Assembly: GCA_000993205.1 (NCBI GenBank) | Contig: LBVU01000004.1 | Location: forward strand, 124,113-188,112 | Source of the DNA: Candidatus Woesebacteria bacterium GW2011_GWB1_39_10 | Lineage (GTDB): Bacteria; Patescibacteriota; Microgenomatia; UBA8517 | Reading direction: 5' to 3' | Length of the DNA stretch: 64,000 bases | Part shown: positions 1 through 64,000 of the stretch, one piece after another | Numbering within the stretch: the stretch's first letter is position 1 | Layout: each line of letters opens with the position of its first letter | The notes under the pieces: generated by a model | Databases searched by the model: none | What the model was told of the DNA's origin: nothing | The model's input: the letters and a program-made list of their open reading frames with translations, nothing else | Translations under genes and position numbers: made by a program

Positions 1-579
1 ATAAATAAAGTACGGGCTGTTAACCTTTGTTTCACCCTGAACTATCCTTTTATCAAACCCTTCATATATTATCTCTATTTTTGAATCTGGGATATTATAA
101 TATTTCTTCAAACCTTCCTTAACTGCATATGACGGTACTATTATTCGGAAAGAAGCAAATACAGCTCTTCTGAAAACAAATTTGTATACGGCCTGTTTAA
201 AAAGATAAAGCGGTCCGGGTAATGTTGAGGCGGAAAGACCGGCAAAATCGTGCATCAACATATCGTGAATAGTAACAATAAATTTCCCCCGATAAAAAAT
301 TGGAACATTAAAGTGGGGGAAATGCACAAGATCAGGATTTTCTTTATTAATTAAACCCGGAAGTTTTACTTGTTCGTACAAACTATAATGACGAAAGTCA
401 GCCAAAACTTTTTTCCAATTTTTCGGAAGTTTCAGAGTATCAAAATATTTTTTCCGGAGAAGCAAAATGTAATCATTTTTGACATCAATTTTGGCCAGTT
501 CCGCGATAAGATTGATTTGGTATCTACCCAACCCTGCATTTTCCAAACCGTAAAGCCGGCCGTCAATCAATATTTTCAT
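1..579 (-). CDS. Glycosyltransferase family 4 (GT-B fold), N-terminal part; gene continues beyond the window start
   Basis: Not in the ORF track because it runs off the edge. The reverse complement from the ATG at 579..577 reads MKILIDGRLYGLENAGLGRYQINLIAELAKIDV..., a typical Glyco_transf_4 N-terminal domain. It shares a TAATG stop/start overlap with the upstream gene. The reading frame stays open to position 1. Confidence 0.7.
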   Translation of the reverse strand, partial: MKILIDGRLYGLENAGLGRYQINLIAELAKIDVKNDYILLLRKKYFDTLKLPKNWKKVLADFRHYSLYEQVKLPGLINKENPDLVHFPHFNVPIFYRGKFIVTIHDMLMHDFAGLSASTLPGPLYLFKQAVYKFVFRRAVFASFRIIVPSYAVKEGLKKYYNIPDSKIEIIYEGFDKRIVQGETKVNSPYFIY

Positions 580-1460
580 TAATACGAAGAAAGGAGAACC
601 ACACGAACATAACGGATAATTTTAAAAATGTTAATTCCAAAGAGCACAAAATAATCAAACCAAACCGGATATTTTCCCCACAAATTTTTTTTGAAAAATC
701 TTTCCATCGAGGCAACTCCTGCAAGTCTGATTTTTTTCCTTTGTATGGGAGTAACTTTGAATTTCCATTTCGCAACCTTTCCTTTTGTAACCCCTTTGAG
801 GTGAGTAATATATGCATCAGGATAATAGATCAACTTGTAACCCAATTTGTGGATCTGATAACAAAGATCCACATCCTCCCCATCAAAAAAATACCCTTCA
901 TCAAACCAGCCGACTTTATCCAATATTTTCTTCCAACTTAGGAAAAAGGCTCCCTGAATCGCTTCCACTTCGTGAGTAGACGTATCCGGGATATCTTCGT
1001 AATAATATTCGCGGGTTTTACCTAAAATTAATCTATTAAAAGAAATCCTGGGGACCGGAAATCTACGCCTTACATCTTTATCCATTGAGCCGTCCGGTAG
1101 AACCAATTTACATGTAACAGCACCAACTTTGGGATGCTCTTTTAGATAGCGCACGGTGAGTGCAAAAACATTCTCATGTACCAAAGTGTCGGGATTTAGA
1201 AAAAGTATCATCTCACCCTTAACAAGCGGTCTCGCACGATTGTTGCCTTTCGAAAATCCTTCATTCGGCCCCTCTATTAATTTTACCCAAGGGAACTTTT
1301 TTTTAATCATATCCGGACTTCCGTCGGTTGAAGCATTATCCGAAACAATAACTTCCATGGGAACTTCTTTTGAATGTAATTCAACCGAATTCAAACAATC
1401 CTCAAGAAGTTCTTTTGTATTGTAATTCAAAATTATTACAGAAAGTAACGGTTTGATCAT
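579..1460 (-). CDS. Glycosyltransferase family 2
   Basis: N-terminal LSVIILNYNTKELLEDCLNSV...VIVSDNASTDGS and a DxD-type region (LFLNPDTLV), which is the canonical GT2 signature. Confidence 0.85.
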   Translation of the reverse strand: MIKPLLSVIILNYNTKELLEDCLNSVELHSKEVPMEVIVSDNASTDGSPDMIKKKFPWVKLIEGPNEGFSKGNNRARPLVKGEMILFLNPDTLVHENVFALTVRYLKEHPKVGAVTCKLVLPDGSMDKDVRRRFPVPRISFNRLILGKTREYYYEDIPDTSTHEVEAIQGAFFLSWKKILDKVGWFDEGYFFDGEDVDLCYQIHKLGYKLIYYPDAYITHLKGVTKGKVAKWKFKVTPIQRKKIRLAGVASMERFFKKNLWGKYPVWFDYFVLFGINIFKIIRYVRVVLLSSY

Positions 1461-1463
1461 GGT

Positions 1464-2654
1464 TTATTCTAACAACTCGGAATAGGCTTTGTCGAGCCTT
1501 GAAACAATGGAATGCCAATCAAAATTGGCAGATACAAAAGATTTGCCTTCCGACGCAAGTTTTTCTGCTAATTTTTTATTACTTAAAACGTTTATTGTCA
1601 TCTCTGCCAAATCTTTTATATTTTGTGACACCAGAGCTTGTTTCCCCTGCGTTATTCCCAAACCCGCCACGCCAACTGGTGTTGAAACAACGGGGAGTCC
1701 CGAAGCCATCGCCTCTAAAACTTTAAGCCGTGTTCCACCGGGGCTCATAATCGGGGTAACAAGAACAGACGCTGCTTTATACGCATCTCTGTTATCCTTA
1801 AGTGACTCACTTATTTCTATATCATTATATTTTTTAGAAAATTCAATTATTTTCTCCGGAACATTTCTCCCTGATATCCAAAGTTTGACACCTTTAACCC
1901 TTGCTCTTACTACCGGCCATATCTCTTTAATTAATATGTTTACAGCTTCAACATTTTGCATCCATTTATAGTCACCGTGATACAAAGCCCTTGGGGGAAA
2001 CTTTCTTAAAACCTTTTTCTCCTCAAAATAATCTACGTCGACTCCGTTTGGAATAACCCCTACTTTTATTCCTGGTATTTCATCTTGCATAATTTTTTTG
2101 TCTTCTACCGACACTGCAAAAAGGCGGCTTGCTCTTTTCCAGTAAAACTTTTCCCAAAATTTCAATTTAATTACATCAAATAGATATATTGGTTTAAAGA
2201 AAAATGATACTTCGTTATCCACATAGTGTTGATAAACCGAAAACTCAATAGTGGGTTCAACCAAAACTATCGGGACAGAAGTCTTGGGAATATGTGGCAT
2301 GACATAAAATGTCTCAGCATGAATTACATCGTATTTATTGTTGGTAAGTTCTTTTTTTATTGCACTTCTCTCGTCCAACGACAGATTGCGGATAACCACC
2401 AATGGGTTAAAACTGATGGCTGTCAAAAATAAATTCCTAAAAGTCCAAGGTGACTTTGGTCTTTTAAAAACCATTACTTTTTCACAATATTTTTCTATTT
2501 CCGGCAAATATTCTTTTTCTTTGTTGTCTTTAATTAGGGACATCAAAGTTATGTTGTGTTTTTTGGAGAGGAGTTTAATCAAATGATACCAACGCGTTTG
2601 TCCTCCGGACATTTGATCGATTGGCAGAAATGGAACGAGCATCAATATCTTCAT
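1464..2654 (-). CDS. Glycosyltransferase family 4 (GT1/GT-B)
   Basis: C-terminal SPGGTRLKVLEAMASGLPVVSTPVG E-x7-E-type GT4 motif, 396 aa. Confidence 0.85.
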   Translation of the reverse strand: MKILMLVPFLPIDQMSGGQTRWYHLIKLLSKKHNITLMSLIKDNKEKEYLPEIEKYCEKVMVFKRPKSPWTFRNLFLTAISFNPLVVIRNLSLDERSAIKKELTNNKYDVIHAETFYVMPHIPKTSVPIVLVEPTIEFSVYQHYVDNEVSFFFKPIYLFDVIKLKFWEKFYWKRASRLFAVSVEDKKIMQDEIPGIKVGVIPNGVDVDYFEEKKVLRKFPPRALYHGDYKWMQNVEAVNILIKEIWPVVRARVKGVKLWISGRNVPEKIIEFSKKYNDIEISESLKDNRDAYKAASVLVTPIMSPGGTRLKVLEAMASGLPVVSTPVGVAGLGITQGKQALVSQNIKDLAEMTINVLSNKKLAEKLASEGKSFVSANFDWHSIVSRLDKAYSELLE

Positions 2655-4147
2655 TTGGTTTTTACAGTTTGATGCAAATCGATAATTATATATTTATTGG
2701 TTTTTTCTATTGTCTTAAACCTTGATACCATCATTTTTGTATCGGCGCTTTCTAAATCAACTGAAACATAATAGTCGGCCCCTTTTTCTATCACACGATC
2801 AATGGAATCGTCTATGGCAGGCCAGCCAGAACGTTTCGTTGCATATAAAAATGCTGTATCACCATTGTAAGGGGCTATAACAATCGCGTCTTTGGGAGTA
2901 ATTTTATCTACTTCAGCGCCCGCAGCAAGAATTTCGGGATGATTAATATTGTAATTTCCTGCAATCTGGTTCCATCCTGTAATGAGCATCACCCAAACAG
3001 AACTAACCAATATAATTCTTACCAACCACTTATTAAAAGTTTGTTGACGCCATAAATAGATAGATCCTGCCGCAAGGGTCAAAGCAATAACTGGAATTGA
3101 AGGAATCTGATAATAATCATGCATGACGTTAGCTGATGCCACAGCTACGACATACATAAATATTCCTGCCAAAAACCAATGAATAAATAAGTTTTTGACC
3201 TTAGTGTTAAAAACACCGAAAACAAATGGAATTAGGCCCATTGAACCAAGTATCAGGTGTCCCAGTCTTTCTCCAAAAATCCAATACCAAAAAGATGGTT
3301 TAAACCTGATTCTATCGCCGTTAAAAGCCCAAAGATAGAAAGGAATTCCTTCAGGAAATCTTGATATCCAAGCTCGCCAAAGTATGAACGGCAAAAATGC
3401 CAATACAAAAAAGGTGATTGCCTTAAAAAGAATTTTCCTGTCATTAAATATTTTCTTTAATTCATATTTTTTTAGCGCCAGGTAACATATCGGAACGATG
3501 TAAAAACCCATATAGGGTTTAATTAAAAGCATTGCTGCAAAAAATATTCCGGAAAGATACAAATAAGTATCCCCCTTATCGTCAAAGAATCTGACAAACA
3601 GCCAAAGTGAAATTATCCCAAAAGTTACACCCATAGGGTCGGGTAATATTACACGGGTAAAATAAATGTTATACGGAATGAATAAATAGAAAAATACACT
3701 CAGAATTCCTCCCCATTTACCGATAAATCTTTTACCAATTAAATATAGAAAAAAACCGGATGTAACGGCGGAAATGATCGAAACAAGTCTGGACAAAATT
3801 TCAAGAGAGATGGATTGAAAATTCACTGCAAGCACGGCCCCTATGGCATTATAAAATGGAAACTCAACCATTCTGTATCCGTTTGGATTAAATATACCGG
3901 TTTGAATGCTTGAAATATCGTGAAATTTGGGGTAAATGAGATTAATTCCATTTTCTACATATATTCGTGTAACAGACGCAGTATCCGCCTGTCTCCAGGA
4001 ATGCCAATCAGCTATAGGGCTTTGGATTTTGTAAAGCCTCACAACGAAGCCCATAATTATAATTATTGACAAAATTAAATACTCAAAATATTCTGACTTG
4101 AAAAACAGGGTACTATTCTTGCTCATATTGTTTATTTCTAACCACAT
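2651..4147 (-). CDS. Polytopic GT-C membrane glycosyltransferase, ArnT/PMT_2-like
   Basis: 498 aa, about 11 predicted TM helices. The first extracytoplasmic loop carries HSWRQADTASVTR, which is comparable to the ArnT PDETRYAEISR acidic motif. The protein has a C-terminal soluble tail. Confidence 0.6.
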   Translation of the reverse strand: MWLEINNMSKNSTLFFKSEYFEYLILSIIIIMGFVVRLYKIQSPIADWHSWRQADTASVTRIYVENGINLIYPKFHDISSIQTGIFNPNGYRMVEFPFYNAIGAVLAVNFQSISLEILSRLVSIISAVTSGFFLYLIGKRFIGKWGGILSVFFYLFIPYNIYFTRVILPDPMGVTFGIISLWLFVRFFDDKGDTYLYLSGIFFAAMLLIKPYMGFYIVPICYLALKKYELKKIFNDRKILFKAITFFVLAFLPFILWRAWISRFPEGIPFYLWAFNGDRIRFKPSFWYWIFGERLGHLILGSMGLIPFVFGVFNTKVKNLFIHWFLAGIFMYVVAVASANVMHDYYQIPSIPVIALTLAAGSIYLWRQQTFNKWLVRIILVSSVWVMLITGWNQIAGNYNINHPEILAAGAEVDKITPKDAIVIAPYNGDTAFLYATKRSGWPAIDDSIDRVIEKGADYYVSVDLESADTKMMVSRFKTIEKTNKYIIIDLHQTVKTK

Positions 4148-5486
4148 AAACAGCTAATCCCAACAATAACCAAAAAAGTGTAGCAAATTTTGAAGCTTCA
4201 AACAAATCTATAAAGAAAATGCTCAGGAATGTACCCAAAATTCCTCCAGAAATACCTACCACAAATCCAAGAGAGGGGGGGTCTAATTTGCGAATTGTTG
4301 GAATAGAACTGGTAAATATCTTTCCTATCCTAAGAAAGACAAGCCAAAAAGCTAAAAAGCCAAACAACCCTGTCTCACCCAAAATTCTCAAATAGTCATT
4401 GTCTGTTGCCAAATCAATCGAGGAATAGCCTGTTCCTAAAATTGGATTAATCATAAAACTCCTTATGGCTCTTGGCCATTCCACGTTTAACCGAATAGAT
4501 GTTGATCTATCTTCGATTACCGGAATTGGTAACGGTGTCTTCACTTGTAAATCAACCCTCCGGACAGGAAGGATTGCTTCGTCTGCATATACAGTAATTG
4601 ATGGACTAGCCATTCCAAAAACTTTTATTAGCTGTCTAAATCTTTGATTAACCCCAGATGACATTAGAATCAGAAATACACTGACAGCAAGAACGATTAT
4701 TAACGCTTTAAATTTTTTGACCAATATCAAAGCAAAAGTAACAGCTCCAAGATACGAAATTTGACCTGTCCTTGAAAGAGAATTGATAAGAAGCCAGAGC
4801 CCGGCTCCAGAAGCTATTATAAATAAGATTTTACTAAATTTCTCTCTCAACAAAAAAATTAGGGTAATAAAAATCGGTAAAACCAGAACAATAAATGCCG
4901 CTAAATCATAGTGTCCGGCAAAAGTTGAATTGATATGACTTCCCGGTGTCCAAAAAAGGGCAACGCCCTTGGAATACTCCATATTCTGAGTAATTATTAC
5001 AGGAAAACGAAAATACATTTCCCCAACCCCGTATATAAATACTGCAACAATCACCACAAACAATACTTTTATGTAATAATCCAGATTTTCGGACACCTTT
5101 TCCTTAGACAAAAGTGTTAGTACCGCAAAAAAAGGAACTGCGTATTCAATTCTTCTGGCCCAGTGAAGAAGACCAAGAGTCAATCCCGCTGTCCGTGTAA
5201 GATACACTCCTGCAAAAACAGACAAAAGTCCCACACCGAAAAATATTAAAAAGGCCTGTACAATTTCGTCTTTAAAAAAAGATTTAAAATTGGGTAGAAT
5301 CTTAATAAAGGTAAAGGCAGCCAAAATTAAAAGAAGCAGATCTTCAAAACGTACCGCGACATAAGTTCCGGGAACATTAATAAGCGGAAATTTGGGAAAT
5401 AGCGGAACTATTATTAAAACAGCTGCAATTAAATATTTTGAAACTGTGTTAAATTGAGACAAAAGCTTTGACATAAATTTTGGCAA
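4113..5486 (-). CDS. O-antigen ligase / polymerase family membrane protein (Wzy_C domain)
   Basis: 457 aa multi-TM protein. A large loop carries RLNVEWPRAIRSFMINPILGTGYSS...ATDNDYLRILGETGLFGFLAF, which matches the Wzy_C/WaaL consensus (R..W..A...F..NP..G.G......NxYL..L.E.G..G). Confidence 0.65.
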   Translation of the reverse strand: MPKFMSKLLSQFNTVSKYLIAAVLIIVPLFPKFPLINVPGTYVAVRFEDLLLLILAAFTFIKILPNFKSFFKDEIVQAFLIFFGVGLLSVFAGVYLTRTAGLTLGLLHWARRIEYAVPFFAVLTLLSKEKVSENLDYYIKVLFVVIVAVFIYGVGEMYFRFPVIITQNMEYSKGVALFWTPGSHINSTFAGHYDLAAFIVLVLPIFITLIFLLREKFSKILFIIASGAGLWLLINSLSRTGQISYLGAVTFALILVKKFKALIIVLAVSVFLILMSSGVNQRFRQLIKVFGMASPSITVYADEAILPVRRVDLQVKTPLPIPVIEDRSTSIRLNVEWPRAIRSFMINPILGTGYSSIDLATDNDYLRILGETGLFGFLAFWLVFLRIGKIFTSSIPTIRKLDPPSLGFVVGISGGILGTFLSIFFIDLFEASKFATLFWLLLGLAVYVVRNKQYEQE

Positions 5487-6378
5487 TTTTAGAATCGACT
5501 AAACCATAAAATAAGATCCTAAGAAAGGCCCCAAGTTTAAGAGTAGACGTTAGTACAGGAAGTTGCCAGCGAGAATAATGCTTTTTATAAAAAAGTTTTA
5601 GGTTCTGCATTTCAAAAATTGTAGCCTTTTCGCTTCCGTTAGTCATTTGTCCATAGTGAACTATTCTCCATTCAGGTAAATACCAGGATTCCCAACCGGT
5701 TTTATAAAATCTATATGCCAATTCAACCTCCTCCACATATAAAAAGAAGTCTTCATCAAAAAGCCCTGCGGAATCCATGGCGTTTTTACGCATTAAAAAA
5801 AATGCTCCTGTAACCCAATCCTGCTTCTGGGTTTTTTTGAAATACGCCTCATTTTTATGAAAAGGAGAACCGGGGTGAAGCGGATGGTAAGGCTTCATCA
5901 ACTTATCAACCCCGGGAATGTCATCAATAAAAGTCATCCAGGCAAAAACTCTTGGAAGTGTGGGGAAATATCCGCCGGAGCCCTGAAAGGTTTTTCTATC
6001 GGAATTAAGAAGGGCACAAGAGGAAAGGCCTACTTTGGGATGCGCATCCATCCAGGCAATCATTTCTTTAAATATTTTTCTATCGATTATCAGAGTATCG
6101 GAATTTAAAAGCAAAACATACCGCCCCCGTGCAATCTTCATTCCATAATTGTTGTTTTCTCCAAATCCGTGATTTTCATATTTTTTTATTAAAGTTACTT
6201 GAGGAAACTCTCTTGCAACCATATTGGGAGTGTTGTCGGTAGAGGCGTTATCTACAACAATGACTTCACCGAATATTCCATCGAGTGCCCTGTAAACGGA
6301 TTCAAGACAATCCCTAAGCATGTCCTCAATATTTGTAGATACTATTACGATTGAAATGTCTATATTTTTTCCTGACAT
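5449..6378 (-). CDS. Glycosyltransferase family 2
   Basis: ISIVIVSTNIEDMLRDCLESV...VIVVDNASTDNT, followed by LLLNSDTLI. Confidence 0.85.
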   Translation of the reverse strand: MSGKNIDISIVIVSTNIEDMLRDCLESVYRALDGIFGEVIVVDNASTDNTPNMVAREFPQVTLIKKYENHGFGENNNYGMKIARGRYVLLLNSDTLIIDRKIFKEMIAWMDAHPKVGLSSCALLNSDRKTFQGSGGYFPTLPRVFAWMTFIDDIPGVDKLMKPYHPLHPGSPFHKNEAYFKKTQKQDWVTGAFFLMRKNAMDSAGLFDEDFFLYVEEVELAYRFYKTGWESWYLPEWRIVHYGQMTNGSEKATIFEMQNLKLFYKKHYSRWQLPVLTSTLKLGAFLRILFYGLVDSKIAKIYVKAFVSI

Positions 6379-6386
6379 ATTTGGAA

Positions 6387-6938
6387 TTATACCTTAATTT
6401 TTTTGCCCCGAATATCAGAGAGCGTCTGTTCCCAGGATACGATAAGCACCCAAGCAAAAAATATTATCCCTGCAAAAACCGCAACACGTACGGGCACTAC
6501 GCTGGGAACATACTTTATAATTATCTTTTGCCTGAATTTTCGACCGTTAATTACTGAATAATTTTCTTCGCTTGCAGGTTCGTATCCGTTAACATAAATG
6601 CTTTCTCTGAACGGATGTGTTATCTGTTCCAAAAAGGTGCTTCTTGTTTGATCACGAATAATTGTTTGGGCGTTTTCCGGAGGATAATTTAAACGATAGG
6701 TAGGAAGCTGAATGTTATAAACTACTGATCTGTCAAACTGGTTTTTGTACCACACCATTACTTGCTCCCGAGTAAAATTTGTAAAATACCCACGTCTCTG
6801 CGGAGTTTCCAGGTCAGCCGGTTCGTCCGATTGTATTGAATCCGACGGAGGAATAGGAAAATCCGGATTCGGAAGCAACAAATAGAATAAAAATACTGCC
6901 GATAATACAACGCTTATCAATATTAAAATTTTCTTCAT
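6387..6938 (-). CDS. Hypothetical protein with N-terminal and C-terminal TM helices
   Basis: 183 aa. Hydrophobic N-terminus (ILILISVVLSAVFLFYLLL) and hydrophobic segment near the C-terminus (VAVFAGIIFFAWVLIV). No recognisable catalytic motif. Tightly packed in the operon. Confidence 0.5.
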   Translation of the reverse strand: MKKILILISVVLSAVFLFYLLLPNPDFPIPPSDSIQSDEPADLETPQRRGYFTNFTREQVMVWYKNQFDRSVVYNIQLPTYRLNYPPENAQTIIRDQTRSTFLEQITHPFRESIYVNGYEPASEENYSVINGRKFRQKIIIKYVPSVVPVRVAVFAGIIFFAWVLIVSWEQTLSDIRGKKIKV

Positions 6939-6948
6939 ACCATTATCA

Positions 6949-6972
6949 CTTAATTACTATATAGTAATTAAG
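6949..6972. repeat. 24-bp perfect palindrome cttaattactat|atagtaattaag between two co-directional genes
   Basis: Read directly: positions 6949-6960 are the exact reverse complement of positions 6961-6972. It lies in the 39-bp gap between the stop of the hydrolase gene and the start of the 6387..6938 gene. Confidence 0.8.
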
Positions 6973-6977
6973 TATTT

Positions 6978-7877
6978 CTATAACCAATCTGAAACTATCT
7001 GTGCTAATTCCTTTTCTTTTCCGTTGAACCCATGGTCGGCGTCTTTGATAATTTCGTATTTGAATTGAGGCTTTAGATCTTTTAATATATTTACTAACTT
7101 AGGTATTTCACCCCAGGCATATTCGTCGTCTTCTCCGTAAACAACGAGTGAGGATTTATTTATCTCTTTAAAATATCTAAACAAAGGCCTTTCGGATATT
7201 TTCGCCAATCCCAACGCTTGAGAAAAAGGAAAACAATTGTAGTCACCGTCAGGATTTGCGACATCAAAAAACCCTTTATTGGAAAGGATTTCATCAAATT
7301 TAATTAATTCTTCAATAATCTGTTCACCTTCCCCTTTTCGTATTTTTTCTTTGCTTTTATTTAAAAGCTTAAAAAACATTTTATCATCTAAAAGATCGTA
7401 ATAAATACCTGTATCATCACCTCCGCAAATCAGCACATATTTTGAAAATTCGTTTTTGGGTTTGTAATGGTTATAAACGCAGATCTTATTAGCTCCCGTT
7501 GACTTTCCCATCAGATAAAACTCTTTATACCCCAAGCTTTTGACAAAATCTAAAGCTCCGTCAATATCTAATACACATTCTTTTATAATCTCGTAAGCAC
7601 ACCCGTAAGATTTTCTATCTTTTTTTATTTTTTTTAAATTAATGTTCAACTTTTTTATAATATGCGCACCTCTATTGTTAAATTTTAGAAGAGATATCCC
7701 ATTGTTTGTGAGTGCCTCGGGAAGCATTCTATGCTCACTCTCGTCGTAAAAGATTGAGGAACTTCCGTTTCCGTGAATATTAATCGCTATTTTTTCGGAA
7801 TTACTAACTTCATAAAGAAGTCCCGGGAGAACTAAATGGTCCTGAGTTTTTAATTCAATAAATTTAGGTTCATTCAT
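6978..7877 (-). CDS. Alpha/beta-hydrolase fold serine hydrolase (putative esterase)
   Basis: HG oxyanion motif (INIHGNGSS), nucleophile elbow G-K-S-T-G (LMGKSTGANK), and a C-terminal DADHGF placing Asp and His as in an S-D-H triad. 299 aa. Confidence 0.6.
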   Translation of the reverse strand: MNEPKFIELKTQDHLVLPGLLYEVSNSEKIAINIHGNGSSSIFYDESEHRMLPEALTNNGISLLKFNNRGAHIIKKLNINLKKIKKDRKSYGCAYEIIKECVLDIDGALDFVKSLGYKEFYLMGKSTGANKICVYNHYKPKNEFSKYVLICGGDDTGIYYDLLDDKMFFKLLNKSKEKIRKGEGEQIIEELIKFDEILSNKGFFDVANPDGDYNCFPFSQALGLAKISERPLFRYFKEINKSSLVVYGEDDEYAWGEIPKLVNILKDLKPQFKYEIIKDADHGFNGKEKELAQIVSDWL

Positions 7878-8474
7878 TTATTGGAAAAGTCTTGCCCTTC
7901 CTAATTTATAATTTGGATTTTTATTTTTGCGTTCTCCAATAACTTTGGCGGGGACTCCGCCAACAATTTCAAAATCCGAAACATCTTTTGTAACGACAGC
8001 TCCGGCAGCAACAACTGCGCCTTTACCGATTTTTACCCCCGGAAGAATAATCACTCTCGGCCCAATAAACACATGGTCTCCAATTGCAACTGGCTCGACT
8101 CTCGCAGAAAAATCTTCACCCTCCAAATCGTGCTCGGAGTTATAAATCATGACGCCCGATGCAATATCAACATGGCTCCCAATTGTCAAACGGTCTCTTC
8201 CGTCTAAAAACGCATGGTCACCGACAATCGTATCATCTCCAATAACAATATTATTCGGATCAAAGAAGTTTGCCCACATGTGGATAACTGAACCTTTTCC
8301 AATCTTCATACCGGACAGAATATAGAAAAGCTTCCTCAAAATATGAGATGGTATATGGCCCGCCCACCTTAATACCATTAACTCAAAATCCAAAAAATAA
8401 TTATACAAACGATTAAATATTTTTGGCAAGGCCTGACTCGGAGTCAAATTTTTTCCGGTTTTATCATTAAACAT
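7878..8474 (-). CDS. Hexapeptide-repeat (LbH) sugar O-/N-acetyltransferase, WbbJ/WcaF-like
   Basis: Repeated [LIV]-G-x-x-x-x hexapeptides (IGDDTIVGDHAFL, IGSHVDIASGVMI, IGDHVFIGPRVII, IGKGAVVAAGAVV). C-terminal GGVPAKVIGER. Confidence 0.85.
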   Translation of the reverse strand: MFNDKTGKNLTPSQALPKIFNRLYNYFLDFELMVLRWAGHIPSHILRKLFYILSGMKIGKGSVIHMWANFFDPNNIVIGDDTIVGDHAFLDGRDRLTIGSHVDIASGVMIYNSEHDLEGEDFSARVEPVAIGDHVFIGPRVIILPGVKIGKGAVVAAGAVVTKDVSDFEIVGGVPAKVIGERKNKNPNYKLGRARLFQ

Positions 8475-8492
8475 AATATTGGTAACTAAATT

Positions 8493-9620
8493 CTAACGAA
8501 CACCCTCAAGAATCCTCAAGGTTTCTCTGGCTGTCTTTTCCCAAGAAAACTTTTTCGCCTGAGCCAAACCACGGGCGATCATACTATTATACTTCGCTGT
8601 AGAAGCATTTATCACCTCTAAAATTCCGCTCGCTATGCTTTCTGCGTCTGTAGGATTAACCAATATTCCGCCATTCCCTACTACTTCCGGAAGGCTACCC
8701 ACACCAGACGCAACCACAGGCACCCCGCAAGCCATAGCGTTAACCGCGTCAAGTCCAAAACCCTCCCAGAAGGATGGCAATACAAATACTTTCGCCCCTT
8801 TTATTAAAGCCGGTTTGTCTTCATCGGAAACAAAATCTGTAAATATAATTTTGTCTTTTAATTTCAACTCGCTTACCTTCTTATATATCGAATCAAAAAG
8901 CCAACCCTTCTTTCCCGCAATAACAAGCTTGATTCCATACCTTGTGTTTCTGATTCGAGAAAAAGCATCTATCAAACCCTCTATATTCTTGCTGGGTTTG
9001 AGGGTTCCAAGATATAACACATAGTCATCAACTATGGAGTACCGATTTTTGACACGTCGCACATCTTTTTCTGAAATGTCAGGATTAAATCGTTTTGGGT
9101 CAAAACCCAAGTAAGTAACGTAAACTTTTTCTTTAGAAAACGGATAGTGTCGTACAATGTCTTTCTTTGTACTATTTGATATCGCAATGACCGACTTTGA
9201 TACTAAAATACTAATAGCACTCCACACCTTTAACTGCCAAAAGTCTTTTTTTTGAAATTGCCCCGTATATTCGAGGTATCCCAGGTCCATAATTGAACAA
9301 ACCTTGGGGATGGGAGCAAACATAGGAACATAATGACTTGGTGAGAAAAAAATGTCCGGTCTAGCCGGATCGAACAATAGATTTGGAATAAGCTTTGTCA
9401 TTACCCAAATCCCAACACTCGGAATAACTTTATATTTAAAGTTTTGCGTTTCCTTCGGCATATCAGATCTTGGGTCGTTTTTAAGATAAACTATAAGTTT
9501 ATGAGGATTTTCTTCTTTTTCCTGTAGTTTCTGCAAATTCCAAAGGATCTGAAAAGCATATTCGTTTATACCAACTCTCTTTTCTATATTAGCTTCATTT
9601 CCATCTATACCGATTATCAT
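8493..9620 (-). CDS. Glycosyltransferase family 4
   Basis: MIIGIDGNEANIEKRVGINEYAF N-terminal domain and FWEGFGLDAVNAMACGVPVVASGVGSLPEVV C-terminal motif. Confidence 0.85.
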   Translation of the reverse strand: MIIGIDGNEANIEKRVGINEYAFQILWNLQKLQEKEENPHKLIVYLKNDPRSDMPKETQNFKYKVIPSVGIWVMTKLIPNLLFDPARPDIFFSPSHYVPMFAPIPKVCSIMDLGYLEYTGQFQKKDFWQLKVWSAISILVSKSVIAISNSTKKDIVRHYPFSKEKVYVTYLGFDPKRFNPDISEKDVRRVKNRYSIVDDYVLYLGTLKPSKNIEGLIDAFSRIRNTRYGIKLVIAGKKGWLFDSIYKKVSELKLKDKIIFTDFVSDEDKPALIKGAKVFVLPSFWEGFGLDAVNAMACGVPVVASGVGSLPEVVGNGGILVNPTDAESIASGILEVINASTAKYNSMIARGLAQAKKFSWEKTARETLRILEGVR

Positions 9621-10714
9621 TTTACTCCTTCATTATATACTTCAAGTGTTTGTTTGGCAGTCGCCTCCCAAGAGAATTGTTTAACTCTCTCAAACCCATC
9701 CGTAATCAATCGTTTAGGTCCACGTAGCGCCTTAGTAATTCCTTCGGCAATAGAGTTGATGTCATATGGGTCCACCAGTACCGCAGCTCCTCCTGCGACC
9801 TCAGGCATCGAAGAAATATCAGACGTAACCACAGGAGTTCCACAGGCAAATGATTCTAGGATCGGCATTCCGTAACCCTCATACAATGATGGATAAACTA
9901 AAACCTCTGCCCCGGAATAAAAAACCGGTAATTCATTAAAAGAGACATGTCCCGCAACCCTTATATTTCTGGTTTCTTCAATTTTAGAGTATTTAGAATG
10001 TCCGACAAAAACGAGCTTCAGATCCATTCCCGCTCCTGCCAAATCAAAGGCTTTAATAATCCTATCGGTGTTTTTCCTTACGTTTATTCCTACCGCCAAA
10101 ACGTATTTACCAGATATTTTGTACCTTTTCTTTAACTTTTCGATTTCGTAATTCGTAGATGGTTTAAAAATGTTTGCCGGGGCTTCCGGAATCACTCTAA
10201 CAATATCACCTGTAAAACCCAAATTAATCAGATCGTTTTTAGTCGCAACCGACGGCACAACTATTCTCTCAGATTCTTTTTTTACCCACGAAAGCCTTAA
10301 TTTGTGTGTTTGAACAATGTCCCGAATTGTATCCCTTGGAAACAAGTTGGGATGCAGAATGGGAGCAAGGTCGTGAATGGTTGTTACTTTAAATGCTCTG
10401 GAAGGAGGCTCTGTCCAATCGGAAGTGTGGAGAACATCAACCGACCCCAACAGCTTTTCGATGGGCATCGTGTGAAGTTTGTTCCAAACCAGATTTGCAA
10501 ATATAGGAGGGTAGGCAAATATTTTAGATTGGACATTGGAAGCCCTAAAGCTCTGTGCTAAATGTTGAAGTTCCTTGTATCTTCTTAAAGACCCTCCAAA
10601 TAAAAGGTAGTCATTATTTTTGTCAAGAGACAAAAGCCCTTGCACTAAACTCTTAGTATAGGTAGAAACTCCGGTTCCAAAGATTGCCTGGGAAATATCA
10701 ATTGCTATTCGCAT
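9617..10714 (-). CDS. Glycosyltransferase family 4
   Basis: MRIAIDISQAIFGTGVSTY...YEGYGMPILESFACGTPVVTSDISSMPEVAGG. 4-bp overlap with the downstream gene. Confidence 0.85.
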   Translation of the reverse strand: MRIAIDISQAIFGTGVSTYTKSLVQGLLSLDKNNDYLLFGGSLRRYKELQHLAQSFRASNVQSKIFAYPPIFANLVWNKLHTMPIEKLLGSVDVLHTSDWTEPPSRAFKVTTIHDLAPILHPNLFPRDTIRDIVQTHKLRLSWVKKESERIVVPSVATKNDLINLGFTGDIVRVIPEAPANIFKPSTNYEIEKLKKRYKISGKYVLAVGINVRKNTDRIIKAFDLAGAGMDLKLVFVGHSKYSKIEETRNIRVAGHVSFNELPVFYSGAEVLVYPSLYEGYGMPILESFACGTPVVTSDISSMPEVAGGAAVLVDPYDINSIAEGITKALRGPKRLITDGFERVKQFSWEATAKQTLEVYNEGVK

Positions 10715-11999
10715 ATTTGTAAAAAACTACTCCGTTAAAGTTGGATTCCTGCGTCCTATTATAACCTAAACTTTCGATTTTCAGTCTCACAGAATCTTTT
10801 GGATCAAATATTTCCCAAACATACCTTGATAGCCAGATTTCAGTGTCACTCTTGCTAAGATCAGAGGTGCTCACAATCTGTCCACTCTTGCCGTAATAGA
10901 TCAATGCTTCTTTCTGTGAATTTGCCGGTAAAATTATCTTTTGATCTCCTATAGCATTTGCCGCACTCCTCCAATCTTCTCTTTGAAATCTGAAATCAGT
11001 TAAATAATAAAAAGTGCTCAGAATATTAACTGAAATTACTAAAACTAATAATATTTTTGAAAATTTTCCGGATTTTTCGACTCCTTTCGAAACCAACAAA
11101 CAAAATGCCGGCAAACAGAAAAGGAACCTGAAATATGCAAGCGTGGGTATTTTAAAACTAATCAAGACTCCGAGTACAATCGGCAACACAAACCAACCAC
11201 AAAGTAATCTGGAGCTTTTTCTAGCCTTGTATAATAGAAAGCCGAACAAACATATTCCAGCCGATGAAATCGCTGCATATAACAATTTATCATCGAAGCT
11301 AATTCTTCCAAAAATAAATTTAATTGGTATCAAGACTGTATTTTTAAAATTAGCTGGACCTAAAATATTCCACCAGGCAGAGTCCTTTAGAGAAATCCCG
11401 GACATGAGCTGTTTTTGAAATATTGGTAACCAAACAGCAAATACCGCAAGCATTGGAATATGACTTAATGCTAATTTTTTCCAATCTTTCAAACTAAAGA
11501 CCCAGAAAACCGGAATTACTAAAAGTGATGCATAATCCGTCATCGAAAGCATTGCCAAAATAATCGAGAAGTAAATCCACCTTTTTTCTAAAAATAAATA
11601 TATCAATACGGAAACCAACAGTGCGGCCAACGAATACATTCTTGCTTCTTGCGAATAATAAATATGCAGTCCCGAAATTGTCAAAAGTACCGAAGCGGTC
11701 AAACCAATATTTTTACTGAAAAGTTTTTTACCGACCAAATAAACTAGATAAACTGTTAAAATTCCAAAGATTATCGAAGGAGTGCGCAACGCAAGCTCCG
11801 AGTATCCAAAAAACCCCGACCAGAATTTTAAAACTAAATAATAAAAAGGGGGGTGGAAATCACCCGGCAAAAATTTAGTGAAAATATCACCTATGGGCAT
11901 TTTTGCAACCAACGCGCTGGTTGCCTCATCAAGCCATAAAGATTGATTCAGAGAAATCAAACGGAGAATCAACCCAAGGATAAGAATCAGGTATATCAT
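10698..11999 (-). CDS. ArnT/PMT_2-family GT-C glycosyltransferase (polyprenyl-phosphate-sugar-dependent)
   Basis: LWLDEATSALVAKMPIGDIF...PPFYYLVLKFWSGFFG aligns with the ArnT N-terminal loop (WQPDETRYAEISREML...KPIAGYWINSIGQWLFG). 433 aa, more than 10 TM helices. Confidence 0.8.
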   Translation of the reverse strand: MIYLILILGLILRLISLNQSLWLDEATSALVAKMPIGDIFTKFLPGDFHPPFYYLVLKFWSGFFGYSELALRTPSIIFGILTVYLVYLVGKKLFSKNIGLTASVLLTISGLHIYYSQEARMYSLAALLVSVLIYLFLEKRWIYFSIILAMLSMTDYASLLVIPVFWVFSLKDWKKLALSHIPMLAVFAVWLPIFQKQLMSGISLKDSAWWNILGPANFKNTVLIPIKFIFGRISFDDKLLYAAISSAGICLFGFLLYKARKSSRLLCGWFVLPIVLGVLISFKIPTLAYFRFLFCLPAFCLLVSKGVEKSGKFSKILLVLVISVNILSTFYYLTDFRFQREDWRSAANAIGDQKIILPANSQKEALIYYGKSGQIVSTSDLSKSDTEIWLSRYVWEIFDPKDSVRLKIESLGYNRTQESNFNGVVFYKYANSN

Positions 12000-12832
12000 T
12001 TGGCACCCTTCTTTGTAAACAAATATTCCAAAATCCCCACAAATATTCCAAAATCATAAACAATTTTGAAAATCGTAAATCGTAAATCATAAATCTTAAA
12101 TCCTTTATACATTCCGATAACCAATGAGGTCGGGAAAAATGCTCTAATTAGTCCTCCCAGATACCCCAAATACCCAAATTTATATTTTCTTTTGCCCGCC
12201 CATTTGGCCTGGTCAAATATCTCAACTAAATCTTCCGGATTTTTGTGATAGAAAATTGCTCCATCCGCACTTACCGCCTCATACCCCAACTTTTTATAAA
12301 GGCTCCAGTCATCATCGTAACCTCCGGGGGTAAACCCCCCTACTCTGTCAAATTCACTTTTTAGAATTGCCCTAAAAACCGGCTGGTGGTTAGAGTAGTT
12401 TTTGGGGTGACGGCGTTTAGGTTCCCAACCTTCGTTAATATTCCAGCACGTGGCCCAAACATTGTCCCAATTGGCAACATATTCCTCCTTGCTAAATGTT
12501 CCCCTCGCCCTTCCTTTTTCGATCGGCGCCGTCAATTTCTTTAAAAAATCCTTATCAAAAGTCATATCAGCATCCACAAAAACCAATATCTTGCCCTTTG
12601 CTTTACTTGCCCCCAAGTTTCTCGCCGCCCCCGCCCCACCATGCTCTGCATGGAATTTTCGAATTTCGAATTTCGAATTTCGAATTTCTGACAACAACTT
12701 CCAGGTGTTGTCAGTCGATCCATCATCCACAACAATCACTTCAAAATCACCATACGTTTGAAGACCCAACGACTCCAAACAGGCTTCCAAGTTTTGTCTT
12801 TCATTGTAGGTTGGAATTATTATCGAGATCAT
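11996..12832 (-). CDS. Glycosyltransferase family 2 containing in-frame heptanucleotide tandem repeats
   Basis: MISIIIPTYNERQNLEACLESL...VIVVDDGSTDNT...ILVFVDADMTF. The coding sequence contains (gaatttc)x4-5 at 12653-12688 and a (aaatcNt)x5 array plus a 20-bp duplication at 12019-12104. Confidence 0.85.
   Translation of the reverse strand: MISIIIPTYNERQNLEACLESLGLQTYGDFEVIVVDDGSTDNTWKLLSEIRNSKFEIRKFHAEHGGAGAARNLGASKAKGKILVFVDADMTFDKDFLKKLTAPIEKGRARGTFSKEEYVANWDNVWATCWNINEGWEPKRRHPKNYSNHQPVFRAILKSEFDRVGGFTPGGYDDDWSLYKKLGYEAVSADGAIFYHKNPEDLVEIFDQAKWAGKRKYKFGYLGYLGGLIRAFFPTSLVIGMYKGFKIYDLRFTIFKIVYDFGIFVGILEYLFTKKGAK
12019..12104. repeat. Direct repeats at the 3' end of the GT2 gene: 20-bp duplication (acaaatattccaaaatc...) and (aaatcgt / aaatcat / aaatctt / aaatcct) x5
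   Basis: Read directly at 12019-12055 and 12070-12104. Encodes the C-terminal KIYDLRFTIFKIVYDFGIFVGILEYLF segment. Confidence 0.85.
12653..12688. repeat. Heptanucleotide tandem repeat (gaatttc) x4 perfect, plus one imperfect unit, inside the GT2 coding sequence
   Basis: Sequence ggaattttc gaatttc gaatttc gaatttc gaatttc tg read directly. It encodes EIRNSKFEIRKFH between the DDGSTD and ARN motifs of the GT2. Confidence 0.9.
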
Positions 12833-12890
12833 CTGAGCTTCAATTATATACTCCTTTGAATAAATACATACAGAGGGTTAAAATGTCAGA

Positions 12891-13544
12891 ATGAGAAAAT
12901 CAAATCAGGTGGGGGCACATTTCGATAAAATTGCAAATTCTTATGATTTATATAAAAAAAATAACCAATACTATTACGACAACCTCAAAATACTTCTTGC
13001 GTCGTTCATTCACTCAAAATCAAAGGTATTAGAGATCGGTTGCGGCACCGGCGACCTGATTGCTTCTCTCAAGCCTGAGTATGGAATGGGCTTTGATATA
13101 AGCAATAAAATGATCGCTATCGCAAAAAGAAAACATAGAAATATTCATTTTTCAACGCATTGGCCAAAACAAAAATTTGATTACATTTTTATGAGTGATG
13201 TAGTAGAACATCTTGAATATCCGGACGAAACATTTCGTAAAATTTCCAAGCTCATGAATTGTAAATCTATATTTATTTGCACCATGGCAAATCCGAAACT
13301 GGAGCCAATTTTGATGATCGCAGAAAAAATGAAATTAAAAATGCCGGAAGGACCACATTATAGAATTAAGTACAAGGATCTAAGATCGATGATTGAAGAT
13401 TCCGGAATGGAAATAAGAGAGCACAATTTTAAACTTTTAATACCAATCAAAATTCCGCTTATTACCTATTTTGCAAATAAATATTTGGAGAGGTTTTTTA
13501 GAAAATACGCATTTATTGAATACTTTACGGCTACCAAGTCTTAA
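12891..13544 (+). CDS. Class I SAM-dependent methyltransferase
   Basis: Motif I VLEIGCGTGDL. Motif II region DYIFMSDVVEHL. 217 aa. Confidence 0.85.
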   Translation: MRKSNQVGAHFDKIANSYDLYKKNNQYYYDNLKILLASFIHSKSKVLEIGCGTGDLIASLKPEYGMGFDISNKMIAIAKRKHRNIHFSTHWPKQKFDYIFMSDVVEHLEYPDETFRKISKLMNCKSIFICTMANPKLEPILMIAEKMKLKMPEGPHYRIKYKDLRSMIEDSGMEIREHNFKLLIPIKIPLITYFANKYLERFFRKYAFIEYFTATKS

Positions 13545-14697
13545 ACTCTTTAAAAGCGGAGGCAGCTGTAGCAAGAAGCATTAATCCGTGTTTAAATCTC
13601 CTAATATTGGTTGCCCCATATACTCTTTCTTTATATCTAACCGGAATTTCCACAACTTTCAGATTATTTCTGACTGCGCCAAATATCAAATCAAAATCTC
13701 CAAAAGGATCAGACTTTGAGTGTTTAAAATTCATATAATCTTTTCGGAAAAAGGCTTTCGTTCCACAAAGAGTATCTTTAAATCTCTGTCCCAAGATCCA
13801 GGAAAATATTAAGCTGAACATTTTGTTACCGATTTTGTTTAATGTCTGCATGGCTTGGGCTTCCATGGGGTAAACCAGCCGGCTGCCGTTGGCAAATTCT
13901 CCGACTCCGTCGGATAGGGCGTTGTAAAATTTATTCAAGTCACTGCCGTCCACAGTCCTGTCCGCGTCATATATCATTAATATTTCATTTGATGCTTTTG
14001 AAAAACCCATTCTTACGGCATCTGCTTTTCCAATTCCCTTCTGTTTAAAAACTTTTACATTTCCATGCTTGGCCGCCACTTTTTTGATTTCGTCCCATGT
14101 TGCGTCATTCGAATGTCCTTCAATAAATATGTACTCTTGAGCTTTCCCAAAAATGGGAATTGAGGGAATAATTTTTGCGATATTCTTTTCTTCGTTCCTT
14201 GCCGGAATGATTATGGAAACTGAATATTTTTTAGCCCCAATTGGCTTGGGCCTGGCAATAACCAGAGTTATTAAACAAAAATTATTTAATATGGGCAAGT
14301 TTGCCAGATATTTATTGAAAAATTCCGTGATCAAGGGAATTATGACGGGTATTAGAACTCTTTTTTGTGTACTAATTACCTCAAATCCGGCGAGGTTTAA
14401 AAGTCCCGCCAAGTCGTATTCGTCTAACCAGTTTTGAGTACCAACAGTTCTTCTTAGCCCCAATTTTGACGCAAAAGATAAGAGCGGTTCCCAAAGATGA
14501 TTGTAATATGTTATTAGGATTCTAGTGTTTTCCGGTTTTGCCTTGTGAAGTTTTTCAAAATATTTTTGCAAATCGGGAGTACTCCCGATCACATTGTCCA
14601 AAACCACAACATTTTTTCCTTTCCGACCACCCAAGAATCTTTTGTGAATTTTTAGAAGTTCTTTTTTATAAAATTTTTGAAAGATATTGTCCGCCAT
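13531..14697 (-). CDS. GT2 glycosyltransferase (DPM1/GtrB-like catalytic domain) fused to an N-terminal methyltransferase-like domain with a degenerate SAM motif
   Basis: The C-terminal half has YSVSIIIPARNEEKNIAKII...MIYDADRT..GTKAF. The N-terminal roughly 150 aa align with the neighbouring methyltransferase: ILITYYNHLWEPLLSFASKLGL versus IFICTMANPKLEPILMIAEKMKL, and KRVLIPVIIPLITEFFNKYL versus FKLLIPIKIPLITYFANKYL. Motif I is replaced by VVVLDNVIGSTPD. Confidence 0.8.
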   Translation of the reverse strand: MADNIFQKFYKKELLKIHKRFLGGRKGKNVVVLDNVIGSTPDLQKYFEKLHKAKPENTRILITYYNHLWEPLLSFASKLGLRRTVGTQNWLDEYDLAGLLNLAGFEVISTQKRVLIPVIIPLITEFFNKYLANLPILNNFCLITLVIARPKPIGAKKYSVSIIIPARNEEKNIAKIIPSIPIFGKAQEYIFIEGHSNDATWDEIKKVAAKHGNVKVFKQKGIGKADAVRMGFSKASNEILMIYDADRTVDGSDLNKFYNALSDGVGEFANGSRLVYPMEAQAMQTLNKIGNKMFSLIFSWILGQRFKDTLCGTKAFFRKDYMNFKHSKSDPFGDFDLIFGAVRNNLKVVEIPVRYKERVYGATNIRRFKHGLMLLATAASAFKEFKTW

Positions 14698-15645
14698 CTA
14701 TTTTCTAAGTAAACCAATGCCTGTTTCTATATCAATTTTGGCTTTCCAGGAAATTATCTTTTGTGCAAGGTGGCTATCGGAATATTTCCTTCTTTCTTCA
14801 TATTCCCCCCGGGGGTTGGGACGGATGTATATCGTCTTCCCTCCAATTATTCCAACCAGATCGTTTACAGAAACTTCTTTACCAAAACCGATATTCAATA
14901 TTATGTTTTTACCTTTTACAAGCGGGTTTTTCATCGCCTTATAATTTGCGGCAACTACATCATCAATATATGTATAATCTCTTGTTTGTTTCCCGTCACC
15001 AAAAACCGTCAGATTTTCATCCCGATCGGAAGACTTAAGAAACTTACCGATTACCAATGAATATTCTCCCGTATCGGGCTGCCTTTTGCCATAAACATTA
15101 AAATATCTAAGGGAGGCAACCCTAAGCCCGAATTTATCTGCATAAAATGTGCAATACATTTCAGACATCAGTTTTTGGATTGCATAATGAGAAATGGGAT
15201 TCGGGATCATCTTTTCATTCATCTTGGCAATTTTTTGCAATCCATAAACGCTTGATGATGATGAAAATATAAATTTTTCCACTTGTGTAACTTTGGCCGC
15301 TTCAAGCATTGAAAGCGTCGCTCTAACGTTCGCCTCGTGAGTGCCGACGGGATCATCTACCGATCTTAATATTCTGGGAAGGGCGGCAACATGATGAATT
15401 GTCGCAGGTTTAATTTTTGCCACCAGTTCAGAAACTTTTTTTGCATTGGTCAAATCAACCAGAACAAAATTAGCTTTTGGATTCACGAATTCCCTTCTTC
15501 CTGAAGAAAGATTGTCAAACACATAAACCTTGTAACCCTTCTCTATGAGAAAGTCTACAAGGTTGCTGCCGATAAAACCTGCGCCGCCTGTCACAAGGAC
15601 ACAAGGATTAGAAACTTTCGAGTAATTTTTCATATTGAAGCGCAA
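14698..15645 (-). CDS. NAD-dependent epimerase/dehydratase (extended SDR, UDP-hexose 4-epimerase-like)
   Basis: VLVTGGAGFIGSNLVDFL Rossmann motif, SSSSVYG, and catalytic YxxxK (YAIQK). The likely start is the internal Met at MKNYS. Confidence 0.85.
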   Translation of the reverse strand: MRFNMKNYSKVSNPCVLVTGGAGFIGSNLVDFLIEKGYKVYVFDNLSSGRREFVNPKANFVLVDLTNAKKVSELVAKIKPATIHHVAALPRILRSVDDPVGTHEANVRATLSMLEAAKVTQVEKFIFSSSSSVYGLQKIAKMNEKMIPNPISHYAIQKLMSEMYCTFYADKFGLRVASLRYFNVYGKRQPDTGEYSLVIGKFLKSSDRDENLTVFGDGKQTRDYTYIDDVVAANYKAMKNPLVKGKNIILNIGFGKEVSVNDLVGIIGGKTIYIRPNPRGEYEERRKYSDSHLAQKIISWKAKIDIETGIGLLRK

Positions 15646-16534
15646 TTATATCCCATTCAAATTTTTTTGCTTGTCGAATTGCTTTTTCAGACCATTTACC
15701 CTCCAAAACTGTTTTAATAGCCTTCGCATAGCCGGCAGTATCGGTGGGGTCAACTAATATCCCAGCATCACCAACAATTTCTTTTCTTATCGAATCATCT
15801 GTAGCTACAACCGGAAGGCCGGACGCCATTGCCTCTACCAATACATTTCCAAACGACTCAGATAATGCCGAGGGAAGGGTAAATACATCTGCCGCCCGGT
15901 AAACTTCAGGCATTTTCTCAAACGGAACACTCATTAATTTGAATCCATCACCCAATAATCGTTTACCTTCCTCACGAAGTTTTTCCTTTAAATCCCCGCC
16001 CCCGCCGACCATTAACAAACTCGCTCCAATCTTGGCCACAGCTTTAATCGCCAGATCCATTCTTTTTTGTTCAGTAAATGCCCCGACTGCTAAAACAATT
16101 GGCTTTTTTAAACTAACATGCAAGGACTGTCCTTGCATGTTAAATTTCTTAAGATCGACACCGTTGGGAATATAAACAGATTTTACAAAGGGATTGACTC
16201 CCTTTGCCCAAATTAACGCTTTAGTAGAAAGAGCGACGAAGATGTCCGGAAAACAGTAGAGATTAACTCTGTCATCCAAACCTTTCCCGGATTGACCCGA
16301 AACAATCATTTTTGCACCTGTCAGCCATGTAATAATTCTTACGATAACTACCTGTAAACGACCGTTTGTAGGAATTATTACATCGTATTTTTTCTTTAAC
16401 ATGTCAAAATAATTTACCTTTGAGATAGTATCAACTTCGTGATTTTTGGACAAACGTTTGGAAAGTTCGTATACAAAAGTTTCAGCCCCCCTATAAACTT
16501 TGTTTTGATAAATATTTATAAATGCTATCTTCAT
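15608..16534 (-). CDS. Glycosyltransferase family 4
   Basis: SESFGNVLVEAMASGLPVVATDDSIRKEIVGDAGILVDP. Confidence 0.85.
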   Translation of the reverse strand: MKIAFINIYQNKVYRGAETFVYELSKRLSKNHEVDTISKVNYFDMLKKKYDVIIPTNGRLQVVIVRIITWLTGAKMIVSGQSGKGLDDRVNLYCFPDIFVALSTKALIWAKGVNPFVKSVYIPNGVDLKKFNMQGQSLHVSLKKPIVLAVGAFTEQKRMDLAIKAVAKIGASLLMVGGGGDLKEKLREEGKRLLGDGFKLMSVPFEKMPEVYRAADVFTLPSALSESFGNVLVEAMASGLPVVATDDSIRKEIVGDAGILVDPTDTAGYAKAIKTVLEGKWSEKAIRQAKKFEWDIIALQYEKLLESF

Positions 16535-17922
16535 ACGTCCCCCTTTTTATACCAAACTTCAACTCCTGATCTTGTATTTTCTTTATGTACGTAATTTTTC
16601 GATATCCACTCAAAGATTATTTTGGGTTGGTAAGTTCCTAAATCAAACCAATTTCCAGGTGTAGGTGGTGTCCAGAAAATAATTTTTGGCGGGTTGGTCT
16701 CCCACCCCGCAATTACTTTTTCTTGCAAACCCGGAACTTCAAAATGCCAAACATAATTTTCAATCCAAGGTTTTGGTGGGATTCTACCGGCGTAAACATA
16801 TATTACAGAGTTTGGTCCTAATAAATAAATTTCATCGTTTGAGGTAGTAACCGAAACTATGTATTGAGCTAGTTGAATTTCGCTGTTTCCATAAAACCTG
16901 ACCACATCATTGAATTCAGGTAATATAAGTCTATATCTGTACAGACCTACATAAAACAAGGCCAATAATGCGAATGTCAAAAACATTTTATTCTTTTGCG
17001 ATATCAAAAATACAACCGCTATAACAAAGAAAGCTAAGAATGGCTGTAGATGAAAAAAGGAAAATCTGGGAAATGCTGATACAAGTAATGTTGACATGAC
17101 ACCGTAAATAAGTATTGTTTTAATATCATAAGTTTTCTTCCGAATACTTGACAATACCGCCGGAAGCGGAGAAATCATCATTAAAATTATTACAAGCAAT
17201 TCTTTTTTACCCGGCAGAATTTTATATCCCGAAAATTCAGGTAGCCAGAAAAGCGGAAATTGAAAGGTCCAGAAAAGATAATCATTAAAATCACCTTTAA
17301 GTACTAAAAGGAAAATCAACCCCAATAATGGAATCGTTCCCCCTGCAGCAAAAATTACAAACTCTTTAAATGAAATCTTTTTAGCCAAAAGGTAAACAAA
17401 AATCGGCAATCCCGCCAGTACCGCCTGTTGCTTTATCAGGCAAGCCAGAGCAAGAAAAAATCCTGAAAGGAAGATATCCTGCCATTTATTTTTGAACGGC
17501 CGTTTGGAAACAAAATAGACTGATAAAAGAAGTGGAATAATCATGGCAATATCGAACCACATCATATTTCCCTCAAATAGAGGCTGGAATACAATATATA
17601 AGCCCAATGGAATTAACGATACCCATTTGTTTTTAAATAACTGTTTTGAAACAACGAAAATCAGCAAATCGATTATTAATATCGATATCCATGTAAATAT
17701 CTTAAGCGATTCCGGAGAAAAACCTGCAAATTTGTAATACATAAGTAAAATAAAAGTCAGTAGCGGTTGGTAAACGTGGTGAAAATCCTTGTATATCAAA
17801 AAACCTTTATCAACCATGTACGGGAACGAGAGCATTTCCGGCCAGGCGGTAAACTGCAGTCTTGAAAGAATAAACAGGTGTATCCCTAAAAGTCCTAATA
17901 ATGTTACGTATATTCTTTTCAT
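16531..17922 (-). CDS. Polytopic membrane protein, probable GT-C-type glycosyltransferase of unassigned family
   Basis: 463 aa, at least 10 hydrophobic helices, with a conserved-looking first loop (PYMVDKGFLIYKDFHHVYQP). No soluble catalytic domain is present. Embedded among glycosyltransferase genes. Confidence 0.4.
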   Translation of the reverse strand: MKRIYVTLLGLLGIHLFILSRLQFTAWPEMLSFPYMVDKGFLIYKDFHHVYQPLLTFILLMYYKFAGFSPESLKIFTWISILIIDLLIFVVSKQLFKNKWVSLIPLGLYIVFQPLFEGNMMWFDIAMIIPLLLSVYFVSKRPFKNKWQDIFLSGFFLALACLIKQQAVLAGLPIFVYLLAKKISFKEFVIFAAGGTIPLLGLIFLLVLKGDFNDYLFWTFQFPLFWLPEFSGYKILPGKKELLVIILMMISPLPAVLSSIRKKTYDIKTILIYGVMSTLLVSAFPRFSFFHLQPFLAFFVIAVVFLISQKNKMFLTFALLALFYVGLYRYRLILPEFNDVVRFYGNSEIQLAQYIVSVTTSNDEIYLLGPNSVIYVYAGRIPPKPWIENYVWHFEVPGLQEKVIAGWETNPPKIIFWTPPTPGNWFDLGTYQPKIIFEWISKNYVHKENTRSGVEVWYKKGDV

Positions 17923-18701
17923 TTATTTTTGGCAATTATACTCATGCTATCACCCATATTTAATAAGGTTGCTAGAAAAGAATAGGGCAAGAATAAAATG
18001 TTAACAAAAAAACGTTTTTTGAAAATAGAAAATGACTGCCACAATTCCGATAGTGGATTGGCGAACTCAAAAAGACCGGATCTGCTTTCAAAATGGATTA
18101 TTTTAAATTTCGCGTTTATAATTTTCTTGGAAAGCGAGTCTTTAGTAAACTGGTAGTTGTGTTCATTGGGCAATTTTAGCGTCCATTTATCCCCCATTAT
18201 TTTTGACCCTAAACCACCAGCGTTGGGAACATCAACGTATAATATTCCGCCTTTTTTCAAAATTCTATGTATTTTTTTTAAAATCAAATCGGCATCATCG
18301 ACATGTTCCAGAGTGTGGTTCATTATCACCAAATCAAAAGAATTATCGGGAAAAGATGATTTTTCAAAATATATTCTCGAAATCTTATGTCCCTTTCTTT
18401 CCGCCGTCATACCCGATTCGGATGGTTCAACACCAAAAGTTTGCCACCCACGTTCTTTGCAAATATCCAGAAAGACTCCATTTGAACAACCAATATCTAA
18501 AACTTTACCCCTCGAAGCCCTGAGCAAAGTCGAATGGGCGAAGTGGGGCCATATTATATTAAAACGCTTTAAAAATATATTTCTAAACAATCTCTCGTTT
18601 TCAATATAGTCCGTATCCCTGTGATAATTATTATAGTTAGTACCCATGTTTTTGAAATCTAAGTAGTGTCCGTCTATATATTTTACGTAACGGGGTTTCA
18701 A
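17919..18701 (-). CDS. Class I SAM-dependent methyltransferase
   Basis: VLDIGCSNGVF motif I, DLVIMNHTLEHV motif II, and GGILYVDVPN. Confidence 0.85.
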   Translation of the reverse strand: MKPRYVKYIDGHYLDFKNMGTNYNNYHRDTDYIENERLFRNIFLKRFNIIWPHFAHSTLLRASRGKVLDIGCSNGVFLDICKERGWQTFGVEPSESGMTAERKGHKISRIYFEKSSFPDNSFDLVIMNHTLEHVDDADLILKKIHRILKKGGILYVDVPNAGGLGSKIMGDKWTLKLPNEHNYQFTKDSLSKKIINAKFKIIHFESRSGLFEFANPLSELWQSFSIFKKRFFVNILFLPYSFLATLLNMGDSMSIIAKNK

Positions 18702-19467
18702 TAAAAGCTCTGAATTTGTACTTCAGGTCGGGAGTATTCCAAACCGATGTGACAATTTTTGGTCTATCCTTAAAAAAAACTTCTGGGAAATAAAAATCTT
18801 TAGGAAATTCGTCACCTATTTCATACTTCAGTTTCTTAGATCTTTTATATACATCTTGATTTTTATCGGACCGGCGCAAGTGAGTTGCATGCAAATAAGG
18901 TGCTTCTACGAAAATCATTTTAGATTGATTCCTTTTTTCGATTCTTTTTCCTTCTGCGTCAAACCAGCCAAAGATTCCATGTTTTCCTTTTGTGGTAAGT
19001 CCCGGAATATGCCTATTAAAGGCTCGCAGAGCATAGTGACCAACCTTGCTCGCAAGATTATATCTGCCAGCTTTTTTTTCCTGATAATGGAATATGTCAC
19101 CAACCAAATTATATGTGGGTACAACGATCGATTCTATGTTGTCGCCACTCGAATTAATCGTATCAACAACTTGCTTTATCGAATCATCCCACCATACTTC
19201 ATCCGCATCTACAATAATTACCCAGTCACAATCATCTTTCTGAAGCATTTCATCTCTAATTTTTGCTTCATCAAACTTATTTACAGACAATTTTTTAAAA
19301 TCAATGTTTTCATTCAATTTCATAATATTCTCTATAATTTCTATTGTGCCATCGGTACTTCCTGTATCCCATATATGGGCCCTATCAACGTATTTAATAA
19401 CAGACATTATTGAATACCAGGCAAATCTATTTTCATTTTTTAATAAAATGTGGGTACTAATTTTCAT
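18637..19467 (-). CDS. GT2-like glycosyltransferase (Glyco_tranf_2_4 type)
   Basis: HILLKNENRFAWYSIMSV...WDTGSTDGTIEII followed by VIIVDADEVW (DxD). Confidence 0.6.
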   Translation of the reverse strand: MKISTHILLKNENRFAWYSIMSVIKYVDRAHIWDTGSTDGTIEIIENIMKLNENIDFKKLSVNKFDEAKIRDEMLQKDDCDWVIIVDADEVWWDDSIKQVVDTINSSGDNIESIVVPTYNLVGDIFHYQEKKAGRYNLASKVGHYALRAFNRHIPGLTTKGKHGIFGWFDAEGKRIEKRNQSKMIFVEAPYLHATHLRRSDKNQDVYKRSKKLKYEIGDEFPKDFYFPEVFFKDRPKIVTSVWNTPDLKYKFRAFIETPLRKIYRRTLLRFQKHGY

Positions 19468-20803
19468 TTTTAGAATGTCTAAATTTAGCCAGAACCCAAA
19501 GGCCGGGAACTATAAAATTAAATATATTTCCTAAAAGTACGGCGTATGCGGCTCCCATAAAACCATAGTTTGATATAAGATACCATCCTGCACCAACGGT
19601 AATTAGAATGTTTCCGAAAGAAATAAAAACAAAAAGTTTCGGGTACTCAAAATAATAGAATATGGATGTATGGGCGGGAACTGATATCAAAAAGATCGCT
19701 TGAGCAAAAAGTAAAACAATAAAAGGACCGATTGCCTGTAAATAACTGCCCCCGTATAAGATCGGTATTATAAATTTTGACAAGGGTATCCCGACAGCGA
19801 TCCCAAAAATTGCCATAAAAATTGTAAAAATCTGAACTTTTTTGAGATACAACTTTGCCTTTAAATCTGAGTCAAATCCCGCAAGCTTGGGGGCTACAAC
19901 GGTACCAATAGCAAAGACGATCTGTGGAATAATACTGGAGAGCTGTAGTGCCGAAGAATAAATCCCGACATCATGCAGTGATAAAAGACTTGTTGAAAGT
20001 AATGTGTCAACCCTGCCTCCGAATGCTGCAACCAGTGTAAACAACGCAATCCAAATGTTATAACGGAAAAATTCACCGGCAACCTCTTTTTCATTTTCAA
20101 CATCAAAGAATTTAGGCAAAAACATGAGTCCCGCCAAAAAACCCAAAAAAGGAACCAAAATATACACGCTCAAAAAAGTGTTTGCACTCAAGAAACCAAA
20201 ATAGATAAGAGCCAAGGTTATCAAAAGGCGTATTAAATTTGTACCAATATTAACGCCATTCCAAATCCAGTATTTTTGAAGAGATTGGAGAGCGTATGTA
20301 GAAAAGGAAAAAAGTAAATAGCTTCCCACACCAATAAGAGCAAGGCGCATAGGAAAAATAAGTTCTGGTTTGGCAAAAAATCCATTTACAATCCCCGGCA
20401 CCAGGAACCAGCCTATGGATAAAACTGCAAGCCAGATCATAATCCGGACCTTCAGTGACAATTTTAGAAACTTGAATGCGCGAATCTTATCGGTATTTAT
20501 GTACTTACCTACAAATCGCACCATTCCGGTATCGCTGCCTACGTTGGCAATATCCCCAATGAGTGTTAGGATGGCAACAGAGACCGAAAAGGTTCCAAAA
20601 GCCGCCGGACCAAGTTGTCTTGCTAAAACAAAATAAAATACTAAGCCAAGAATTCCGTTTACAATAGTTCCGGATGATGTAATTAATGTCTGAGAAATAG
20701 TCTTTGTGGACAGAATTTCCTTTACTTTATCTAGATTTACGGTAAATCGCATATGCCAAGTATGACACAAGAAGCACTGAAATTGAACCCAAACTGATTC
20801 CAT
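19457..20803 (-). CDS. wzx: Wzx-type oligosaccharide flippase (MOP/PST superfamily polysaccharide biosynthesis protein)
   Basis: About 14 TM helices, glycine-rich hydrophobic profile, N-terminal ...TLITSSGTIVNGILGLVFYFVLARQLGPAAFG typical of the PST family. The probable true start is the internal MRFTVNLDKV (about 20752). Confidence 0.8.
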   Translation of the reverse strand: MESVWVQFQCFLCHTWHMRFTVNLDKVKEILSTKTISQTLITSSGTIVNGILGLVFYFVLARQLGPAAFGTFSVSVAILTLIGDIANVGSDTGMVRFVGKYINTDKIRAFKFLKLSLKVRIMIWLAVLSIGWFLVPGIVNGFFAKPELIFPMRLALIGVGSYLLFSFSTYALQSLQKYWIWNGVNIGTNLIRLLITLALIYFGFLSANTFLSVYILVPFLGFLAGLMFLPKFFDVENEKEVAGEFFRYNIWIALFTLVAAFGGRVDTLLSTSLLSLHDVGIYSSALQLSSIIPQIVFAIGTVVAPKLAGFDSDLKAKLYLKKVQIFTIFMAIFGIAVGIPLSKFIIPILYGGSYLQAIGPFIVLLFAQAIFLISVPAHTSIFYYFEYPKLFVFISFGNILITVGAGWYLISNYGFMGAAYAVLLGNIFNFIVPGLWVLAKFRHSKNEN

Positions 20804-23255
20804 TACTCAATTTTAAATTCTTCTCGCCCGTAAATTTAACCGTTACTTGATCAGCGTCTCCCAGATAAAATCCGTTTATCATAGAAAAAACCGGCAAATG
20901 CAGGTTGGATACATCGGATTCCCATCCGCGGTCAAAATTCTGAGTATAAATAAGCCAACTGTCATCGTCGCTTAACTGGTATTCATTTGTTAAACCACCA
21001 TTTTCTTTAATTGAAACGTCGTGCCATTCGGAAAGTGATGGGTTGGAATTATCTGAAATTCCAAAACGAGACATATACGCCTCAGCCTGTTTAATGGAAT
21101 CATTAAATTCACCTTCTGAAACAACAGCAATCGTATTTAAAACTTCCAAGTTCGTATCATTTTCAATCTCATATTCAAACTTGCCGGACTTTAAGGTTCT
21201 TTGTTCGAAATTCCATGTTAGTTTTTGCTGCTTTAAAGTCCCAGATCTTTTGGCTATTACATATTTTCCATCTTTCGGAATTTCAAAAATATAGTTAATT
21301 TTTTCTCCCTTTTTTGTAGAAAATGCCAATCCGCACCCAAAATCAAAATCCCTAAACTTATAACCTCGAATTAAAAGTTCATATTTATACTTAAGGTATT
21401 GATTAGAACTATAAATAGCCCATTCTGATTTTGAAGCATCGCCTACAAATTTGAAGTACCGTTGCAAAAAACTCATAGCAAGGTCTGTGGAATTACCTCC
21501 GTTCAATACTATTTTTAAAGAGTCCGGTCTAATTTTTTCAAATATTTTGGGATCAAATTTACCGCTCTCAGCGTAAACAGCTGTCGGAATTTTACTGGTA
21601 GGGATAATGTCGGACCCGACAATAAGTGCCAGTTTCTTTACCGAATAAACTTCCGGTCTTGGATCTTCAATCCTAAAAACCGGAATCTTTGTTCCCCAAT
21701 CTTCTTTTGTAAGTCCCGGAGTCTGTGAAACCAATTTGTTTATTTCCTCCCAATTTTTTACATCGTTCCTTGTCGGATAAAGATTGCGGGGGTCACCGGA
21801 CAATATAATATATTTAACACCAAATACTCTTAGCCAGTTTACAAAACCCTGATTATTCAAAAAATTGTAAGGGTCTTCACCCTCGTTAATGGAAGCAAAT
21901 GGTCTATACGACACAAGTTGGTTAGCACTAAGGGCTGGTTTAGCTGAAGTTTCGAAAGCAACCTGTGGTTTTTCGTTAAACCATAACGTCTTGAAATTAT
22001 CGTTCACCTGATTCAAATTGTTATATATTATCTGATAATCACTGCTTTCACGCCTTGCAGATAAATTAAAGTTCATTTTTCCGATAATCGCTGGGGAAAT
22101 TAGTAAAATAAGGTATAGGTAGACCGCAACAAATACGAACCGCTTTAAGTGAATATTTCTAAATAAATTACAGGCCAAGTCAACCGTATTCCCAATTAAA
22201 ATTCCCCCCAAAAGGACCATGGGAATAAAAAACTTGCTTGAATCCCTGAAAATAGAACCGAATGGAACCCTGTTTACAAAAAATTCATACCAACTTCCCA
22301 ACGGGGGCGCGCTTCCTTTGGAAACAAAGGCAAAAAATAAAAATATCAGGGAGAAAATATAATATTTTTTATCCACCTTCCTGAACATTAATCCGCCGAA
22401 CGCCAAAGCAGGAATAAGGGAAAAGTAAAAAAACGGCTGAACGACTTTACCAAAAATGTTAGACGGCCAGTGAGGCGCAAATAAAAACAAAGAATTAAGG
22501 AGCGACGAAAGTTGGAGTTCTGTAACTGAAGTACTAAGCCCCCCCACTCCACCTTTCATTATAGGCAAGAGCCAGGAAGCATTCACGGGAATTAAAAGAA
22601 TTCCGGCCAACATTAACCAGAACAAATTTTTAACCCGGACTTCTAAAATTTGCCACAAAAATATTACCAGAAAAGACAAGGTTCCGATGCGGGGATCAAT
22701 ATAACAAAGAGTAACAGTTGCAAAAAGAGCAAGGGCAAATTTATGGATTGAAAAATTATCAAGAAACCTTTTCCAAAAAAGAACCGTAAATGGAAAAACA
22801 CCATAACTAAGAGCTATTCCCACCTGTCCGCCATCTATCAATAAAATAAAATAAGTATTCAAAAGATAAAAGAGTGAAGAAAAGAATTGCACAGTTTTTG
22901 ACAATTTTAGATATCTGGTCAAAAAATAAGGACCAAACCCGGCAAGTATTACAGACGGAAAATAAAAAAGAATTCTGACAATTGCGTCGTTTCCCAATCC
23001 AAGATATTTATTAAGGGCTCCATAAATCACCATCATTGGAGAAAGCCAAAGAGCGAGATTTCTTCCGCCAAAATCCGTACCATTTTGGGACCAAATCGAA
23101 AGCCCCGAAACAAGTTCCTTCAATCCTTCGGGGTAAAAATACGGAGCATCTCCCCAAGCCAAATGCAGATTTCTAAAAAAAGATATAAAAACAAAAAAGG
23201 AAGGGGTCAAAATCAAAAATACATAAAACAAGTTATTTATATGCTTTTTATTCAT
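20727..23255 (-). CDS. Large polytopic membrane protein (842 aa): N-terminal multi-TM domain, large extracytoplasmic domain and C-terminal TM anchor. Candidate GT-C glycosyltransferase (YfhO/AftD-like architecture)
   Basis: Hydrophobic N-terminal roughly 400 aa with acidic loop HLAWGDAPYFYPEG. Roughly 400 aa hydrophilic domain. The C-terminus ends ...INGFYLGD...ISLGSISVLLVSYLAYAIYRK (a TM helix). Confidence 0.45.
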   Translation of the reverse strand: MNKKHINNLFYVFLILTPSFFVFISFFRNLHLAWGDAPYFYPEGLKELVSGLSIWSQNGTDFGGRNLALWLSPMMVIYGALNKYLGLGNDAIVRILFYFPSVILAGFGPYFLTRYLKLSKTVQFFSSLFYLLNTYFILLIDGGQVGIALSYGVFPFTVLFWKRFLDNFSIHKFALALFATVTLCYIDPRIGTLSFLVIFLWQILEVRVKNLFWLMLAGILLIPVNASWLLPIMKGGVGGLSTSVTELQLSSLLNSLFLFAPHWPSNIFGKVVQPFFYFSLIPALAFGGLMFRKVDKKYYIFSLIFLFFAFVSKGSAPPLGSWYEFFVNRVPFGSIFRDSSKFFIPMVLLGGILIGNTVDLACNLFRNIHLKRFVFVAVYLYLILLISPAIIGKMNFNLSARRESSDYQIIYNNLNQVNDNFKTLWFNEKPQVAFETSAKPALSANQLVSYRPFASINEGEDPYNFLNNQGFVNWLRVFGVKYIILSGDPRNLYPTRNDVKNWEEINKLVSQTPGLTKEDWGTKIPVFRIEDPRPEVYSVKKLALIVGSDIIPTSKIPTAVYAESGKFDPKIFEKIRPDSLKIVLNGGNSTDLAMSFLQRYFKFVGDASKSEWAIYSSNQYLKYKYELLIRGYKFRDFDFGCGLAFSTKKGEKINYIFEIPKDGKYVIAKRSGTLKQQKLTWNFEQRTLKSGKFEYEIENDTNLEVLNTIAVVSEGEFNDSIKQAEAYMSRFGISDNSNPSLSEWHDVSIKENGGLTNEYQLSDDDSWLIYTQNFDRGWESDVSNLHLPVFSMINGFYLGDADQVTVKFTGEKNLKLSNGISLGSISVLLVSYLAYAIYRKSR

Positions 23256-23412
23256 TTTTTGAATAATTAATAATTACTCCGATTACCAAAACAAAAAACA
23301 TATAATTCGATATTTTTATTGCCACTCCTGAATGGTTTGTAAAAAGTAAAAAACCTGTTACCAAATAATCTAGTAACACAAAAGCCAAAATATATTTTCC
23401 CATTATTTTCAT
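23248..23412 (-). CDS. Small hypothetical membrane protein (54 aa, 2 TM), not in the ORF track
   Basis: The reverse complement reads MKIMGKYILAFVLLDYLVTGFLLFTNHSGVAIKISNYMFFVLVIGVIINYSKNE*. A TATAAT box lies 10 nt upstream. Its stop overlaps the ATG of the 842-aa gene (ATGAATAA). It fills an otherwise 170-bp gap. Confidence 0.35.
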   Translation of the reverse strand: MKIMGKYILAFVLLDYLVTGFLLFTNHSGVAIKISNYMFFVLVIGVIINYSKNE

Positions 23413-23426
23413 TTTAACAAATTATA

Positions 23427-24230
23427 CTAAACCCCCTCCGTCCAATATCTGCCAGTATAAAAACGAAACACCATAAATGTAAAACCCTTTAACGCCTTGT
23501 AAAGATACCTTAACTTAAGCTTATTGCCTTTTTTTGCGTTTCCATACTTTACAGGAACCATTTTGTATTTCGCTCCAAGTTTTAACGAAAGTACTCTCAA
23601 TTCCGTTTGTACCAAATGCGGAACAATGGTTACAGAAACCCATTTTTCTATGTCTGACTTAGAAAATAGTTGTTTTAAAAATTTTGAAGAGAAGGCTTCA
23701 TAACCACTGGTTAAGTCGGACAGAGGTGGATATATCCCAAAAAAAACATTAGAAAGAGAAGTTCCGATTTTACTAATGATTACTCTTTGTATAGGTAAAT
23801 TTTTAAAACCACCCCCTCTTGAAAATCTCGTGGAAAATACACAATCACATTTTTCTTCGATCAGCCCTTTTAAAAAAATTGGGATCTTATTGGGATCGTG
23901 CATGGCCACGTCCATCTCTATAACATAATCTACTCCATCGGCAACCGCCCTTTCAAAACCTGACAGGTAGGATCTGGCAAACGTCAATTTTTTATTTTTT
24001 ATTAGTTTATGATTGGATATTACCTTTTTATACTTTTTAGAAAGCTTGATGACAAAGTTGTAACTTTCGATGGGTGTGTAATCATCGGTAGTAAAAACAA
24101 TCTCAAATTTACCGAAATATTTGGTTTTTGAAAATACTTTATATATATCTTCAACAGTCTTTTCTAACGATTTAAAGGTTTCTCTACCAACACACAAACA
24201 CACAGCAATTTTGGGTTTATTTTTATACAT
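23427..24230 (-). CDS. GT2 glycosyltransferase, DPM1-like
   Basis: KIAVCLCVGRETFKSL..., EMDVAMHDP (a D-x-D..H motif like the Dpm1 DAD motif), and YGNAKKGNKLKL. Confidence 0.65.
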   Translation of the reverse strand: MYKNKPKIAVCLCVGRETFKSLEKTVEDIYKVFSKTKYFGKFEIVFTTDDYTPIESYNFVIKLSKKYKKVISNHKLIKNKKLTFARSYLSGFERAVADGVDYVIEMDVAMHDPNKIPIFLKGLIEEKCDCVFSTRFSRGGGFKNLPIQRVIISKIGTSLSNVFFGIYPPLSDLTSGYEAFSSKFLKQLFSKSDIEKWVSVTIVPHLVQTELRVLSLKLGAKYKMVPVKYGNAKKGNKLKLRYLYKALKGFTFMVFRFYTGRYWTEGV

Positions 24231-25446
24231 GCAATACTTTCTTTGAAAAAGAGATCGCTTGTTCTACTGCAACATCCGAATTCACATGTTCCCATCTCCC
24301 CCATCTTCCAATTCCAAAAATTTTATTTTTCTCTCCCCATTTTAAAATATCTGCTATTATTTTATTTTTCCCGATAACATTTACTGGGTATGAATATTCA
24401 TTTGTCTGTGAAAAAATTTTACTCTTACCCTTATTCATTCTGGCAGCGTTCGTTTCTGTCCAATGCCCGCGGGATCCTGTGACGAAATTGTGTCTATGTA
24501 AAATTCTGTGAAATGAAACTTTTTCATCGGGAATATATGTCCAATGTGCAGGAGAATCGAAATTGGTATTAAAATAATCAACACGTATTGGTACATGTTT
24601 TAATTTAAGCATCTTTTTATTTATATTGACAGGGAAATTGGAAACCCTAGATAAGGTTGGCCAAGGAATTGTATTTACTACACACTCAGCTTTATATTTC
24701 TTATTTATGATTTTATTTTTAAAATCAAATGACTTTACCGAACAATTATATACGATATGACCTTCCATACTTTTGGCGATTTTTAACCAAACTTCGCCAT
24801 ACCCTCCAATTTTAGGGTAATAAAATTTTTTATGTGCCGGGATTCTACCTTTTGCCATTTTACTTAAACAACTTTCGATTATTTCTTCAAGCGACACGTC
24901 TGGAATTTTATTAAACCACGTAGTACTTAAATTTTTAAAATGGTCTCCCCACAATTTTTTGTTGTAGGGGATCATGTAATTTTTGGCAATTTCATCTCCA
25001 TATTTAAGATAGACCCACTTATGAAACTTTTTTACATTTGTTAATTTATTACGCGATACACTGGAAACTTTAAACAAAGACTTAAGGTAAATTACCTGAA
25101 GATCAATAGGTAAGTGCCATATGTGAGATTCAATCGGATAATCTATAAGTTGTCCGTGAATCGCTATTTTTGAAATTCTTTTATAAATGTTCCAATTTTT
25201 CTTCGGTAAAAAACGAAATATAAATTTTAATACTTCTTTATTCCTAACATCCAAAAAGTGCCCACCACCAATATCAAGTGGCGTATCATCTACAATTTTG
25301 CTTCTACACAGGCCCCCAGCCTCTTTCTCTTTTTCTAAAATAATAAATGACTTTTCTCCTCTATCTAACAACGATCTTCCAAGTGCAAGCCCCGAAGGCC
25401 CCGCACCAAGAATTAAATATTTGTATTCTTTGACTTTATTAACCAT
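24223..25446 (-). CDS. glf: UDP-galactopyranose mutase
   Basis: Alignment blocks against E. coli Glf: YLILGAGPSGL (FAD GxGxxG), YNKKLWG versus YTEKQWG, FYYPKIGGYGEVWLKIAKSM versus YQGIPVGGYTKLIEKM, EYSYPVN versus EPYYPVN, and GIGRWGRWEHVNSDVAVEQAI versus FGGRLAEYKYYDMHQVISAAL. Confidence 0.8.
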   Translation of the reverse strand: MVNKVKEYKYLILGAGPSGLALGRSLLDRGEKSFIILEKEKEAGGLCRSKIVDDTPLDIGGGHFLDVRNKEVLKFIFRFLPKKNWNIYKRISKIAIHGQLIDYPIESHIWHLPIDLQVIYLKSLFKVSSVSRNKLTNVKKFHKWVYLKYGDEIAKNYMIPYNKKLWGDHFKNLSTTWFNKIPDVSLEEIIESCLSKMAKGRIPAHKKFYYPKIGGYGEVWLKIAKSMEGHIVYNCSVKSFDFKNKIINKKYKAECVVNTIPWPTLSRVSNFPVNINKKMLKLKHVPIRVDYFNTNFDSPAHWTYIPDEKVSFHRILHRHNFVTGSRGHWTETNAARMNKGKSKIFSQTNEYSYPVNVIGKNKIIADILKWGEKNKIFGIGRWGRWEHVNSDVAVEQAISFSKKVLHV

Positions 25447-25650
25447 ATAAAATTATTAGGCATAGTATAGCCGACAAATAGTCTTTATGATATATAATAC
25501 GAGGATGACAGAAGATATATCAAATGAACCGCCAGAGCATGGAGGTTAGAAAAGAACACTAGAGGCCGAACAGGGAGGGGTTTTTGCCTTAAAAGCTGGT
25601 TCTTACAATCAAGCGACGGGGGGTAAAGGCAAAACTTAAATTAAATTTTA
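25447..25650. other. GC-rich intergenic island with an internal stem-loop; possible small structured RNA or regulatory leader
   Basis: The local composition (ccgccagagcatggagg...ggccgaacagggaggggtttttgcc...gcgacggggggtaaaggcaaaac) contrasts with its AT-rich surroundings. ttttgcctt at about 25579 pairs with aaggcaaaa at about 25628. No ORF of 60 aa or more. Confidence 0.2.
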
Positions 25651-26019
25651 TTAGGAGCTTATAAACTTAATAATTACTATTACCAAAAAACCATAAATAT
25701 AATTACCGATCAATTCCGATAACGGCAACAGGCCAAGTGAATCAAAAAAATAGGAGATTATAAATAAACCGAAACAAAAATACAAAATCGTTTTCCAACC
25801 AATTTTAAATATCTGGAATAAACTAGTCAAAATTAAAAAAACAACCAATTCCTTCGTAAAAATTAAATTAAAATAAGGTAGCTGCGAAACTAACAGCCAA
25901 AAGGACATCGTAAATATAAAGAGAATTAAGCGAACCCTATTAATGTTTATCCACACAAAAGCTTTACTTAAATAACCATCTAATAAACTATCCAAATAAC
26001 CAGGTTTAATTTTTCTCAT
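25651..26019 (-). CDS. Small hypothetical integral membrane protein (122 aa, 3-4 TM)
   Basis: Hydrophobic segments LILFIFTMSFWLLV, VVFLILTSLFQIF and YFCFGLFIISYFF. 14-bp overlap with the upstream giant gene. Confidence 0.5.
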   Translation of the reverse strand: MRKIKPGYLDSLLDGYLSKAFVWININRVRLILFIFTMSFWLLVSQLPYFNLIFTKELVVFLILTSLFQIFKIGWKTILYFCFGLFIISYFFDSLGLLPLSELIGNYIYGFLVIVIIKFISS

Positions 26020-29000
26020 TTTTTATTGTTCGTACCCAAGCTATTAAATATAATATCGCCAATATTATTATCGAAGAGATCGAAATTTTTAGACCCTTGC
26101 TAAATAATTCTTGTGGCTGGTACACCAACAACAAATCATATTGTCTACCTCCTCCAGACAATAACCACCCATTTTCATAACCATTCACTGAAAAGTGATC
26201 TGTAATCGGAGTACCGTTCGCATCTGTAAGTTTCCACAGACCATTAAATGCTTGATTAAAAATCAAAACCATATCGCCATTAAATTTGTTTGTCGTAATA
26301 TTGTATCTTGTTGGATCTATTTTTTTGTAAGTGAGAGTTGTCGCTTCGACATTAATACTATTATTTTTAACTGCATAAATTTCCGGATTAAAAATCTCAA
26401 GAACATTTAATTTAACATTTTCGGGAATGGATCTGTCGTATCTACAAAGATAAATCAATGGAACGTTCGCTCCCACAGAAGGATCAAAAAAATACTTAAA
26501 CGAGTTGCCATCAGGGTTTAACGAAACATCCATTTCAATATCACCCCTTAAGAATTCATCTGTTGATTGATTTCTCTGGCTATTCTCTTTGATATATAGT
26601 CTCATGTTCGGTAAATAGATATCAGATGATAAGGTCAAAACGTAATTTCTGTATTTATTAAAATTATTGATTTTGCCTATTACGCATCCGCGAGTTCCTA
26701 AAGGAAAGTCCACCTCTTCTTTATTGATAACTTTAAATAGGTCTGGTAAATATTGAAAAATTAAATCTAACTCTCCGGTTTTAGGAAATTCCGCTGGATC
26801 AGTAAACATCCACTTTTTATCCTCAACGTTCTTGAGATTTAAGTTTTGACCGGTGCTCAACGCCATGTCTGACGGAATGACAACTCCACCTTTGTTGTCG
26901 CTGGGCAACGTAGCCTTATCGATAAGAAGACTGTACTGACCGCTGGACGGAAGACTAATATTGTAAATTTTATTCAAATTCCATTTCCCTCCGTCCCCTA
27001 TCAATCCATCATATTGTTTTTTTAACAATGTACTTTGCCAAAGGATTTTAAACATATTATTTTTAATATCCGATTTCTCATAACCAAAATTTGAATTACT
27101 TATATAATCTCTGAAATATCTCTGAATAGGATTCACTGTTTCGTAAATTCTGGAAGCAAAATAGAAATTTGATTTCAGAGAGTTTGACTTGAAAAGTATA
27201 TTATTTATATTTTCCAAATAGTTATTCAAATCATTTAATCCCAGGTTTATATATTTTTTATCGATCTGTAAATCAATCATCGACCTTATCTCGCTCAGTT
27301 TAGTCATCGCTAAACCTATATGCGCGGCAAGTCTTGAATTTTCATCATCGACACTCGACAATATTTTTTCATTTCTTTCTTTCTTGATCGCATAAAAAGG
27401 TGAATTGGGCAACACTCTTACAGGAGGAAGGTCTGCGTGTTTCCCTAAATTTTCGACAAGACATGATTCACAGTTTAGAGGATAATATTCCTGAAGAACC
27501 AACTTATCTAAACCGTTATTTACACTCTCTGAACTCAACCAATCTTTCGTGTTGTCTTTTGAGATTATAGGTTCTTTGGATATATATATATGATCCTTGG
27601 GAACTGAAAAAAAATTATTGACCAGTCTAAACGTATTATTTTCTTCTGTGTTTTTGATACGTAAAAGTGACCATGGTCCGACTGTTTTGACAAGTTTTAA
27701 CTCGTCGTTGTCAATAAAACTTTTTACTGCTGCAAAATATTCTTCGCTTACCTCACTATCCTCAGCCTGAAAATCACTTCTTATAAATAAATAGTTTATT
27801 CCGAGTTTTTTTGAGACATCAAAAAAAACAGGGCTTTTTTGCAATAAAAGCGCAAAGAGTTTGTTTATCTTGTCTGATTCGACGGAATTATTTATTACAT
27901 CGTTGACCATGAACGAACCGTTAGCAAACAATACAGACGGCAACGGGGAAAGGCTCCAATACCCCCAGGTATAATTATCATTACCCGATCCGCCATCAAA
28001 GGCCGGTAACATTAATGCCCTTCCGGTAAAATTTGTATCTTTTAGCCAATTGTTAAACTCAGTCGCATATTCAGGAACCTTTACAAGTGTGCTTTTATCC
28101 GGCTGCCATTTAAACAAAAAGTCCCGGTTAAACATTATAAAGTTATAAAATAACCACCCGACGGCAACCGTCAATACAAAAAGCGGGCCGGAAATGAGCA
28201 TCGTATTCTTTAATCTACGACCAATCAGATTGTTAATCTTTGAAAAAATAAATTCCCCCAGTATCGACAATGAATATGCAAGAAGAATTGAATAGGAAAT
28301 TATGAACGAGGTGGCAAATTTAAAATAAGGAGACCGGAATATCGAAAACCCCGGAATTTTTTCATATAAAGCGGTGTAGACAAATCCCAACGGGGAGTTT
28401 GTCCCGGCTGTAAAAAACATTGAAATAAGTAGTAAAAATAAAAAGAAGAAAATCAGATATTTTTTATCTTTTTCTTTAACAAATAACATACCGGAAAATG
28501 ATAATATCGGAAGCAAAAAACTGACTAATACCAATATGCGATTAGTCAAATATAATCCTGCATAAGAATATTCGGGATTTGGTAAACCGCCAGTCAAATA
28601 CCATTCCGGAACGCCCTGAAATCTAAATAGATTAATAAAAAAGGTCCCTCTGCTTATATAAATAAGCCATTCCTTTCCTGCTGCAATTGTTCCCTGTCCT
28701 ACAACAACTGCGTAATCTGAGCTAATTAATATAGAAATAAAAGGCAAGATCGAATACATATTAAGCAAAACAAAAAAAACAAAACTTAAAAGACAGAAGA
28801 TTAAAGTTCTTCTAAAATAAGAAAGGTCTTTTTCCTTTTTCGCAATTATTATGGCAAATAGCAAATAAACCATTCCTGCAACAAATAAACTGCCATAAAG
28901 AGGTAAACCTAACCAGCTACCGCCATTAAAAATGGAAAAAATAACGGAAAAAATAATCGAACTTCTTAAAACCGGTTTTTTCCTGTCAAACAATATCCCC

Positions 29001-29497
29001 AAGGCAAATGTCAGGAAAAGAAGAATGACACAAACTAGTTCATACTTTGCTCTCTCTAAAATAAATATCGATTGGAATATGAAAAAATTAAAAGTTAAAA
29101 ATAATGGGAAAAAATATGGAACAAGTCTTCCCAATTTTTGTTTCAGCGAATATGAAAAAATAGAAGAAAAAATAAAAAGCATACTTAACCAAAAAAACAC
29201 CGCAACTTGATTTCCGGCGAAAGAACTTGTCCCAAATAGAGACAAAGCGTAATCAATTGAGTGGAGCATTACACTCCCAAAATGCGGTGAGTTGTCAACT
29301 CCAAAATCAATACGGTCATCCCAAGCAAAAAATCTCGTTTTTAAAAAACTTTTCGCGTCTAATGCAAGACCTGAATCGTGTCCCGCAACCACATAACCCG
29401 AGGGAACCCACATCTTGGTCAAAAACCATATTCCGATTAAAGCCACGGCAACATAAACCAGATAATGTACCAGCTCTTTGTTAAAAAGGTTTTTCAT
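26006..29497 (-). CDS. Giant polytopic membrane protein (1163 aa): N-terminal GT-C-like transmembrane domain, roughly 650-aa extracytoplasmic domain and C-terminal TM anchor. Candidate novel GT-C glycosyltransferase (AftD/YfhO-like architecture)
   Basis: The N-terminal roughly 480 aa are highly hydrophobic, with the acidic loop FFAWDDRIDFGVDNSPHFG. The long hydrophilic region is rich in N/K/S. The C-terminus ...VNGYENGWLLSGGGRQYDLLLVYQPQ...ISISSIIILAILYLIAWV is a TM helix. Confidence 0.45.
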   Translation of the reverse strand: MKNLFNKELVHYLVYVAVALIGIWFLTKMWVPSGYVVAGHDSGLALDAKSFLKTRFFAWDDRIDFGVDNSPHFGSVMLHSIDYALSLFGTSSFAGNQVAVFFWLSMLFIFSSIFSYSLKQKLGRLVPYFFPLFLTFNFFIFQSIFILERAKYELVCVILLFLTFALGILFDRKKPVLRSSIIFSVIFSIFNGGSWLGLPLYGSLFVAGMVYLLFAIIIAKKEKDLSYFRRTLIFCLLSFVFFVLLNMYSILPFISILISSDYAVVVGQGTIAAGKEWLIYISRGTFFINLFRFQGVPEWYLTGGLPNPEYSYAGLYLTNRILVLVSFLLPILSFSGMLFVKEKDKKYLIFFFLFLLLISMFFTAGTNSPLGFVYTALYEKIPGFSIFRSPYFKFATSFIISYSILLAYSLSILGEFIFSKINNLIGRRLKNTMLISGPLFVLTVAVGWLFYNFIMFNRDFLFKWQPDKSTLVKVPEYATEFNNWLKDTNFTGRALMLPAFDGGSGNDNYTWGYWSLSPLPSVLFANGSFMVNDVINNSVESDKINKLFALLLQKSPVFFDVSKKLGINYLFIRSDFQAEDSEVSEEYFAAVKSFIDNDELKLVKTVGPWSLLRIKNTEENNTFRLVNNFFSVPKDHIYISKEPIISKDNTKDWLSSESVNNGLDKLVLQEYYPLNCESCLVENLGKHADLPPVRVLPNSPFYAIKKERNEKILSSVDDENSRLAAHIGLAMTKLSEIRSMIDLQIDKKYINLGLNDLNNYLENINNILFKSNSLKSNFYFASRIYETVNPIQRYFRDYISNSNFGYEKSDIKNNMFKILWQSTLLKKQYDGLIGDGGKWNLNKIYNISLPSSGQYSLLIDKATLPSDNKGGVVIPSDMALSTGQNLNLKNVEDKKWMFTDPAEFPKTGELDLIFQYLPDLFKVINKEEVDFPLGTRGCVIGKINNFNKYRNYVLTLSSDIYLPNMRLYIKENSQRNQSTDEFLRGDIEMDVSLNPDGNSFKYFFDPSVGANVPLIYLCRYDRSIPENVKLNVLEIFNPEIYAVKNNSINVEATTLTYKKIDPTRYNITTNKFNGDMVLIFNQAFNGLWKLTDANGTPITDHFSVNGYENGWLLSGGGRQYDLLLVYQPQELFSKGLKISISSIIILAILYLIAWVRTIKNEKN

Positions 29498-30162
29498 TTA
29501 TTTCTAAAAACCAGAAAGCAGGTACTGTTTATATACGGAAGGTTGGTTTTAATAGGAAATCCAAAACTAAAATATTTGCTTATTCTGTACATTAAAGGGA
29601 TAAAAGTCGCATAAACCACTTTTGTTCCGGAAAACCCCGCAGACTTACCCTTTTTTACCCACCAGAAAGCCGGATGGACATTGATATGCGTTGGGTCGGT
29701 AAGTGATCTTTTTGTGGGAAATGGGGTAGAAAAAACAAGGGTTCCGCCTTTTTTTAGCATACTCCTAATGTTTTTCAGAGATTTTTCAGGATTTTTGAGA
29801 TGTTCAAGAACCTCAAACGCGACTACAAAATCATACTTTTTATCTGTACTGTCTTTTTCCACGTCGAATTTGAAAAACTTAATATCTTTTTGGATTTTCC
29901 CAGCTTTACCGACTATAAATGAGGAAATATCGCTCCCGGTAACATCAAACCCTCTGTTTTTAAAAATTCTTGAAAAGTATCCCAATGAAGCCCCCAACTC
30001 ATGAAGACTTCTCCTTTCTCCTCTTTTAATATCCACATATTTATCTAAAAACCGAACCCAGCCGTCAGCCCAGTTGACATACATATCAAATTCAGATTTT
30101 GTATATTTATCAAAAAATCTTTTGTAATATTTCTTGTCGAAATTTGAATTCCCGTGTACCAT
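29494..30162 (-). CDS. Class I SAM-dependent methyltransferase
   Basis: LHELGASLGYFS motif I, DFVVAFEVLEHL motif II, and GGTLVFSTP. Confidence 0.85.
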   Translation of the reverse strand: MVHGNSNFDKKYYKRFFDKYTKSEFDMYVNWADGWVRFLDKYVDIKRGERRSLHELGASLGYFSRIFKNRGFDVTGSDISSFIVGKAGKIQKDIKFFKFDVEKDSTDKKYDFVVAFEVLEHLKNPEKSLKNIRSMLKKGGTLVFSTPFPTKRSLTDPTHINVHPAFWWVKKGKSAGFSGTKVVYATFIPLMYRISKYFSFGFPIKTNLPYINSTCFLVFRNK

Positions 30163-31246
30163 TTTTTACATTGACTCGTTAGACCTATGGGTGCATAATA
30201 TCACCGTGGCCAGGCCTATTCAACCTCAAAAGATATTAATAACCGGATCCGCCGGATTTATCGGCGGTTATCTTGTTCAAGAATTCCTTGATCGGGGACA
30301 CACAGTAATCGGTATTGATAATTACTCCAAGTACGGGAAAGTTAAAAAAAGCTATGACAATCACCCGAATTACAAGCTTTATGTCCACGACGTCAAAGAC
30401 ACTAAATTTTTGACTAAGATCGTAAAAGATTGCGATTATATTGTGGCTCTTGCCGCCATGATTGGAGGAATCACATACTTCCACAAGTTTGCTTATGATC
30501 TATTGGCCGAAAATGAACGAATTATGGCCTCAACCTTTGACGCAGCAATAGAAGCGCACAAAAATGGCAAACTTAAAAAAATAGTAGTTTTAAGCAGTAG
30601 CATGGTTTTTGAATCTACCAATGTTTATCCAACACCTGAAAATGTTCTAAACAATACCCCTTCTCCAAAGTCTACTTATGGTTTTCAAAAACTTGCAACC
30701 GAATATTTTTGCAAAGGGGCCTGGGAACAATATCAACTCCCATATACGATTCTTAGACCATTTAATTGTGTCGGAATCGGAGAAAAACGTGCAAAAAATG
30801 AGGTCGAAATTAAAAGCGGAAATGTCAAACTTGCAATGAGCCACGTAGTCCCCGATCTTGTACAAAAAGTGTTGGCCGGACAAGACCCGTTGCACATTCT
30901 GGGCAAGGGTAATCAAATCCGCTGTTATACATATGGGGCAGATCTAGCAAAAGGAATTGTTACGGCCACTTTCTCACCCAAGGCCAAAAACGAAGATTTC
31001 AACCTTTCAACCAACGAAGCAACCTCGGTTTTACAGCTTGCAAAAGCAATTTGGAAAAAAATCAACGGAAACAAACCTTTCCATTATGTTTCGGGTGAAG
31101 CGTTCACCTACGACGTACAAAAAAGAATCCCAGATACGAGTAAAGCCAAGAAAATGTTGGGTTATGAGGCAAAAACAACTTTAGACCAGATGCTAGACGA
31201 AGCAATCCCCTGGATAAAAGAACAGGTTAAATTAGGAGGTATTTAA
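30134..31246 (+). CDS. NAD-dependent epimerase/dehydratase family protein (extended SDR)
   Basis: ILITGSAGFIGGYLVQEFL Rossmann motif and YGFQK catalytic YxxxK. The true start is probably GTG at 30191 or 30206, to avoid a 29-bp overlap with the divergent gene. Confidence 0.8.
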   Translation: MSKFEFPCTIFYIDSLDLWVHNITVARPIQPQKILITGSAGFIGGYLVQEFLDRGHTVIGIDNYSKYGKVKKSYDNHPNYKLYVHDVKDTKFLTKIVKDCDYIVALAAMIGGITYFHKFAYDLLAENERIMASTFDAAIEAHKNGKLKKIVVLSSSMVFESTNVYPTPENVLNNTPSPKSTYGFQKLATEYFCKGAWEQYQLPYTILRPFNCVGIGEKRAKNEVEIKSGNVKLAMSHVVPDLVQKVLAGQDPLHILGKGNQIRCYTYGADLAKGIVTATFSPKAKNEDFNLSTNEATSVLQLAKAIWKKINGNKPFHYVSGEAFTYDVQKRIPDTSKAKKMLGYEAKTTLDQMLDEAIPWIKEQVKLGGI

Positions 31247-31253
31247 AAACCGT

Positions 31254-32567
31254 TTATTTTTTGGGCTCTTTGTTCAACTTCGGAACAAAATCGTGAATCC
31301 TGAAGACTATCTTGCCCGTACCAAACATATTCCAAATATCACAAATCAGACAGCCCTTTGATACGACTTTACTGATATCACCCAACGACAGATCTTTATA
31401 AGCATCGTGGTTGGTGCCTACCATTACTATATCCGCATCTTTTAGCGTTTCATCCAGCGGCTCCGAATACATAAGAGGGTCTGTTATGGAAACCTTTCCG
31501 CCTTCTGCTGCAAAATACTTGGCCAGTTTCGGCACAAGTGAAAATCTGGAGTCATCAATATTCTTCTTGAATGCTAAACCTAATATTGCAACCTTCTTCT
31601 CGTTAACATTCCCGACTTCGGCTTTAACCCTCTTAAAAAGATAGCCCGGAATGTTTTCATTAAGTCTCCAGGAAGCCATAACAAGCTCCATAAAAGGACT
31701 TTTATCAATCAGGAAAAAACCATCCTTTACCAAACATGGCCCCGCAGTAAGCCCGGGCGACTTGAGTCCGGCACGTTTGTAACCATTGTTCACCAGATTT
31801 AATACTTCGTAAATATCGCATCCATAATCTTCCGCAATCATCATGAACTCGTTGCCGATTGCAAAATCGATATAACGGTACATATTGCAAAAAAGTTTTG
31901 AAAGCTCGGCCGCTTCCGGTTTTGAATAATGAATAATCTTTGTAATTTTTGAAAAGATTTTCGTTGCCTGCTTGGCGCTTTCGGGCTCGGTTGTTCCAAT
32001 TATTTGTGGTATTTGAACCAATTCTTCGACTGACTTGCCCTCTGCAATACGTTCCGGGCAATAAGCCATATAAATGTCCTTCCCAACTTTAAGTTTTGTA
32101 CGTTCCTCGACGAATCTGACGAGTTGTCTTAAACTTCCCGGGGAAATTGTACTTCGCAGAATTATTACATGCTCCTTTTGTATAAATGGGGTGAGCTCTG
32201 AAAAAAGTTTCTCTATCTGACTGTGGTCGGGGCTATAAGTTGAGTCGATTGGGGTTCCTAACGTAAGAATTATGTATTTATTCTCAGAAAGCGATTCTTT
32301 AATATGATCCGAAGAATAAATTCTAAATTTATTACCGATATATTTTTGAAGCAGCTCATCGGCCCCCTCTTCCAAAAAAGGCATTTTTTTACTTTGAAGA
32401 AAAGCAACTCTTGCCGGGTCTACATCAATTCCCGAGACATTAAAGCCTTTATCAGCAAGGACAAGAGCTAATGGTAACCCAACTCTTCCGATCCCAAAAA
32501 CCACTATGTTATTTTCCTTAAGCACACGGCTATGGTACATAAAGATCATTTGTTTATCAAGAAGCAA
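31254..32567 (-). CDS. Nucleotide-sugar dehydrogenase (UDP-glucose/GDP-mannose dehydrogenase family; WecC/WbpA/Cap5O-like UDP-N-acetylhexosamine 6-dehydrogenase)
   Basis: IVVFGIGRVGLPLALVLA Rossmann motif, catalytic region MAYCPERIAEGKSVEEL, and C-terminal UDPG_MGDP_dh_C-like domain (KVAILGLAFKKNIDDSR). The likely start is the internal MYHSRV. Confidence 0.8.
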   Translation of the reverse strand: MLLDKQMIFMYHSRVLKENNIVVFGIGRVGLPLALVLADKGFNVSGIDVDPARVAFLQSKKMPFLEEGADELLQKYIGNKFRIYSSDHIKESLSENKYIILTLGTPIDSTYSPDHSQIEKLFSELTPFIQKEHVIILRSTISPGSLRQLVRFVEERTKLKVGKDIYMAYCPERIAEGKSVEELVQIPQIIGTTEPESAKQATKIFSKITKIIHYSKPEAAELSKLFCNMYRYIDFAIGNEFMMIAEDYGCDIYEVLNLVNNGYKRAGLKSPGLTAGPCLVKDGFFLIDKSPFMELVMASWRLNENIPGYLFKRVKAEVGNVNEKKVAILGLAFKKNIDDSRFSLVPKLAKYFAAEGGKVSITDPLMYSEPLDETLKDADIVMVGTNHDAYKDLSLGDISKVVSKGCLICDIWNMFGTGKIVFRIHDFVPKLNKEPKK

Positions 32568-32578
32568 TCCGATATTAT

Positions 32579-33820
32579 ATGAAGGTTAATTTGATTATGC
32601 TAACCTACGACAGCCGAATATTAATAGCCACCTTCTCACCTTGGAAAAACGGCAAAAGACTGCCTACAAACGGAATGGTCGAACCATTGGTTGATTATTT
32701 TTCCGGCAGGTATACAGATGTCTATCTTTTAGATCAGCCGCACCCCGGTTCCGATATTCTTGTTCCAAGGATTGAAGTTTACAAAAACGGTAAATTTAGT
32801 AAGATTAAAAGCTCCTCTTTTTTTGTTTCGGCACTCTCCCCTCTCCTTGCTGCCCAAAACGTTTCGGCAACACAGATCTCATTTAAACTCAGGGATTTTT
32901 TGTCTGTAATCGATCTGGTGATCGGACAAAAGCTAAAAATCGACTTATTTATCGGATTCGAATCAGTTAACGCGATAGCGGGAATTTTTCTTAAAAAGGT
33001 TGGCTTTATAAAAAAAGTTGTTTATTATGTTTCCGACTTTTCTCCAAAGAGGTATAAATCTAAGTGGTTTAATAAATTTTATCTATTTCTTGATAAAACG
33101 GCTGTCAGGTATTCCGATGCAACATGGAACGTTTCGGATGCAATGACTGTGGCCAGAAAAGAACTTGGTTATAATATGGAAAAATTTTCCCCTCAAATAC
33201 TGGCACCCAATGCTTTTTTTAAAAAGGAAATCAAATTCTTGCCGTTCGAGAAAACAAAACCTTACAGCATTATTTATGCCGGAACTTTAGGTCTGGAAAA
33301 CGGCCCAGACCTGGCAATACAAATGATGCCGCAAATAATTAAAAAATTTCCGTCAGCTTCTTTAACAATAGCAGGTGGAGGAAGGCCGGAAGATGAAAGT
33401 CTACTCAAGAGCTTAATTCAAAAACTAAATCTTGAAAAGAATGTTAATTTCGTAGGGTTCGTTCCTACCAATAGGGAACTATATGAACTTGTTCGAAAAC
33501 ACAGGCTTCTGATTGCACCATACAAAGCCATACGTGAATCCGTCAGATGGTATGCCGACGCAGTAAAAATAAGAATGGCTCTGGCATGTGGTTTGCCTGT
33601 AGTCACAACCCAAGTCCCACCCAATGGAAAGTTGGCTGAAAAAGCAGGGGCCGGAATAATCACCAAGGACAACCCCAAAGATTTGGCAAAAACTGTAATA
33701 GATATTTTTTCCAACAAAAAACAATATTTAAAAATGATGAACGCGGCAAGAGTGGCGGCAAAAGAAAATACCTGGGAAAATTCATATACAAACGCACTGA
33801 AGAAAATGGGGTTAATATGA
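32579..33820 (+). CDS. Atypical GT4-family glycosyltransferase (paralog group A, member 1)
   Basis: C-terminal GT-B motif RESVRWYADAVKIRMALACGLPVVTTQVPPNG. The N-terminal domain (YYVSDFSPKRY...YSDATWNVSDAM) is shared with 42843..43976 and 49789..50856. Confidence 0.7.
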   Translation: MKVNLIMLTYDSRILIATFSPWKNGKRLPTNGMVEPLVDYFSGRYTDVYLLDQPHPGSDILVPRIEVYKNGKFSKIKSSSFFVSALSPLLAAQNVSATQISFKLRDFLSVIDLVIGQKLKIDLFIGFESVNAIAGIFLKKVGFIKKVVYYVSDFSPKRYKSKWFNKFYLFLDKTAVRYSDATWNVSDAMTVARKELGYNMEKFSPQILAPNAFFKKEIKFLPFEKTKPYSIIYAGTLGLENGPDLAIQMMPQIIKKFPSASLTIAGGGRPEDESLLKSLIQKLNLEKNVNFVGFVPTNRELYELVRKHRLLIAPYKAIRESVRWYADAVKIRMALACGLPVVTTQVPPNGKLAEKAGAGIITKDNPKDLAKTVIDIFSNKKQYLKMMNAARVAAKENTWENSYTNALKKMGLI

Positions 33821-33834
33821 AGTCTTATTGATTA

Positions 33835-35808
33835 TTAATAGTAATAAGGAATGTCCTTGCCCTGAATTTCTGTGAACGTAAGATTTCTAATCACTGAATT
33901 TAAAATTCGTATCTTTGCTCCTGTCGGATAACCGTCAATCATAATTTTTTGAATCGCTAGCCCACCAGGAGGTAAATATAAATTGTATGTATGGGGATAG
34001 CCATCAGCTAAAATATCAATATCTTTTGCATAAAAATTTTGATAAGTATTTCTCCTCTCCGTCATCCACCAAATTTTTATACTAACGGTGTTACCAATCA
34101 TATTTTTAGATGTTTTCTGATCGAGCAGCAATGTCAAATTTAAAACTGTCGGAACAAGGCTTGGATAACCAACTTCAGATTCCACAAAGTGATTTTTAGA
34201 ATAATCCCACCTATCAATGACTAACGGTTTTAATCTTTGTGTTAATTCTTTTCTGAAATCTTCAGTCGTCGGAACAAAGCCCAATTTTTCTGAAGCAAAA
34301 AAAGTATAAACATTTTCTAATTTATATTTACCACTTATTATAAGGTCATAAACCTCAGGAAATGTATCGACCATTTTAGTAATTCCCTCGTAATTATAAA
34401 AAATTGAAATTCCAGTCTCCCCCATACCTGCCAAAACATTATTCTTCACACGAGGCTCATCCTCAGTATCAATAAAGAAAACGGTATCTTTATCAACCTT
34501 TGGAACATTGGCCATAATTATTTTGTAAGCATTTTGTGTTGGAAAACTTACATAGTTAACAATTTCGTCCTGAACCTTTTGTGATTGAAAAATCAAATAT
34601 ACACAAAACACACCAATAAATAGATAGGCAAGAAATCTTCCATATCTTTTAGAGAAAAATAAATGGTCTTTGATAATTAAAAATAATCCTGAATAAATAA
34701 AGGTTGTTCCCACAAAAGATGGCAGCGCATAGCGGCTAATTGAATCTAAACTGTTTGTAGGATTGTAAACAAAATAACTTACGATATTACCAACAACAAC
34801 AACCAGTCCCAACAAAAGAATATTCGAAATTGTTTTGGCCTTTTTCCTAATAAAAAGACCGACTGATACAATAAACAGTGTAATCAATAATCCGTTCAGG
34901 TGAGAAAGGCTTTCCAAGGAAATTTTAATCTTAAACAAAAGCTGTAGAAAATCAGAAAAATTCTTTACCAATAAATCTGGGACAATAATATGAGAAATCA
35001 TACCAAATAAATTACCTATTGAAATCACAAATTGACCTCCCAAAAAATTTTTCAGTAGTGTCCCCATGAAGCCGGATGACTGTGCGCCTGAGGATTCCGA
35101 AGGATTTGTGTATATATGTATATACATAAATAAATAAATTACTAGAAATGGCAGAAACTTAATAATGAGGTTGATAACGTTCTTAAGACCCTTCCTAAAA
35201 CCCAGGAGAAAAATTAAGGCAAACATTATAATAACCACTCCGTGCGAACGAAGAAACAGGAATTGAATAGTTATAATGTAGAAAATCAAGGAAATGGCAT
35301 AAAATTTAGTTCCTCTTCCCAAAAGATATTTAACCAAGAGTAGAGCGGTAAGATTGATGAAAATTGCCGTTAGACTAAATTGGTAGGACTCATTAACCCT
35401 ATAAAGAGCAAAAGAAGCAATATATCCACTGGCATAAATGGTTGATGCTATAAAACCAGCCAGTTTATTTCTAGTAATTTCTTTTGCCAAAAGGTAGACG
35501 GTAAAAGCTGCAAGAAAATACAGGAAAAGGCCAATCGCAAAGTACGGCATGGCGTTAGTACCAAACAACGGATAAAGAAGGATGAACGGAGTTGCAGTGT
35601 ATTTATACGCACCCTGACCTAAAATTCCAGCTCCAATGTAGCCCACGGAAGACCCCGGGTGAACCATTTTATAAAGAAGTGTCCAATCATCAACCCACCA
35701 GTACATCAGTAACGTCTTACCGTAGGAAATGTAACTAACTAATAATAACCAGAGAAAAATCAAGTATTCGGAATATTTTTGAAAAATATGATCAAACTTT
35801 TTCAACAT
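33835..35808 (-). CDS. Large polytopic membrane protein (657 aa), candidate GT-C glycosyltransferase; member of the W-x-D-D/E-W loop paralog trio
   Basis: About 13 TM helices, then a roughly 250-aa C-terminal soluble domain. The first loop is LLMYWWVDDWTLLYKMVHPGSS. Confidence 0.45.
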   Translation of the reverse strand: MLKKFDHIFQKYSEYLIFLWLLLVSYISYGKTLLMYWWVDDWTLLYKMVHPGSSVGYIGAGILGQGAYKYTATPFILLYPLFGTNAMPYFAIGLFLYFLAAFTVYLLAKEITRNKLAGFIASTIYASGYIASFALYRVNESYQFSLTAIFINLTALLLVKYLLGRGTKFYAISLIFYIITIQFLFLRSHGVVIIMFALIFLLGFRKGLKNVINLIIKFLPFLVIYLFMYIHIYTNPSESSGAQSSGFMGTLLKNFLGGQFVISIGNLFGMISHIIVPDLLVKNFSDFLQLLFKIKISLESLSHLNGLLITLFIVSVGLFIRKKAKTISNILLLGLVVVVGNIVSYFVYNPTNSLDSISRYALPSFVGTTFIYSGLFLIIKDHLFFSKRYGRFLAYLFIGVFCVYLIFQSQKVQDEIVNYVSFPTQNAYKIIMANVPKVDKDTVFFIDTEDEPRVKNNVLAGMGETGISIFYNYEGITKMVDTFPEVYDLIISGKYKLENVYTFFASEKLGFVPTTEDFRKELTQRLKPLVIDRWDYSKNHFVESEVGYPSLVPTVLNLTLLLDQKTSKNMIGNTVSIKIWWMTERRNTYQNFYAKDIDILADGYPHTYNLYLPPGGLAIQKIMIDGYPTGAKIRILNSVIRNLTFTEIQGKDIPYYY

Positions 35809-35848
35809 AACTACTTCAAAATCTTGGGAGTTTCCAGATAAGAATCTA

Positions 35849-36010
35849 TTAAGTATAATTAACAGGCCCCCGTGTTAATGGAACAACAACCAATTCTCTT
35901 ATTATACTACCAGTATTCGATAAATCTATATTTATTTTTTGACTCCCTGAACTTGAGAAAAATAACAACCATATCACAAGAAAAGCGATAATGGAGTTCT
36001 TGTTTTGAAA
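35849..36010 (-). pseudogene. Decayed duplicate of the 3' end of a paralog of the 37004..39475 membrane-protein gene
   Basis: About 80 percent nucleotide identity between 35880-36000 and 37061-37190. One frame reads FSSSGSQKINIDLSNTGSIIRELVVVPLTRGPVNYT*, versus the C-terminus FSQVQGIKNISLDLANTGSMIRGLVVVPLSLVPVN of the 823-aa protein. The frame is lost upstream. Confidence 0.6.
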
Positions 36011-36078
36011 CAGGCTCAAAGACTATATTCTTCAAGACCTTCTTTATTCTTCGATGTATTATATACTCTGAAACAGAG

Positions 36079-36981
36079 ATGATAATTATAACGGGAGGAA
36101 ACGGGTTTGTCGGAAGTGTTTTGACTCCTCTTCTCCGGAAAAAATACAGAGGAGAAAAAATATTTATTTTGGATAAACCGAGATACGACTTGGTTACAGG
36201 CAAAAACCTGGACAAAATCCCCAAAAATCCAAGACTGGTCATTCATTTGGCGGCAGCAACCGATACCGCAAAACCCGATCACAGAACAAATGACTTGGGA
36301 ACAATAAATTTATTTCAGCATTTGAAAATCGGGCCCGGAACTCATTTTATTTTTACAAGTTCCCTGGCAGTATATTCGGGGAGAACGGGATGCGATAAAG
36401 CGATCGGCCCAAAGACTTCACCCGCAGTAAATAACAGATACGGTGCAACGAAACTCAAAGCCGAAAAAATATTGGTAAACGCAGCCAAAGAAAATGGCTT
36501 CAAACTAACGATTCTTAGGCTTCCGACAGTTTGGGGAAATAATCCCCGAAAGAATAGTTTTCTGAATTTTTTAAAGAATTTGGTTAAAAACAATTCTATT
36601 TTTGCCAGACTGAATTGGCCCGGAAAAACGGCCCTTATAAACGTAAGTGATATTGCAAAACATATTTCGGAAATATCAAAAAAGTCTCCCAAAAATACGC
36701 AAATTATTCCGCTTGCCGTGGAAAACATGACACTTGCCGCAATTTTCAAGACTTTATATTTGCAGGCGGAAAAAGATTATGGTGAAATAAAGGTTCCGAA
36801 ATTTGTTTGGAGTTTTGCAAGATTTTTAAGGCCATTCCTGGGCTATTTTGAACCTATTTTACCATCTTCTTTCTACAACTACTTTTGGCGCGCATCAATT
36901 GTTGTGGACAGCCCCCTTTGGTGTAAAGTGAACTTGAAGGGAAGAAAATTTGCAAACGCCAATCAAAGAAGAATGAAATAA
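36079..36981 (+). CDS. NAD-dependent epimerase/dehydratase-like SDR
   Basis: MIIITGGNGFVGSVL glycine-rich motif and YGATK (YxxxK). 300 aa. Confidence 0.8.
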   Translation: MIIITGGNGFVGSVLTPLLRKKYRGEKIFILDKPRYDLVTGKNLDKIPKNPRLVIHLAAATDTAKPDHRTNDLGTINLFQHLKIGPGTHFIFTSSLAVYSGRTGCDKAIGPKTSPAVNNRYGATKLKAEKILVNAAKENGFKLTILRLPTVWGNNPRKNSFLNFLKNLVKNNSIFARLNWPGKTALINVSDIAKHISEISKKSPKNTQIIPLAVENMTLAAIFKTLYLQAEKDYGEIKVPKFVWSFARFLRPFLGYFEPILPSSFYNYFWRASIVVDSPLWCKVNLKGRKFANANQRRMK

Positions 36982-37003
36982 TTGTAAAATTTTTTCCACA
37001 TAA

Positions 37004-39475
37004 CTACTTGAGTATTTTAGGACTTTGTAAGTACGAATCGAGAACTTCTATATTTACCGGAACCAAAGACAAGGGAACAACAACCAACCCTCTTATCATA
37101 CTACCGGTATTTGCCAAATCCAAACTAATATTTTTAATTCCCTGAACCTGAGAAAAATGACAAATAGAATAAAAGCGCTGATTATGTTTGGTAGAGAAAA
37201 AATCTTTTTTATCTATTGGGGACAATTTTGAATAAAAAGAATCCGGCTCACCAATCCAGATAATAAAAAGGGAAATACCATTATTCGTTAGTTGTTTTTC
37301 GCATACCATTTTTTCATTTACATTTGCGTTAGATAAAATATTTGAGAGATCAGAGAAACTTTTTGAAGATACAACTGAATAGTACTGCGCCAACGAGTCT
37401 AATCCGCTAGCGTCTGGAAGATCCCAATGGGTCAGAATATTCGAAAGTATTCCCGCTCTCAAATCGATAAAGTTCATTTGACCTTTGTTAATAGTTGTAT
37501 TTAATTTTATGTTTAACCTGGGTGTGAATACTGCGGGAAAATTAAGATCAGTTAACGTCAGGGTCGGGTTTTTGAAATATGTTAATTTGTTTATATCGTC
37601 AGTTATAATTTCCGGTACAAATAAATTGTCGATGGTTTTCCCCCAATACAAACCCCAATCTTTCAAAAATATTGCCTGAGTTTTTGGATTGCGAATTTGC
37701 TCTTTTAATACAGCAGAAAGATCCTGCTCTATTGCTCCATCATCGTAGTCTGTAAAAATAGCATAAAGATTGTCCATAAAATCATTTTTTTGGGAATCAG
37801 CTAACCCGTCCAAATACAGCTTAAGTTCATTATCGCCCCAAAAGATTCTAATTTTTGAAAAATTCCAAAACGCGGCAAAATAATATTCTGAAGGCCTATA
37901 ATTATCTTTTCGTTTGGAATAGCCGTCATCATAGAAGATATTTATGTTATTAGCGTTTACAGGAATGTGTTTTCTATAAGAATCAAAAAAGAATTGTTGC
38001 CTTGTGACAGAAACTCCTTTGGCAAAATCTAAAAAAAATGTATACCTGTCATTAATCAATTTATAACTAAGTGTAATTGACCCTAATATTATTAGCCCGA
38101 TAACAATTCGTCCAAAAGGCCTTTTTATTTTATCTACAAAAGCAATGATTTGATAAAAAATATATGACCAAATCATAATAGCTCCAGCGCACGCAACATA
38201 TGAAAGGTGATGGGTGCGTGTCGCAATATCTATCTCACGGTCCGTTGATGGAAGATGGGGAGCAAATAGAACATAGAATAAAATCGATGTTGTAAGCCAA
38301 AAAAAACCGATAGATAAGGTTAGTGGAATTTTTTTTCTACGAAGTTTTGTGAATAAACAATAAAACAAGAAAAGAGCCAAAAAAAGAAATCCCATATAGA
38401 CAGTTAATGTTCCTGGATTAATCGTTGAATTTGTCCACCTACTTAAAGATATATAAAATTCAACCGGTACTGAGGAAATACCAATCATGTACAAATATAT
38501 CCTGTAAAAGGAGGCTGTGGTTACTTCGGTCTTGATATTTCTAATTTGCCATAGACCTCTGATAGTAAGGAAGAGAACAATCGGTAAATAGTAAGGAATC
38601 TGATTTAATAACAAGTTTTTTAACCATATAAATATTTTTTTTGGATTAAAAAATTCTACCGATACTAAAAATATTACAATTGACATAAACGGCAAAATAA
38701 AACCGACCCGCGCGATACCAGACATGAATGCAGGCAAAATCAAAAAAGCTGAAAGGTAGGGAATATTCGTACCCCCTTTTTTCCTAATTTCCCAAACGCA
38801 AGCAACTACTGAGAGACAAACCAAAAACGCCTGCCAAGCTATATTTATGGGGTTCATATAATATTCAAAAGCTTCAAATGATATTGTAGTAGTCGAAACA
38901 AAAAAGGCCGCCATCAATCCAATATAATTATTTTTTGAAATATATTTTGTCAATAGAAAAACCCCAACGGCAAAAAGAAAATGTAGAAGCAGTATTGAGA
39001 ACTGGTATGGAATTATCGAATAATCAAAAAAATGCCTAATCACCTCCCATGTCCACGCCGGAAAAGATGACAGCCAGGGCCCCCAAGTAAAAAAACTATA
39101 ACCACCCCCGATACGATTTAAAAATAAATAGAAATCATCTTTCCAAAAATATGTAGAAAATTGCTTAAAACGAAAAACAAATATCGTGATAAATAAAAAA
39201 ATAATTCCGTACCAATCTTGTTTAGAGATCTTAATTCTAAAATTCTTATAAAAATTTCTTATATACAGCACGGATAGCAATGCAAAAAAAAATATTCCAA
39301 TTATCTCGGGCATGATTTTTGCAGCAGGTAATCCACCATATTTATTGAAAAATTTCCAAGATGATTGTGAATAATTTATTGCAACGAAAACCATTGAAAT
39401 AATCCCATAGAATAATTTATTTGATATTCCACAACATCTCTTGATTTCTTTAAAGACGGTTAGAAATTTGATCAT
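37004..39475 (-). CDS. Large polytopic membrane protein (823 aa), candidate GT-C glycosyltransferase; paralog trio member
   Basis: About 14 TM helices in the N-terminal 480 aa, then a roughly 330-aa soluble domain. The first loop is FSTYFWKDDFYLFLNRIGGGY. Confidence 0.45.
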   Translation of the reverse strand: MIKFLTVFKEIKRCCGISNKLFYGIISMVFVAINYSQSSWKFFNKYGGLPAAKIMPEIIGIFFFALLSVLYIRNFYKNFRIKISKQDWYGIIFLFITIFVFRFKQFSTYFWKDDFYLFLNRIGGGYSFFTWGPWLSSFPAWTWEVIRHFFDYSIIPYQFSILLLHFLFAVGVFLLTKYISKNNYIGLMAAFFVSTTTISFEAFEYYMNPINIAWQAFLVCLSVVACVWEIRKKGGTNIPYLSAFLILPAFMSGIARVGFILPFMSIVIFLVSVEFFNPKKIFIWLKNLLLNQIPYYLPIVLFLTIRGLWQIRNIKTEVTTASFYRIYLYMIGISSVPVEFYISLSRWTNSTINPGTLTVYMGFLFLALFLFYCLFTKLRRKKIPLTLSIGFFWLTTSILFYVLFAPHLPSTDREIDIATRTHHLSYVACAGAIMIWSYIFYQIIAFVDKIKRPFGRIVIGLIILGSITLSYKLINDRYTFFLDFAKGVSVTRQQFFFDSYRKHIPVNANNINIFYDDGYSKRKDNYRPSEYYFAAFWNFSKIRIFWGDNELKLYLDGLADSQKNDFMDNLYAIFTDYDDGAIEQDLSAVLKEQIRNPKTQAIFLKDWGLYWGKTIDNLFVPEIITDDINKLTYFKNPTLTLTDLNFPAVFTPRLNIKLNTTINKGQMNFIDLRAGILSNILTHWDLPDASGLDSLAQYYSVVSSKSFSDLSNILSNANVNEKMVCEKQLTNNGISLFIIWIGEPDSFYSKLSPIDKKDFFSTKHNQRFYSICHFSQVQGIKNISLDLANTGSMIRGLVVVPLSLVPVNIEVLDSYLQSPKILK

Positions 39476-41160
39476 AAGCCTATTATTATTTGTGACGTTA
39501 TATCCTCTATCGTATTCGCTTTGGAATTGTAATAAAAAGCCTTAACAGCAGTCTTCTCAATTTTTTTCTCTTTAAATACACTCCTCAAACTGTCCAGATC
39601 AGAAAAATATCCAAACCCATACTCGCTTGATTCTTTATATCCCTTACTTCCTATCTCAAACAAATAACTTTGATCGAGAAACTCTGTGGGGATTTTGCCA
39701 GAATTATAATACAAAGACATCAAATTGTACCCCATTCCCGTTTGAAACGGTACTTTATTTCCAACTAAATAAAAATCAGAGTCCCCTGTTATGTAAAATA
39801 TATTTTTATTATTTTCCAAGGTTGGTTTGATTCTCTTTATTTGATCAATAATTCCAATTCTGACCTGGGAATCTTTAACTAGTTGATTTAAATTTTTTTG
39901 AGCAGCGTTTATGTGAGCAAAAAGGAAGAATAAAAATGCTATGAGTATTAAAAATTGCAATAATCTTATTTTAATTTTTTCCTCACAAACCTTTAATACC
40001 CAAGCAAAAATAACAGCCCAAGCGACACTCGCCACATAATAATATCTGGATTCTAGATATGAATAGCTTTTAGAAATTATTATATATGGAAGGAAACTCG
40101 CTAATAAAAAAATAAACCAAAAGATTACATGCTTTCTTATCTTTATCTCCGTTAGTTTCAATATAATAAATGAAATAACACCGATGACAGCTGACAAAAC
40201 AATCGCCAGAAGATCCAAAACTGCTGTTTGAGCAATTAAGATAAATTGTCCCTCAGGAACAAATGGGTAGTAAACGTTTGTTATATATCTTGCAAAATTT
40301 AGGAAGATGTCGGGGGGAACGATCGAGAGAGAAAGCGAAGTTAATGGATACAAAACCGATCTGACAACTAGAGAGTCTAAAAAGTATTTTGATGAACCCG
40401 TGAGAAAGAGAACCTCTTCATGAGGAACAGATTTAAACTCATATAATCTAAATACTACGATGAGACCCATTGTTAAAAAGAAATACCAATACTTTTTGAT
40501 AAACTCAATAATGGAATATTTTTTATAGACAAATGAAAAAAGAGGCAATAGTAAAAATAAAAATAATCCGGTTTCTTTAAAAAACAAGGATAAATAAATA
40601 GAAATAAAACTACAAAATAACCATTTATTTTCAAAAAGATCGACAAACTTAAAATAAAATAAGACGGCTAAAAGAATTAATGTTGTGGAAGGTAGTGTAT
40701 TAACCGATGCAGCAATCCAGGTTATCGAACTTTGAGAAACACTATTTACAGCGAAGAAAAGGCTGCCAAAAAAAGCATGTAAATCTTTCCTGAATATTTT
40801 TTTTGCGAGTAGAAAAACTAAAATTGTATTTGTTGCATGTAAAATAATGGAAAACCACGCAACGGGGGTAACATCCAGCGGAAACTCTTTGTAAAACTCA
40901 TATTGAAGAAAGCGAGTAAAAATTCTTCCTTCTCCTAAAAATATATTAATTAACCCATTGGTATCTAAAAATATTGATCCTAAATTTTTAGACAAGTACG
41001 TTGCGCTTGAAAAAATCATTGCCGGCCCATTTGCTAAATACATTCCATAACCATGCCATTCATCCTGCTGATAAAAAGTTTTTGTTAATGGAAAATAAAT
41101 AACTAAAACTACAATAACTAAAATCAAACAAGGAAGCATGATTTTAGAAAAAAATTTCAT
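39472..41160 (-). CDS. Large polytopic membrane protein (562 aa from MKFFSKIM), candidate GT-C glycosyltransferase; paralog trio member
   Basis: The ORF track extends to 41235, but the ATG at 41160 forms an ATGA overlap with the stop of the upstream methyltransferase gene. The first loop is FYQQDEWHGYGMYLANGP. About 13 TM helices plus a C-terminal soluble domain. Confidence 0.45.
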   Translation of the reverse strand: MKFFSKIMLPCLILVIVVLVIYFPLTKTFYQQDEWHGYGMYLANGPAMIFSSATYLSKNLGSIFLDTNGLINIFLGEGRIFTRFLQYEFYKEFPLDVTPVAWFSIILHATNTILVFLLAKKIFRKDLHAFFGSLFFAVNSVSQSSITWIAASVNTLPSTTLILLAVLFYFKFVDLFENKWLFCSFISIYLSLFFKETGLFLFLLLPLFSFVYKKYSIIEFIKKYWYFFLTMGLIVVFRLYEFKSVPHEEVLFLTGSSKYFLDSLVVRSVLYPLTSLSLSIVPPDIFLNFARYITNVYYPFVPEGQFILIAQTAVLDLLAIVLSAVIGVISFIILKLTEIKIRKHVIFWFIFLLASFLPYIIISKSYSYLESRYYYVASVAWAVIFAWVLKVCEEKIKIRLLQFLILIAFLFFLFAHINAAQKNLNQLVKDSQVRIGIIDQIKRIKPTLENNKNIFYITGDSDFYLVGNKVPFQTGMGYNLMSLYYNSGKIPTEFLDQSYLFEIGSKGYKESSEYGFGYFSDLDSLRSVFKEKKIEKTAVKAFYYNSKANTIEDITSQIIIGL

Positions 41161-41882
41161 ATTTTTGTTGCTAAAACAAAATAACCAAAACAAAGTTGTT
41201 TTTCTGACCCAGTAGAGAATTTTGATACAAACCAAACCATCATTACAACTGGTATTATAATAAAGTAAAGAAGGTAAGGTAAATAACCCAAACTGCTATA
41301 TTTCTTCAAGGTAATTGGTAGCCTGCTCAACTCTTGATTGATATAATCGAAAAAATTGCCGTTCGATTGTATTTTTAATATTTTTAATCCATTATCAACC
41401 AAGAGCCTCTTGTACCAATTTATGCTAAACCCTGTAGAAAAAAAATATGGTGAAAAGTGTGTTTGAGATGCAAATGGAGCAGTCAAGATAAGCTTTCCTT
41501 TTTTCTTCAATATTCTTGATATTTCTTTTACTGCTAAATCAGGGTATGGAACGTGTTCTAAAACTTCTGTACACAATATATTGTCAAACGAAAAATTTTT
41601 GACAGGTATTTTTGTTATATCTGAAACGATATCAATCTTTGACATATCCCATTCCCCCATTTGCAAACCAATCATATCTCCATCTCCCTTATATTGCCCA
41701 AGATCCTGGCTCGTGTATTTCAAATGTTTAGAATATTTTCTAAATCTCCCTTCCCCCGCTCCAACGTCAATGATACTCTTACCACCCGGTATCTTGCCTA
41801 TTTCTTTTATAACCCACCTAACCCTATTTTGTTCATTCAATAGAAATGGAAAAAGGAAAAATTTAATATTTTCTAAATTCAT
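41157..41882 (-). CDS. Class I SAM-dependent methyltransferase
   Basis: IIDVGAGEGRF motif I and NILCTEVLEHV motif II. Hydrophobic C-terminal tail. Confidence 0.85.
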   Translation of the reverse strand: MNLENIKFFLFPFLLNEQNRVRWVIKEIGKIPGGKSIIDVGAGEGRFRKYSKHLKYTSQDLGQYKGDGDMIGLQMGEWDMSKIDIVSDITKIPVKNFSFDNILCTEVLEHVPYPDLAVKEISRILKKKGKLILTAPFASQTHFSPYFFSTGFSINWYKRLLVDNGLKILKIQSNGNFFDYINQELSRLPITLKKYSSLGYLPYLLYFIIIPVVMMVWFVSKFSTGSEKQLCFGYFVLATKI

Positions 41883-41892
41883 TTATAACATT

Positions 41893-42840
41893 TTATTTTT
41901 TATTTAAAAGCATCGCATATTTTGATCTTTTAACTATATTTAAACAAGGTGCTGCCAGAATATCCTTCAATTCTCCTTCAGAATAAAATTTTTGATATTT
42001 ATGAGAACCTAAAATATCATAAATATCGAGCCAGGTTTCTTTAAATCCATGGTTAAGAGGAAGAGACTTTCTAAGCCAAGTGCTTAAATAGGGTGTGTGT
42101 GATAAAAGAAAAGAAAATATAGTAATAATAAACGATAAATTTTTTAGCAAAACGGGTGGAATCAATTTTGTGACCTTTCTTACAAGATCCAAAAACTTTA
42201 TAAAATTTTCCCTCCCTTTCTTTAAGTAAATATTAAAAATAAAATCTGTTTTCTTATTCATCAGTTTCGAAATCCCCATAACTGCCAATTTAGCATCTTT
42301 TGTGTGTTGAATAACATTTATACAATAAATCAAACCAATCTTTATATTTTTAGTATCTATTGGTGGATTAGATATATCACATTGGATAACAAAAATTTTG
42401 TGGTTTGTTATATCCGCAACCTTTTTTGTTATCATTCTAGAGGCATCAGAGAGCTCTAAAGCAAAAACAAACTTGGCCCCCGCCTGAACCATCCACAAAC
42501 TTTGCCGACCCGAACCAGCTCCACAATCTACAATTATTTTGTCCTTAAAATACTCCAAGCTTTCAACTGTTGGTTTTACTATATCTGATAACCAACCCTT
42601 TTTACCATAATCAAAGTCAAACTCATTCCATTCATACGCGAAGCTTACAACAGTGGAAATCGCCTGAGAACTCTTGGTTAACAATATTGGTACACCATTT
42701 TTGATTTTGTAATAATTGCCAGATTTGCTCTTTAACACGCCAGACACAACATCGTCTCCATGTTTTTTTGTGATTTTGCAAAAATCTAATTTAGATTTAT
42801 CTAGAGGATCACAAATATATTCTACCCATTGAATTTTCAT
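41893..42840 (-). CDS. SAM-dependent methyltransferase with N-terminal Trm112-like zinc-ribbon domain
   Basis: The N-terminus YICDPLDKSKLDF...GVLKSKSGNYYKIKNGVPILL resembles the Trm112/DUF343 fold. This is followed by IVDCGAGSGRQSL motif I. Confidence 0.75.
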   Translation of the reverse strand: MKIQWVEYICDPLDKSKLDFCKITKKHGDDVVSGVLKSKSGNYYKIKNGVPILLTKSSQAISTVVSFAYEWNEFDFDYGKKGWLSDIVKPTVESLEYFKDKIIVDCGAGSGRQSLWMVQAGAKFVFALELSDASRMITKKVADITNHKIFVIQCDISNPPIDTKNIKIGLIYCINVIQHTKDAKLAVMGISKLMNKKTDFIFNIYLKKGRENFIKFLDLVRKVTKLIPPVLLKNLSFIITIFSFLLSHTPYLSTWLRKSLPLNHGFKETWLDIYDILGSHKYQKFYSEGELKDILAAPCLNIVKRSKYAMLLNKK

Positions 42841-42842
42841 AC

Positions 42843-43976
42843 CTAGATTTTCAAATCAGAAAATATATTTTCATAATCAAATCTTTCTGAATAGCTAATA
42901 GCATTTTTCCTAAATTTATCATTTATACTCGATTTCATGAGAAATGATAACTTTTTTATCAGATCTTTACCATCGTCGCGAATTATTAGACCGCATTTGT
43001 TTTTTTCAATTTCTTTTGCATTCCATGGTAGATCGGTTAGAAGAATCGGAATACCACAGGCTAGATAAGTTTTTATTTTTCCAGGATCTGAATAATGAGT
43101 GTATGAGTCTTTTGTTTTTAAATAAGGCGCAATCGCCACTGCCGACTTGGCAATTTCATTTTCCAATTTAAGAGTATCTATTTTGCCAAGAAACTTGCAA
43201 TATTTACCTACTGAAATTTTGTTGGCCAATTTAACAAGTTGACCTTTATAATTTCCGTCTCCGATTATTTTAAATATAAAATTTGGATTCTTTTTTATTA
43301 TTTCAGGTATTTTTTTGATAACCATACCAACCCCTTGTTTTGCCAGTAAATGACCCATAAATACTAAGGTACTTTTTTGACATGATTTATATGGCAACCT
43401 TTTAATACGATCCGTCCAAACCCCATATGGCACAACTCTGTGAAATTTATAATCACGCTCATTGACTCTAAAAAATATTTTCCTACCCTTAATCATTTTT
43501 GGTGAAAGGTCCCAGACTTCGTCAGCATTTTTACAAGCGAAGATATTTATTCTATGATAAATTGAGTTCTTCCATTCGCTTTCAAATCGGCCCAAAGGAA
43601 CAAAGTCCATATTCCAATACACAACCTTCTTGCAAACACCAAAAGCTTTTAAAATTATCCCAAAAAAGGAACATAGTCCGTCCATTCCAACAAACAAGTC
43701 AACTTTTCTTTTTGCAGATAATAGCCACTTTGCCGTAAAAAAGAACTCCTTAAAATAAATTAGCGACTCGGGAAGAAATGTGTAGTCCAATGACTTCTCT
43801 CTTTTGGTTTTTTTCCAATTCGGATATAGATCAAGAGCACTTCTTCGATCTTTTGTATCCGAAAAACTATGCTTGATATGGAAAATGTTATATCCGTTCT
43901 TCCTATGAAGGAAGTAAACCAAATCATCGTCTGGCTGGGGGAGGTGTTTGTGAGCAACAATTGCGATATTTTTCAT
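42843..43976 (-). CDS. Atypical GT4-family glycosyltransferase (paralog group A, member 2)
   Basis: VYWNMDFVPLGRFESEWKNSIYHRINIFACKNADEVWDLSPKM and the C-terminal YLACGIPILLTDLPWN motif. Confidence 0.7.
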   Translation of the reverse strand: MKNIAIVAHKHLPQPDDDLVYFLHRKNGYNIFHIKHSFSDTKDRRSALDLYPNWKKTKREKSLDYTFLPESLIYFKEFFFTAKWLLSAKRKVDLFVGMDGLCSFFGIILKAFGVCKKVVYWNMDFVPLGRFESEWKNSIYHRINIFACKNADEVWDLSPKMIKGRKIFFRVNERDYKFHRVVPYGVWTDRIKRLPYKSCQKSTLVFMGHLLAKQGVGMVIKKIPEIIKKNPNFIFKIIGDGNYKGQLVKLANKISVGKYCKFLGKIDTLKLENEIAKSAVAIAPYLKTKDSYTHYSDPGKIKTYLACGIPILLTDLPWNAKEIEKNKCGLIIRDDGKDLIKKLSFLMKSSINDKFRKNAISYSERFDYENIFSDLKI

Positions 43977-43978
43977 TT

Positions 43979-45826
43979 TTAAAAAAATTTATTAATCCAA
44001 TTAGACAAAGTCAGAAGGGCAAAAATATTGTTGTGATAACCCAAATCACTTGAATAATATTCGTTTATGTAGCTATCAAGTTTGCTGTCGTCAAATATTC
44101 CGGATTGTCTAAACTTTTTGGAATTTAATTGGCTCAACGTATATTCCTTCAAATCAGTTTGCAACCAATCTCCAATCGGGGCATTAAACCCCATCTTGGG
44201 ACGATTAACAATATTTTCCGGTAGTATATTTTTTTCTAGTAACATTCTTTTGAAAATATACTTTTTATTGAAATTCCGAATCTTTAAGTAGGATGGTATT
44301 TTCGCAGTCAATTCCATTAGTTGGTAATCCAAAAGTGGAGCTCTTACCTCAAGACTTGCGCTCATTGACGCTATATCCATTTTGTAAAGCAAATCCTCGG
44401 GTAAATACGAATTTATATCAGCTTTTAAGGCATTGTCAATATCGGTTAACTTGTTATCAAATTGTTCTTTATCAATCAAAAACGTATCTTTTCCCGAGTT
44501 AGAAAGTATAAAGTCCTTATCGTCATTATTAAAGAAACTTTTATAATTCATATATCTCTTATAAAACGGTTCTTCAAAAGTGTCTGAAAATGTTTTAAGC
44601 CTGGAGGTTAAAAGATTTGGAGAAAGATTAAAAAGCGAGCTAATAACCGGCTTAACTAGATAATTTCTCAACTTTCTCGGTAATAAACGAAAGTATTCGC
44701 CAAAGGCAACAACACTGTATCTATCATAACCGGCAAAATTTTCATCCCCCCCATCTCCGCTGAGCGCAACGGTTACGTCTTTTCTGACAAATCTTGAAAG
44801 AAAAAGTGTCGGAATTAGGGAATTGTCTGCAAACGGTTCATCATAATAATCAGAAATCTTCGGAAGTTCTTCTTTGAATGTTTTTGCATCAATCTTGATG
44901 AACGAATGATCGGTGCAATACAGTTCCGCAATCTGTTTTGAATATTTAGTTTCGTCAAATTTCGGGTCAGTAAACCCTACACTGAAAGTTTTGATGCGTT
45001 TTGTAGAATTCATTGCCATAAAAGCGGTTGTTGCGCTAGAATCAACCCCACCGCTTAAAAATGCTCCAACAGGAACATCGGATATCATCCGGTCCTTGAC
45101 CGACTTGTTAACTTTTTCTTCCAATATCTCAACCCACTCGTTCTCGTTCAAATTAAGTTTTTTAGAAAAATCCAAACTCCAATATTTATTAATTTTTAAT
45201 TTTCTCTCTTTAAAGACAAAATAACTTGCAGAGGGCAATTTATATATGTTCTGAAAACCGGTCTTTGGTGCCGGTATATACTGGAGTGTTAGATAATCAC
45301 CTATTGCTTCAATGTCCATCTTCGGTTTATCTTTAAGAACTGACAAAATCCCTTTTATCTCTGAAGCAAAAACAAATGTTTTACCGTCAAAAAAATATTT
45401 TAAGGGTTTTTCACCTCGTCTATCTCTTGCACCAAAAAGTAAGTTATTCTTGATATCATAAATCACAAAGGCAAACATGCCGTTTAATCGTTTTAAACAG
45501 TTAATACCCCATTTTTTATATGCGTAAATAATTACTTCGGTGTCAGAATTGCTCTTAAACTTATACTCTTTTCCCAACTGATTTCTGACTTCCATGAAGT
45601 TGTATATCTCGCCGTTATAGACGATGCAAATACTTTTTTCATTGTCGAACATCGGTTGATGGCCCTTTGGAGAAACATCTATAATAGCGAGTCTACTATT
45701 ACCCAAACCTATATTTCCTTTTATAAAAATCCCACTATCATCCGGACCACGGTGATGAGTTGCTTGAAGCATTTTCTCCAACTTATTTCTATCAACATCC
45801 CCCACGTAACCCACAATTCCACACAT
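43979..45826 (-). CDS. asnB: Asparagine synthase (glutamine-hydrolysing) family amidotransferase, likely sugar-acid amidating (WbpS-like context)
   Basis: N-terminal MCGIVGY (Ntn Cys2), the GATase-2 domain, and the PP-loop SGGVDSS. 615 aa. Confidence 0.8.
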   Translation of the reverse strand: MCGIVGYVGDVDRNKLEKMLQATHHRGPDDSGIFIKGNIGLGNSRLAIIDVSPKGHQPMFDNEKSICIVYNGEIYNFMEVRNQLGKEYKFKSNSDTEVIIYAYKKWGINCLKRLNGMFAFVIYDIKNNLLFGARDRRGEKPLKYFFDGKTFVFASEIKGILSVLKDKPKMDIEAIGDYLTLQYIPAPKTGFQNIYKLPSASYFVFKERKLKINKYWSLDFSKKLNLNENEWVEILEEKVNKSVKDRMISDVPVGAFLSGGVDSSATTAFMAMNSTKRIKTFSVGFTDPKFDETKYSKQIAELYCTDHSFIKIDAKTFKEELPKISDYYDEPFADNSLIPTLFLSRFVRKDVTVALSGDGGDENFAGYDRYSVVAFGEYFRLLPRKLRNYLVKPVISSLFNLSPNLLTSRLKTFSDTFEEPFYKRYMNYKSFFNNDDKDFILSNSGKDTFLIDKEQFDNKLTDIDNALKADINSYLPEDLLYKMDIASMSASLEVRAPLLDYQLMELTAKIPSYLKIRNFNKKYIFKRMLLEKNILPENIVNRPKMGFNAPIGDWLQTDLKEYTLSQLNSKKFRQSGIFDDSKLDSYINEYYSSDLGYHNNIFALLTLSNWINKFF

Positions 45827-46644
45827 TATTTTTTCCTCCTTAAAAGATTAAACAGCCAAAATTTCATTTTTGCGGGCACTATAAACATTACTATTATGCG
45901 TAAGATTATATATAACCAATCTACCAAACGCGCAGAATATCCATATTCAAAAATGCCTTTAATTCTCGCATATATTGCATATTTTTCCTGGATAATATTT
46001 CTTGAGCTTGAACTGGAATCTGTGTGCATCCTCAATTTAACCAGTTTATCTTTAATGTTTGCAAATTTAGATATTGAACCCAATCTAAAATACAGCTCGG
46101 CGTCCTGACTTAAGGGAATATTTTCGTTATAACCTCTCAAATTAACTAAAAGTTCTCTATTCCAAATAGTAGCAGGATGAGCAAAAGGGCTATATAAAAA
46201 AATTATTTTTCTTAAATCACCATCTGTCTGTGGATATTCCCTGACATTTAATACCTGTAAATTTTTGTCACAAACCTCAATTGTCCCACCGCTTACTCCA
46301 ACTTTGGGACGAGCCTCCATATAATCATATTGTGTTTGAAGTCTATTCGGGTAGCTCCAGTCATCTACGTCCATACGAACAATATATTTGCCACAGGCTT
46401 TTGACAAACCGACATTAAGTGTTTTTGAAGTTTTGAGATTAATTTTATTTTGTAATGCAACTATTCTTTTGTCTTTTTTCTTATAATCGTTAATAATCTT
46501 CCACGAGTCATCGGTTGAATCATCATCAACAATAATAAATTCAAAATCCTGGAATGTTTGATCTAGAATACTTTCGATGGAGGTCATTAAATATTTCTCA
46601 CCATTATAAACCGGCATTAATACAGAAATTTTAGGATTATTCAT
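45826..46644 (-). CDS. Glycosyltransferase family 2
   Basis: ISVLMPVYNGEKYLMTSIESIL...FEFIIVDDDSTDDS and RMDVDDWS (DxD). Confidence 0.85.
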   Translation of the reverse strand: MNNPKISVLMPVYNGEKYLMTSIESILDQTFQDFEFIIVDDDSTDDSWKIINDYKKKDKRIVALQNKINLKTSKTLNVGLSKACGKYIVRMDVDDWSYPNRLQTQYDYMEARPKVGVSGGTIEVCDKNLQVLNVREYPQTDGDLRKIIFLYSPFAHPATIWNRELLVNLRGYNENIPLSQDAELYFRLGSISKFANIKDKLVKLRMHTDSSSSSRNIIQEKYAIYARIKGIFEYGYSARLVDWLYIILRIIVMFIVPAKMKFWLFNLLRRKK

Positions 46645-46668
46645 GATATTCTAACAAGCTATTGCTTA

Positions 46669-47223
46669 TTATTCTTTAGTTCTTCTGAGAATCTTTGCTG
46701 GCACACCACCGACAACACTGTTAGAAGGAACATCTTTCACAACAACAGCATTGGCTCCAATCTGAACATTATTTCCTATCGTAACCCGCCCAACGATACG
46801 AGCTCCTATAAAAACAGTAACACCATTACCCAATTTAGGTACTTCAAGATTTCTACTATGTCCTTTTGTTCCCAATGTTAGCGGTCCAATGAGCGTCAAG
46901 TTGTTACCAGCAACCGACCCATCCGCAACAATCACTCCCCGATTATGAATATATAGACTTTTGTCTATTTTGACCAACGGAGAGATGTTAATATCTAAAA
47001 CATAATATGTAACGATAAAATAAAACGGATATAAAACTGCTCCAATGATTTTCCAGACAACAAAAGTGTTTGATAGTAGATAATTTTCTATACGATAAAT
47101 AACAGAAAAAAACATACCTGGGTTGTGAAATAAAACGGCCAAGAACAATAGTGGATTCATCTTTTTATGAAGTTTTAAATATCTTCTCCAGTCGGACCAA
47201 ATAAGTTGTATTGTTTTAACCAC
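46669..47223 (-). CDS. Serine-acetyltransferase-like (CysE/WcaB family) hexapeptide O-acetyltransferase
   Basis: N-terminal SAT-like helix (IQLIWSDWRRYLK), then LbH repeats IGARIVGRVTIGNNVQIGANAVV and GGVPAKILR. Confidence 0.75.
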   Translation of the reverse strand: MVKTIQLIWSDWRRYLKLHKKMNPLLFLAVLFHNPGMFFSVIYRIENYLLSNTFVVWKIIGAVLYPFYFIVTYYVLDINISPLVKIDKSLYIHNRGVIVADGSVAGNNLTLIGPLTLGTKGHSRNLEVPKLGNGVTVFIGARIVGRVTIGNNVQIGANAVVVKDVPSNSVVGGVPAKILRRTKE

Positions 47224-47289
47224 GTGGATTCAAAGCATTATATCAAAACGTAGACAAACAACTGAGCAAAGTATAGACTATAGCCACAA

Positions 47290-48240
47290 ATGACAAAAAA
47301 ACAACTTATTTCAATAGTCTCTCCAGCTTTTAACGAGGCAAAAAACATATCCAAGATAGCCAAAGAGGTTGATGGGGTAATGGTTAAACTCAAAAAATTT
47401 GATTATGAATATCTTTTTGTAGATGATGGAAGTAGCGACGATACCTGGAATGAAATTATAAAAACATCTCACCAAAACAAAAAGGTCAGAGGAATCAGGT
47501 TTACAAGAAATTTCGGCCAACAAATTGCAATAACTGCTGGTATTGATATGGCAAAGGGCGAAGCTGTAATTTATTGTGATTCGGATTTGCAACACCCCCC
47601 TACATTATTCCCAAAATTAATTAACAAATGGATAAAGGGCGCAAAAGTAGTGCATACAAGGCGCGTGGAAACAGAAGGAATCGGACTATTTAAAAAAATA
47701 ATGTCCAAATTTTTCTATATTTCAGCAAATGCTCTATCCGATATTCAAATGGAAAATGGTATAGCAGATTTTAAATTATTGGATAAAGAGGTTTATTCCA
47801 AACTAAAATCAATGAAGGAAAAGAACAGATTTTTACGGGGCATGGTTTCTTGGATGGGCTATCCATCAACTACCATCAACTATCAAGCAAGAAAAAGAAT
47901 GGCGGGGAGGCCCTGGTATAATTTTTCAAGAAATTTGGAATTTGCAAAAACTGGCATAGTATCCCTTTCAACTAAACCTTTAAAGTATATTTTAAATTTT
48001 GGACTTTTTCTAATTGCAATTTCGTCGATAAGCCTAGTTACCGTTATTGCTACAATACTTTATCAAAGAAATTTAAGATTCTTTTCACCAACGATTATTC
48101 TTGCAATATTCAACACTCTCCTCATTGGTTTTGTCATAGCGTCCTTGGGAATAGTAGCTATTTATATTAGTTACCTTTACAAAGAAATCATAAAAAGACC
48201 GACATATCTTGTCTCTGAGAGAGTAAACCTCAAAAAATGA
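47290..48240 (+). CDS. Polyprenyl-phosphate glycosyltransferase (GT2, GtrB/ArnC/DPM1-like) with two C-terminal TM helices
   Basis: ISIVSPAFNEAKNI...YLFVDDGSSDDT...IYCDSDLQHPP. The C-terminus has two hydrophobic helices (FGLFLIAISSISLVTVIA and ILAIFNTLLIGFVIASLGIVAIYI). Confidence 0.8.
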   Translation: MTKKQLISIVSPAFNEAKNISKIAKEVDGVMVKLKKFDYEYLFVDDGSSDDTWNEIIKTSHQNKKVRGIRFTRNFGQQIAITAGIDMAKGEAVIYCDSDLQHPPTLFPKLINKWIKGAKVVHTRRVETEGIGLFKKIMSKFFYISANALSDIQMENGIADFKLLDKEVYSKLKSMKEKNRFLRGMVSWMGYPSTTINYQARKRMAGRPWYNFSRNLEFAKTGIVSLSTKPLKYILNFGLFLIAISSISLVTVIATILYQRNLRFFSPTIILAIFNTLLIGFVIASLGIVAIYISYLYKEIIKRPTYLVSERVNLKK

Positions 48241-48253
48241 CATATAATAAGCC

Positions 48254-48907
48254 ATGAACTTGAAACTTTTTATTTGTGGTTTACCCGAAAATTTAAGATA
48301 TCCATCGGCGAAAGTTATTTCAAATATGGAAGTCTTATTGTGGAATATTAAAAATAATCCTGTTCCGGTTCCTCACAAAATAAAGGTCAGGATAATTTCC
48401 GGTTATGCACAAAAGTTCCATACTCAAATATTAATCGAGACTGGAACATACTTAGGCCAAACTGTTGACGATCTAAAAAATGAATTTAATAAAATTTATT
48501 CAATTGAATTAGATAAAACTCTCTACAGGAATGCAAGGAAAATGTTTTCCAAAAACAGAAATATAAAAATCATTCAGGGCGATAGCACCACCATTCTTCC
48601 CAATTTAATTAGAGAGGCAAAAAAACCCACCCTATTTTGGTTAGATGCGCACTATTCCGGTGGAATTACTGCAAAAGGGAAAAAAGAAACTCCAATACTT
48701 AACGAGCTTAAATCGATTTCAAAAAGTAAAATTAAAAATCATGTAATCTTAATTGATGATGCTCGTAACTTTACAGGATTGTGTGATTATCCCACAATTA
48801 AGGAAATAAAATTATTTGTTTCTAGATATTTCCCCCATTACAAAATTGAAATAAAAGACGATATAATCCGAATCTATCCTTATGAGAAAAACATTCTGGA
48901 AAAATAA
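48254..48907 (+). CDS. Class I SAM-dependent O-methyltransferase, TylF/CmcI (Methyltransf_24)-like
   Basis: ILIETGTYLGQT glycine motif and FWLDAHYSGG, comparable to the Methyltransf_24 D-x-D-H-s-y-e block. Immediately upstream of fcl. Confidence 0.6.
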   Translation: MNLKLFICGLPENLRYPSAKVISNMEVLLWNIKNNPVPVPHKIKVRIISGYAQKFHTQILIETGTYLGQTVDDLKNEFNKIYSIELDKTLYRNARKMFSKNRNIKIIQGDSTTILPNLIREAKKPTLFWLDAHYSGGITAKGKKETPILNELKSISKSKIKNHVILIDDARNFTGLCDYPTIKEIKLFVSRYFPHYKIEIKDDIIRIYPYEKNILEK

Positions 48908-49841
48908 AGTTGTGGTTGTAACCGGCGGAAATGGTTTTTTGGGAAGCCATTTGGTCAAAAAACTTTTGAAGTTAGAGCCGAAGAAAATATTTGTTCCTGA
49001 AAGAAATAAATTTGATTTGAGAGATTATGAATCTTGCCTTAAGGCATTTAAAAATGCAGATATTGTTATTCATTTGGCTGGAAACGTGGGTGGAATCGGA
49101 TACAACCAAGACAGACCCGCAGAACTTTTCGATGACAATATTTTAATGGGAGTAAATACAATGCGTGCCGCAAGGGCCTGCAATGTGAAAAAAGTCGTTA
49201 TAATCGGCACCATTTGTGCTTATCCAAAATTTACTCCGATTCCCTTTAAAGAAAAAGATCTTTGGAACGGGTATCCTGAGGAGACGAATGCTCCTTATGG
49301 ACTTGCAAAAAAAATGTTACTAGTTCAATCGCAAGCATACAGACAACAATATGGCTTTAATTCTATTTATCTCCTGCCCGTAAATTTATACGGTCCTGAA
49401 GACAATTTTAACCCAAATTCATCTCATGTTATTCCGGCTCTTATCAAAAAATTCGTTGAAGCTAAAGATAAAAAGTCAAAAGAAGTTGTTATTTGGGGGT
49501 CTGGTAAACCAACTAGAGAGTTCCTTTACGTGGGGAATGCAGCAGAGGGGATATTAATGGCAACTGAAAAATACGACAAACCCAATCCTGTCAATCTTGG
49601 CTCCGGCTTTGAGATCTCTATTAAAAACCTTGCCAAAACAATTTCAGAGATTGTCGGATTTGAGGGAAAAATTGTTTTTGACAAAACAAAACCTGATGGC
49701 CAACCAAGAAGAAGGCTGGATGTAGGCAGGGCCAAAAAAGAATTCGGATTTAAAGCAAAAACAAATTTTAAAACAGGACTAAGCAATACTATAGATTGGT
49801 ACTTAAAATCGAATCTATATCAAAATCCCGACCTAGCTTAA
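48882..49841 (+). CDS. fcl: GDP-L-fucose synthase (GDP-4-keto-6-deoxy-D-mannose 3,5-epimerase/4-reductase)
   Basis: Blockwise match to E. coli Fcl: [24 protein letters not shown] versus [39 protein letters not shown] versus VVWGSGTPMREFLHV, and [16 protein letters not shown] versus FDASKPDGTPRKLLDV. Confidence 0.9.
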   Translation: [319 protein letters not shown]

Positions 49842-50856
49842 TTGCGTTTTCTCTATATTTTAACCATAGTTTGTTATCCCTTATAATTTTCTCAATTGCC
49901 TGGGTCAATTCTTCGACGCTCAATTTAATGACCAGGCCGGCGTCATATTTTCTAACATCCTCAGATGTCCCAACCACATCAGTAATCACAATCGGCACTC
50001 CACAAGCCAAATATTCTCTGGCCTTTTTTGAGTCACCATAATAAACCCAAGAATAATTTTTTGAAAAAGTATAAATAGCCAAAGCAAGACTTGATTTAGA
50101 CACCTCCTCCAAGAGATCTTTATTGGATAGCTGACCTAGCAATTTTACATTTTTTGACAACCTCATCTTGCTAACTTTAGCAGCAAGTTTTCCCTGATAC
50201 ACCCCCGTTCCAATTAGGGAGAGATTTAAATTAGGTAATTCTTTTGATACTTTTTTAAAAGATTTAAGAACTAAGTCAAATATCGGACTATGTGTAAGGC
50301 CCATCACCATGACAATCTTATTTCTATCAATTTTATTTATTGGTAGTCTGGGACATTTATCAAAACTTGGTGAATTTGGAATAAATTTAATTTTCTCATT
50401 GGCTACACCTTGTTTTTTTCTAACCTCAATAATTCTGGTTGAAACGTTCCACACTTCATCTGAATTTTTTGCACAAAATTCATCTATTTTCAAATAACAA
50501 ATATTTAAGAATTTATTTTCAAATCTGGTGGGGGTATAATCTACACAATAAAAAATAGTCTTGTTTACCAAATCTAGTTTCTTAAGAACAATGCCGGCAA
50601 AGGCGTTTAGAGGGTCTATACCAATAAAGATATCTGGTTTATATGAAATACTTTTAAAAATCGTGTTTATTGTTTCAAAAAATGATTTAATTATTAATGG
50701 CAATTTTGAGACAAGTGGATATCCAATTAGTAAATATTTTCTTTTTTTGTTCTCCAGATAATCTTTTATGACATTTACCGGTCCATAAACCGGACCAGAG
50801 TCTGTGTAATAAATATGGCTAACCAGAAGAATTTTAGTGTCTCTCATACCATTCAA
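49789..50856 (-). CDS. Atypical GT4-family glycosyltransferase (paralog group A, member 3)
   Basis: IFYCVDYTPTRFENKFLNICYLKIDEFCAKNSDEVWNVSTRI and the C-terminal YLACGVPIVITDVVGTSE motif. Confidence 0.7.
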   Translation of the reverse strand: MNGMRDTKILLVSHIYYTDSGPVYGPVNVIKDYLENKKRKYLLIGYPLVSKLPLIIKSFFETINTIFKSISYKPDIFIGIDPLNAFAGIVLKKLDLVNKTIFYCVDYTPTRFENKFLNICYLKIDEFCAKNSDEVWNVSTRIIEVRKKQGVANEKIKFIPNSPSFDKCPRLPINKIDRNKIVMVMGLTHSPIFDLVLKSFKKVSKELPNLNLSLIGTGVYQGKLAAKVSKMRLSKNVKLLGQLSNKDLLEEVSKSSLALAIYTFSKNYSWVYYGDSKKAREYLACGVPIVITDVVGTSEDVRKYDAGLVIKLSVEELTQAIEKIIRDNKLWLKYRENAIKLGRDFDIDSILSTNL

Positions 50857-51721
50857 TTGTCTTTTTCAGACCATCTTCAAATGAAGTTTTCGCTTCCCAG
50901 TTGAGCTCTTTTCTCGCAAGAGATAAGGCCTGATTTATGTTAAAAACCTTTCCTTCCTCGTTTGAACTAAAATCAACTTTAATACCTTTACCCAATACCT
51001 TTTTAAAAACTTCGAGAACTTCTAAAACCGAATATTTTTTAGTCGCTCCCAAATTAAAAATTCCCGCTTTCTTTATTCGTATTACCGTTGAAAATGCTTC
51101 TACAATGTCACCTACATACAAATAATCTCTCTCCTGCTTCCCATCGCCATAAATAACCACTTTACCATCGTCTTTAATATTTGAATAAAATGTATATATA
51201 ATCCCTTTAAAATTTCCCGGACCATAAATATTAAAGGGGCGAAAAATAGTTGCGGGTTCACCGATTTTTGTAGACCAATATTGGACTATTTTTTCGGCAA
51301 GATATTTAGTCAACCCATATTCGGTATTCGGAAAACATTCATCAGTTTCCTTAAATTTATTTTTTTTATCCTTTCCATAAACAGCGACTGATGAAGTAAA
51401 TATGAATTGTTTTATGGGATGTTTTAGCGCCTCCATTATTAGGTTGCGGGTAGCCATAACGTTATCTTTAATTAGTTCTTCTTCCGGAGGTAAATTCCTC
51501 CCAGCCAGATGGATAACTACATCAACATCTTTCAAAAATTCCGAGATACCCTCTCCACTAACCAAATTTCCACGTACCCACTCTATACCTCTAGGAAGTG
51601 GGGGGTTTTCTTCAATCACAAACGCTTTTATTGAATAACCATCAGAAAGAAGTTTACTTATAAGGTGTCCTCCTAAAAAGCCAGTCGCTCCGGTTATTCC
51701 AATTTTCATTTCTAAACCCAA
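50834..51721 (-). CDS. NAD-dependent epimerase/dehydratase (SDR)
   Basis: KIGITGATGFLGGHLISKL and YGLTK (YxxxK). The likely start is the MKIGITG Met at about 51709. Confidence 0.8.
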   Translation of the reverse strand: MGLEMKIGITGATGFLGGHLISKLLSDGYSIKAFVIEENPPLPRGIEWVRGNLVSGEGISEFLKDVDVVIHLAGRNLPPEEELIKDNVMATRNLIMEALKHPIKQFIFTSSVAVYGKDKKNKFKETDECFPNTEYGLTKYLAEKIVQYWSTKIGEPATIFRPFNIYGPGNFKGIIYTFYSNIKDDGKVVIYGDGKQERDYLYVGDIVEAFSTVIRIKKAGIFNLGATKKYSVLEVLEVFKKVLGKGIKVDFSSNEEGKVFNINQALSLARKELNWEAKTSFEDGLKKTIEWYERH

Positions 51722-52710
51722 CCCTCTTTTTCCAATAAAGAGCGGAGTTCTTTTTTACCGATCTGCTCGGTGGTGTCTGAAGCATATCTAAATTCCTTTA
51801 GTGTTTTTTTACCTGCGTATTTTTTTTCTACTGCAGGGATAGATATTTGAGGTAAAATTACATAATAATCTCCGAACTCTACTGTTCTCACGCTTTCTGC
51901 GGGACTAATAAGTGTTTCGTGAATTTTCTCACCGGGACGGATTCCCATTTTAACTATACTTTCAGTATTTTTACCATTGGCCTCTAAAAGAACTTCTGCA
52001 AGGTCAACTATGGAATGACCCGGCATCTTTCTTACAAACACCTCACCACCAACACCTTCTGTCATTGCTGTTAATACCAACTCAACGCTTTTTTGGAGAG
52101 TTAGAATAAAACGGGTCATTCGGGAATCTGTAATGGTCAAGGGTTTGCCTTCTTGAATCAACTTTTTAAAGTGTGGTACAACCGACCCCCTTGAACCAAG
52201 AACATTTCCGTATCTGGTAGAAACAAATACAGTATTGCCTACATCATAGAGATTTGCAGTTGTAATGAGCCGTTCCTGAAGAGCTTTGGCCATTCCGTAG
52301 GCATTTATCGGCTCAACAGCTTTATCTGTAGAAAGCGCAACAACTTTTTCTACTCCTTCATCCCTAGCCGCTTCAATTATATTTTCAGCGCCAATAACGT
52401 TAGTCTTGATCCCCTCCCAAACATTATATTCAACCTCGGTGATCCATTTTAGGGCAGCAGCATGGACTACAATATCTACACCGCGCATGGCCTCACGAAC
52501 ACTTCTAAAATCTCTGATGTCCCCCAATACAAAACGAGTACTTTGCTCATTGTTGTATTCCAACCGCATAGCACCCTGCTTGTCTTCGTCCCTGCTAAAA
52601 ACGATTATTTCCTTTGGCCTATACTTTAGAATTTCTCCAATAAACATACGTCCAAAAGATCCGGTCCCACCGGTAACTAATATTCTCTTACCGCTAAGTA
52701 TTTTTGTCAT
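51712..52710 (-). CDS. UDP-N-acetylglucosamine 4,6-dehydratase, short PseB/FlaA1/CapE-like (Polysacc_synt_2)
   Basis: Matches H. pylori PseB blocks: ILVTGGTGSFG, IVVHAAALKWI, LSTDKAVEPINAYGMAKA, TRYGNVLGSRGSVVPHF, and KPLTITDSRMTRF. Confidence 0.8.
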   Translation of the reverse strand: MTKILSGKRILVTGGTGSFGRMFIGEILKYRPKEIIVFSRDEDKQGAMRLEYNNEQSTRFVLGDIRDFRSVREAMRGVDIVVHAAALKWITEVEYNVWEGIKTNVIGAENIIEAARDEGVEKVVALSTDKAVEPINAYGMAKALQERLITTANLYDVGNTVFVSTRYGNVLGSRGSVVPHFKKLIQEGKPLTITDSRMTRFILTLQKSVELVLTAMTEGVGGEVFVRKMPGHSIVDLAEVLLEANGKNTESIVKMGIRPGEKIHETLISPAESVRTVEFGDYYVILPQISIPAVEKKYAGKKTLKEFRYASDTTEQIGKKELRSLLEKEGWV

Positions 52711-53575
52711 GTTTGGCTGTCACGATTATACCAGAATTAATTGCACCTAGGAATGCGCCCGTTCCTTCAAAAATCTTTACTATTAGCATGCCTAACGTTA
52801 ACCCGGGGTGAGAAATCATTTTTTTCCATTTTTTAAAAAAAATCGGCCTCAAAATTAGGTTGCCAAGACTTAAAACTTGTTCCGGATGTCTTTTCAAAAA
52901 CGTACCGGAATGGGAAGCGTAATAGTATTTCTTTTTGGCTGATTTAAACGGAGAGAACCTACCTTCGTCGTGATATATATAACTTTTAATACGACCAATT
53001 TTAACTCCGGCCTTTCGCATTCTGAGTGGTAAATCATAATCTTCGGGACCGGTTATGCCCGTATCATAGCCATTAAACTTTTTAAAAGTAGTTTTTTTGA
53101 AAAATCTTGGGGCTTCAATTGTCTTATCGCCAACATAAAACTCCCTTTCGAAAACCTTATACTTTGTCCAAAAACCAATACCGAACGATTTCTCGGGGAT
53201 GATGAGTGCCCCCACTTTGGGGTCATTTGTAACAACACCGATACAATCTGCCAATACCCCCGGAGCTAAAGTCATATCTGCATCCAAGACAAGTATATAT
53301 TGACCCCGTGATACTTGCACACCATAGTTTCTCTGAGCAGACCTCTCCGGTCCTTTATCAAAAACCCGTGCCCCAAATTTTCTGGCTATATCTTTAGTGC
53401 CATCGGTTGAGGCATTATCAACCACAATCGTTTCGAAATCTTTGAATGTTTGCAACTTTAGACTCTTGAGAAGTCTTGGTAAATGGAGGGACTCATTCTT
53501 TGAAGTTATTGTAATTGAAATCATATTTTTCTCCATACTCTTGTAAAATGATACCATACTGGAATATAATCCCAT
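52694..53575 (-). CDS. Glycosyltransferase family 2
   Basis: MISITITSKNESLHLPRLLKSL...IVVDNASTDGT...ILVLDADMTL. The likely start is the internal MISITI. Confidence 0.85.
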   Translation of the reverse strand: MGLYSSMVSFYKSMEKNMISITITSKNESLHLPRLLKSLKLQTFKDFETIVVDNASTDGTKDIARKFGARVFDKGPERSAQRNYGVQVSRGQYILVLDADMTLAPGVLADCIGVVTNDPKVGALIIPEKSFGIGFWTKYKVFEREFYVGDKTIEAPRFFKKTTFKKFNGYDTGITGPEDYDLPLRMRKAGVKIGRIKSYIYHDEGRFSPFKSAKKKYYYASHSGTFLKRHPEQVLSLGNLILRPIFFKKWKKMISHPGLTLGMLIVKIFEGTGAFLGAINSGIIVTAKHDKNT

Positions 53576-53578
53576 TGT

Positions 53579-54079
53579 ATGACATTTTTTAAATTACGTC
53601 TTTTGGCAGCATTTTCAGTCTTTGCCCTCTTCCTGTCAATTACCCCCACTGTTTTTGCCCAATCTCCGGAATCTTTCGGACTCACACCTCAAAAAACTCT
53701 TCCTGGTAGTTCCGGATATTTGTTCAAAAGGGTAAAGGAAAAAGTAACAAAAGTGTTTAAGTTTTCTAAAAACTCTAAATACCAATTCCAAAAAGGATTG
53801 CTTGAAAGAAGAGTTTCCGAATATGTCAGCCTTGTTGAAAAAAATGAACAATCACAAATTTCAGATGCTTCGCAAAGGTTGGCTTTCGAGGCAGGAATTC
53901 TTGCTGAAAGTTCGGTTGAAGAGTCCAAAGAAAAGAAAACTGAAATCATTAGCTTGTTTGAAAAATACAAACCAATTCTTGGAAAAATGAGGGACAACTT
54001 CCCTGCCAACACCCCTTTCTGGCTCTTGTCCCAACAAGACATTGATACAATGAATATCTTAACCGAAAAACTCAAGTAA
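53579..54079 (+). CDS. Secreted hypothetical protein with cleavable signal peptide
   Basis: MTFFKLRLLAAFSVFALFLSITPTVFA|QSP shows an n-h-c signal peptide with an AxA-like cleavage site. The mature part is predicted helical and K/E-rich. The overlapping minus-strand ORF 53689..54096 is rejected. Confidence 0.6.
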   Translation: MTFFKLRLLAAFSVFALFLSITPTVFAQSPESFGLTPQKTLPGSSGYLFKRVKEKVTKVFKFSKNSKYQFQKGLLERRVSEYVSLVEKNEQSQISDASQRLAFEAGILAESSVEESKEKKTEIISLFEKYKPILGKMRDNFPANTPFWLLSQQDIDTMNILTEKLK

Positions 54080-55023
54080 TGGCTAAAGTTCCACAAATAT
54101 CGTTTGTTATCCCTGCCAAGGATGAAGAAAAGACAATTTTATTGCTTCACGATCAGATCGTTGATGAAATGAAGAAAATTCATAAATCATTCGAGGTTAT
54201 TTTTGTCGACGACGGCTCTACAGACTCCACCCTTGAAATCGCAAAAAAACTTAACCGCAAAAATAAAAATGTAAAAATCGTAAAACACCGAGGAAATTTT
54301 GGTAAATCGATCGCACTACAAAGCGGTTTTGAAGCGAGTCAGGGTGAAATAATAATCACAATGGATGCAGATCTTCAGGACAATCCCAAGGAAATACCAA
54401 AATTTATTAAAAAAATCGAAGAAGGTCACGACCTGGTCTCAGGTTGGAAAAAGAAAAGATTCGACCCACTAAGCAAAACCATTCCCTCAAAAATGGGTAA
54501 TTGGCTAACTAGAAAACTAACGGGGGTCAAAATCCACGACTTAAATTGCGGTTTTAAAGCCTACAGAAAAAATGTCCTAGCAAATATTCATCTTTATGGG
54601 GAACTCTACAAATTCATTCCCGTACTTGTTACTCATCAAAATTTTAAAGTTACGGAGATTGTGGTATCCCATAAGCCAAGAAAATACGGTAAAAGCAAAT
54701 TTGGAATGGAAAGAAATATCAAAGGAGTACTTGATTTGATAACAGTAGTTTTCCTTACCGGTTACATTCGACGCCCCGGACATTTTTTTGGTTTTTGGGG
54801 AATGGTTTCGTTTTTTGTTGGATTTGTAATTGGCATTTACATAACATATTTGCGAGTCGTCACAGGAACAATCCAGGACAGACAACCATTACTCATTCTT
54901 GGAATGCTTCTTATGATTATTGGTATTCAATTAATTTCGACCGGTTTAGTATCGGAGATGATAGTTAGTCTTAATCAAAAAGATTCCTCTACGGAAAAAT
55001 ATATCGAAGAGAAAATTATTTAA
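54079..55023 (+). CDS. Polyprenyl-phosphate glycosyltransferase (GT2; dolichyl/undecaprenyl-phosphate mannose or glucose synthase, GtrB/DPM1-like) with two C-terminal TM helices
   Basis: ISFVIPAKDEEKTI...VIFVDDGSTDST...IITMDADLQDNP (DxD..Q). C-terminal TM helices FGFWGMVSFFVGFVIGIYITYL and LLILGMLLMIIGIQLISTGLV. TAATG overlap with the preceding gene. Confidence 0.85.
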   Translation: MAKVPQISFVIPAKDEEKTILLLHDQIVDEMKKIHKSFEVIFVDDGSTDSTLEIAKKLNRKNKNVKIVKHRGNFGKSIALQSGFEASQGEIIITMDADLQDNPKEIPKFIKKIEEGHDLVSGWKKKRFDPLSKTIPSKMGNWLTRKLTGVKIHDLNCGFKAYRKNVLANIHLYGELYKFIPVLVTHQNFKVTEIVVSHKPRKYGKSKFGMERNIKGVLDLITVVFLTGYIRRPGHFFGFWGMVSFFVGFVIGIYITYLRVVTGTIQDRQPLLILGMLLMIIGIQLISTGLVSEMIVSLNQKDSSTEKYIEEKII

Positions 55024-57131
55024 GGAAGCGTTTTTAATCCATACACATTTACCTCAAAATTCTTGAGCAAACATGAATTTTCAATCTGTGGGTCCAGCAT
55101 TATATAACGCGTATTTTTTCCGGCAAAAAGATAGACAAAATTTGTGTCATTCCACCCAATTATCTTTTCATCAACATTCGGTGCTACTTGCGGTGAGGTA
55201 ATGGGGTCAATTTGTTGTTGCCAGACCTTCTTGTCGCTTGATAAAGCGATATATCCCAAAGATCCGTTTTGACAACCATTTTTCGCATGATGGACAACTA
55301 ACTTTGTAATAAACACATTCTTACCCAAATCAATGTTTAGGGCCGACCCCAATATATTTTTATCAATAGACGTAAACTTTGGCAAATACGAAATTTCTTC
55401 CTTAAAAATGCTTTTTGTATGTTCCATATCATTTTTCCAAACCTTCAAAATTGGTACGCCATCAACAGAATAAACATAAACAGGCTCAAGATATTTATCA
55501 TAATACTGGAAACTATACCAGTATTTCATTGGCCATTCAAAATACATTTCAATACCATACTCTCCCTCCCGATTTGGGCCAGACCAGTTCGGTTTAGAAT
55601 AGTGCAAGTCGCTTCTAAACATTGTTCTTGAGATATTCGACATGACCCCAAGGGGAAGAGCAATTTTAGCTTCTATTTCGGAATTTTCATTTATCCATTT
55701 AACGCCTTGCAAATAAACTGATCCGTAAGTGTTGCCCCAATACGGAATATTTTTTAATTGGGCACCTTTTAATCCTCCCACCAGTTGATTAAAATATATA
55801 TTTTCATTAGGATGAATTTTCACCATTTCAAAAATAGAAAAAAACAGTCCTACTACAATCAAAGCAAGTGAAACTTTTCTGAAACGAAATCTAAGCAAAG
55901 TATACGTACCAACCCCTGAGAGAATAGCCAAAGCGGGCACATATTCCATAATTTGCCTCACACCGCCGTAAATATCAGCGTTTGGCCACGAAACCCTGAC
56001 AATTGAAACAAATAGCCAAAGTATTGCGAATAAATAGAACTCCATTTTTCTTAATCTAGCAAACAACCAGAAAGACAATATCCCAACTACCGAAAGAACC
56101 AAAACAGGGAGCGTTGTTGTTACGGATATCCAATAGGCAGGGTAAATATTCCAACCATAAAGAATATATTTAGACATTTCAGCAGGAGTTCCAATTCCTA
56201 TCTGGGTGTAATATCCCAAAATATTGAAGGTATTTCGTGCCGGATCTTGCCATAAATACGGCCAAAAAATATACACGATACCCAAAGAAATTGGCAAATA
56301 GACAACGAATGACAACAAGAGCATCCTTCTATCATTTAAAAATTGGGCTACCTTTGTAATCGAAAAATTTGGGGAAAACTTATTTATTAAATAAAAAACA
56401 ATCCATGGCACAACAATAACTGCGGCAAAAATAATATTTAATTTAGTTCCTAATGCCAAACCAGCCGCGATCGATGAAATTAAAATAAACTTCCATTTAT
56501 TTTTTACCACACCCAAATAAAAAAACATTATAGCTAGTCCGAAAAAAGACGCCTCCGGGGGATCCTTTATATTGAAATGGGATTCTGAAAAGAATAATGG
56601 ATAGCTGGCCAGAACAATTGAGCTAACAATTGCTGGAAACGTGCCGAGCTCTTGGCACACAAAATATGCAATTCCAATTATTAGCAAAAAGCTCGTAAAT
56701 AGAATAAACAAATGATGAGAGACGTTATCGCCCAATATTCCCAATTTTTGATAAAATAAATAGTTTGATAAAGCTGCCAAAATGTCATTTACAGGAGGGT
56801 GACCGCTATCGTTGACTACCCAAAATTCGTAATTATAATAATCATTTTGATAATAACTCCGCCTGAAACCGCCACCGGGGCACGAAGGCAACAAGAGCCC
56901 CAGATTTCCGGAGTTGCAGTTTGAATAAACCAGAGGCGGAAAATCATTGTAATTTTTCTTTCCCGTCAAAAAGAAATTAAGATAAGATTGGCCCCTGCTG
57001 AAATGTACAAAGCTGTCCCAATTGATTCCATAATCTGGTATTGTAGCTATTCCAATTATTAAAAACAAAACAGGAACAATTAGTATCAAAAAATGTGGTG
57101 AAATTAATATTTGTCTAAACTTTCTAAACAT
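55020..57131 (-). CDS. PMT/ArnT-family GT-C glycosyltransferase (protein O-mannosyltransferase-like), paralog 1
   Basis: The first loop DYGINWDSFVHFSRGQSYL is comparable to the PMT DE-VHFG and ArnT DETRYAEISR motifs. 703 aa, about 12 TM helices. A SESHFNIKDPPE block is shared with the paralog at 60760..62739. Confidence 0.8.
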   Translation of the reverse strand: MFRKFRQILISPHFLILIVPVLFLIIGIATIPDYGINWDSFVHFSRGQSYLNFFLTGKKNYNDFPPLVYSNCNSGNLGLLLPSCPGGGFRRSYYQNDYYNYEFWVVNDSGHPPVNDILAALSNYLFYQKLGILGDNVSHHLFILFTSFLLIIGIAYFVCQELGTFPAIVSSIVLASYPLFFSESHFNIKDPPEASFFGLAIMFFYLGVVKNKWKFILISSIAAGLALGTKLNIIFAAVIVVPWIVFYLINKFSPNFSITKVAQFLNDRRMLLLSFVVYLPISLGIVYIFWPYLWQDPARNTFNILGYYTQIGIGTPAEMSKYILYGWNIYPAYWISVTTTLPVLVLSVVGILSFWLFARLRKMEFYLFAILWLFVSIVRVSWPNADIYGGVRQIMEYVPALAILSGVGTYTLLRFRFRKVSLALIVVGLFFSIFEMVKIHPNENIYFNQLVGGLKGAQLKNIPYWGNTYGSVYLQGVKWINENSEIEAKIALPLGVMSNISRTMFRSDLHYSKPNWSGPNREGEYGIEMYFEWPMKYWYSFQYYDKYLEPVYVYSVDGVPILKVWKNDMEHTKSIFKEEISYLPKFTSIDKNILGSALNIDLGKNVFITKLVVHHAKNGCQNGSLGYIALSSDKKVWQQQIDPITSPQVAPNVDEKIIGWNDTNFVYLFAGKNTRYIMLDPQIENSCLLKNFEVNVYGLKTLP

Positions 57132-58190
57132 TTAGACCGAGGTTTTCCGATAATTATATTTATTAATCAGTTTAGCTATCTTTTCTACTTCTTTATCCGT
57201 CACAACAGCATCAAGCGGTATGGTTGCAACTCTTGGCCCAACGTATTCTGTAATCGGTAGTTTTTTATTCTTATAACCTTTAAAGGCCGGTTGTTGATGG
57301 AGAGGAGTAAAATTAAAGGAACAGCCAATTCCATTTTCTTTCATGAAATTGAAAAAATCATCTCTATTTTCGACCAAAATTGGGTATAGATGAGTTCCTT
57401 TGTTTTTCAATCCCAAAAGTTTATTATATAAATCCACAACATGGCGCCTTCTCTTTTCAAAACTTGGGAGTCTTTTCAATTGAACTCTGCCAATTGACGA
57501 ATTTAGATCAGTTGTATTAAATTTCCAACCGGAAAATTCAACCGTATAAACCCACTTAGATTGCAGACCATATCTTTTCCAAGCATCGCGTGACAGTCCA
57601 TGGAGTCTGGCCATCCTTAGCCAGTCTGCTACCTTACTATCCGACGTGGTAATCATTCCACCTTCGCCCGTCGTCATATTCTTGGTGGCATAAAAAGAAT
57701 AACAGGAAGCGAAAGCTTTTATATTTTCTCCATCTTTTTCTATTAGATGCGCACTGTCTTCGATTACAGGAATAGATGTTTTGATATGCGCTCTATTCGC
57801 AGCATAATGAACAGGGATAATAGCTTTAGTTTTTTTTGTAATGGCTGCGTCGAGCGACTTCTGGTCCATTGTAAAATCGTCTTCACGGATATCTACAAAA
57901 ACAGGGGTGGCACCACAGTGCACAACCACATTCGCAGTTGCAGCAAAAGTAAAAGAGGGAACAATGACTTCATCGCCATTTTTAATCCCAAGAGCTTTGA
58001 GTGCCAAAAACAACCCTGACGTTGCGCTATTAACCGCTATTGCATGTTTAGCGCCAACATATTTTGCAAATTCTTCCTCAAAAGCTTGCGTTTCGGGACC
58101 CATGGTAAGCCACCCACTTTTTAATACTTTTGTTACTGCTTTTATCTCTTCTTTACCTATACTTGGTCTTTCGAATGGTATTTGTTTCAT
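57132..58190 (-). CDS. DegT/DnrJ/EryC1/StrS-family PLP-dependent sugar aminotransferase (PglE/PseC/ArnB-like)
   Basis: The N-terminus IPFERPSIGKEEIKAVTKVLKSGWLTMGPETQAFEEEFAKYVGAKHAIAVNSATSGL is typical, and the lysine region FYATKNMTTGEGGM is present. Confidence 0.85.
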   Translation of the reverse strand: MKQIPFERPSIGKEEIKAVTKVLKSGWLTMGPETQAFEEEFAKYVGAKHAIAVNSATSGLFLALKALGIKNGDEVIVPSFTFAATANVVVHCGATPVFVDIREDDFTMDQKSLDAAITKKTKAIIPVHYAANRAHIKTSIPVIEDSAHLIEKDGENIKAFASCYSFYATKNMTTGEGGMITTSDSKVADWLRMARLHGLSRDAWKRYGLQSKWVYTVEFSGWKFNTTDLNSSIGRVQLKRLPSFEKRRRHVVDLYNKLLGLKNKGTHLYPILVENRDDFFNFMKENGIGCSFNFTPLHQQPAFKGYKNKKLPITEYVGPRVATIPLDAVVTDKEVEKIAKLINKYNYRKTSV

Positions 58191-58210
58191 ATAGCCATAT
58201 TAAAATAGTA

Positions 58211-59626
58211 TTATCTCACTATATTTATCCCGGGTGCAACACTTCTCAGAATATTGACCACTTCTTTCTTATCGTCCATTTTACGGAGTAGTTTACCTAC
58301 TACATTGACTATATTCACAGCTTCTTTTTTTCCTTTGATTAAAAATATCCGCTCACTAATTGTTTTTTGCTTATCTTCTGTATCATTGATCAGTTTTTCA
58401 TGCAATTTTTCTCCACGCCTAATACCGGAGTACTTTATTTTAATATCAGTTTCTGGGCTCAGACCGGAAAGTTTTATCATAAGCCTGGCCAAGTCGTCAA
58501 TCTTAATCGATTCGCCCATATCAAGCATAAACACTTCTCCCCCATCTTTGATTAAAAAACCTGCATATAAAACCAGCTGAACTGCTTCAGGAATTGTCAT
58601 AAAGTACCTGGTCATTTGTTTGTCTGTCACGATAACCGGACCGCCTTTAGCAATCTGTTTCTTGAACGTAGGGATAACACTTCCTTGGCTTCCTAAGACA
58701 TTTCCAAATCTAACCGAGCAAAATTTTGTCTTCCCTTTCGAATTGTAAAATGTCACTAGTTTCTCTGACAACAATTTAGTTGCGCCCATTATGCTCGACG
58801 GCTCAACTGCTTTATCGGTTGAAATATTAACAAATTTTTTTACTCCGAATTTTATTGCCGACAATATAATATTTTTTGTACCAAACACGTTGTTTTTAAT
58901 TGCTTCTTGCGGAAATTCTTCCATTAAAGGAACGTGCTTATATGCAGCGGCATGAAAAATTATCTCAGGTTTAGTACTATTGAAAATTTCTTCGATTCTT
59001 TTTTTGTCTTGAATATTGGCAACTATGCATTCAAAATCATTTTTGCCTCCGATATCAGATAACTCCAAGCCAAGTTCGTAAAGACCACTCTCCCAAAAAT
59101 CTAAAGCTATCAATTTTTTTGGGTTAAATGACAATATTTGCCTACATATCTCAGAACCAATTGACCCGGCTGCGCCGGTTATTAAAACAGTTTTATTTTT
59201 AAACTCATTCTTAAATAAAGATTGTTCCGATTGAACAATGGCCCTACCAAGTAAATCGCTTATCTCAATTTCCCTGACTTTGGAAAGTTTTACCTTCCCT
59301 TCTACGATTTCTAAAAGTCTGGGAACTATTTTAAAAATGACTTTGTGCTCTTCACAGTTTTTAATAACCTCTCTAATTAAAGAGCCGTTAGCTGATGGTA
59401 TCGCTATAAAAACTTCAGAAATTTTAAATTTTTTGATTAACCTTGAAAGTTCGCTGATTCTACCTATGATTTTAATACCATTTACTTTCTTAAAATTCAA
59501 ATCTTCTTTATCGTCTAGAAAACCTGCAATTTTATACCGATTTCTGAAATGTTTTTGAATTTCCTCCGAAAGTTCTTCGCCGGCAACTCCGGCACCAACA
59601 ATTATTATATTTTCTTTCTTATTCAT
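58211..59626 (-). CDS. UDP-N-acetylglucosamine 4,6-dehydratase, long soluble CapD/PglF/WbpM-like (Polysacc_synt_2 with N-terminal CoA-binding-like domain)
   Basis: IIIVGAGVAGEEL N-terminal domain. The dehydratase domain has VLITGAAGSIGSE, IFHAAAYKHVPLME, ISTDKAVEPSSIMGATK, VRFGNVLGSQGSVIPTF and MTRYFM. 471 aa, with no TM segments. Confidence 0.8.
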   Translation of the reverse strand: MNKKENIIIVGAGVAGEELSEEIQKHFRNRYKIAGFLDDKEDLNFKKVNGIKIIGRISELSRLIKKFKISEVFIAIPSANGSLIREVIKNCEEHKVIFKIVPRLLEIVEGKVKLSKVREIEISDLLGRAIVQSEQSLFKNEFKNKTVLITGAAGSIGSEICRQILSFNPKKLIALDFWESGLYELGLELSDIGGKNDFECIVANIQDKKRIEEIFNSTKPEIIFHAAAYKHVPLMEEFPQEAIKNNVFGTKNIILSAIKFGVKKFVNISTDKAVEPSSIMGATKLLSEKLVTFYNSKGKTKFCSVRFGNVLGSQGSVIPTFKKQIAKGGPVIVTDKQMTRYFMTIPEAVQLVLYAGFLIKDGGEVFMLDMGESIKIDDLARLMIKLSGLSPETDIKIKYSGIRRGEKLHEKLINDTEDKQKTISERIFLIKGKKEAVNIVNVVGKLLRKMDDKKEVVNILRSVAPGINIVR

Positions 59627-60759
59627 ATCTTATTAATAAAATCCATTATTTTTCGCGCCGATTCATTGATGTTGAAATCTCCAGCTGCAACAATGGTATT
59701 TTTTGAAAACCTATTCCTTTTTTTCTTTTGATTTGGCAATTGTACTATTAAATTGGCTAACTGTCTAAAATTCTCTTTTTCAAATGTTACACCTACTTTG
59801 TATTTATTAACCAGATATTTAAGATCCGGTAAATTTGATGCAATTATCGGAGTTCCGACTTTCATTGCCTCAGAAAAAACAAGCGGAATACTATCGCTTC
59901 TGGAAGGAATTACCAACCAATCTGACCCCGCAATGACATTACTTATTTTTTGAAAATCGTTTACATTCCCATAAAAATTTATTTGTTTACCTAAACCATA
60001 TTTCTCGGCTTTTTGTCTAAGCATGACTTGAAGCGACCCCCCCCCAATAAAATTAATTTTGTATTTAGATAAATCATTTCTAACCAGAAACAATGCCTCT
60101 AACAATATATCGGGACCTTTAACAGATTCCATCCGTCCAACAAAAGTTAAAACTATTTTGTTTATTTTTTCCTTGACCATATTGATCTTGAAACTTGCCT
60201 TTGTTGCCGAAGGTATAAAAATACATTTTTTACCCGACAATTCAGTCGTTTTTTCTGCCAAATCAATACCGTCAGCAAAAACAAAATCCGCATTACTCAA
60301 CACACGCTCAATGATCTGTTTAAGGATAGGTTTTTTGCTATAAACATAAATATCAGATCCAAGGCACCATACAACGTATGGTATTCCGAAAATTTTTTTG
60401 GCAATATAAGCAAACACACCCGATGGAAATGCCCACATAACTATGTTTATTGAAATTTTATTTTTCTTGATAAATAGAGGTAGATAATACATTCCTCCAA
60501 TAAAAAAAGCGGTAAATTTTAAAATATCTATCGGGTTCCAAAATCTTAAGCTTCCCAACTTATTACCCTTAGTGACTACAAAGTTAGTTATTTTAACTTT
60601 TCCAATTTTATCGGCGCGGTTATTTTCAATGGGGGTAAGTACGAATACCTTTTCGCTTTCTGCTAATTCCTGGGCAATGTCATTAACAAATATTCCGGCA
60701 TTTTGCCTATCTTTCAAACTTGTTGGAAAATTATGTGTAATAATGCCAATATTTTTCAT
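59623..60759 (-). CDS. Glycosyltransferase family 4
   Basis: SDSIPLVFSEAMKVGTPIIASNLPDLKYLV. The start ATG abuts the TAA of the upstream PMT-like gene. Confidence 0.85.
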   Translation of the reverse strand: MKNIGIITHNFPTSLKDRQNAGIFVNDIAQELAESEKVFVLTPIENNRADKIGKVKITNFVVTKGNKLGSLRFWNPIDILKFTAFFIGGMYYLPLFIKKNKISINIVMWAFPSGVFAYIAKKIFGIPYVVWCLGSDIYVYSKKPILKQIIERVLSNADFVFADGIDLAEKTTELSGKKCIFIPSATKASFKINMVKEKINKIVLTFVGRMESVKGPDILLEALFLVRNDLSKYKINFIGGGSLQVMLRQKAEKYGLGKQINFYGNVNDFQKISNVIAGSDWLVIPSRSDSIPLVFSEAMKVGTPIIASNLPDLKYLVNKYKVGVTFEKENFRQLANLIVQLPNQKKKRNRFSKNTIVAAGDFNINESARKIMDFINKI

Positions 60760-62739
60760 TTATTTAAGTCCCCAAAATTCAATATTTGGCGATTTGAGAA
60801 AGCAGGAATCTGAATCTGGAAACAAAATGCGAAGATATTTTAAATCTCTCGCTGCGAAAAAAAATGGAGATGTGTCTTTGGGCAAATTACCAACACTAAC
60901 CTGGATTGCTGGAATTGATTCCAGCTCGGTTGTCCATTTTACACGATCGAGGGATGTTTCAATATGTGCCGTTGCACTTGTACATTTATTATCTGGTATG
61001 TAATGCAAAAAAAATCGCGTGATCGTTTCTGATTGATTAAATATTATATTTAATTCTTTTTCGCCACTTTCCAAACGATAATCCCAAAGTTTTACCTCAA
61101 GTTTTTGATATTTAGAGTTTGTGTGGGCCAAATCGTTCTTCCAAATTTTAGCAATCGCTACTCCGTCAACTTTGACCTCGTAAACAGGAATCAACACCTT
61201 ATCGACATATTCCCAAACATACGGATAAGCATTATTTTGGCCGCCGTAAATCATCTCAAATAGATACTCCCCACCTCTATTCATACCAGTCCAGTTCATA
61301 TTCCCAAAATCAAGATCCGACCTCAACTGCGGCAACGCAACATTTGAACCCGTGCCTTGTACCAATCCAAGCTTTGCTCCTGGTTCGACGTTTATATTAA
61401 GCCATCTAATTGCTTGCCAATAAGAATTACCAAAACTATTCCCCCAATATGGTATCTTTTTCTGCGAAGCACCTTTTAAACCACCAACCAAAAAGTTGAA
61501 ATACACATTTTCATTTGGATGCAATCTAATCAAAACAACTACTTGGGGTATAAATAAAATAAGCAAAATGCCGAAAATTGTATATTTAGAAAAACTTGTA
61601 TTTTTAATAATCCAGTCAAAAATAACTTTTGCCCCCAATCCAGACAAAAGCGCCATCGCAGGAACATATTCCATTATCTGGCGTATTCCACCATAAATTG
61701 TCGTATTGGGCAACATAACTCTAGAAATAGGAACTAAAAACCACAACAGCCAAAGCCATTCTGTCTTTCTTTTAGACAACTTCCCAAAAAGAATACGCGT
61801 CGTGCCGACTAGCGTCAAGAATAAAGAAAATGGTTGGGTTGTAATTGCGACCCAATAGATCGGAAACAGATTTATTTTCTTAAACAAAAAATATCTAGGA
61901 TCATTGATACCCCCAATGCCGATTCCTTTATAATAACCAAACGCATCAATAAAATTTTTAAGAGGATCTCTCCATAAATAAGGCCAAAGAACTAGAAAAA
62001 TTAAAAATACAATAGCGGGAGAGAAAATAAGCATAAATTTGTAACATTTGGGAATCCCCCTAATCCAAACTCCCGGTTTCCTGAACTTTTCCCGATATCT
62101 AATTAAAAGATATGGAACCAGAATGAAGGGCAAAAAAACAATATTAAACTTCGTACCCAATCCAAAAGCACAAAAAACAAGCGATGTAAGAAGCCAAATC
62201 CAATTACCTTTCTGCAACGATTTCCAAAAAGAAAAAACAGTAATTGTAAAAAATGCAGTTTCTACTGGATCTTTTATGTTGAAATGTGATTCACTAAAAA
62301 AGATTGGATATGTAGCTAGAGTCAGACCACAAACCAAGGCCCCCACAAGGCCGATCTCTTCATAAGCAAAGAGAGTGACAGAAAGCACTGTCAGGGTTGA
62401 AACAAAAATAATGAATAAATGATAACTATCGAGATCTCCTAAAATATTCAACTTTTGATAAAAAATGTAATTAAAAAAAGCTGAAAAAATATCACCCGTC
62501 GGTGGATGAGCACTGTCATTTTTAAGAAAATATGTTCCATTATACGAGTCATTTTGATAATAACTTCTTCGACTTTGATCTTTCGCGTATGTTTTTCGGC
62601 CAGATATTAAATACTGCAAAAACGCCTGCCCGCGCGAATAGTGGATCGAGTCATCCCAGTTAATACCATAATCTTTGAGCGTAACGAAAGAAACAATAAA
62701 AAAAAGAATGGAAACGCCTACGATTATATTTTTTTTCAT
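60760..62739 (-). CDS. PMT/ArnT-family GT-C glycosyltransferase (protein O-mannosyltransferase-like), paralog 2
   Basis: LKDYGINWDDSIHYSRGQAFLQY and YPIFFSESHFNIKDPVE closely parallel 55020..57131. 659 aa. Confidence 0.8.
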   Translation of the reverse strand: MKKNIIVGVSILFFIVSFVTLKDYGINWDDSIHYSRGQAFLQYLISGRKTYAKDQSRRSYYQNDSYNGTYFLKNDSAHPPTGDIFSAFFNYIFYQKLNILGDLDSYHLFIIFVSTLTVLSVTLFAYEEIGLVGALVCGLTLATYPIFFSESHFNIKDPVETAFFTITVFSFWKSLQKGNWIWLLTSLVFCAFGLGTKFNIVFLPFILVPYLLIRYREKFRKPGVWIRGIPKCYKFMLIFSPAIVFLIFLVLWPYLWRDPLKNFIDAFGYYKGIGIGGINDPRYFLFKKINLFPIYWVAITTQPFSLFLTLVGTTRILFGKLSKRKTEWLWLLWFLVPISRVMLPNTTIYGGIRQIMEYVPAMALLSGLGAKVIFDWIIKNTSFSKYTIFGILLILFIPQVVVLIRLHPNENVYFNFLVGGLKGASQKKIPYWGNSFGNSYWQAIRWLNINVEPGAKLGLVQGTGSNVALPQLRSDLDFGNMNWTGMNRGGEYLFEMIYGGQNNAYPYVWEYVDKVLIPVYEVKVDGVAIAKIWKNDLAHTNSKYQKLEVKLWDYRLESGEKELNIIFNQSETITRFFLHYIPDNKCTSATAHIETSLDRVKWTTELESIPAIQVSVGNLPKDTSPFFFAARDLKYLRILFPDSDSCFLKSPNIEFWGLK

Positions 62740-62876
62740 ATGATCAATTTTTTGAAATTATATAAGCTACGTATGTCGTCGGATAAAGTATCTTTTAGGT
62801 TAGTCTTTCAACAACACCCACAAGCTTCAGGTAGCCAGTTAAGATATTTTTGTACTTAAGGGGGAGTTCTCTCATA

Positions 62877-63644
62877 TCACCGGCGATGGCTTCTCTGTTT
62901 TCGAAGCACAAATAAATAATTGGGAATCATTGGATAAAGTATTCTTAGTGCAAAACCTGGGATTTTGAATACGAAAGAATTTTTTTTGATAAGGTCATCC
63001 ACATAATACCTAAACGGGGACCTGATAACTTTCAATGTGAAATCTTCAACTATAAAATTTCCCATCAATTTTTTAATCCCTATTATTGTCCTTAAACGAG
63101 GCTCGTAATATTCACCAGACTTTGTCCATCGTACATAAAAATCGGCAAGCCAAATGGGAAGCCATGAAACAAATGGAAGATTTGGATAGTGCGCATCTCT
63201 AATAACTAATCTGTTGCCGGCACCCAAAAAACAGATTCCATCCTGTTTTAACACGCGATATATTTCATCCATTAATAATTTTGGGTTTTCTGCGTGTTCA
63301 TATATCTGATTTGCTACAATAATATCAAATGAGTTATCTCCGAAAGGGAAGCTACCATCCGGCTTTAATAATTTGAAACTAAGATTTTTCTTTTTATGTT
63401 TGCTCGCCCTGCGAATAGCGACCCTATCAACATCAACCCCAACGACATATCTAAAATATGGCGATAAATATGATGAAATTATTCCTTCCGCACAACCAAC
63501 ATCAAGAAGTTTCGCTTTTTTTATTTGAGGACCAAAAGCATCTTTTAAAATTCTAATGATCTTTTTAGTTTTCCTGAGTCTGCTCTTTTTCTCGTAAACT
63601 AAATCTGCACCATATACCTGACTGTGAAATTGTTTTGTTATCAT
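62877..63644 (-). CDS. Class I SAM-dependent methyltransferase
   Basis: LLDVGCAEGIISSYL motif I and DIIVANQIYEHA motif II. Confidence 0.85.
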   Translation of the reverse strand: MITKQFHSQVYGADLVYEKKSRLRKTKKIIRILKDAFGPQIKKAKLLDVGCAEGIISSYLSPYFRYVVGVDVDRVAIRRASKHKKKNLSFKLLKPDGSFPFGDNSFDIIVANQIYEHAENPKLLMDEIYRVLKQDGICFLGAGNRLVIRDAHYPNLPFVSWLPIWLADFYVRWTKSGEYYEPRLRTIIGIKKLMGNFIVEDFTLKVIRSPFRYYVDDLIKKNSFVFKIPGFALRILYPMIPNYLFVLRKQRSHRR

Positions 63645-63697
63645 ATAGTTAATTCTAACTCAATCGCTTATTTAATTAAAGGAGTGATCTAAGTTGT

Positions 63698-64000
63698 TTA
63701 GCCGATATTTTGATTTCGCCCCTCGACAACCTTTAAACTCAATTTGCGTGAAATTCTCCATTCAAAATTTTTAACCCATTTTTTTGATGTGTTACATAAA
63801 CGCCGATATCTAGAGTCAGATTTTAATATTTCATTAACTGAATTAAATAATCCCAAGGGGGTATTGTCTCTTACAAAAATTCCGCTTTCACCATGCTTTA
63901 CAGAATCTACCAAGCCTGAAGATTTGTACGCTACAACGGGGGTTCCAACGGCATTGGCTTCAATATTCACAAGGCCCCAACCTTCATGAGCAGATGGATT
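63698..64000 (-). CDS. Glycosyltransferase family 4, C-terminal part; gene continues beyond the window end
   Basis: The reverse complement through the window end reads ...NPSAHEGWGLVNIEANAVGTPVVAYKSSGLVDSV (the GT4 EX7E region). The listed 90-aa ORF is an internal-Met truncation. Confidence 0.7.
   Translation of the reverse strand, partial: NPSAHEGWGLVNIEANAVGTPVVAYKSSGLVDSVKHGESGIFVRDNTPLGLFNSVNEILKSDSRYRRLCNTSKKWVKNFEWRISRKLSLKVVEGRNQNIG

What the first reader, a model, noticed from the sequence alone, without database searches (positions are those of the whole stretch)
33835..41160. Trio of paralogous large membrane proteins sharing a W-x-D-D/E-(W/F) first-loop motif; candidate new GT-C family
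Proteins of 657, 823 and 562 aa (33835..35808, 37004..39475, 39472..41160) each combine about 13 N-terminal TM helices with a C-terminal soluble domain. Each carries an early loop with an aromatic-acidic motif (WWVDDWTLLY, FWKDDFYLFL, QQDEWHGYGMY). This motif is analogous in position to the catalytic DD/DE motifs of GT-C enzymes. None shows the PMT/ArnT loop signature found elsewhere in the window. Their clustering with an interspersed SDR gene and methyltransferases suggests lineage-specific expansion.
Basis: partly seen in the sequence, partly recalled or inferred. Interest (0 to 1): 0.65.

Follow-up and report, generated by a model that had tools for sequence, protein, structure and literature searches.

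The report
Three divergent GT-C membrane glycosyltransferases
Three neighbouring large membrane proteins in a Candidatus Woesebacteria surface-sugar gene cluster are distant relatives with the well-known GT-C glycosyltransferase fold, so they are divergent, unstudied members of a known enzyme class and not a new kind of system.

Summary
Three minus-strand ORFs (A 33835..35808, B 37004..39475, C 39472..41160) encode multi-span membrane proteins with C-terminal soluble domains. Each has an acidic pair just after a transmembrane helix.

The pair is conserved in homologues: A DD 13/13, B DD 17/17, C E 39/39 and D in at least 90%. It lies in the same alignment column in all three families. The inferred topology puts it outside the cytoplasm, so neither refutation condition is met.

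B homologues are often fused to a dolichol-phosphate-mannose-synthase-like GT2. A homologues sit next to one. The window also encodes GtrB-, ArnC- and DPMS-like GT2s. This supports polyprenyl-phosphate-sugar donors used outside the membrane.

The "new family" reading is only partly right:
- Half of the sampled C orthologues hit Pfam PMT_2, and C's D-E is the classic PMT/ArnT motif.
- UniRef already labels A and C as RgtA/B/C/D-like.
- A and B are divergent W-x-D-D lineages below Pfam thresholds, with at least 272 50%-identity clusters between them.

A decayed copy of B's 3' end lies upstream of A.

The parts
33835..35808 (-). Protein A (657 aa; KKQ91809.1). 11 TM helices plus an extracytoplasmic alpha/beta and beta-sandwich domain. 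GT-C fold, W-x-D-D lineage, a short form that lacks the CBM32 insert found in most relatives.
35683..35703 (-). A first-loop motif YWWVDDW (residues 36-42). D40 and D41 are the proposed catalytic/metal-binding pair.
   Evidence: W38, D40 and D41 invariant in 13/13. D40 and D41 each 48/49 in the wider family. Position immediately after TM1 on the outer face.
37004..39475 (-). Protein B (823 aa; called as 796 aa in KKQ91811.1). 13 TM helices, two more at the N terminus than A, plus a large extracytoplasmic domain. GT-C fold, W-x-D-D lineage.
39131..39151 (-). B first-loop motif YFWKDDF (residues 109-115).
   Evidence: D113, D114 and F115 invariant in 17/17. Aligned in register with A D40/D41. 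Outer face after TM3.
39472..41160 (-). Protein C (562 aa; KKQ91812.1). Divergent PMT_2/GT39-like GT-C enzyme. Its stop overlaps B's start in an ATGA.
   Evidence: ORF. 261 homologues, some named 'glycosyltransferase family 39 protein'. 19 of 39 sampled members hit PF13231. hhalign to A 98.9%. ATGA overlaps.
41056..41076 (-). C first-loop motif FYQQDEW (residues 29-35), the classic D-E motif of PMT/ArnT-type GT-C enzymes.
   Evidence: Q32, E34 and W35 invariant, D33 in at least 90% of 39 sequences. In register with the D-D of A and B. D-E motif described in PMC8698208.
36079..36981 (+). SDR/NAD-dependent epimerase-like gene on the opposite strand, between B and A. Probably a sugar-nucleotide modifying enzyme and probably a secondary insertion.
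   Evidence: PF01370 73 bits. Flanked by a duplicated B-3'-end/A-start junction. Same B-SDR-A order in L007.
35814..35967 (-). Frameshifted relic of the last ~52 codons of a B-like gene, directly upstream of A's start codon.
   Evidence: tblastn of B gives three pieces in different frames, 63-73% amino-acid identity to B residues 772-823. The DNA alignment shows indels and a shared 'AAGTAGTTATGT' junction.
41157..41882 (-). Methyltransferase whose stop overlaps C's start. Part of the conserved MT-MT-C-B block.
   Evidence: PF08241 and related families. Synteny in L001 and L002. ATGA overlap.
41893..42840 (-). Second methyltransferase of the conserved block.
47290..48240 (+). GtrB-like GT2. Candidate polyprenyl-phosphate-sugar synthase that supplies donors. 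A GT2 gene of the same size and position occurs in the related clusters.
   Evidence: PF00535. Full-length match to Synechocystis GtrB (5ekp) at E 2e-53. 315-318-aa GT2 genes at the same cluster edge in L001 and L002.
54079..55023 (+). ArnC-like GT2. Second candidate polyprenyl-phosphate-sugar synthase, and the closest window relative of the GT2 domain fused to B homologues.
   Evidence: PDB ArnC E 4.4e-42 over residues 2-309. BLASTP to the P0016 GT2 domain E 2e-20.
23427..24230 (-). DPMS-like soluble GT2. Third, weaker candidate donor synthase.
   Evidence: PDB 5mlz E 4.1e-7. BLASTP to the P0016 GT2 domain E 1.4e-9.

Best explanation
A, B and C are three anciently diverged GT-C fold (GT-C_A type) integral-membrane glycosyltransferases in the surface-glycan locus of a Candidatus Woesebacteria genome.

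Proposed mechanism:
1. Cytoplasmic GT2 enzymes of the GtrB/ArnC/DPMS type load a sugar onto a polyprenyl phosphate.
2. The lipid-linked sugar is flipped across the membrane.
3. Each GT-C enzyme binds it at the outer membrane interface and transfers the sugar to an acceptor held by its extracytoplasmic C-terminal domain.
4. The acceptor is most likely a growing or exported glycan. A surface protein is less likely.
5. The conserved acidic pair directly after the transmembrane helix (D40-D41 in A, D113-D114 in B, D33-E34 in C) acts as the catalytic base and/or metal ligand.
6. Conserved basic and aromatic residues on the outer face (A R187 and R359-Y360, with equivalents in B and C) probably bind the donor phosphate.

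Shown here: homology among the three, the GT-C fold of A and B, conservation of the motif, its inferred outside location, and the genetic link to polyprenyl-phosphate-sugar synthases. Inferred: catalysis, the identity of donor and acceptor, and the roles of individual residues. C is a divergent PMT_2/GT39-like member. A and B belong to a related W-x-D-D lineage that current Pfam and NCBIfam models do not capture.
For: Homology. hhalign gives A-B 98.3% (E 1.5e-14), A-C 98.9% (E 1.4e-17) and B-C 91.5% (E 8.6e-7), with the motifs aligned. Conserved positions are shared across all three families, including the start of the C-terminal domain.

Motif conservation. 13/13, 17/17, 39/39 for E34, and 48/49 in the wider sample.

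Topology. K+R density is 28% vs 5% (A) and 35% vs 11% (B) in the loops assigned inside vs outside. This places the motif and the C-terminal domain outside.

Donor. Seven of the 17 B-family sequences carry an N-terminal GT2. That domain's only PDB matches are polyprenyl-phosphate glycosyltransferases: DPMS 6e-23, ArnC 5e-12, GtrB 3e-6. In L008 a 248-aa DPMS-like GT2 directly follows the A homologue, and L004 has an unscanned 247-aa ORF in the same position. The window itself encodes GtrB-like (2e-53), ArnC-like (4e-42) and DPMS-like GT2s.

Context. The locus holds GT4 and GT2 transferases, UDP-glucose dehydrogenase, epimerases/dehydratases, an aminotransferase, an AsnB-like amidotransferase, methyltransferases, a Wzx-like flippase and a Wzy_C protein.

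Literature. The D-E motif in loop 1 is described as a hallmark of GT-C enzymes (PMC8698208). The proposed catalytic Asp follows the first TM helix, and GT-C enzymes work within three-component systems (PMC11127046).
Against: - No sequence-level match to any solved GT-C enzyme, even with family or superfamily profiles. The link to characterised enzymes is therefore fold-level only, at 6-12% identity.
- A, B and C themselves hit no Pfam or NCBIfam GT-C model at E <= 1.
- Whole-chain Foldseek TM-scores are low, about 0.3.
- No GtrA-type flippase was found in the window.
- C was not modelled.
- There are no biochemical data for any member.
Confidence: 0.8

Rival explanations
1. They are protein O-glycosyltransferases of the PMT type. 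They would transfer a hexose from polyprenyl-phosphate-hexose to Ser/Thr of secreted or surface proteins such as S-layer proteins or pilins, not to a glycan.
Confidence: 0.15
2. A and B found a genuinely new GT-C family. It would be separate from PMT/ArnT-like enzymes and have its own W-x-D-D-(W/F) catalytic signature.
For: No Pfam, NCBIfam or PDB sequence match for A or B. The D-D pair is invariant where PMT/ArnT enzymes have D-E. A joint A+B profile finds 272 clusters at E <= 1e-30. Of 49 sequences sampled (47 of them top hits), only 6 give a weak PMT_2 hit (best 1.2e-5). UniRef calls B 'Uncharacterized protein'.
Against: A and B align with C's PMT_2-like family over about 400-440 columns at 91.5-98.9% probability. 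UniRef already labels A as RgtA/B/C/D-like. A few relatives hit PMT_2 directly. The trailing aromatic of the proposed signature is not conserved. This looks like a divergent branch of an existing clan, not a separate family. CAZy membership cannot be tested with these tools.
Confidence: 0.35
3. They are oligosaccharyltransferase-like or polymerase/ligase-like enzymes that use polyprenyl-diphosphate-linked oligosaccharides and transfer en bloc or polymerise.
For: STT3B, PglB and AglB are among the top structural matches. The locus has a Wzx-like flippase, which implies diphosphate-linked intermediates.
Against: None of the three proteins contains a WWD or WW-x-[YWF]-G motif. That motif defines STT3/PglB/AglB (my own knowledge). 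The fusion and adjacency are to monophosphate-sugar synthases (DPMS/ArnC/GtrB type), not to diphosphate-pathway enzymes. A separate Wzy_C protein is present at 4113..5486.
Confidence: 0.05
4. They are non-catalytic GT-C-fold proteins acting as scaffolds or lipid-binding subunits, like PIG-U/GAB1.
Against: The first-loop acidic pair and several outer-face polar residues are strictly conserved across families that are 15-40% identical. This is the pattern expected of an active site. The catalytic GT-C enzymes score higher.
Confidence: 0.03

Closest known systems
Pfam PMT_2 (PF13231) / 'RgtA/B/C/D-like' GT-C enzymes (the ArnT, bacterial Pmt and Rgt type; CAZy GT39 and GT83 as I recall them)
   Different: A, B and C themselves score below any Pfam threshold. 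A and B have D-D in a W-x-D-D context where this family has D-E. There is no sequence-level match to ArnT or Pmt in the PDB. Most A-type relatives add a CBM32 domain.
Eukaryotic and actinobacterial protein O-mannosyltransferases (Pmt1/2/4; PDB 6p2r, 9e61)
   Different: 9-11% identity. No MIR domain (no Pfam hit). The C-terminal CBM-like sandwiches and the polysaccharide-locus context suggest a glycan acceptor, not a protein.
Three-component extracytoplasmic glycosylation systems (GtrA/GtrB/Gtr-type GT-C; GT136 system of Kelly et al. 2024, PMC11127046)
   Same: A polyprenyl-phosphate-sugar synthase plus a GT-C transferase, encoded together in a glycan locus. GtrB-like and ArnC-like GT2 genes are present in the window.
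   Different: No GtrA-family flippase was detected. Several GT-C enzymes (at least ten GT-C-like ORFs in 64 kb) accompany three candidate synthases, so pairings are unknown. In many B relatives the synthase and the GT-C enzyme are fused in one polypeptide.
Mycobacterial arabinofuranosyltransferases AftA/AftD/EmbB
   Different: No sequence similarity. The donor pathway (DPA synthesis genes) was not seen among the window ORFs I scanned with Pfam.

Membership tests
GT-C fold glycosyltransferases (GT-C_A class) | Multi-span membrane domain with the GT-C helix arrangement | tested here: met
GT-C fold glycosyltransferases (GT-C_A class) | Conserved acidic (D-E / D-x-D-like) motif in the first extracytoplasmic loop, after the first TM helix of the core | tested here: met
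   D-D is invariant in the A and B families and D-E is conserved in the C family. The outside location follows from the model helices and the positive-inside rule. The location is inferred, not measured.
GT-C fold glycosyltransferases (GT-C_A class) | Uses a polyprenyl-phosphate-linked sugar donor | not testable with these tools
   Indirect support only: fusion or adjacency to DPMS/ArnC/GtrB-type GT2 enzymes and three such genes in the window.
Pfam PMT_2 (PF13231) / GT39-GT83-like | Scores above the Pfam gathering threshold | tested here: not met
   A, B and C give no hit at E <= 1. 19 of 39 sampled C-family members hit at E <= 0.01 (best 2.7e-8). 6 of 49 wider A/B relatives hit weakly. None of the 13 A-family or 17 B-family sequences hits.
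Pfam PMT_2 (PF13231) / GT39-GT83-like | D-E motif in loop 1 | tested here: met
   Met for C only (D33-E34). A and B have D-D instead.
Oligosaccharyltransferases (STT3/PglB/AglB) | WWD-x-G motif in the extracytoplasmic C-terminal domain | tested here: not met
   A regular-expression search finds no WWD or WW-x-[YWF]-G in A, B or C. The defining role of this motif is from my own knowledge.
Three-component Gtr-type glycosylation system | GtrB-like polyprenyl-phosphate glycosyltransferase encoded with the GT-C enzyme | tested here: met
   ORF 47290..48240 matches GtrB (5ekp) at 2e-53 over its full length. GT2 genes of the same size sit at the same edge of the cluster in L001 and L002.
Three-component Gtr-type glycosylation system | GtrA-family small flippase (PF04138) | tested here: inconclusive
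   The only small multi-TM ORF without an assignment (25651..26019, 122 aa, 4 TM) has no Pfam hit. Not every small ORF was scanned.
CAZy GT families | Sequence membership in a CAZy-defined family with a characterised founder | not testable with these tools
   No CAZy library is available here.

The most novel reading that the evidence does not exclude
A and B represent an uncharacterised W-x-D-D branch of GT-C_A enzymes. The joint profile finds at least 272 50%-identity clusters. Most of the sampled relatives carry CBM32. The named members are Woesebacteria and other Patescibacteria, and most members are unnamed metagenome sequences. Once a member is characterised, this branch could be recognised as a new CAZy GT family. 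The B-type GT2-GT-C fusions would then be single polypeptides that make a polyprenyl-phosphate sugar on the inner face and consume it on the outer face. That raises the question of how the lipid intermediate is flipped between the two domains.
Probability: 0.4. Interest if true: 0.45.

Novelty: new member of a known kind. Interest (0 to 1): 0.33.

Why it matters
The result assigns a testable function to three "hypothetical" membrane proteins of an uncultured Patescibacteria lineage. One of them (B) has no annotation in UniRef. It also shows that this roughly 64-kb locus holds at least ten GT-C-like enzymes and three candidate lipid-sugar synthases. If the genome is about 1 Mb, as the chromosome-scale contigs of related genomes suggest, that is a large investment in surface glycans.

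The W-x-D-D lineage and its GT2 fusions are reasonable targets for defining a further GT-C family, and they offer a built-in donor-acceptor pairing for biochemistry. The finding does not reveal a new mechanism or fold.

Tried and rejected
- Sequence searches of the PDB with family profiles A1, A2 and A3 and the superfamily profile A4 found no membrane-domain match. Only the CBM32 insert of longer A relatives matched.
- Pfam and NCBIfam scans of A, B and C gave nothing except a sub-threshold TcpD_dom hit for A (15.4 bits against a cut-off of 24), which I dismissed.
- Comparing profiles A1 and A3 with a single PMT_2 protein of the window (60760..62739) gave no significant alignment. A single sequence against a profile is too weak for this test.
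- The afdb50 fold library was not available.
- The promoter and terminator scan around A and the SDR gene was not above the shuffled expectation (15 found vs 12.1 ± 3.6), so it is uninformative.
- Cluster look-ups of ten wider-family representatives returned no informative names (one 'hypothetical protein') and no taxonomy.
- A literature search for GT-C plus Patescibacteria returned nothing.
- I prepared CBM32-trimmed A-family sequences for the big HMM search but used the untrimmed A+B alignment A6 instead.
- I considered and rejected an oligosaccharyltransferase identity (no WWD-x-G motif) and a Wzy/WaaL identity (structural matches are to GT-C_A enzymes, and a separate Wzy_C gene is present).
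Full report
**What is there**

The window has about 35% G+C. Exact protein matches place it in Candidatus Woesebacteria, contig UT17_C0004, with A = KKQ91809.1, B = KKQ91811.1 and C = KKQ91812.1.

The three ORFs exist exactly as listed, all on the minus strand: A 33835..35808 (657 aa), B 37004..39475 (823 aa) and C 39472..41160 (562 aa). C's start overlaps the stop of an upstream methyltransferase in an ATGA, and B's start overlaps C's stop in the same way. MT-C-B therefore looks like one translationally coupled unit. The quoted motifs are present at 35683..35703 (YWWVDDW), 39131..39151 (YFWKDDF) and 41056..41076 (FYQQDEW).

**Are they related?**

Plain BLASTP supports only A-B (E 3e-5, across the motif region). 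A-C and B-C are marginal.

Each protein has its own set of homologues:

| Protein | Hits among 5.8 billion clusters (word-indexed search) |
|---|---|
| A | 12 |
| B | 17 |
| C | 261 |

Profile-profile comparison of the three family alignments gives the following:

| Pair | hhalign probability | E-value | Aligned columns |
|---|---|---|---|
| A-B | 98.3% | 1.5e-14 | 542 |
| A-C | 98.9% | 1.4e-17 | 444 |
| B-C | 91.5% | 8.6e-7 | 398 |

In every case the acidic motifs are in register. A joint MAFFT alignment puts them in the same columns. Identity between families is only 15-18%. The three are true but ancient paralogues.

**Is the motif conserved?**

- A family: W38, D40 and D41 are invariant in 13/13 sequences.
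- B family: D113, D114 and F115 are invariant in 17/17.
- C family: Q32, E34 and W35 are invariant and D33 is present in at least 90% of 39 sequences.
- Wider family: an exhaustive HMM search with a joint A+B profile against 1.84 billion representatives found 272 proteins at E <= 1e-30, 760 at <= 1e-10 and 2,890 at <= 1e-3.
- In an alignment of A, B and 47 of the top hits, the two Asp positions are each 48/49. The residue after them varies (N 16, W 11, S 8).

The "(W/F)" at the end of the proposed signature is not general.

Other positions shared by all three families:
- a Gly in the first loop;
- a basic residue at the outer end of a helix (A R187, C K195; B's invariant R256 lies one column from A R187 in that alignment);
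- a Pro in the long outer loop (A P277, B P337, C P282);
- an S-R-Y / H-H-L-S-Y / E-S-R-Y-Y-Y element at the outer start of a late helix;
- several residues at the start of the C-terminal domain.

**Fold and topology**

AlphaFold models built from the joint alignments are confident: A has pLDDT 88.2 and pTM 0.87; B has pLDDT 89.4 and pTM 0.85.

| PDB match | A | B |
|---|---|---|
| Pmt4 | 19.5 | 17.2 |
| Pmt2 | 18.6 | 17.0 |
| ALG12 | 17.8 | 16.4 |
| STT3B | 17.6 | 16.2 |
| PglB | 16.7 | 14.3 |
| AglB | 16.2 | 13.4 |
| AftA | 16.1 | 13.3 |
| AftD | 14.7 | 12.7 |
| ArnT | 14.6 | 14.6 |

Reading the model helices gives 11 TM helices for A and 13 for B, which has two extra at the N terminus. With the N terminus inside, loops assigned inside carry 28% (A) and 35% (B) Lys+Arg, against 5% and 11% for loops assigned outside. 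The motif then sits on the outer face immediately after TM1 (A) or TM3 (B), and the C-terminal domain is outside. In the B homologues that carry an N-terminal GT2 domain, that domain would be cytoplasmic, which fits this topology. The second refutation condition is therefore not met. This topology is inferred, not measured, and I had no access to model coordinates.

**What the motif means**

The D-E pair in loop 1 is described as a hallmark of GT-C enzymes and is required for Pmt activity (PMC8698208). [quoted passage not shown] C's D33-E34 is simply that motif. A and B carry a D-D variant in the same position.

**Donor**

Seven of the 17 B-family sequences have an N-terminal GT2 domain. Its only PDB relatives are polyprenyl-phosphate glycosyltransferases: dolichol-phosphate-mannose synthase at 6e-23, ArnC at 5e-12 and GtrB at 3e-6.

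In L008 the A homologue is directly followed by a 248-aa DPMS-like GT2 (2.6e-17 to 5mlz, and 28% identical to the B-fused domain). L004 has a 247-aa ORF in the same position, which I did not scan. In L007, which carries an 88%-identical copy of A, a 191-aa ORF with a weak GT2 hit sits just downstream of A.

The window itself encodes three candidate synthases:
- a GtrB-like GT2 at 47290..48240 (2e-53, full length);
- an ArnC-like GT2 at 54079..55023 (4.4e-42);
- a weaker DPMS-like GT2 at 23427..24230.

This fusion and adjacency pattern is the main evidence that A and B use polyprenyl-monophosphate sugars. It is inference by association.

**Context**

The block GT2-GT2-AsnB-GT4-MT-MT-C-B, followed further along by GT4, MT, a roughly 1150-aa protein (weakly AftD-like in the window) and in some loci a PTPS_related protein, recurs in relatives with variable genes in between (L001 from an NCBI genome with a 955-kb contig; L002 and L003). 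In L004 an A homologue occupies B's place next to C.

A-type genes were found in only 3 of 185,579 species-representative genomes by the pattern-based scan. The HMM search shows the wider family is considerably larger.

The window also holds:
- PMT_2 proteins at 2651..4147, 10698..11999, 16531..17922, 55020..57131 and 60760..62739;
- a Wzy_C protein at 4113..5486;
- an AftD-like 1163-aa protein and a PTPS_related protein;
- a Wzx-like flippase and many sugar-nucleotide enzymes.

**Family placement**

| Protein | Evidence for placement | Conclusion |
|---|---|---|
| C | 19 of 39 sampled family members hit PMT_2 (best 2.7e-8). NCBI names some relatives GT39. UniRef calls C 'RgtA/B/C/D-like'. | Divergent member of a known family |
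| A | No Pfam, NCBIfam or PDB sequence hit. Only 6 of 49 wider A/B-profile relatives touch PMT_2 weakly. UniRef already labels A RgtA/B/C/D-like. | Divergent W-x-D-D branch of the same clan |
| B | No Pfam, NCBIfam or PDB sequence hit. UniRef: 'Uncharacterized protein'. | Divergent W-x-D-D branch; no annotation in UniRef |

Whether CAZy would make A and B a new family cannot be tested here.

**A scar in the locus**

Directly upstream of A (35814..35967, minus strand) lies a frameshifted copy of the last ~52 codons of B. It is 63-73% identical at the amino-acid level, in three frames. The sequence 'AAGTAGTTATGT', which spans B's stop codon and an ATG, occurs both after the intact B gene and at A's real start. 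The opposite-strand SDR gene (36079..36981) therefore lies between two copies of a B-end/A-start junction. This suggests that B and A were once adjacent and that the SDR gene arrived by a recombination that duplicated the junction. The same B-SDR-A order occurs in L007.

**Verdict**

The GT-C reading is supported for fold, motif and inferred topology. The "new family" and "no PMT/ArnT signature" claims are only partly right. These are divergent, uncharacterised members of a well-known enzyme class. The W-x-D-D branch and the GT2 fusions give them modest additional interest.

Noticed in passing
window 35814..35967 (-): A frameshifted relic of the last ~52 codons of a B-like gene lies directly upstream of A's start. 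The junction 'AAGTAGTTATGT' is repeated after the intact B stop. The opposite-strand SDR gene therefore sits between duplicated B-end/A-start junctions, which looks like an insertion scar.
   Followed up: yes
window 2651..4147, 10698..11999, 16531..17922, 20727..23255, 26006..29497, 55020..57131, 60760..62739 (all -): Besides A, B and C, the 64-kb window encodes five PMT_2-hitting proteins, an AftD-like 1163-aa protein and a PTPS_related protein. That makes at least ten GT-C-like membrane proteins, plus a Wzy_C protein at 4113..5486.
   Followed up: partly
window 26006..29497 (-), about residues 55-68: The AftD-like 1163-aa protein also carries a W-D-D string (FFAWDDRIDFG) shortly after its first hydrophobic segment, reminiscent of the W-x-D-D motif of A and B. 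I did not test whether the two are homologous in register.
   Followed up: no
window 25651..26019 (-); L002 19966..20325: A 122-aa ORF with four hydrophobic segments and no Pfam hit directly follows the AftD-like gene. It is conserved in the same position in a relative (40% identity, E 5e-17). It might be a small flippase or an accessory subunit.
   Followed up: partly
window 47290..48240 (+), 54079..55023 (+), 23427..24230 (-): The window has three GT2 genes of the polyprenyl-phosphate glycosyltransferase type: GtrB-like 2e-53, ArnC-like 4e-42 and DPMS-like 4e-7. Several different lipid-linked sugar donors may therefore be made in this locus.
   Followed up: yes
L008 3205..3951; L004 11929..12672; L007 9267..9842: In L008 a 248-aa DPMS-like GT2 directly follows the A homologue, and L004 has an unscanned 247-aa ORF in the same place. 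In L007, a close relative of the window, only a 191-aa ORF with a weak GT2 hit sits just downstream of A. The window has no gene in that position. This looks like loss of the partner gene.
   Followed up: partly
L005 (CAYMZD010000003.1): An A-like gene (26% identity over residues 19-532) sits on a contig labelled 'uncultured Gammaproteobacteria bacterium'. This could be a mis-binned contig or a horizontal transfer.
   Followed up: no
L001 8812..10017: In the NCBI relative, the DegT/DnrJ aminotransferase upstream of the B homologue is split into 135-aa and 238-aa pieces. It is probably a pseudogene or a sequencing frameshift.
   Followed up: no
alignment A1 columns 736-958 (P0004-P0012): Most A-family relatives carry an insert of about 220 aa containing a CBM32/F5_F8_type_C module inside the C-terminal domain. 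The window's A and three close relatives (P0001-P0003) lack it.
   Followed up: partly

What the first reader, a model, noticed from the sequence alone, without database searches (positions are those of the whole stretch)
35849..36010. Decayed duplicate of a paralog 3' end sitting in the promoter region of the 657-aa gene
Nucleotides 35880-36000 are about 80 percent identical to 37061-37190 (the last roughly 130 bp of the 823-aa gene). One frame still encodes FSSSGSQKINIDLSNTGSIIRELVVVPLT, which mirrors the genuine C-terminus FSQVQGIKNISLDLANTGSMIRGLVVVPLS. Further upstream the frame is destroyed. This is a footprint of a past tandem duplication or gene conversion among the paralogs. It now occupies the 270-bp region upstream of 33835..35808, so it may have been co-opted as promoter or leader sequence.
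Basis: seen in the sequence. Interest (0 to 1): 0.55.

Follow-up and report, generated by a model that had tools for sequence, protein, structure and literature searches.

The report
Relic of a lost glycosyltransferase-like gene
The roughly 190 bp upstream of the 657-aa gene are the broken tail of a second, now lost copy of the neighbouring 823-aa membrane-protein gene, an ordinary rearrangement scar in a cell-surface sugar gene cluster of an uncultivated groundwater bacterium, and part of it may now serve as the upstream control region of the next gene.

Summary
The repeat is longer than reported: 35780-35998 against 36974-37190, about 77% identical. It covers a whole gene junction: the last ~62 codons of an 823-type gene, TAG, TT, then ATG and the first ~8 codons of a 657-type gene. 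The two copies bracket an intact opposite-strand NAD-dependent epimerase gene.

Differences between the copies fall mainly on third codon positions (12/5/25; pS 0.69, pN 0.16). The fragment also keeps family-consensus residues that the resident gene has lost. So it is the truncated, twice-frameshifted tail of a second 823-family gene that was functional for a long time. A copy dead at duplication is rejected (P<1e-6). Gene conversion among the window's paralogs is implausible, because they share only ~22-26% amino-acid identity.

Two other Candidatus Woesebacteria lineages share the architecture, and a fourth keeps the relic. No intact parent gene was found. The distal 63 bp are deleted in two lineages. 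Two proximal blocks, one containing a TATAAT and one just before the ATG, are invariant. This is suggestive, not proven, evidence for a promoter or translation-initiation role. It is an ordinary gene relic of low to moderate interest.

The parts
35811..35998 (-). Relic of the 3' end of a lost 823-family gene (823'): the last ~62 codons with two 1-nt frameshifts, plus the native stop TAG at 35811-35813. This is copy A of the junction repeat.
   Evidence: 77% nt identity to 37004-37190. The corrected peptide is 67% identical to the resident C-terminus and 33-60% identical to 16 other family members. tblastn with the 823-aa protein hits 35947-35858.
35936..36026 (-). A 91-nt segment absent from the related lineages L022 and L025. 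It holds the distal part of the relic (CYFSQVQGVK codons) plus 28 nt of unrelated spacer. It is dispensable.
   Evidence: Alignments. The deletion is derived, because the missing stretch is homologous to copy B.
35889..35932 (-). Invariant block 1 of the relic (codons INIDLSNTGSIIREL). It contains a perfect TATAAT at 35906-35901 on the strand of the 657-aa gene and is a candidate promoter.
   Evidence: No change in three lineages. The peptide is identical in a fourth lineage, P0035. The sequence was read.
35846..35888 (-). Variable middle of the relic. All 9 internal substitutions or indels among the three lineages fall here. It contains the + strand TATAAT-like hexamer 35854-35859, which is not conserved.
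   Evidence: span 43 nt, permutation P = 0.0007.
35809..35845 (-). Invariant block 2: the 37 nt directly upstream of the 657-aa gene's ATG (relic codons DSYLETPKILK*, then TT). It is the presumed translation-initiation region.
   Evidence: No change in three lineages.
33835..35808 (-). The 657-aa gene, a predicted membrane protein (KKQ91809.1; UniRef calls it 'Glycosyltransferase RgtA/B/C/D-like domain-containing protein'). Its first ~8 codons belong to copy A of the repeat.
   Evidence: It has no Pfam hit.
36079..36981 (+). An intact 300-aa NAD-dependent epimerase/dehydratase-family gene bracketed by the two repeat copies. Its stop codon (36979-36981) lies inside copy B.
   Evidence: Pfam PF01370, E = 2.7e-20. 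96.6-97% nt identical in L022 and L025. The C-terminus differs after GRKFA between lineages.
36974..37003 (-). Relic of the 5' start of a lost 657-type gene (657'): ATG at 37001-36999, reading MWKKFYNYFILL*, directly after the stop of the 823-aa gene. This is the tail of copy B.
   Evidence: Repeat family D2 (35783-35846 vs 36976-37039, 72%). It evolves fast: 7/29 differences from L022, and in L022 and L025 the ATG has become CTG.
37004..37190 (-). The genuine 3' end (last ~62 codons plus TAG) of the intact 823-aa gene. This is the coding part of copy B.
37004..39475 (-). The 823-aa gene. It belongs to a rare family (17 clusters in 5.8 billion proteins) of large membrane proteins. In some relatives the protein is fused to an N-terminal GT2 domain.
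36058..36085 (-). A promoter-like site, TTATCA-16-TATAAT, pointing toward the 657-aa gene and overlapping the epimerase start codon. If used, the whole relic would be a ~240-nt 5' leader.
   Evidence: a consensus match only; the number of sites is not above shuffles. Both hexamers are conserved in L022 and L025.

Best explanation
The fragment is the truncated tail of a second gene of the 823-aa family (823'). That gene was a functional, separately evolving copy, either an old paralog or a copy imported from a related lineage.

The locus once held two '823-type -> 657-type' gene pairs, each joined by the same tight junction (..PKILK-TAG-TT-ATG..). The inner members of the two pairs were lost by deletion or replacement. 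About 30 nt of the 657' start remain after the intact 823-aa gene, and about 190 nt of the 823' end remain in front of the intact 657-aa gene. An opposite-strand epimerase gene now sits between the two relics. The result is a degenerate 210-bp direct repeat of the junction bracketing the epimerase.

This happened before the sampled Woesebacteria lineages split. Since then both scars have been whittled by further deletions: 91 nt in L022 and L025, and about 85 nt differing on the other side.

Shown: homology, truncation, frameshifts, former coding constraint, shared architecture, ongoing erosion.

Inferred: the proximal ~125 nt of the relic persist because they are the native upstream region of the 657-aa gene. 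That region would hold its translation-initiation region (35809-35845) and probably a promoter around the TATAAT at 35906-35901. The gene needs its own promoter now that the epimerase cuts it off from the upstream operon.
For: Repeat and significance.

The junction extends through the stop into the next gene's start.

Former coding constraint: differences by codon position are 12/5/25, pS 0.69, pN 0.16, dN/dS about 0.09. A copy dead at duplication predicts pS about 0.25, and 23.5 of 34 synonymous sites differ, P<1e-6. The fragment retains family-consensus residues that the resident gene lost (CYFS, INIDL, PLT, ETP).

A direct 823-like -> 657-like junction with a 4-nt overlap exists in the two closest outgroup loci, L010 and L017. 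Tandem 823-like genes exist in L021.

L022 and L025 share the 823 | epimerase(-) | relic | 657 architecture. The peptide P0035 shows the relic in a fourth lineage.

Erosion by deletions.

Heterogeneous conservation: all 9 internal changes lie in 35846-35888 (permutation P = 0.0007). The 81 invariant nt were expected to carry 7-11 changes at the synonymous rate of the neighbouring genes. The other spacer pieces evolve fast: 5/52 and 7/29. The minus-strand TATAAT hexamers are conserved, and the + strand one is not.
Against: No intact 823' was found in any relative or in the 5.8-billion-protein database, so the two-pair ancestor is inferred, not observed.

The constraint signal rests on only three lineages, and the blocks were chosen after looking at the data. 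Over the whole relic the signal is weak or absent: L022 vs L025 gives 7/128 against pS 0.035, and window vs L025 gives P = 0.07. Identical runs of 74-113 nt also occur in the neighbouring coding DNA.

The promoter-like sites are plain consensus matches, no more frequent than in shuffled sequence (7 vs 4.9 +/- 1.9). The -35 region upstream of the internal TATAAT is poor. There are no transcription data.

How the epimerase came to lie between the relics is unknown.
Confidence: 0.7

Rival explanations
1. The origin is the same as in the best explanation, but the relic has no present function. It is leftover DNA that has not yet been deleted, and the two invariant blocks reflect small sample size and close relatedness.
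For: Whole-relic divergence is not clearly below the synonymous rate once the third lineage is added. The distal part has been deleted in L022 and L025. The ORF state differs in every lineage. There is no RNA structure signal (z = 0.27) and no Rfam match. Promoter-like matches are not enriched.
Against: The changes cluster in 43 of 128 nt (P = 0.0007). There are no changes in 81 nt where 7-11 are expected. Other non-coding pieces in the same spacer differ at 10-24%. The 657-aa gene must also have a translation-initiation region in the last ~40 nt.
Confidence: 0.3
2. The ~210-bp junction was duplicated at the moment the epimerase gene was inserted into a single 823|657 junction, for example by staggered-break repair, tandem duplication plus insertion, or Campbell-type integration of a circle carrying the same sequence. 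Copy A would then have been a dead pseudogene from the start.
For: The R-X-R geometry: direct repeats of the exact junction flank one foreign-looking, opposite-strand gene. The direct junction without the epimerase occurs in L010 and L017.
Against: The differences are strongly biased to third codon positions (12/5/25), with pS 0.69 against pN 0.16. A dead-on-arrival copy predicts pS about 0.25 (P<1e-6). The relic keeps ancestral family residues that the resident copy has lost. There is no transposase, and no inverted repeats frame the insert. One variant stays possible but needs an odd donor structure: integration of a circle from an already diverged lineage.
Confidence: 0.07
3. The relic is still translated as a small protein or upstream ORF (about 30-48 aa containing INIDLSNTGSIIRELVVVPLT). 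Termination at or near the native TAG, 2 nt before the ATG, would help ribosomes start on the 657-aa gene.
For: In a fourth lineage the relic is an uninterrupted 48-codon ORF with an ATG start that runs to the native stop (P0035). The core 21-22 residues are identical in all four lineages. The one nucleotide change at the edge of this core in L025 (GTT->GTG) is synonymous. With only about a quarter of sites free to vary, a coding constraint would also explain the invariance of block 1.
Against: There is no shared start codon. The N-termini and C-termini differ in every lineage: two frameshifts in the window, an early TAG in L022, an internal TAG in L025. In three of the four lineages the reading frame does not reach the native stop, so coupling cannot be general. 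No convincing ribosome-binding site precedes the candidate starts (sequence read).
Confidence: 0.1
4. The similarity is a gene-conversion tract copied between the paralogous genes of the window.
For: There are long identical runs between the two copies (ggaacaacaaccaa and others).
Against: The 823, 657 and 587 proteins are only 22-26% identical, and only in the N-terminal membrane part (E = 3e-5 and 0.048). That is far too divergent for conversion. The fragment lies in non-coding DNA, is only 77% identical to its sole possible donor, and differs mostly at synonymous positions.
Confidence: 0.02

Closest known systems
Gene remnants at segment junctions of bacterial surface-polysaccharide (O-antigen/capsule) gene clusters (recalled from general knowledge of enterobacterial O-antigen cluster evolution; not looked up here)
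   Same: It is a truncated piece of a sugar-pathway or transferase gene sitting between intact genes of a glycan locus. The locus is mosaic between related strains: identity to L022 runs 70% / 94% / 97% / 96% / 65-80% / 83% in blocks. Gene content varies between relatives.
   Different: The host is an uncultivated CPR bacterium (Candidatus Woesebacteria). The genes are an uncharacterised family with no Pfam model. There is no IS element or H-repeat at the junction. The two relics form a matched pair that duplicates one gene junction.
Ordinary bacterial pseudogene fragments (truncated and frameshifted relics removed by deletion bias)
   Same: It has homology to a functional gene, is truncated, has two 1-nt frameshifts, shows lineage-specific stops, and is being eroded stepwise by deletions of 85-91 nt.
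   Different: Two sub-blocks of the relic have not changed in three lineages while the middle has changed. This is not expected for purely neutral decay.
Internal operon promoters and translation-initiation regions embedded in the 3' end of the upstream gene (general knowledge)
   Same: The 657-aa gene's ATG lies 2 nt after the upstream gene's stop, so its ribosome-binding region, and possibly a promoter, were encoded inside the upstream gene's last codons. Exactly this part is what survives.
   Different: The upstream gene is gone, so the element would be an exapted relic rather than an embedded one. Promoter activity has not been shown.
Direct repeats left by Campbell-type integration or target-site duplication
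   Same: Two direct copies of one sequence flank a single inserted-looking gene.
   Different: The copies had diverged as functional coding sequences. The repeat is ~210 bp, not 2-14 bp. There is no recombinase or transposase and there are no terminal inverted repeats.

Membership tests
Pseudogene / gene relic | Significant sequence homology to a functional gene | tested here: met
   77% nt identity over ~200 nt, score 126 vs 21.7 +/- 2.6 in shuffles. BLAST E = 5e-23. The peptide is 67% identical to the 823-aa C-terminus.
Pseudogene / gene relic | The reading frame is disrupted or truncated so that the original product cannot be made | tested here: met
   Homology stops at ~35998, so about 760 of ~823 codons are missing. 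There are two 1-nt indels. L022 and L025 carry further stops or deletions.
Pseudogene / gene relic | It derives from a sequence that once evolved under protein-coding constraint | tested here: met
   Differences by codon position are 12/5/25, pS 0.69 vs pN 0.16. Dead-on-arrival is rejected at P<1e-6. Family-consensus residues are retained.
Pseudogene / gene relic | Neutral evolution since inactivation | tested here: inconclusive
   The middle 43 nt and the distal part behave neutrally or are deleted. Two blocks totalling 81 nt are invariant in three lineages.
Recent tandem or segmental duplication | The copies diverged only after one of them lost function, so differences are spread evenly over codon positions in the dead copy | tested here: not met
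Transposon/IS insertion with target-site duplication | A short (2-14 bp) duplication, terminal inverted repeats and a transposase | tested here: not met
   The repeat is ~210 bp. The only gene between the copies is an epimerase. No inverted repeats frame the insert.
Gene conversion between paralogs | Donor and acceptor are similar enough for homologous pairing, and the tract is near-identical | tested here: not met
   The paralogs are 22-26% identical at protein level. The tract is 77% identical, with differences at synonymous sites.
Sigma-70-type promoter | -35 and -10 hexamers with 16-18 nt spacing | tested here: inconclusive
   The minus-strand site 36085-36058, TTATCA-16-TATAAT, matches 10/12. 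The internal TATAAT at 35906-35901 has at best a 3/6 match at -35 (sequence). The site count is not above shuffles.
Sigma-70-type promoter | Conservation of the hexamers in related lineages | tested here: met
   Both minus-strand -10 hexamers are unchanged in L022 and L025. The + strand candidate at 35854-35859 carries two substitutions, so it is not conserved.
Sigma-70-type promoter | A mapped transcription start | not testable with these tools
   No transcript data are available.
Structured cis-regulatory RNA leader (riboswitch, attenuator) | A stable or conserved secondary structure, or a match to a known family | tested here: not met
   Fold z-score 0.27. No Rfam match at E <= 1. No terminator-like sites.
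GT-C-type membrane glycosyltransferase (for the parent 823/657 genes) | A match to a GT-C family model or fold | tested here: inconclusive
   No Pfam hit for the 823, 657 or 587 proteins even at E <= 5. Indirect hints: a weak PMT_2 hit on the 587-like proteins of L022 and L025; GT2 fusions in 823 homologs; the UniRef name 'RgtA/B/C/D-like' for the 657 protein; and a YxWxDD motif. No structure was predicted.

The most novel reading that the evidence does not exclude
Former coding sequence has been exapted. After the 823' gene was lost, about 125 nt of its last codons were kept under selection as the promoter and translation-initiation region of the 657-aa gene. In one lineage they also form a 48-codon upstream ORF that ends 2 nt before the ATG. 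This would be a datable example, in an uncultivated CPR bacterium, of a regulatory region born from the tail of a dead gene.
Probability: 0.4. Interest if true: 0.3.

Novelty: new member of a known kind. Interest (0 to 1): 0.2.

Why it matters
The main value is for annotation and locus history. It explains an unusually long (270-bp) intergenic region in a compact CPR genome. It shows that small ORFs called on this spacer, such as the 48-aa P0035, are relic-derived. It also documents that the surface-glycan locus of these Woesebacteria was built by module duplication or import, reciprocal gene loss and recombination, with a mosaic identity pattern and ongoing deletions.

If the conserved sub-blocks prove to be the promoter and initiation region of the 657-aa gene, this would be a tidy example of regulatory DNA derived from a dead gene's 3' end. 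It does not open a new kind of system or mechanism.

Tried and rejected
1. Near-identical contigs (19 contigs, L001-L008 and L026; 99.9-100% identical) gave no informative variation in the fragment.
2. RNA structure for the leader was rejected: MFE z = 0.27 and no Rfam hit.
3. The + strand promoter-like site 35831-35859, which faces the epimerase, was rejected as conserved, because its -10 carries two substitutions in L022 and L025.
4. I tested whether L022's extra ~85 nt after the 823-like gene holds a longer 657' relic. It does not: similarity is limited to ~17-30 nt.
5. A two-lineage test suggested whole-relic constraint (3/127 vs pS 0.107, P = 4e-4). The third lineage weakened this to a block-specific signal.
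6. The 48-nt spacer upstream of the 60%-identical 657 homolog in L023 matches relic positions 35926-35898 at 24/29. That is above all 2000 shuffles, but 2 of 336 real 48-mers score as high. I kept it as suggestive only.
7. A search for an intact parent gene using the corrected relic peptide found only another copy of the relic.
8. An active recombination switch that excises the epimerase is considered unlikely. The longest identical run between the copies is ~14 nt, and no excised variant appears among the contigs seen.
9. Literature searches for this locus or this type of relic in CPR bacteria returned nothing specific.

Full report
**1. What is in the sequence**

The window has 35.6% G+C. 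The region is a polysaccharide-type gene cluster read mostly on the minus strand. In order it encodes an asparagine synthase, a GT1 glycosyltransferase, two methyltransferases, a 587-aa protein, an 823-aa protein (37004-39475), the 657-aa protein (33835-35808), then GT1, UDP-glucose dehydrogenase and so on. Between the 823-aa and 657-aa genes lies an intact 300-aa NAD-dependent epimerase/dehydratase-family gene on the opposite strand (36079-36981; PF01370, E = 2.7e-20).

The organism is a Candidatus Woesebacteria bacterium (CPR/Microgenomates) from groundwater. The 657-aa protein is KKQ91809.1. Locus L026 from GCA_000998925.1 is 100% identical to the window.

**2. The observation**

- 35880-36000 aligns with 37074-37190 at 93/115 = 80.9%.
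- A local alignment of the wider region scores 126, against 21.7 +/- 2.6 for shuffles.
- It is the only significant internal repeat in the 64 kb (E = 5e-23).

The repeat is longer than reported: 35780-35998 against 36974-37190, 154/201 = 77% identical, with an offset of 1193-1195 nt. In coding orientation both copies read 'last ~62 codons of an 823-type gene - TAG - TT - ATG - first ~8 codons of a 657-type gene'.
- Copy B is the real end of the 823-aa gene followed by a dead start, MWKKFYNYFILL*.
- Copy A is a dead 823-type end followed by the real start of the 657-aa gene, MLKKFDHIF.

So the repeated unit is a gene junction, and its two copies bracket the epimerase gene. The epimerase's stop codon falls inside copy B.

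The correct conceptual translation of copy A needs two 1-nt frame corrections:
- Copy A: CYFSQVQGVK/INIDLSNTGSIIRELVVVPLTRGPVN/LIDSYLETPKILK*
- Resident gene: CHFSQVQGIKNISLDLANTGSMIRGLVVVPLSLVPVNIEVLDSYLQSPKILK*

**3. What the fragment was**

The 42 substitutions between the copies fall 12/5/25 on codon positions 1/2/3. Nei-Gojobori gives pS = 0.69 and pN = 0.16. If copy A had been dead since the duplication, the observed pN would predict pS of about 0.25. Seeing 23.5 of 34 synonymous sites differ has P<1e-6.

I aligned the corrected peptide with the C-termini of all 17 database clusters of this rare family. It is closest to the resident 823-aa protein (67%), and next to P0002 and P0004 (60%). 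It also retains consensus residues that the resident copy has lost: CYFS, INIDL, PLT, ETP.

The fragment is therefore the tail of a distinct 823-family gene (823') that evolved under purifying selection for a long time and was truncated comparatively recently.

The window's three large proteins are only very distant paralogs: 22-23% identity in a global alignment, BLAST E = 3e-5 for 823 vs 657 (limited to the N-terminal membrane part with a YxWxDD motif), and E = 0.048 for 823 vs 587. Gene conversion among them is not a viable source.

**4. Relatives**

- In the two closest outgroup loci, L010 (P0003) and L017 (P0002), the 823-like gene is followed directly, with a 4-nt overlap, by an ~880-aa gene whose N-terminal 550 residues are 657-like. 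The tight 823->657 junction is therefore a normal state.
- Other relatives have different content after the 823-like gene (L011, L014, L018, L019).
- L024 has an 823-like gene, a methyltransferase, then a 657-like gene.
- L021 has two tandem 823-like genes.
- Two closer lineages share the exact architecture of the window. L022 has its 657 ortholog at 88% aa identity. L025 is the other. Both read 823-like | epimerase(-) | relic | 657-like.
- A fourth lineage is known only from a called 48-aa ORF, P0035 (MKKVLKNINIDLSNTGSIIRELVVVPLTRGLVKIDLINSYLETPKILK), on the contig of P0034.
- No intact 823' was found anywhere.

Nucleotide identity between the window and L022 is mosaic: about 70% for the 587 gene, 94% for the 823 gene, 97.5% for the epimerase, 95-98% for the relic and the 5' two-thirds of the 657 gene, 65-80% for the 657 3' third, and 83% for GT1. 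This indicates recombination within the locus.

**5. Erosion**

L022 and L025 lack 91 nt (window 36026-35936), including the distal relic codons. Because the missing stretch is homologous to copy B, this is a derived deletion.

Conversely, the window lacks about 85 nt that L022 and L025 have between the 823 stop and the epimerase 3' end. The epimerase C-termini differ after GRKFA.

The 657' start relic differs at 7 of 29 sites between the window and L022 and has lost its ATG in L022 and L025.

**6. Is the relic used now?**

Window vs L022 gives 3/127 differences in the shared relic. This compares with pS of 0.067 (epimerase) and 0.134 (657 5' part), and with 5/52 in the rest of the spacer.

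Adding L025 removes a whole-relic signal: L022 vs L025 gives 7/128 against pS 0.035. It does reveal structure, though. All 9 internal changes lie in 35846-35888 (permutation P = 0.0007). Block 35889-35932 and block 35809-35845 are invariant, with 7-11 changes expected over these 81 nt at the synonymous rate. That last comparison is post hoc.
- Block 1 contains a perfect TATAAT (35906-35901) on the 657 strand.
- Block 2 is the 37 nt before the ATG.
- A second conserved promoter-like site, TTATCA-16-TATAAT, lies at 36085-36058.
- The + strand candidate has its -10 at 35854-35859. This is hit by two substitutions and is not conserved.

Promoter-like matches are not more frequent than in shuffles. 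There is no RNA-structure signal (z = 0.27) and no Rfam match.

The ORF state of the relic differs in each lineage: two frameshifts in the window, an early stop in L022, a restored frame with an internal TAG in L025, and an intact ORF in P0035. A conserved small protein is therefore unlikely, but it is not excluded for the core 21 residues.

**7. Mechanism**

Shown: this is a relic of a once-functional 823-family gene. It is paired with a relic of a 657-type start. Both flank the epimerase. The arrangement is older than the split of at least three lineages and is being eroded by deletions.

Inferred: the locus once carried two 823->657 modules, from duplication or import, and lost the inner member of each. 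The proximal relic persists because it is the native upstream region of the 657-aa gene. That gene needs its own expression signals now that the opposite-strand epimerase separates it from the upstream operon.

Alternatives are listed under rivals: a functionless leftover, a dead-on-arrival junction duplication, a translated upstream ORF, and gene conversion.

**8. Comparison and verdict**

This is an ordinary gene relic of the kind seen at junctions in mosaic surface-polysaccharide clusters (general knowledge). Here it occurs in a CPR bacterium and involves an uncharacterised, rare membrane-protein family.

It is a new example of a known kind, not a new kind. Interest is low to moderate. The most interesting surviving reading is exaptation of the dead gene's last codons as promoter and initiation region, with a probability of about 0.4.

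Noticed in passing
window 37218-37377 and 36801-36809 (variants in L001 and L005): Contigs that are otherwise 99.96-99.97% identical carry a nonsense change, S700*, in the 823-aa gene. L001 adds four clustered non-synonymous SNPs in codons 732-753. L005 adds W244* and two adjacent changes in the epimerase. Every SNP in 14 kb falls in these two gene ends. This could be strain-level pseudogenisation or an assembly/consensus artefact.
   Followed up: partly
window 33838-34500 vs L022: The 3' third of the 657-aa gene is far more diverged from L022 (65-80% nt, pS 0.63, pN 0.13) than its 5' two-thirds (95-98%). This suggests a recombinational swap of the C-terminal domain between lineages.
   Followed up: partly
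window about 39410-39424 (boundary of the 587-aa and 823-aa genes): Identity to L022 jumps sharply from about 50-70% (587 gene) to about 85-96% (823 gene) at the gene boundary. This looks like another recombination breakpoint in the locus.
   Followed up: no
window 37004-39475; proteins P0004, P0006, P0007, P0010, P0013-P0015: The 823-aa family is very rare: 17 clusters among 5.8 billion proteins, with no Pfam model. In about half of the homologs the protein is fused to an N-terminal GT2 (PF00535) domain. This hints that the family uses a polyprenyl-phosphate-sugar made by that domain.
   Followed up: no
window 26006-29497 (-) and about 22245-22418: The 1163-aa protein matches the GT-C_AftD N-terminal domain (E = 1.3e-6, just above the Pfam cut-off). 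A 61-aa stretch of it (41% identity, E = 5e-6) recurs at 22245-22418, which may be another paralog or relic further along the window.
   Followed up: no
L023 391-438: The 48-nt spacer upstream of a 60%-identical 657 homolog contains GATTATACCGCATACTGGTGGTGCAATAA. This matches relic positions 35926-35898 at 24/29 and may be an even more eroded remnant of the same 823-type codons (NTGSII).
   Followed up: partly
L022 9054-9842: L022 carries an extra GT2-like 191-aa gene and a 56-aa ORF between the 657 ortholog and GT1. The window lacks these, showing further gene-content flux in the locus.
   Followed up: no
L017 5163-5255: The end of the reading frame after the 879-aa 657-like gene in L017 encodes ..PVKIQLLESIIESPKVYK, which weakly resembles the 823-family C-terminal motif (..PVSI..L.S.LE.PKILK). 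The C-terminal module may be shared among several gene families of these loci.
   Followed up: no

What the first reader, a model, noticed from the sequence alone, without database searches (positions are those of the whole stretch)
54079..62739. DPM1/GtrB-like polyprenyl-phosphate sugar synthase coupled to two PMT-like GT-C paralogs: a protein O-mannosylation-like module
The GT2 gene at 54079..55023 has the Dpm1/GtrB DxD..Q catalytic domain and two C-terminal TM helices. It is immediately followed by a 703-aa membrane enzyme whose first loop (DYGINWDSFVHFSRGQ) resembles the eukaryotic/actinobacterial PMT DE-VHFG motif. A close paralog (DYGINWDDSIHYSRGQ) sits 3.6 kb away, and a second GtrB-like synthase is at 47290..48240. 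The Ppm1 plus Pmt pairing is the hallmark of protein O-mannosylation in Actinobacteria and eukaryotes. Two paralogous transferases suggest two acceptor specificities.
Basis: partly seen in the sequence, partly recalled or inferred. Interest (0 to 1): 0.65.

Follow-up and report, generated by a model that had tools for sequence, protein, structure and literature searches.

The report
Lipid-linked sugar glycosylation module, Woesebacteria
The genes are real and form an ordinary bacterial lipid-carrier glycosylation system (a sugar-loading enzyme plus two membrane transferases) in an uncultured groundwater bacterium, but nothing shows that the sugar is mannose or that the target is protein.

Summary
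The window comes from Candidatus Woesebacteria GW2011_GWB1_39_10, a Candidate Phyla Radiation (CPR) bacterium.

- **GT2 54079..55023:** a polyprenyl-phosphate glycosyltransferase with a DADLQD motif and two C-terminal TM helices. Its best solved relative is ArnC, then GtrB, then archaeal DPMS.
- **Pairing with the GT2:** the convergent GT-C/GT2 arrangement recurs in related genomes, so the pairing is real.
- **Operon content:** the two GT-C genes flank a tightly packed GT4, a PglF-like UDP-GlcNAc 4,6-dehydratase and an ArnB-like aminotransferase.
- **PMT-specific features:** PMT_4TMC and MIR are absent. The Pfam "PMT" model also matches E. coli ArnT, so it does not discriminate.

[quoted passage not shown] The donor is probably an amino-deoxy-HexNAc and the acceptor probably a cell-envelope glycan. 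Protein O-glycosylation is not excluded.

Verdict: a new member of a known kind, of modest interest.

The parts
54079..55023 (+). Polyprenyl-phosphate glycosyltransferase (GT2, ArnC/GtrB architecture: GT-A domain with a DADLQD motif plus 2 C-terminal TM helices).
   Evidence: - Pfam Glycos_transf_2, E 6e-34.
- NCBIfam: ArnC 178 bits and PgfS 138 bits, both full length and both below their equivalog cut-offs.
- PDB: ArnC 4e-42, GtrB 1e-27, PfDPMS 6e-18.
- 30% identical to E. coli ArnC over the full length. Residues aligning to ArnC R128, R131, R137, S141 and R205 are K124, R127, K133, S137 and R201 (ArnC residue roles from PMC12690121).
- TM helices at 237-255 and 273-291.
55020..57131 (-). GT-C1, 703 aa: a GT-C glycosyltransferase of a mainly CPR clade in the ArnT/PMT superfamily. 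It has a TM module, a conserved periplasmic domain and a C-terminal CBM32-like beta-sandwich.
   Evidence: - Pfam PMT_2, E 9e-7.
- 39% identical to GT-C2.
- Scores 846 bits against the family profile A1.
- Motifs: DYGINWDS at 33, HPP at 111, ESHFNIKDP at 183, HPNEN at 440.
- In related genomes the gene at this position is convergent with the GT2 ortholog.
60760..62739 (-). GT-C2, 659 aa: paralog of GT-C1 with the same architecture.
   Evidence: - Pfam PMT_2 2e-11 and a partial PMT hit 3e-8.
- AF2 model with pLDDT 90.2 and pTM 0.87.
- Invariant family residues: D29, H33, R36, H78, P79, E150, N154, K156, D157, K197, N199, R340, R353, E357, H407, N411, C586, C646.
57132..58190 (-). PLP-dependent sugar 4-aminotransferase (DegT family), ArnB-like.
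   Evidence: - Pfam DegT_DnrJ_EryC1, E 1e-95.
- NCBIfam: ArnB 288 bits, PseC 268 bits.
- PDB: ArnB 8e-65, PseC 2.5e-38.
- 37% identical to E. coli ArnB.
58211..59626 (-). PglF-like UDP-GlcNAc 4,6-dehydratase, soluble form with an N-terminal CoA_binding_3 domain.
   Evidence: - Pfam Polysacc_synt_2, E 1.6e-112.
- PDB: C. jejuni PglF/WlaL 4.5e-79, ahead of CapD 1.5e-49 and PseB 4.8e-47.
- No TM segment detected.
- Fused to the aminotransferase in a Microgenomates relative (L003 5394..7865).
59623..60759 (-). GT4 (GT-B) cytoplasmic glycosyltransferase encoded between GT-C2 and the dehydratase.
   Evidence: - Pfam Glycos_transf_1, E 2e-31.
- A GT4 lies next to 21 of 86 GT-C copies in related loci.
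- 0-nt gap to GT-C2 and 4-nt overlap with the dehydratase gene.
62877..63644 (-). Class I SAM methyltransferase upstream of GT-C2.
   Evidence: - Pfam Methyltransf_11, E 5e-21.
- A homolog lies directly upstream of the GT-C in Daviesbacteria (L001).
- Homologs occur in 23 of 74 loci.
53579..54079 (+). DUF5667 protein: a signal or anchor helix followed by a compact five-helix bundle. It is translationally coupled to the GT2. Its role is unknown.
   Evidence: - Pfam DUF5667, E 1.7e-8.
- 1-nt overlap with the GT2 start.
- Found upstream of the GT2 ortholog in L026, L034, L035, L049 and L057.
52694..53575 (-). Second GT2 (generic GT-A), transcribed divergently from DUF5667-GT2. It is the most constant neighbour of the GT2 ortholog.
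   Evidence: - Pfam Glycos_transf_2, E 3e-23.
- 25 of 37 GT2 orthologs have it divergent within 800 bp.
- PDB returns only generic GT-A hits.
47290..48240 (+). Second polyprenyl-phosphate glycosyltransferase, PgfS/CsbB/GtrB-like.
   Evidence: - Pfam Glycos_transf_2, E 1.6e-26.
- NCBIfam PgfS 246 bits, full length, below the cut-off of 500.
- C-terminal TM helices.

Best explanation

Proposed mechanism:
1. On the cytoplasmic face, the GT2 at 54079..55023 transfers one sugar from a nucleotide sugar to polyprenyl phosphate. Its domain type, catalytic motif and TM architecture are shown. Its activity is inferred.
2. The lipid-monophosphate sugar is flipped by an unidentified flippase. This step is inferred. 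No GtrA or SMR gene is nearby, and the only Wzx-type gene lies 35 kb away.
3. Outside the membrane, the paralogous GT-C enzymes GT-C1 and GT-C2 transfer the sugar to an acceptor, using the invariant loop-1 Asp (D29 in GT-C2) and the ESHFNIKDP loop. The fold and residue conservation are shown. Catalysis is inferred.
4. Each GT-C carries a C-terminal CBM32-like domain with an invariant Cys pair. This is the most divergent domain between the paralogs (25% identity). I read it as the part that selects or holds the acceptor, most likely a cell-envelope glycan.
5. The sugar is most likely not mannose. It is more likely a UDP-GlcNAc-derived 4-amino-4,6-dideoxy-HexNAc, free or N-acylated, made by the PglF-like dehydratase and the ArnB-like aminotransferase encoded between the two GT-C genes. 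On this reading the logic resembles the Arn pathway with a different 4-keto-sugar generator.

My confidence by step:
- General mechanism: about 0.85.
- Glycan or lipid acceptor rather than protein: about 0.65.
- Amino-deoxy-HexNAc donor: about 0.35.

The overall confidence figure of 0.6 refers to the statement as a whole, without requiring the specific donor.
For: GT2:
- Full-length similarity to ArnC and GtrB, a DADLQD motif and two TM helices.

GT-C enzymes:
- Invariant D29, H33, R36, HPP, E150, K156 and D157 in 30/30 sequences.
- In solved GT-C enzymes the catalytic Asp follows TM1 (PMC11127046).

Pairing of GT2 and GT-C:
- 37 of 74 related loci hold the GT2 ortholog (58-85% identity) within 10 kb.
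- 32 of 86 GT-C copies have it within 3 kb, and 15 of 86 have it immediately adjacent and convergent.

Operon:
- GT-C2, GT4, dehydratase, aminotransferase and GT-C1 are separated by 0, -4, 20 and 0 nt.
- The GT-C, GT4, PglF, DegT order recurs in L004, L006, L008, L016, L021 and L065.
- The dehydratase and aminotransferase are fused in L003.
- Best solved relatives of three components are ArnB, ArnC and ArnT. The dehydratase is closest to PglF.

CBM-like domain:
- Pfam F5_F8_type_C in 7 of 30 homologs.
- Invariant C586 and C646.
- Domain identities between the paralogs are 39% (TM), 51% (periplasmic) and 25% (CBM-like).

Precedent:
- PMT_2-type GT-Cs paired with GT-A synthases glycosylate LTA, WTA, rhamnan and SCWP.
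- Large GT-Cs use extracellular CBMs to bind the acceptor polymer (PMC8035078; PMC11127046 for GT136, Emb and AftD).
Against: - No flippase gene is linked to the module.
- The PglF/DegT association covers only about 12% of family copies (10-11 of 86). The GT4 beside them could instead consume the amino sugar in the cytoplasm, leaving the GT2 to load a different sugar.
- There is no formyl- or acetyltransferase in the operon and no ArnD-like deacylase in the window.
- Donor specificity of Pren-P GT2 enzymes cannot be read from sequence.
- A lectin-like domain does not exclude protein acceptors. From my own knowledge, eukaryotic PMTs carry a beta-trefoil MIR domain.
- At sequence level the family is marginally nearer to PMT fragments (hhalign E 0.0033, probability 9.7%) than to E. 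coli ArnT (E 0.034, probability 1.5%).
- Nothing has been tested biochemically.
Confidence: 0.6

Rival explanations
1. Protein O-glycosylation in the broad sense, like PMT or the S. mutans Pgf system. The GT2 makes a polyprenyl-P-sugar, and GT-C1 and GT-C2 attach it to Ser/Thr of secreted or surface proteins such as S-layer or pilin proteins. The sugar need not be mannose.
For: - The family shares short PMT motifs. The consensus ISWDEPIHF..GHPPL..NIKDP compares with Pmt1/2/4 VVFDEVHFG..DVHPPL..ILLD. The PMT sequences were read from PDB alignments, and the family consensus.
- hhalign against the PMT fragments gives E 0.0033 and aligns the HPP and K/L-D motifs in register.
- TMEM260-like Pfam hits occur in 2 of 30 homologs.
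- The second GT2 in the window resembles PgfS, which belongs to a protein-glycosylation system (for the model name; the Pgf biology is from my own knowledge).
Against: - No PMT_4TMC or MIR hit.
- The Pfam PMT label is shared with ArnT.
- In the two window paralogs the second acidic residue of the 'DE' motif is S or D.
- The suggested substrate, DUF5667, is a folded helical bundle without Ser/Thr/Pro enrichment: 21% in the mature part.
- The characterised bacterial PMT_2 + GT-A pairs listed in PMC8035078 all modify glycopolymers.
Confidence: 0.2
2. One reading: a Ppm1/Dpm1 + Pmt protein O-mannosylation module that uses GDP-mannose and polyprenyl-P-mannose.
For: - The GT2 shares the DADLQ motif and GT-A core with P. 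furiosus DPMS (PMC12690121).
- CPR genome papers have noted multiple genes annotated as 'dolichol-phosphate mannosyltransferase' (PMC4736985, PMC6031116).
Against: - DPMS is the weakest of the three solved Pren-P GT relatives and matches only the catalytic domain (residues 6-209).
- The architecture (2 C-terminal TM helices, full-length alignment) is that of ArnC/GtrB, which use UDP-sugars.
- No GDP-mannose synthesis gene lies in 64 kb of glycan genes.
- The operon partners act on UDP-HexNAc.
- The GT39 membership features are not met.
Confidence: 0.06
3. GT2 and GT-C are not functionally coupled. The adjacency merely reflects crowding in a 64-kb glycan island. On this reading the GT-C enzymes use another donor (for example one made by the PgfS-like GT2 at 47290..48240, or a diphosphate-linked glycan), or act as polymerases or ligases.
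For: - The window holds about 10 polytopic GT-C-like proteins and two Pren-P GT2 genes.
- GT2 and GT-C1 are convergent, not co-transcribed.
- Half of the related loci lack the GT2 ortholog within 10 kb.
Against: - The exact convergent adjacency with the orthologous GT2 (58-85% identity) recurs across Daviesbacteria, Woesebacteria, Levybacteria, Blackburnbacteria and others.
- Several GT-C paralogs per genome sharing one synthase is the norm in known systems (PMC8035078).
- There is no STT3 or Wzy_C Pfam hit and no WWDxG motif.
Confidence: 0.1

Closest known systems
Arn pathway of Gram-negative bacteria (ArnB aminotransferase, ArnC Und-P glycosyltransferase, ArnT GT-C)
   Same: - The aminotransferase is 37% identical to E. 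coli ArnB, and ArnB is its best PDB hit.
- The GT2 is 30% identical to ArnC over the full length, with conserved Und-P-binding positions.
- The logic is the same: make a 4-amino sugar, load it on polyprenyl monophosphate, and transfer it outside the membrane.
   Different: - No ArnA, ArnD or ArnE/F is present. The 4-keto sugar would come from a PglF-like UDP-GlcNAc 4,6-dehydratase.
- The GT-C shows no sequence-level relation to ArnT (hhalign probability 1.5%; no NCBIfam ArnT hit).
- It carries an extra CBM32-like domain.
- From my own knowledge, CPR bacteria are not known to make lipid A.
- The GT2 scores far below the ArnC equivalog cut-off (178 against 529 bits).
Multi-component transmembrane glycosylation systems of Gram-positive bacteria (CsbB/GtcA/YfhO, GtlA/GtlB, GacI/J/K/L, CsdA-F, B. 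subtilis YkcC/YkcB); review PMC8035078
   Same: - A GT-A Pren-P sugar synthase with C-terminal TM helices is paired with, and encoded beside, a PMT_2-type GT-C.
- Several GT-Cs can share one synthase.
- Acceptors are extracytoplasmic.
   Different: - No GtrA-type flippase is linked.
- The GT-C family here is found almost only in CPR genomes, and none of its members is characterised.
- It has a C-terminal CBM32-like domain.
- The genes are convergent.
- The cell-wall polymers of Woesebacteria are unknown.
Protein O-mannosyltransferases (GT39: eukaryotic Pmt1/2/4, actinobacterial Pmt) with Dpm1/Ppm1
   Same: - A loop-1 acidic motif followed by H-F, an HPP(L) motif, and a later conserved Asp.
- A donor made by a GT2 Pren-P synthase.
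   Different: - No PMT_4TMC or MIR domain.
- The spacing between the motifs differs, and the profile-profile probability is only 9.7%.
- The GT2 is nearer to ArnC/GtrB than to DPMS.
- The gene context points to amino-deoxy-HexNAc rather than mannose.
GT136 three-component system of Citrobacter youngae (ORF12 GT-C with CBM), and the Emb/AftD arabinosyltransferases; PMC11127046
   Same: - A GT-C enzyme is fused to an extracytoplasmic carbohydrate-binding module. In ORF12 that module binds the unmodified acceptor polysaccharide.
- The donor is a polyprenyl-monophosphate sugar.
   Different: - The GT-C sequence family differs.
- The donor synthase differs (a phosphoribosyl-type synthase against GT2).
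- The flippase there is a MATE-family protein.
- The CBM family differs.
Campylobacter Pgl pathway, early steps (PglF dehydratase, PglE aminotransferase)
   Same: - The dehydratase's best solved relative is PglF (4.5e-79).
- It is followed by a DegT-family 4-aminotransferase.
- A GT4 enzyme is encoded beside them.
   Different: - There is no PglC-type phosphoglycosyltransferase, no PglD in the operon, and no PglB/STT3.
- The aminotransferase is closer to ArnB than to PseC.
- The dehydratase lacks the N-terminal TM region.

Membership tests
Protein O-mannosyltransferase (GT39, PMT/Pmt) | N-terminal GT39/83 domain (Pfam PF02366 'PMT') | tested here: inconclusive
   - GT-C2 scores 33.9 bits, a partial hit covering profile positions 85-225 of 245. 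GT-C1 has no hit. 18 of 30 homologs hit.
- Control: E. coli ArnT hits the same model at 211 bits over the full length. The model therefore does not separate PMT from ArnT.
Protein O-mannosyltransferase (GT39, PMT/Pmt) | C-terminal PMT_4TMC domain (PF16192) | tested here: not met
   No hit at E<=0.01 in GT-C1, GT-C2 or any of the 30 family members.
Protein O-mannosyltransferase (GT39, PMT/Pmt) | MIR beta-trefoil domain in the large luminal loop (eukaryotic PMTs) | tested here: not met
   - No MIR Pfam hit.
- In the AF2 model the extra-membrane domains are C-terminal: an alpha/beta domain followed by a CBM32-like beta-sandwich.
Protein O-mannosyltransferase (GT39, PMT/Pmt) | Loop-1 Asp-Glu motif after TM1 | tested here: inconclusive
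   - The Asp is invariant (D29, 30/30).
- The next residue is Glu in 26 of 30 sequences, but Ser in GT-C1 and Asp in GT-C2.
- hhalign against real PMT fragments did not align this motif.
Protein O-mannosyltransferase (GT39, PMT/Pmt) | Polyprenyl-P-mannose donor and Ser/Thr protein acceptor | not testable with these tools
   This needs biochemistry. The gene context gives no mannose genes.
ArnT (GT83 lipid A Ara4N transferase) | Sequence-level orthology to ArnT | tested here: not met
   - hhalign of the family profile against E. coli ArnT gives probability 1.5% and E 0.034.
- No NCBIfam ArnT hit. The only hit is weak Agl23 at 25 bits.
ArnT (GT83 lipid A Ara4N transferase) | ArnT-like GT-C_A transmembrane fold | tested here: met
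   [not shown]
ArnT (GT83 lipid A Ara4N transferase) | Companion genes arnA (formyltransferase/decarboxylase), arnD and arnE/F | tested here: not met
   None is found among all ORFs of at least 120 aa in the window. ArnB-like and ArnC-like genes are present.
Polyprenyl-phosphate glycosyltransferase (GtrB/ArnC/DPMS-type GT2) | GT-A domain with a DXDxQ metal/donor motif | tested here: met
   - Glycos_transf_2, E 6e-34.
- DADLQD at residues 95-100, aligned to the ArnC DADLQN.
- The motif is defined in PMC12690121.
Polyprenyl-phosphate glycosyltransferase (GtrB/ArnC/DPMS-type GT2) | C-terminal TM hairpin, and basic/Ser residues that bind the Pren-P phosphate | tested here: met
   - TM helices at 237-255 and 273-291.
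- K124, R127, K133, S137 and R201 align to ArnC R128, R131, R137, S141 and R205 (residue roles from PMC12690121).
Polyprenyl-phosphate glycosyltransferase (GtrB/ArnC/DPMS-type GT2) | Equivalog-level identity with a synthase of known sugar specificity | tested here: not met
   ArnC scores 178 against a cut-off of 529, PgfS 138 against 500, AglJ 99.5 against 325, and PpgS 46.5 against 370. The donor sugar is therefore unassigned.
Multi-component transmembrane glycosylation system | GT-A synthase and GT-C transferase encoded together, conserved across genomes | tested here: met
   - Of 86 GT-C copies, 15 have the GT2 ortholog adjacent and convergent, and 32 have it within 3 kb.
- 37 of 74 loci have it within 10 kb.
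- The same arrangement appears in Daviesbacteria L001/L002.
Multi-component transmembrane glycosylation system | Dedicated flippase (GtrA, SMR or Wzx type) | tested here: inconclusive
   - No GtrA or SMR hit in the window.
- One Wzx-type gene lies at 19457..20803, 35 kb away.
- A 122-aa multi-TM ORF at 25651..26019 has no Pfam family.
CBM32 / F5-F8 type C (discoidin) domain | Beta-sandwich fold and family profile match in the C-terminal ~110 residues | tested here: met
   - Pfam F5_F8_type_C in 7 of 30 homologs.
- The family profile gives E 0.12 to CBM32 4lpl.
- The two window paralogs themselves do not reach the Pfam threshold.
Oligosaccharyltransferase (STT3/PglB/AglB) | STT3 family profile and the WWDxG motif in the C-terminal domain | tested here: not met
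   - No STT3 Pfam hit and no WWDxG motif.
- Foldseek ranks STT3 first, but with TM-scores of 0.41-0.45, like every other GT-C hit.

The most novel reading that the evidence does not exclude
An Arn-like pathway in a CPR bacterium. A PglF-like dehydratase and an ArnB-like aminotransferase make a 4-amino-4,6-dideoxy-HexNAc (bacillosamine-type) sugar. An ArnC-like GT2 loads it on polyprenyl monophosphate. CBM32-bearing GT-C paralogs then attach it to the cell surface. This would be a new donor class for ArnT/PMT-superfamily enzymes and possibly a cationic surface modification in an organism without LPS. If the acceptor proved to be protein, it would be the first PMT-like O-glycosylation in the CPR.
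Probability: 0.2. Interest if true: 0.55.

Novelty: new member of a known kind. Interest (0 to 1): 0.3.

Why it matters
Little is known experimentally about the cell envelope of CPR/Patescibacteria, which are tiny and mostly episymbiotic bacteria. This window shows a Woesebacteria genome of about 1 Mb devoting at least 64 kb to glycan assembly, with about ten polytopic GT-C-like enzymes.

The GT-C family studied here is large (798 clusters at 50% identity with E<=1e-30). The named genomes that carry it are almost all Microgenomates-group CPR bacteria. It is structurally well predicted and evolves faster than its neighbours. These features make it a reasonable target for defining CPR surface glycans and host-contact structures.

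As a discovery it remains an uncharacterised instance of a well-known mechanism. Public records already annotate members as 'glycosyltransferase family 39 / phospholipid carrier-dependent glycosyltransferase'.

Tried and rejected
- **Sequence searches of GT-C2 and of the 30-sequence family profile against PDB.** Nothing was found for the membrane module. The only match was a weak CBM32 hit, E 0.12.
- **Profile-profile comparisons.** Against E. coli ArnT the probability was 1.5%. Against four real PMT N-terminal fragments it was 9.7% with E 0.0033. Both are too weak to assign a family.
- **afdb50 fold search.** Unavailable.
- **DUF5667 as a Ser/Thr/Pro-rich substrate.** Rejected: 21% S+T+P, a confident compact helical bundle, and no informative fold match.
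- **Rosetta-stone fusions among longer family members.** Nothing decisive. One variant replaces the CBM-like domain with a Metallophos phosphoesterase domain (P0203).
- **Promoter and terminator scans.** At chance level: 45 against 39.2 +/- 6.4, and 13 against 8.9 +/- 2.9.
- **Rfam.** No match in 44000..64000.
- **Other large membrane proteins in the window.** None belongs to this family.
- **Literature.** No paper on this family. CPR genome papers only remark on multiple 'dolichol-phosphate mannosyltransferase' annotations.

Full report
**Source and setting**

The DUF5667 protein at 53579..54079 is 100% identical to UT17_C0004G0174 of Candidatus Woesebacteria bacterium GW2011_GWB1_39_10. The same gene order, with the same gene calls, occurs in independent Rifle groundwater assemblies (L079 and L080). 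GC content is about 35%.

The whole 64-kb window is a glycan-assembly island. It holds many GT2 and GT4 genes, nucleotide-sugar dehydratases and epimerases, methyltransferases, a Wzx-type flippase and a Wzy_C protein. It also holds about ten polytopic GT-C-like proteins.

**Checking the observation**

The GT2 at 54079..55023:
- It has a Glycos_transf_2 domain (E 6e-34).
- It has the DADLQD motif and two C-terminal TM helices.

The two large membrane proteins:
- They carry DYGINWDSFVHFSRGQ and DYGINWDDSIHYSRGQ directly after TM1.
- They are paralogs, 39% identical over their full length (E 6e-155).

The main correction is strand.
- Both GT-C genes are on the minus strand, so GT2 and GT-C1 are convergent, with 3' ends overlapping by 4 nt.
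- The two GT-C genes bracket a tightly packed minus-strand run: GT-C2, GT4, dehydratase, aminotransferase, GT-C1, with gaps of 0, -4, 20 and 0 nt. A methyltransferase gene lies 137 nt upstream.
- DUF5667 and the GT2 overlap by 1 nt on the plus strand.

**The GT2**

Against solved structures it matches ArnC full-length (E 4e-42), then GtrB full-length (1e-27), then only the catalytic domain of P. furiosus DPMS (6e-18).

It is 30% identical to E. coli ArnC. K124, R127, K133, S137 and R201 align with the ArnC residues assigned to Und-P and donor-phosphate binding (PMC12690121).

It scores far below every NCBIfam equivalog cut-off (ArnC 178 against 529, PgfS 138 against 500). It is therefore a polyprenyl-phosphate glycosyltransferase of ArnC/GtrB architecture whose sugar is unassigned.

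The second GT2, at 47290..48240, is a distinct PgfS/CsbB-like paralog (246 bits).

**The GT-C enzymes**

Family and distribution:
- Pfam gives only PMT_2 for GT-C1. For GT-C2 it gives PMT_2 plus a partial PMT hit.
- The word-index search returned 784 homologs.
- A full HMM scan found 798 50%-identity clusters at E<=1e-30 and 5016 at E<=1e-10.
- Named genomes are nearly all Microgenomates-group CPR bacteria: Daviesbacteria, Woesebacteria, Levybacteria, Blackburnbacteria, Gottesmanbacteria, Roizmanbacteria and Shapirobacteria. Genomes often hold two or three copies.

Comparison with solved structures:
- Neither the protein nor a 30-sequence profile finds any solved structure by sequence.
- The AF2 model is confident (pLDDT 90.2, pTM 0.87).
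- Foldseek ranks STT3 first, but all GT-C_A families have TM-scores of 0.4-0.45.

The enzyme therefore has the GT-C_A fold and sits with ArnT and PMT, without belonging to either family.
- hhalign probability is 1.5% to E. coli ArnT and 9.7% to real PMT N-terminal fragments.
- PMT_4TMC and MIR are absent in all 30 members tested.
- As a control, E. coli ArnT itself hits Pfam 'PMT' at 211 bits, so the Pfam name carries no mannose or protein meaning.

Conserved residues:
- D29, H33 and R36 in loop 1.
- The HPP motif, and E150, N154, K156 and D157 within ESHFNIKDP.
- K197, N199, R340, R353, E357, and H407/N411 within HPNEN.

The position of D29 just after TM1 fits the catalytic Asp of solved GT-C enzymes (PMC11127046).

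The family consensus ISWDEPIHF..GHPPL compares with PMT VVFDEVHFG..DVHPPL. However, the second acidic residue is Ser in GT-C1 and Asp in GT-C2.

**The C-terminal domains**

After the last TM helix come two domains.
- The first is a conserved alpha/beta domain.
- An invariant Cys pair (C586/C646) fits an extracytoplasmic location.

Identity between the two paralogs is 39% in the TM module, 51% in the middle domain and only 25% in the CBM-like domain.

GT-C enzymes with CBMs (Emb, AftD, GT136 ORF12) use them to hold polysaccharide acceptors (PMC11127046, PMC8035078).

**Synteny**

I ran tblastn of the window's proteins against 74 related loci.
- 37 loci have the GT2 ortholog (58-85% identity) within 10 kb.
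- 32 of 86 GT-C copies have it within 3 kb.
- 15 of 86 have it immediately adjacent and convergent, exactly as in the window.
- The GT2 ortholog is usually flanked by the divergent GT2 found at 52694..53575 in the window (25 of 37), sometimes with DUF5667 in between.
- The order GT-C, GT4, PglF-like, DegT recurs in at least six loci. In one Microgenomates genome the dehydratase and aminotransferase are fused into one 823-aa protein.

The dehydratase's best solved relative is C. jejuni PglF (4.5e-79). The aminotransferase's best solved relative is ArnB (8e-65), and it is 37% identical to E. coli ArnB.

Three components therefore have ArnB, ArnC and ArnT as their nearest solved relatives, with a PglF-type 4,6-dehydratase in place of ArnA. 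No formyltransferase, ArnD, ArnE/F, GtrA, phosphoglycosyltransferase or GDP-mannose gene lies anywhere in the window.

**DUF5667**

Its Ser/Thr/Pro content is ordinary (21%). It has only generic helical structural neighbours.

It is translationally coupled to the GT2 and conserved in that position in several Woesebacteria-like loci. That looks more like an accessory partner than a PMT-type substrate. Its role remains unknown.

**Interpretation**

1. The GT2 charges polyprenyl phosphate with one sugar.
2. An unidentified flippase moves it across the membrane.
3. The two GT-C paralogs transfer it to extracytoplasmic acceptors.

I rate the general mechanism at about 0.85. I favour a cell-envelope glycan or lipid acceptor over protein at about 0.65. 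This rests on the bacterial precedents for PMT_2 + GT-A pairs (PMC8035078) and on the CBM-like domain.

I rate the specific donor, the amino-deoxy-HexNAc made by the operon's own enzymes, at about 0.35. The neighbouring GT4 could equally consume that sugar in the cytoplasm, and only about 12% of family copies sit next to PglF/DegT.

Broad protein O-glycosylation remains possible (about 0.2). The strict Ppm1 + Pmt mannosylation reading is unlikely (about 0.06).

**Novelty**

The mechanism is well known, and public annotations already call family members GT39-like or 'phospholipid carrier-dependent glycosyltransferase'. CPR genome papers have noted many 'dolichol-phosphate mannosyltransferase' genes (PMC4736985, PMC6031116).

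What is new:
- A sizeable, uncharacterised GT-C clade, found mainly in CPR genomes, with a CBM32-like domain.
- Its conserved pairing with an ArnC-like synthase.
- Its operon link to PglF-like and ArnB-like enzymes.

I classify it as a new member of a known kind, with interest 0.3.

Noticed in passing
window 1..64000: The whole window is one glycan-assembly island, mostly on the minus strand. Besides GT-C1 and GT-C2 it holds three more PMT_2 proteins (2651..4147, 10698..11999, 16531..17922), a Wzy_C protein (4113..5486) and a Wzx-type flippase (19457..20803). It also holds an 842-aa polytopic protein (20727..23255), many GT2 and GT4 genes, methyltransferases and nucleotide-sugar enzymes.
   Followed up: partly
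window 33835..35808, 37004..39475, 39472..41235: Three large polytopic membrane proteins (657, 823 and 587 aa) have no Pfam family at all. They are unrelated to the GT-C family studied here. They may be unrecognised GT-C-like enzymes.
   Followed up: partly
window 23427..29497: An AftD-like 1163-aa GT-C (26006..29497) is followed by a 122-aa multi-TM ORF with no Pfam hit (25651..26019). Next come a UGM-like flavoprotein (24223..25446) and a weak GT2 (23427..24230). This could be a separate lipid-linked furanose module.
   Followed up: no
window 53575..53579: The start codons of the divergent genes GT2 (52694..53575, minus) and DUF5667 (53579.., plus) are 3 nt apart, or 21 nt in the public gene call. 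Each promoter must therefore lie inside the other gene. A 10/12 sigma-70-like match sits at 53541..53570 on the plus strand, but the scan overall is at chance level.
   Followed up: partly
L049 (CP066686.1) 10034..12118 vs window 55020..57131: The syntenic GT-C1 ortholog in a related Woesebacteria genome is only 47%, 65% and 41% identical in the TM, middle and CBM-like domains. The flanking genes are 64-93% identical, and most are 76-93%. The GT-C evolves much faster than its neighbours.
   Followed up: partly
L003 5394..7865 (JACQJR010000001.1): The PglF-like dehydratase and the DegT aminotransferase are fused into one 823-aa protein, right after a GT-C and a GT4 gene. This is a Rosetta-stone link between the two enzymes.
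   Followed up: no
L001/L002 1..6270 (Daviesbacteria MFDS01000017.1): Six consecutive radical-SAM / B12-binding genes lie next to a PMT_2 GT-C and an LPG_synthase_TM gene.
   Followed up: no
P0203 (832 aa, family relative): In this family member the CBM-like C-terminal domain is replaced by a calcineurin-like phosphoesterase (Metallophos) domain. Other relatives of about 540-600 aa lack the C-terminal domain altogether.
   Followed up: no
loci L005, L007-L009, L013 and others: Many public bins that carry this mainly CPR family are labelled 'uncultured Gammaproteobacteria' (TPA_asm), and one is labelled 'Woesearchaeota'. Their gene content and best matches are Microgenomates-like, so the taxonomic labels are probably wrong.
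   Followed up: no
window 43979..45826: An AsnB-type glutamine amidotransferase lies inside the glycan island, next to a GT2 and a membrane-anchored hexapeptide acyltransferase (46669..47223). The arrangement is conserved in L034. It suggests amidated or acylated sugars.
   Followed up: no
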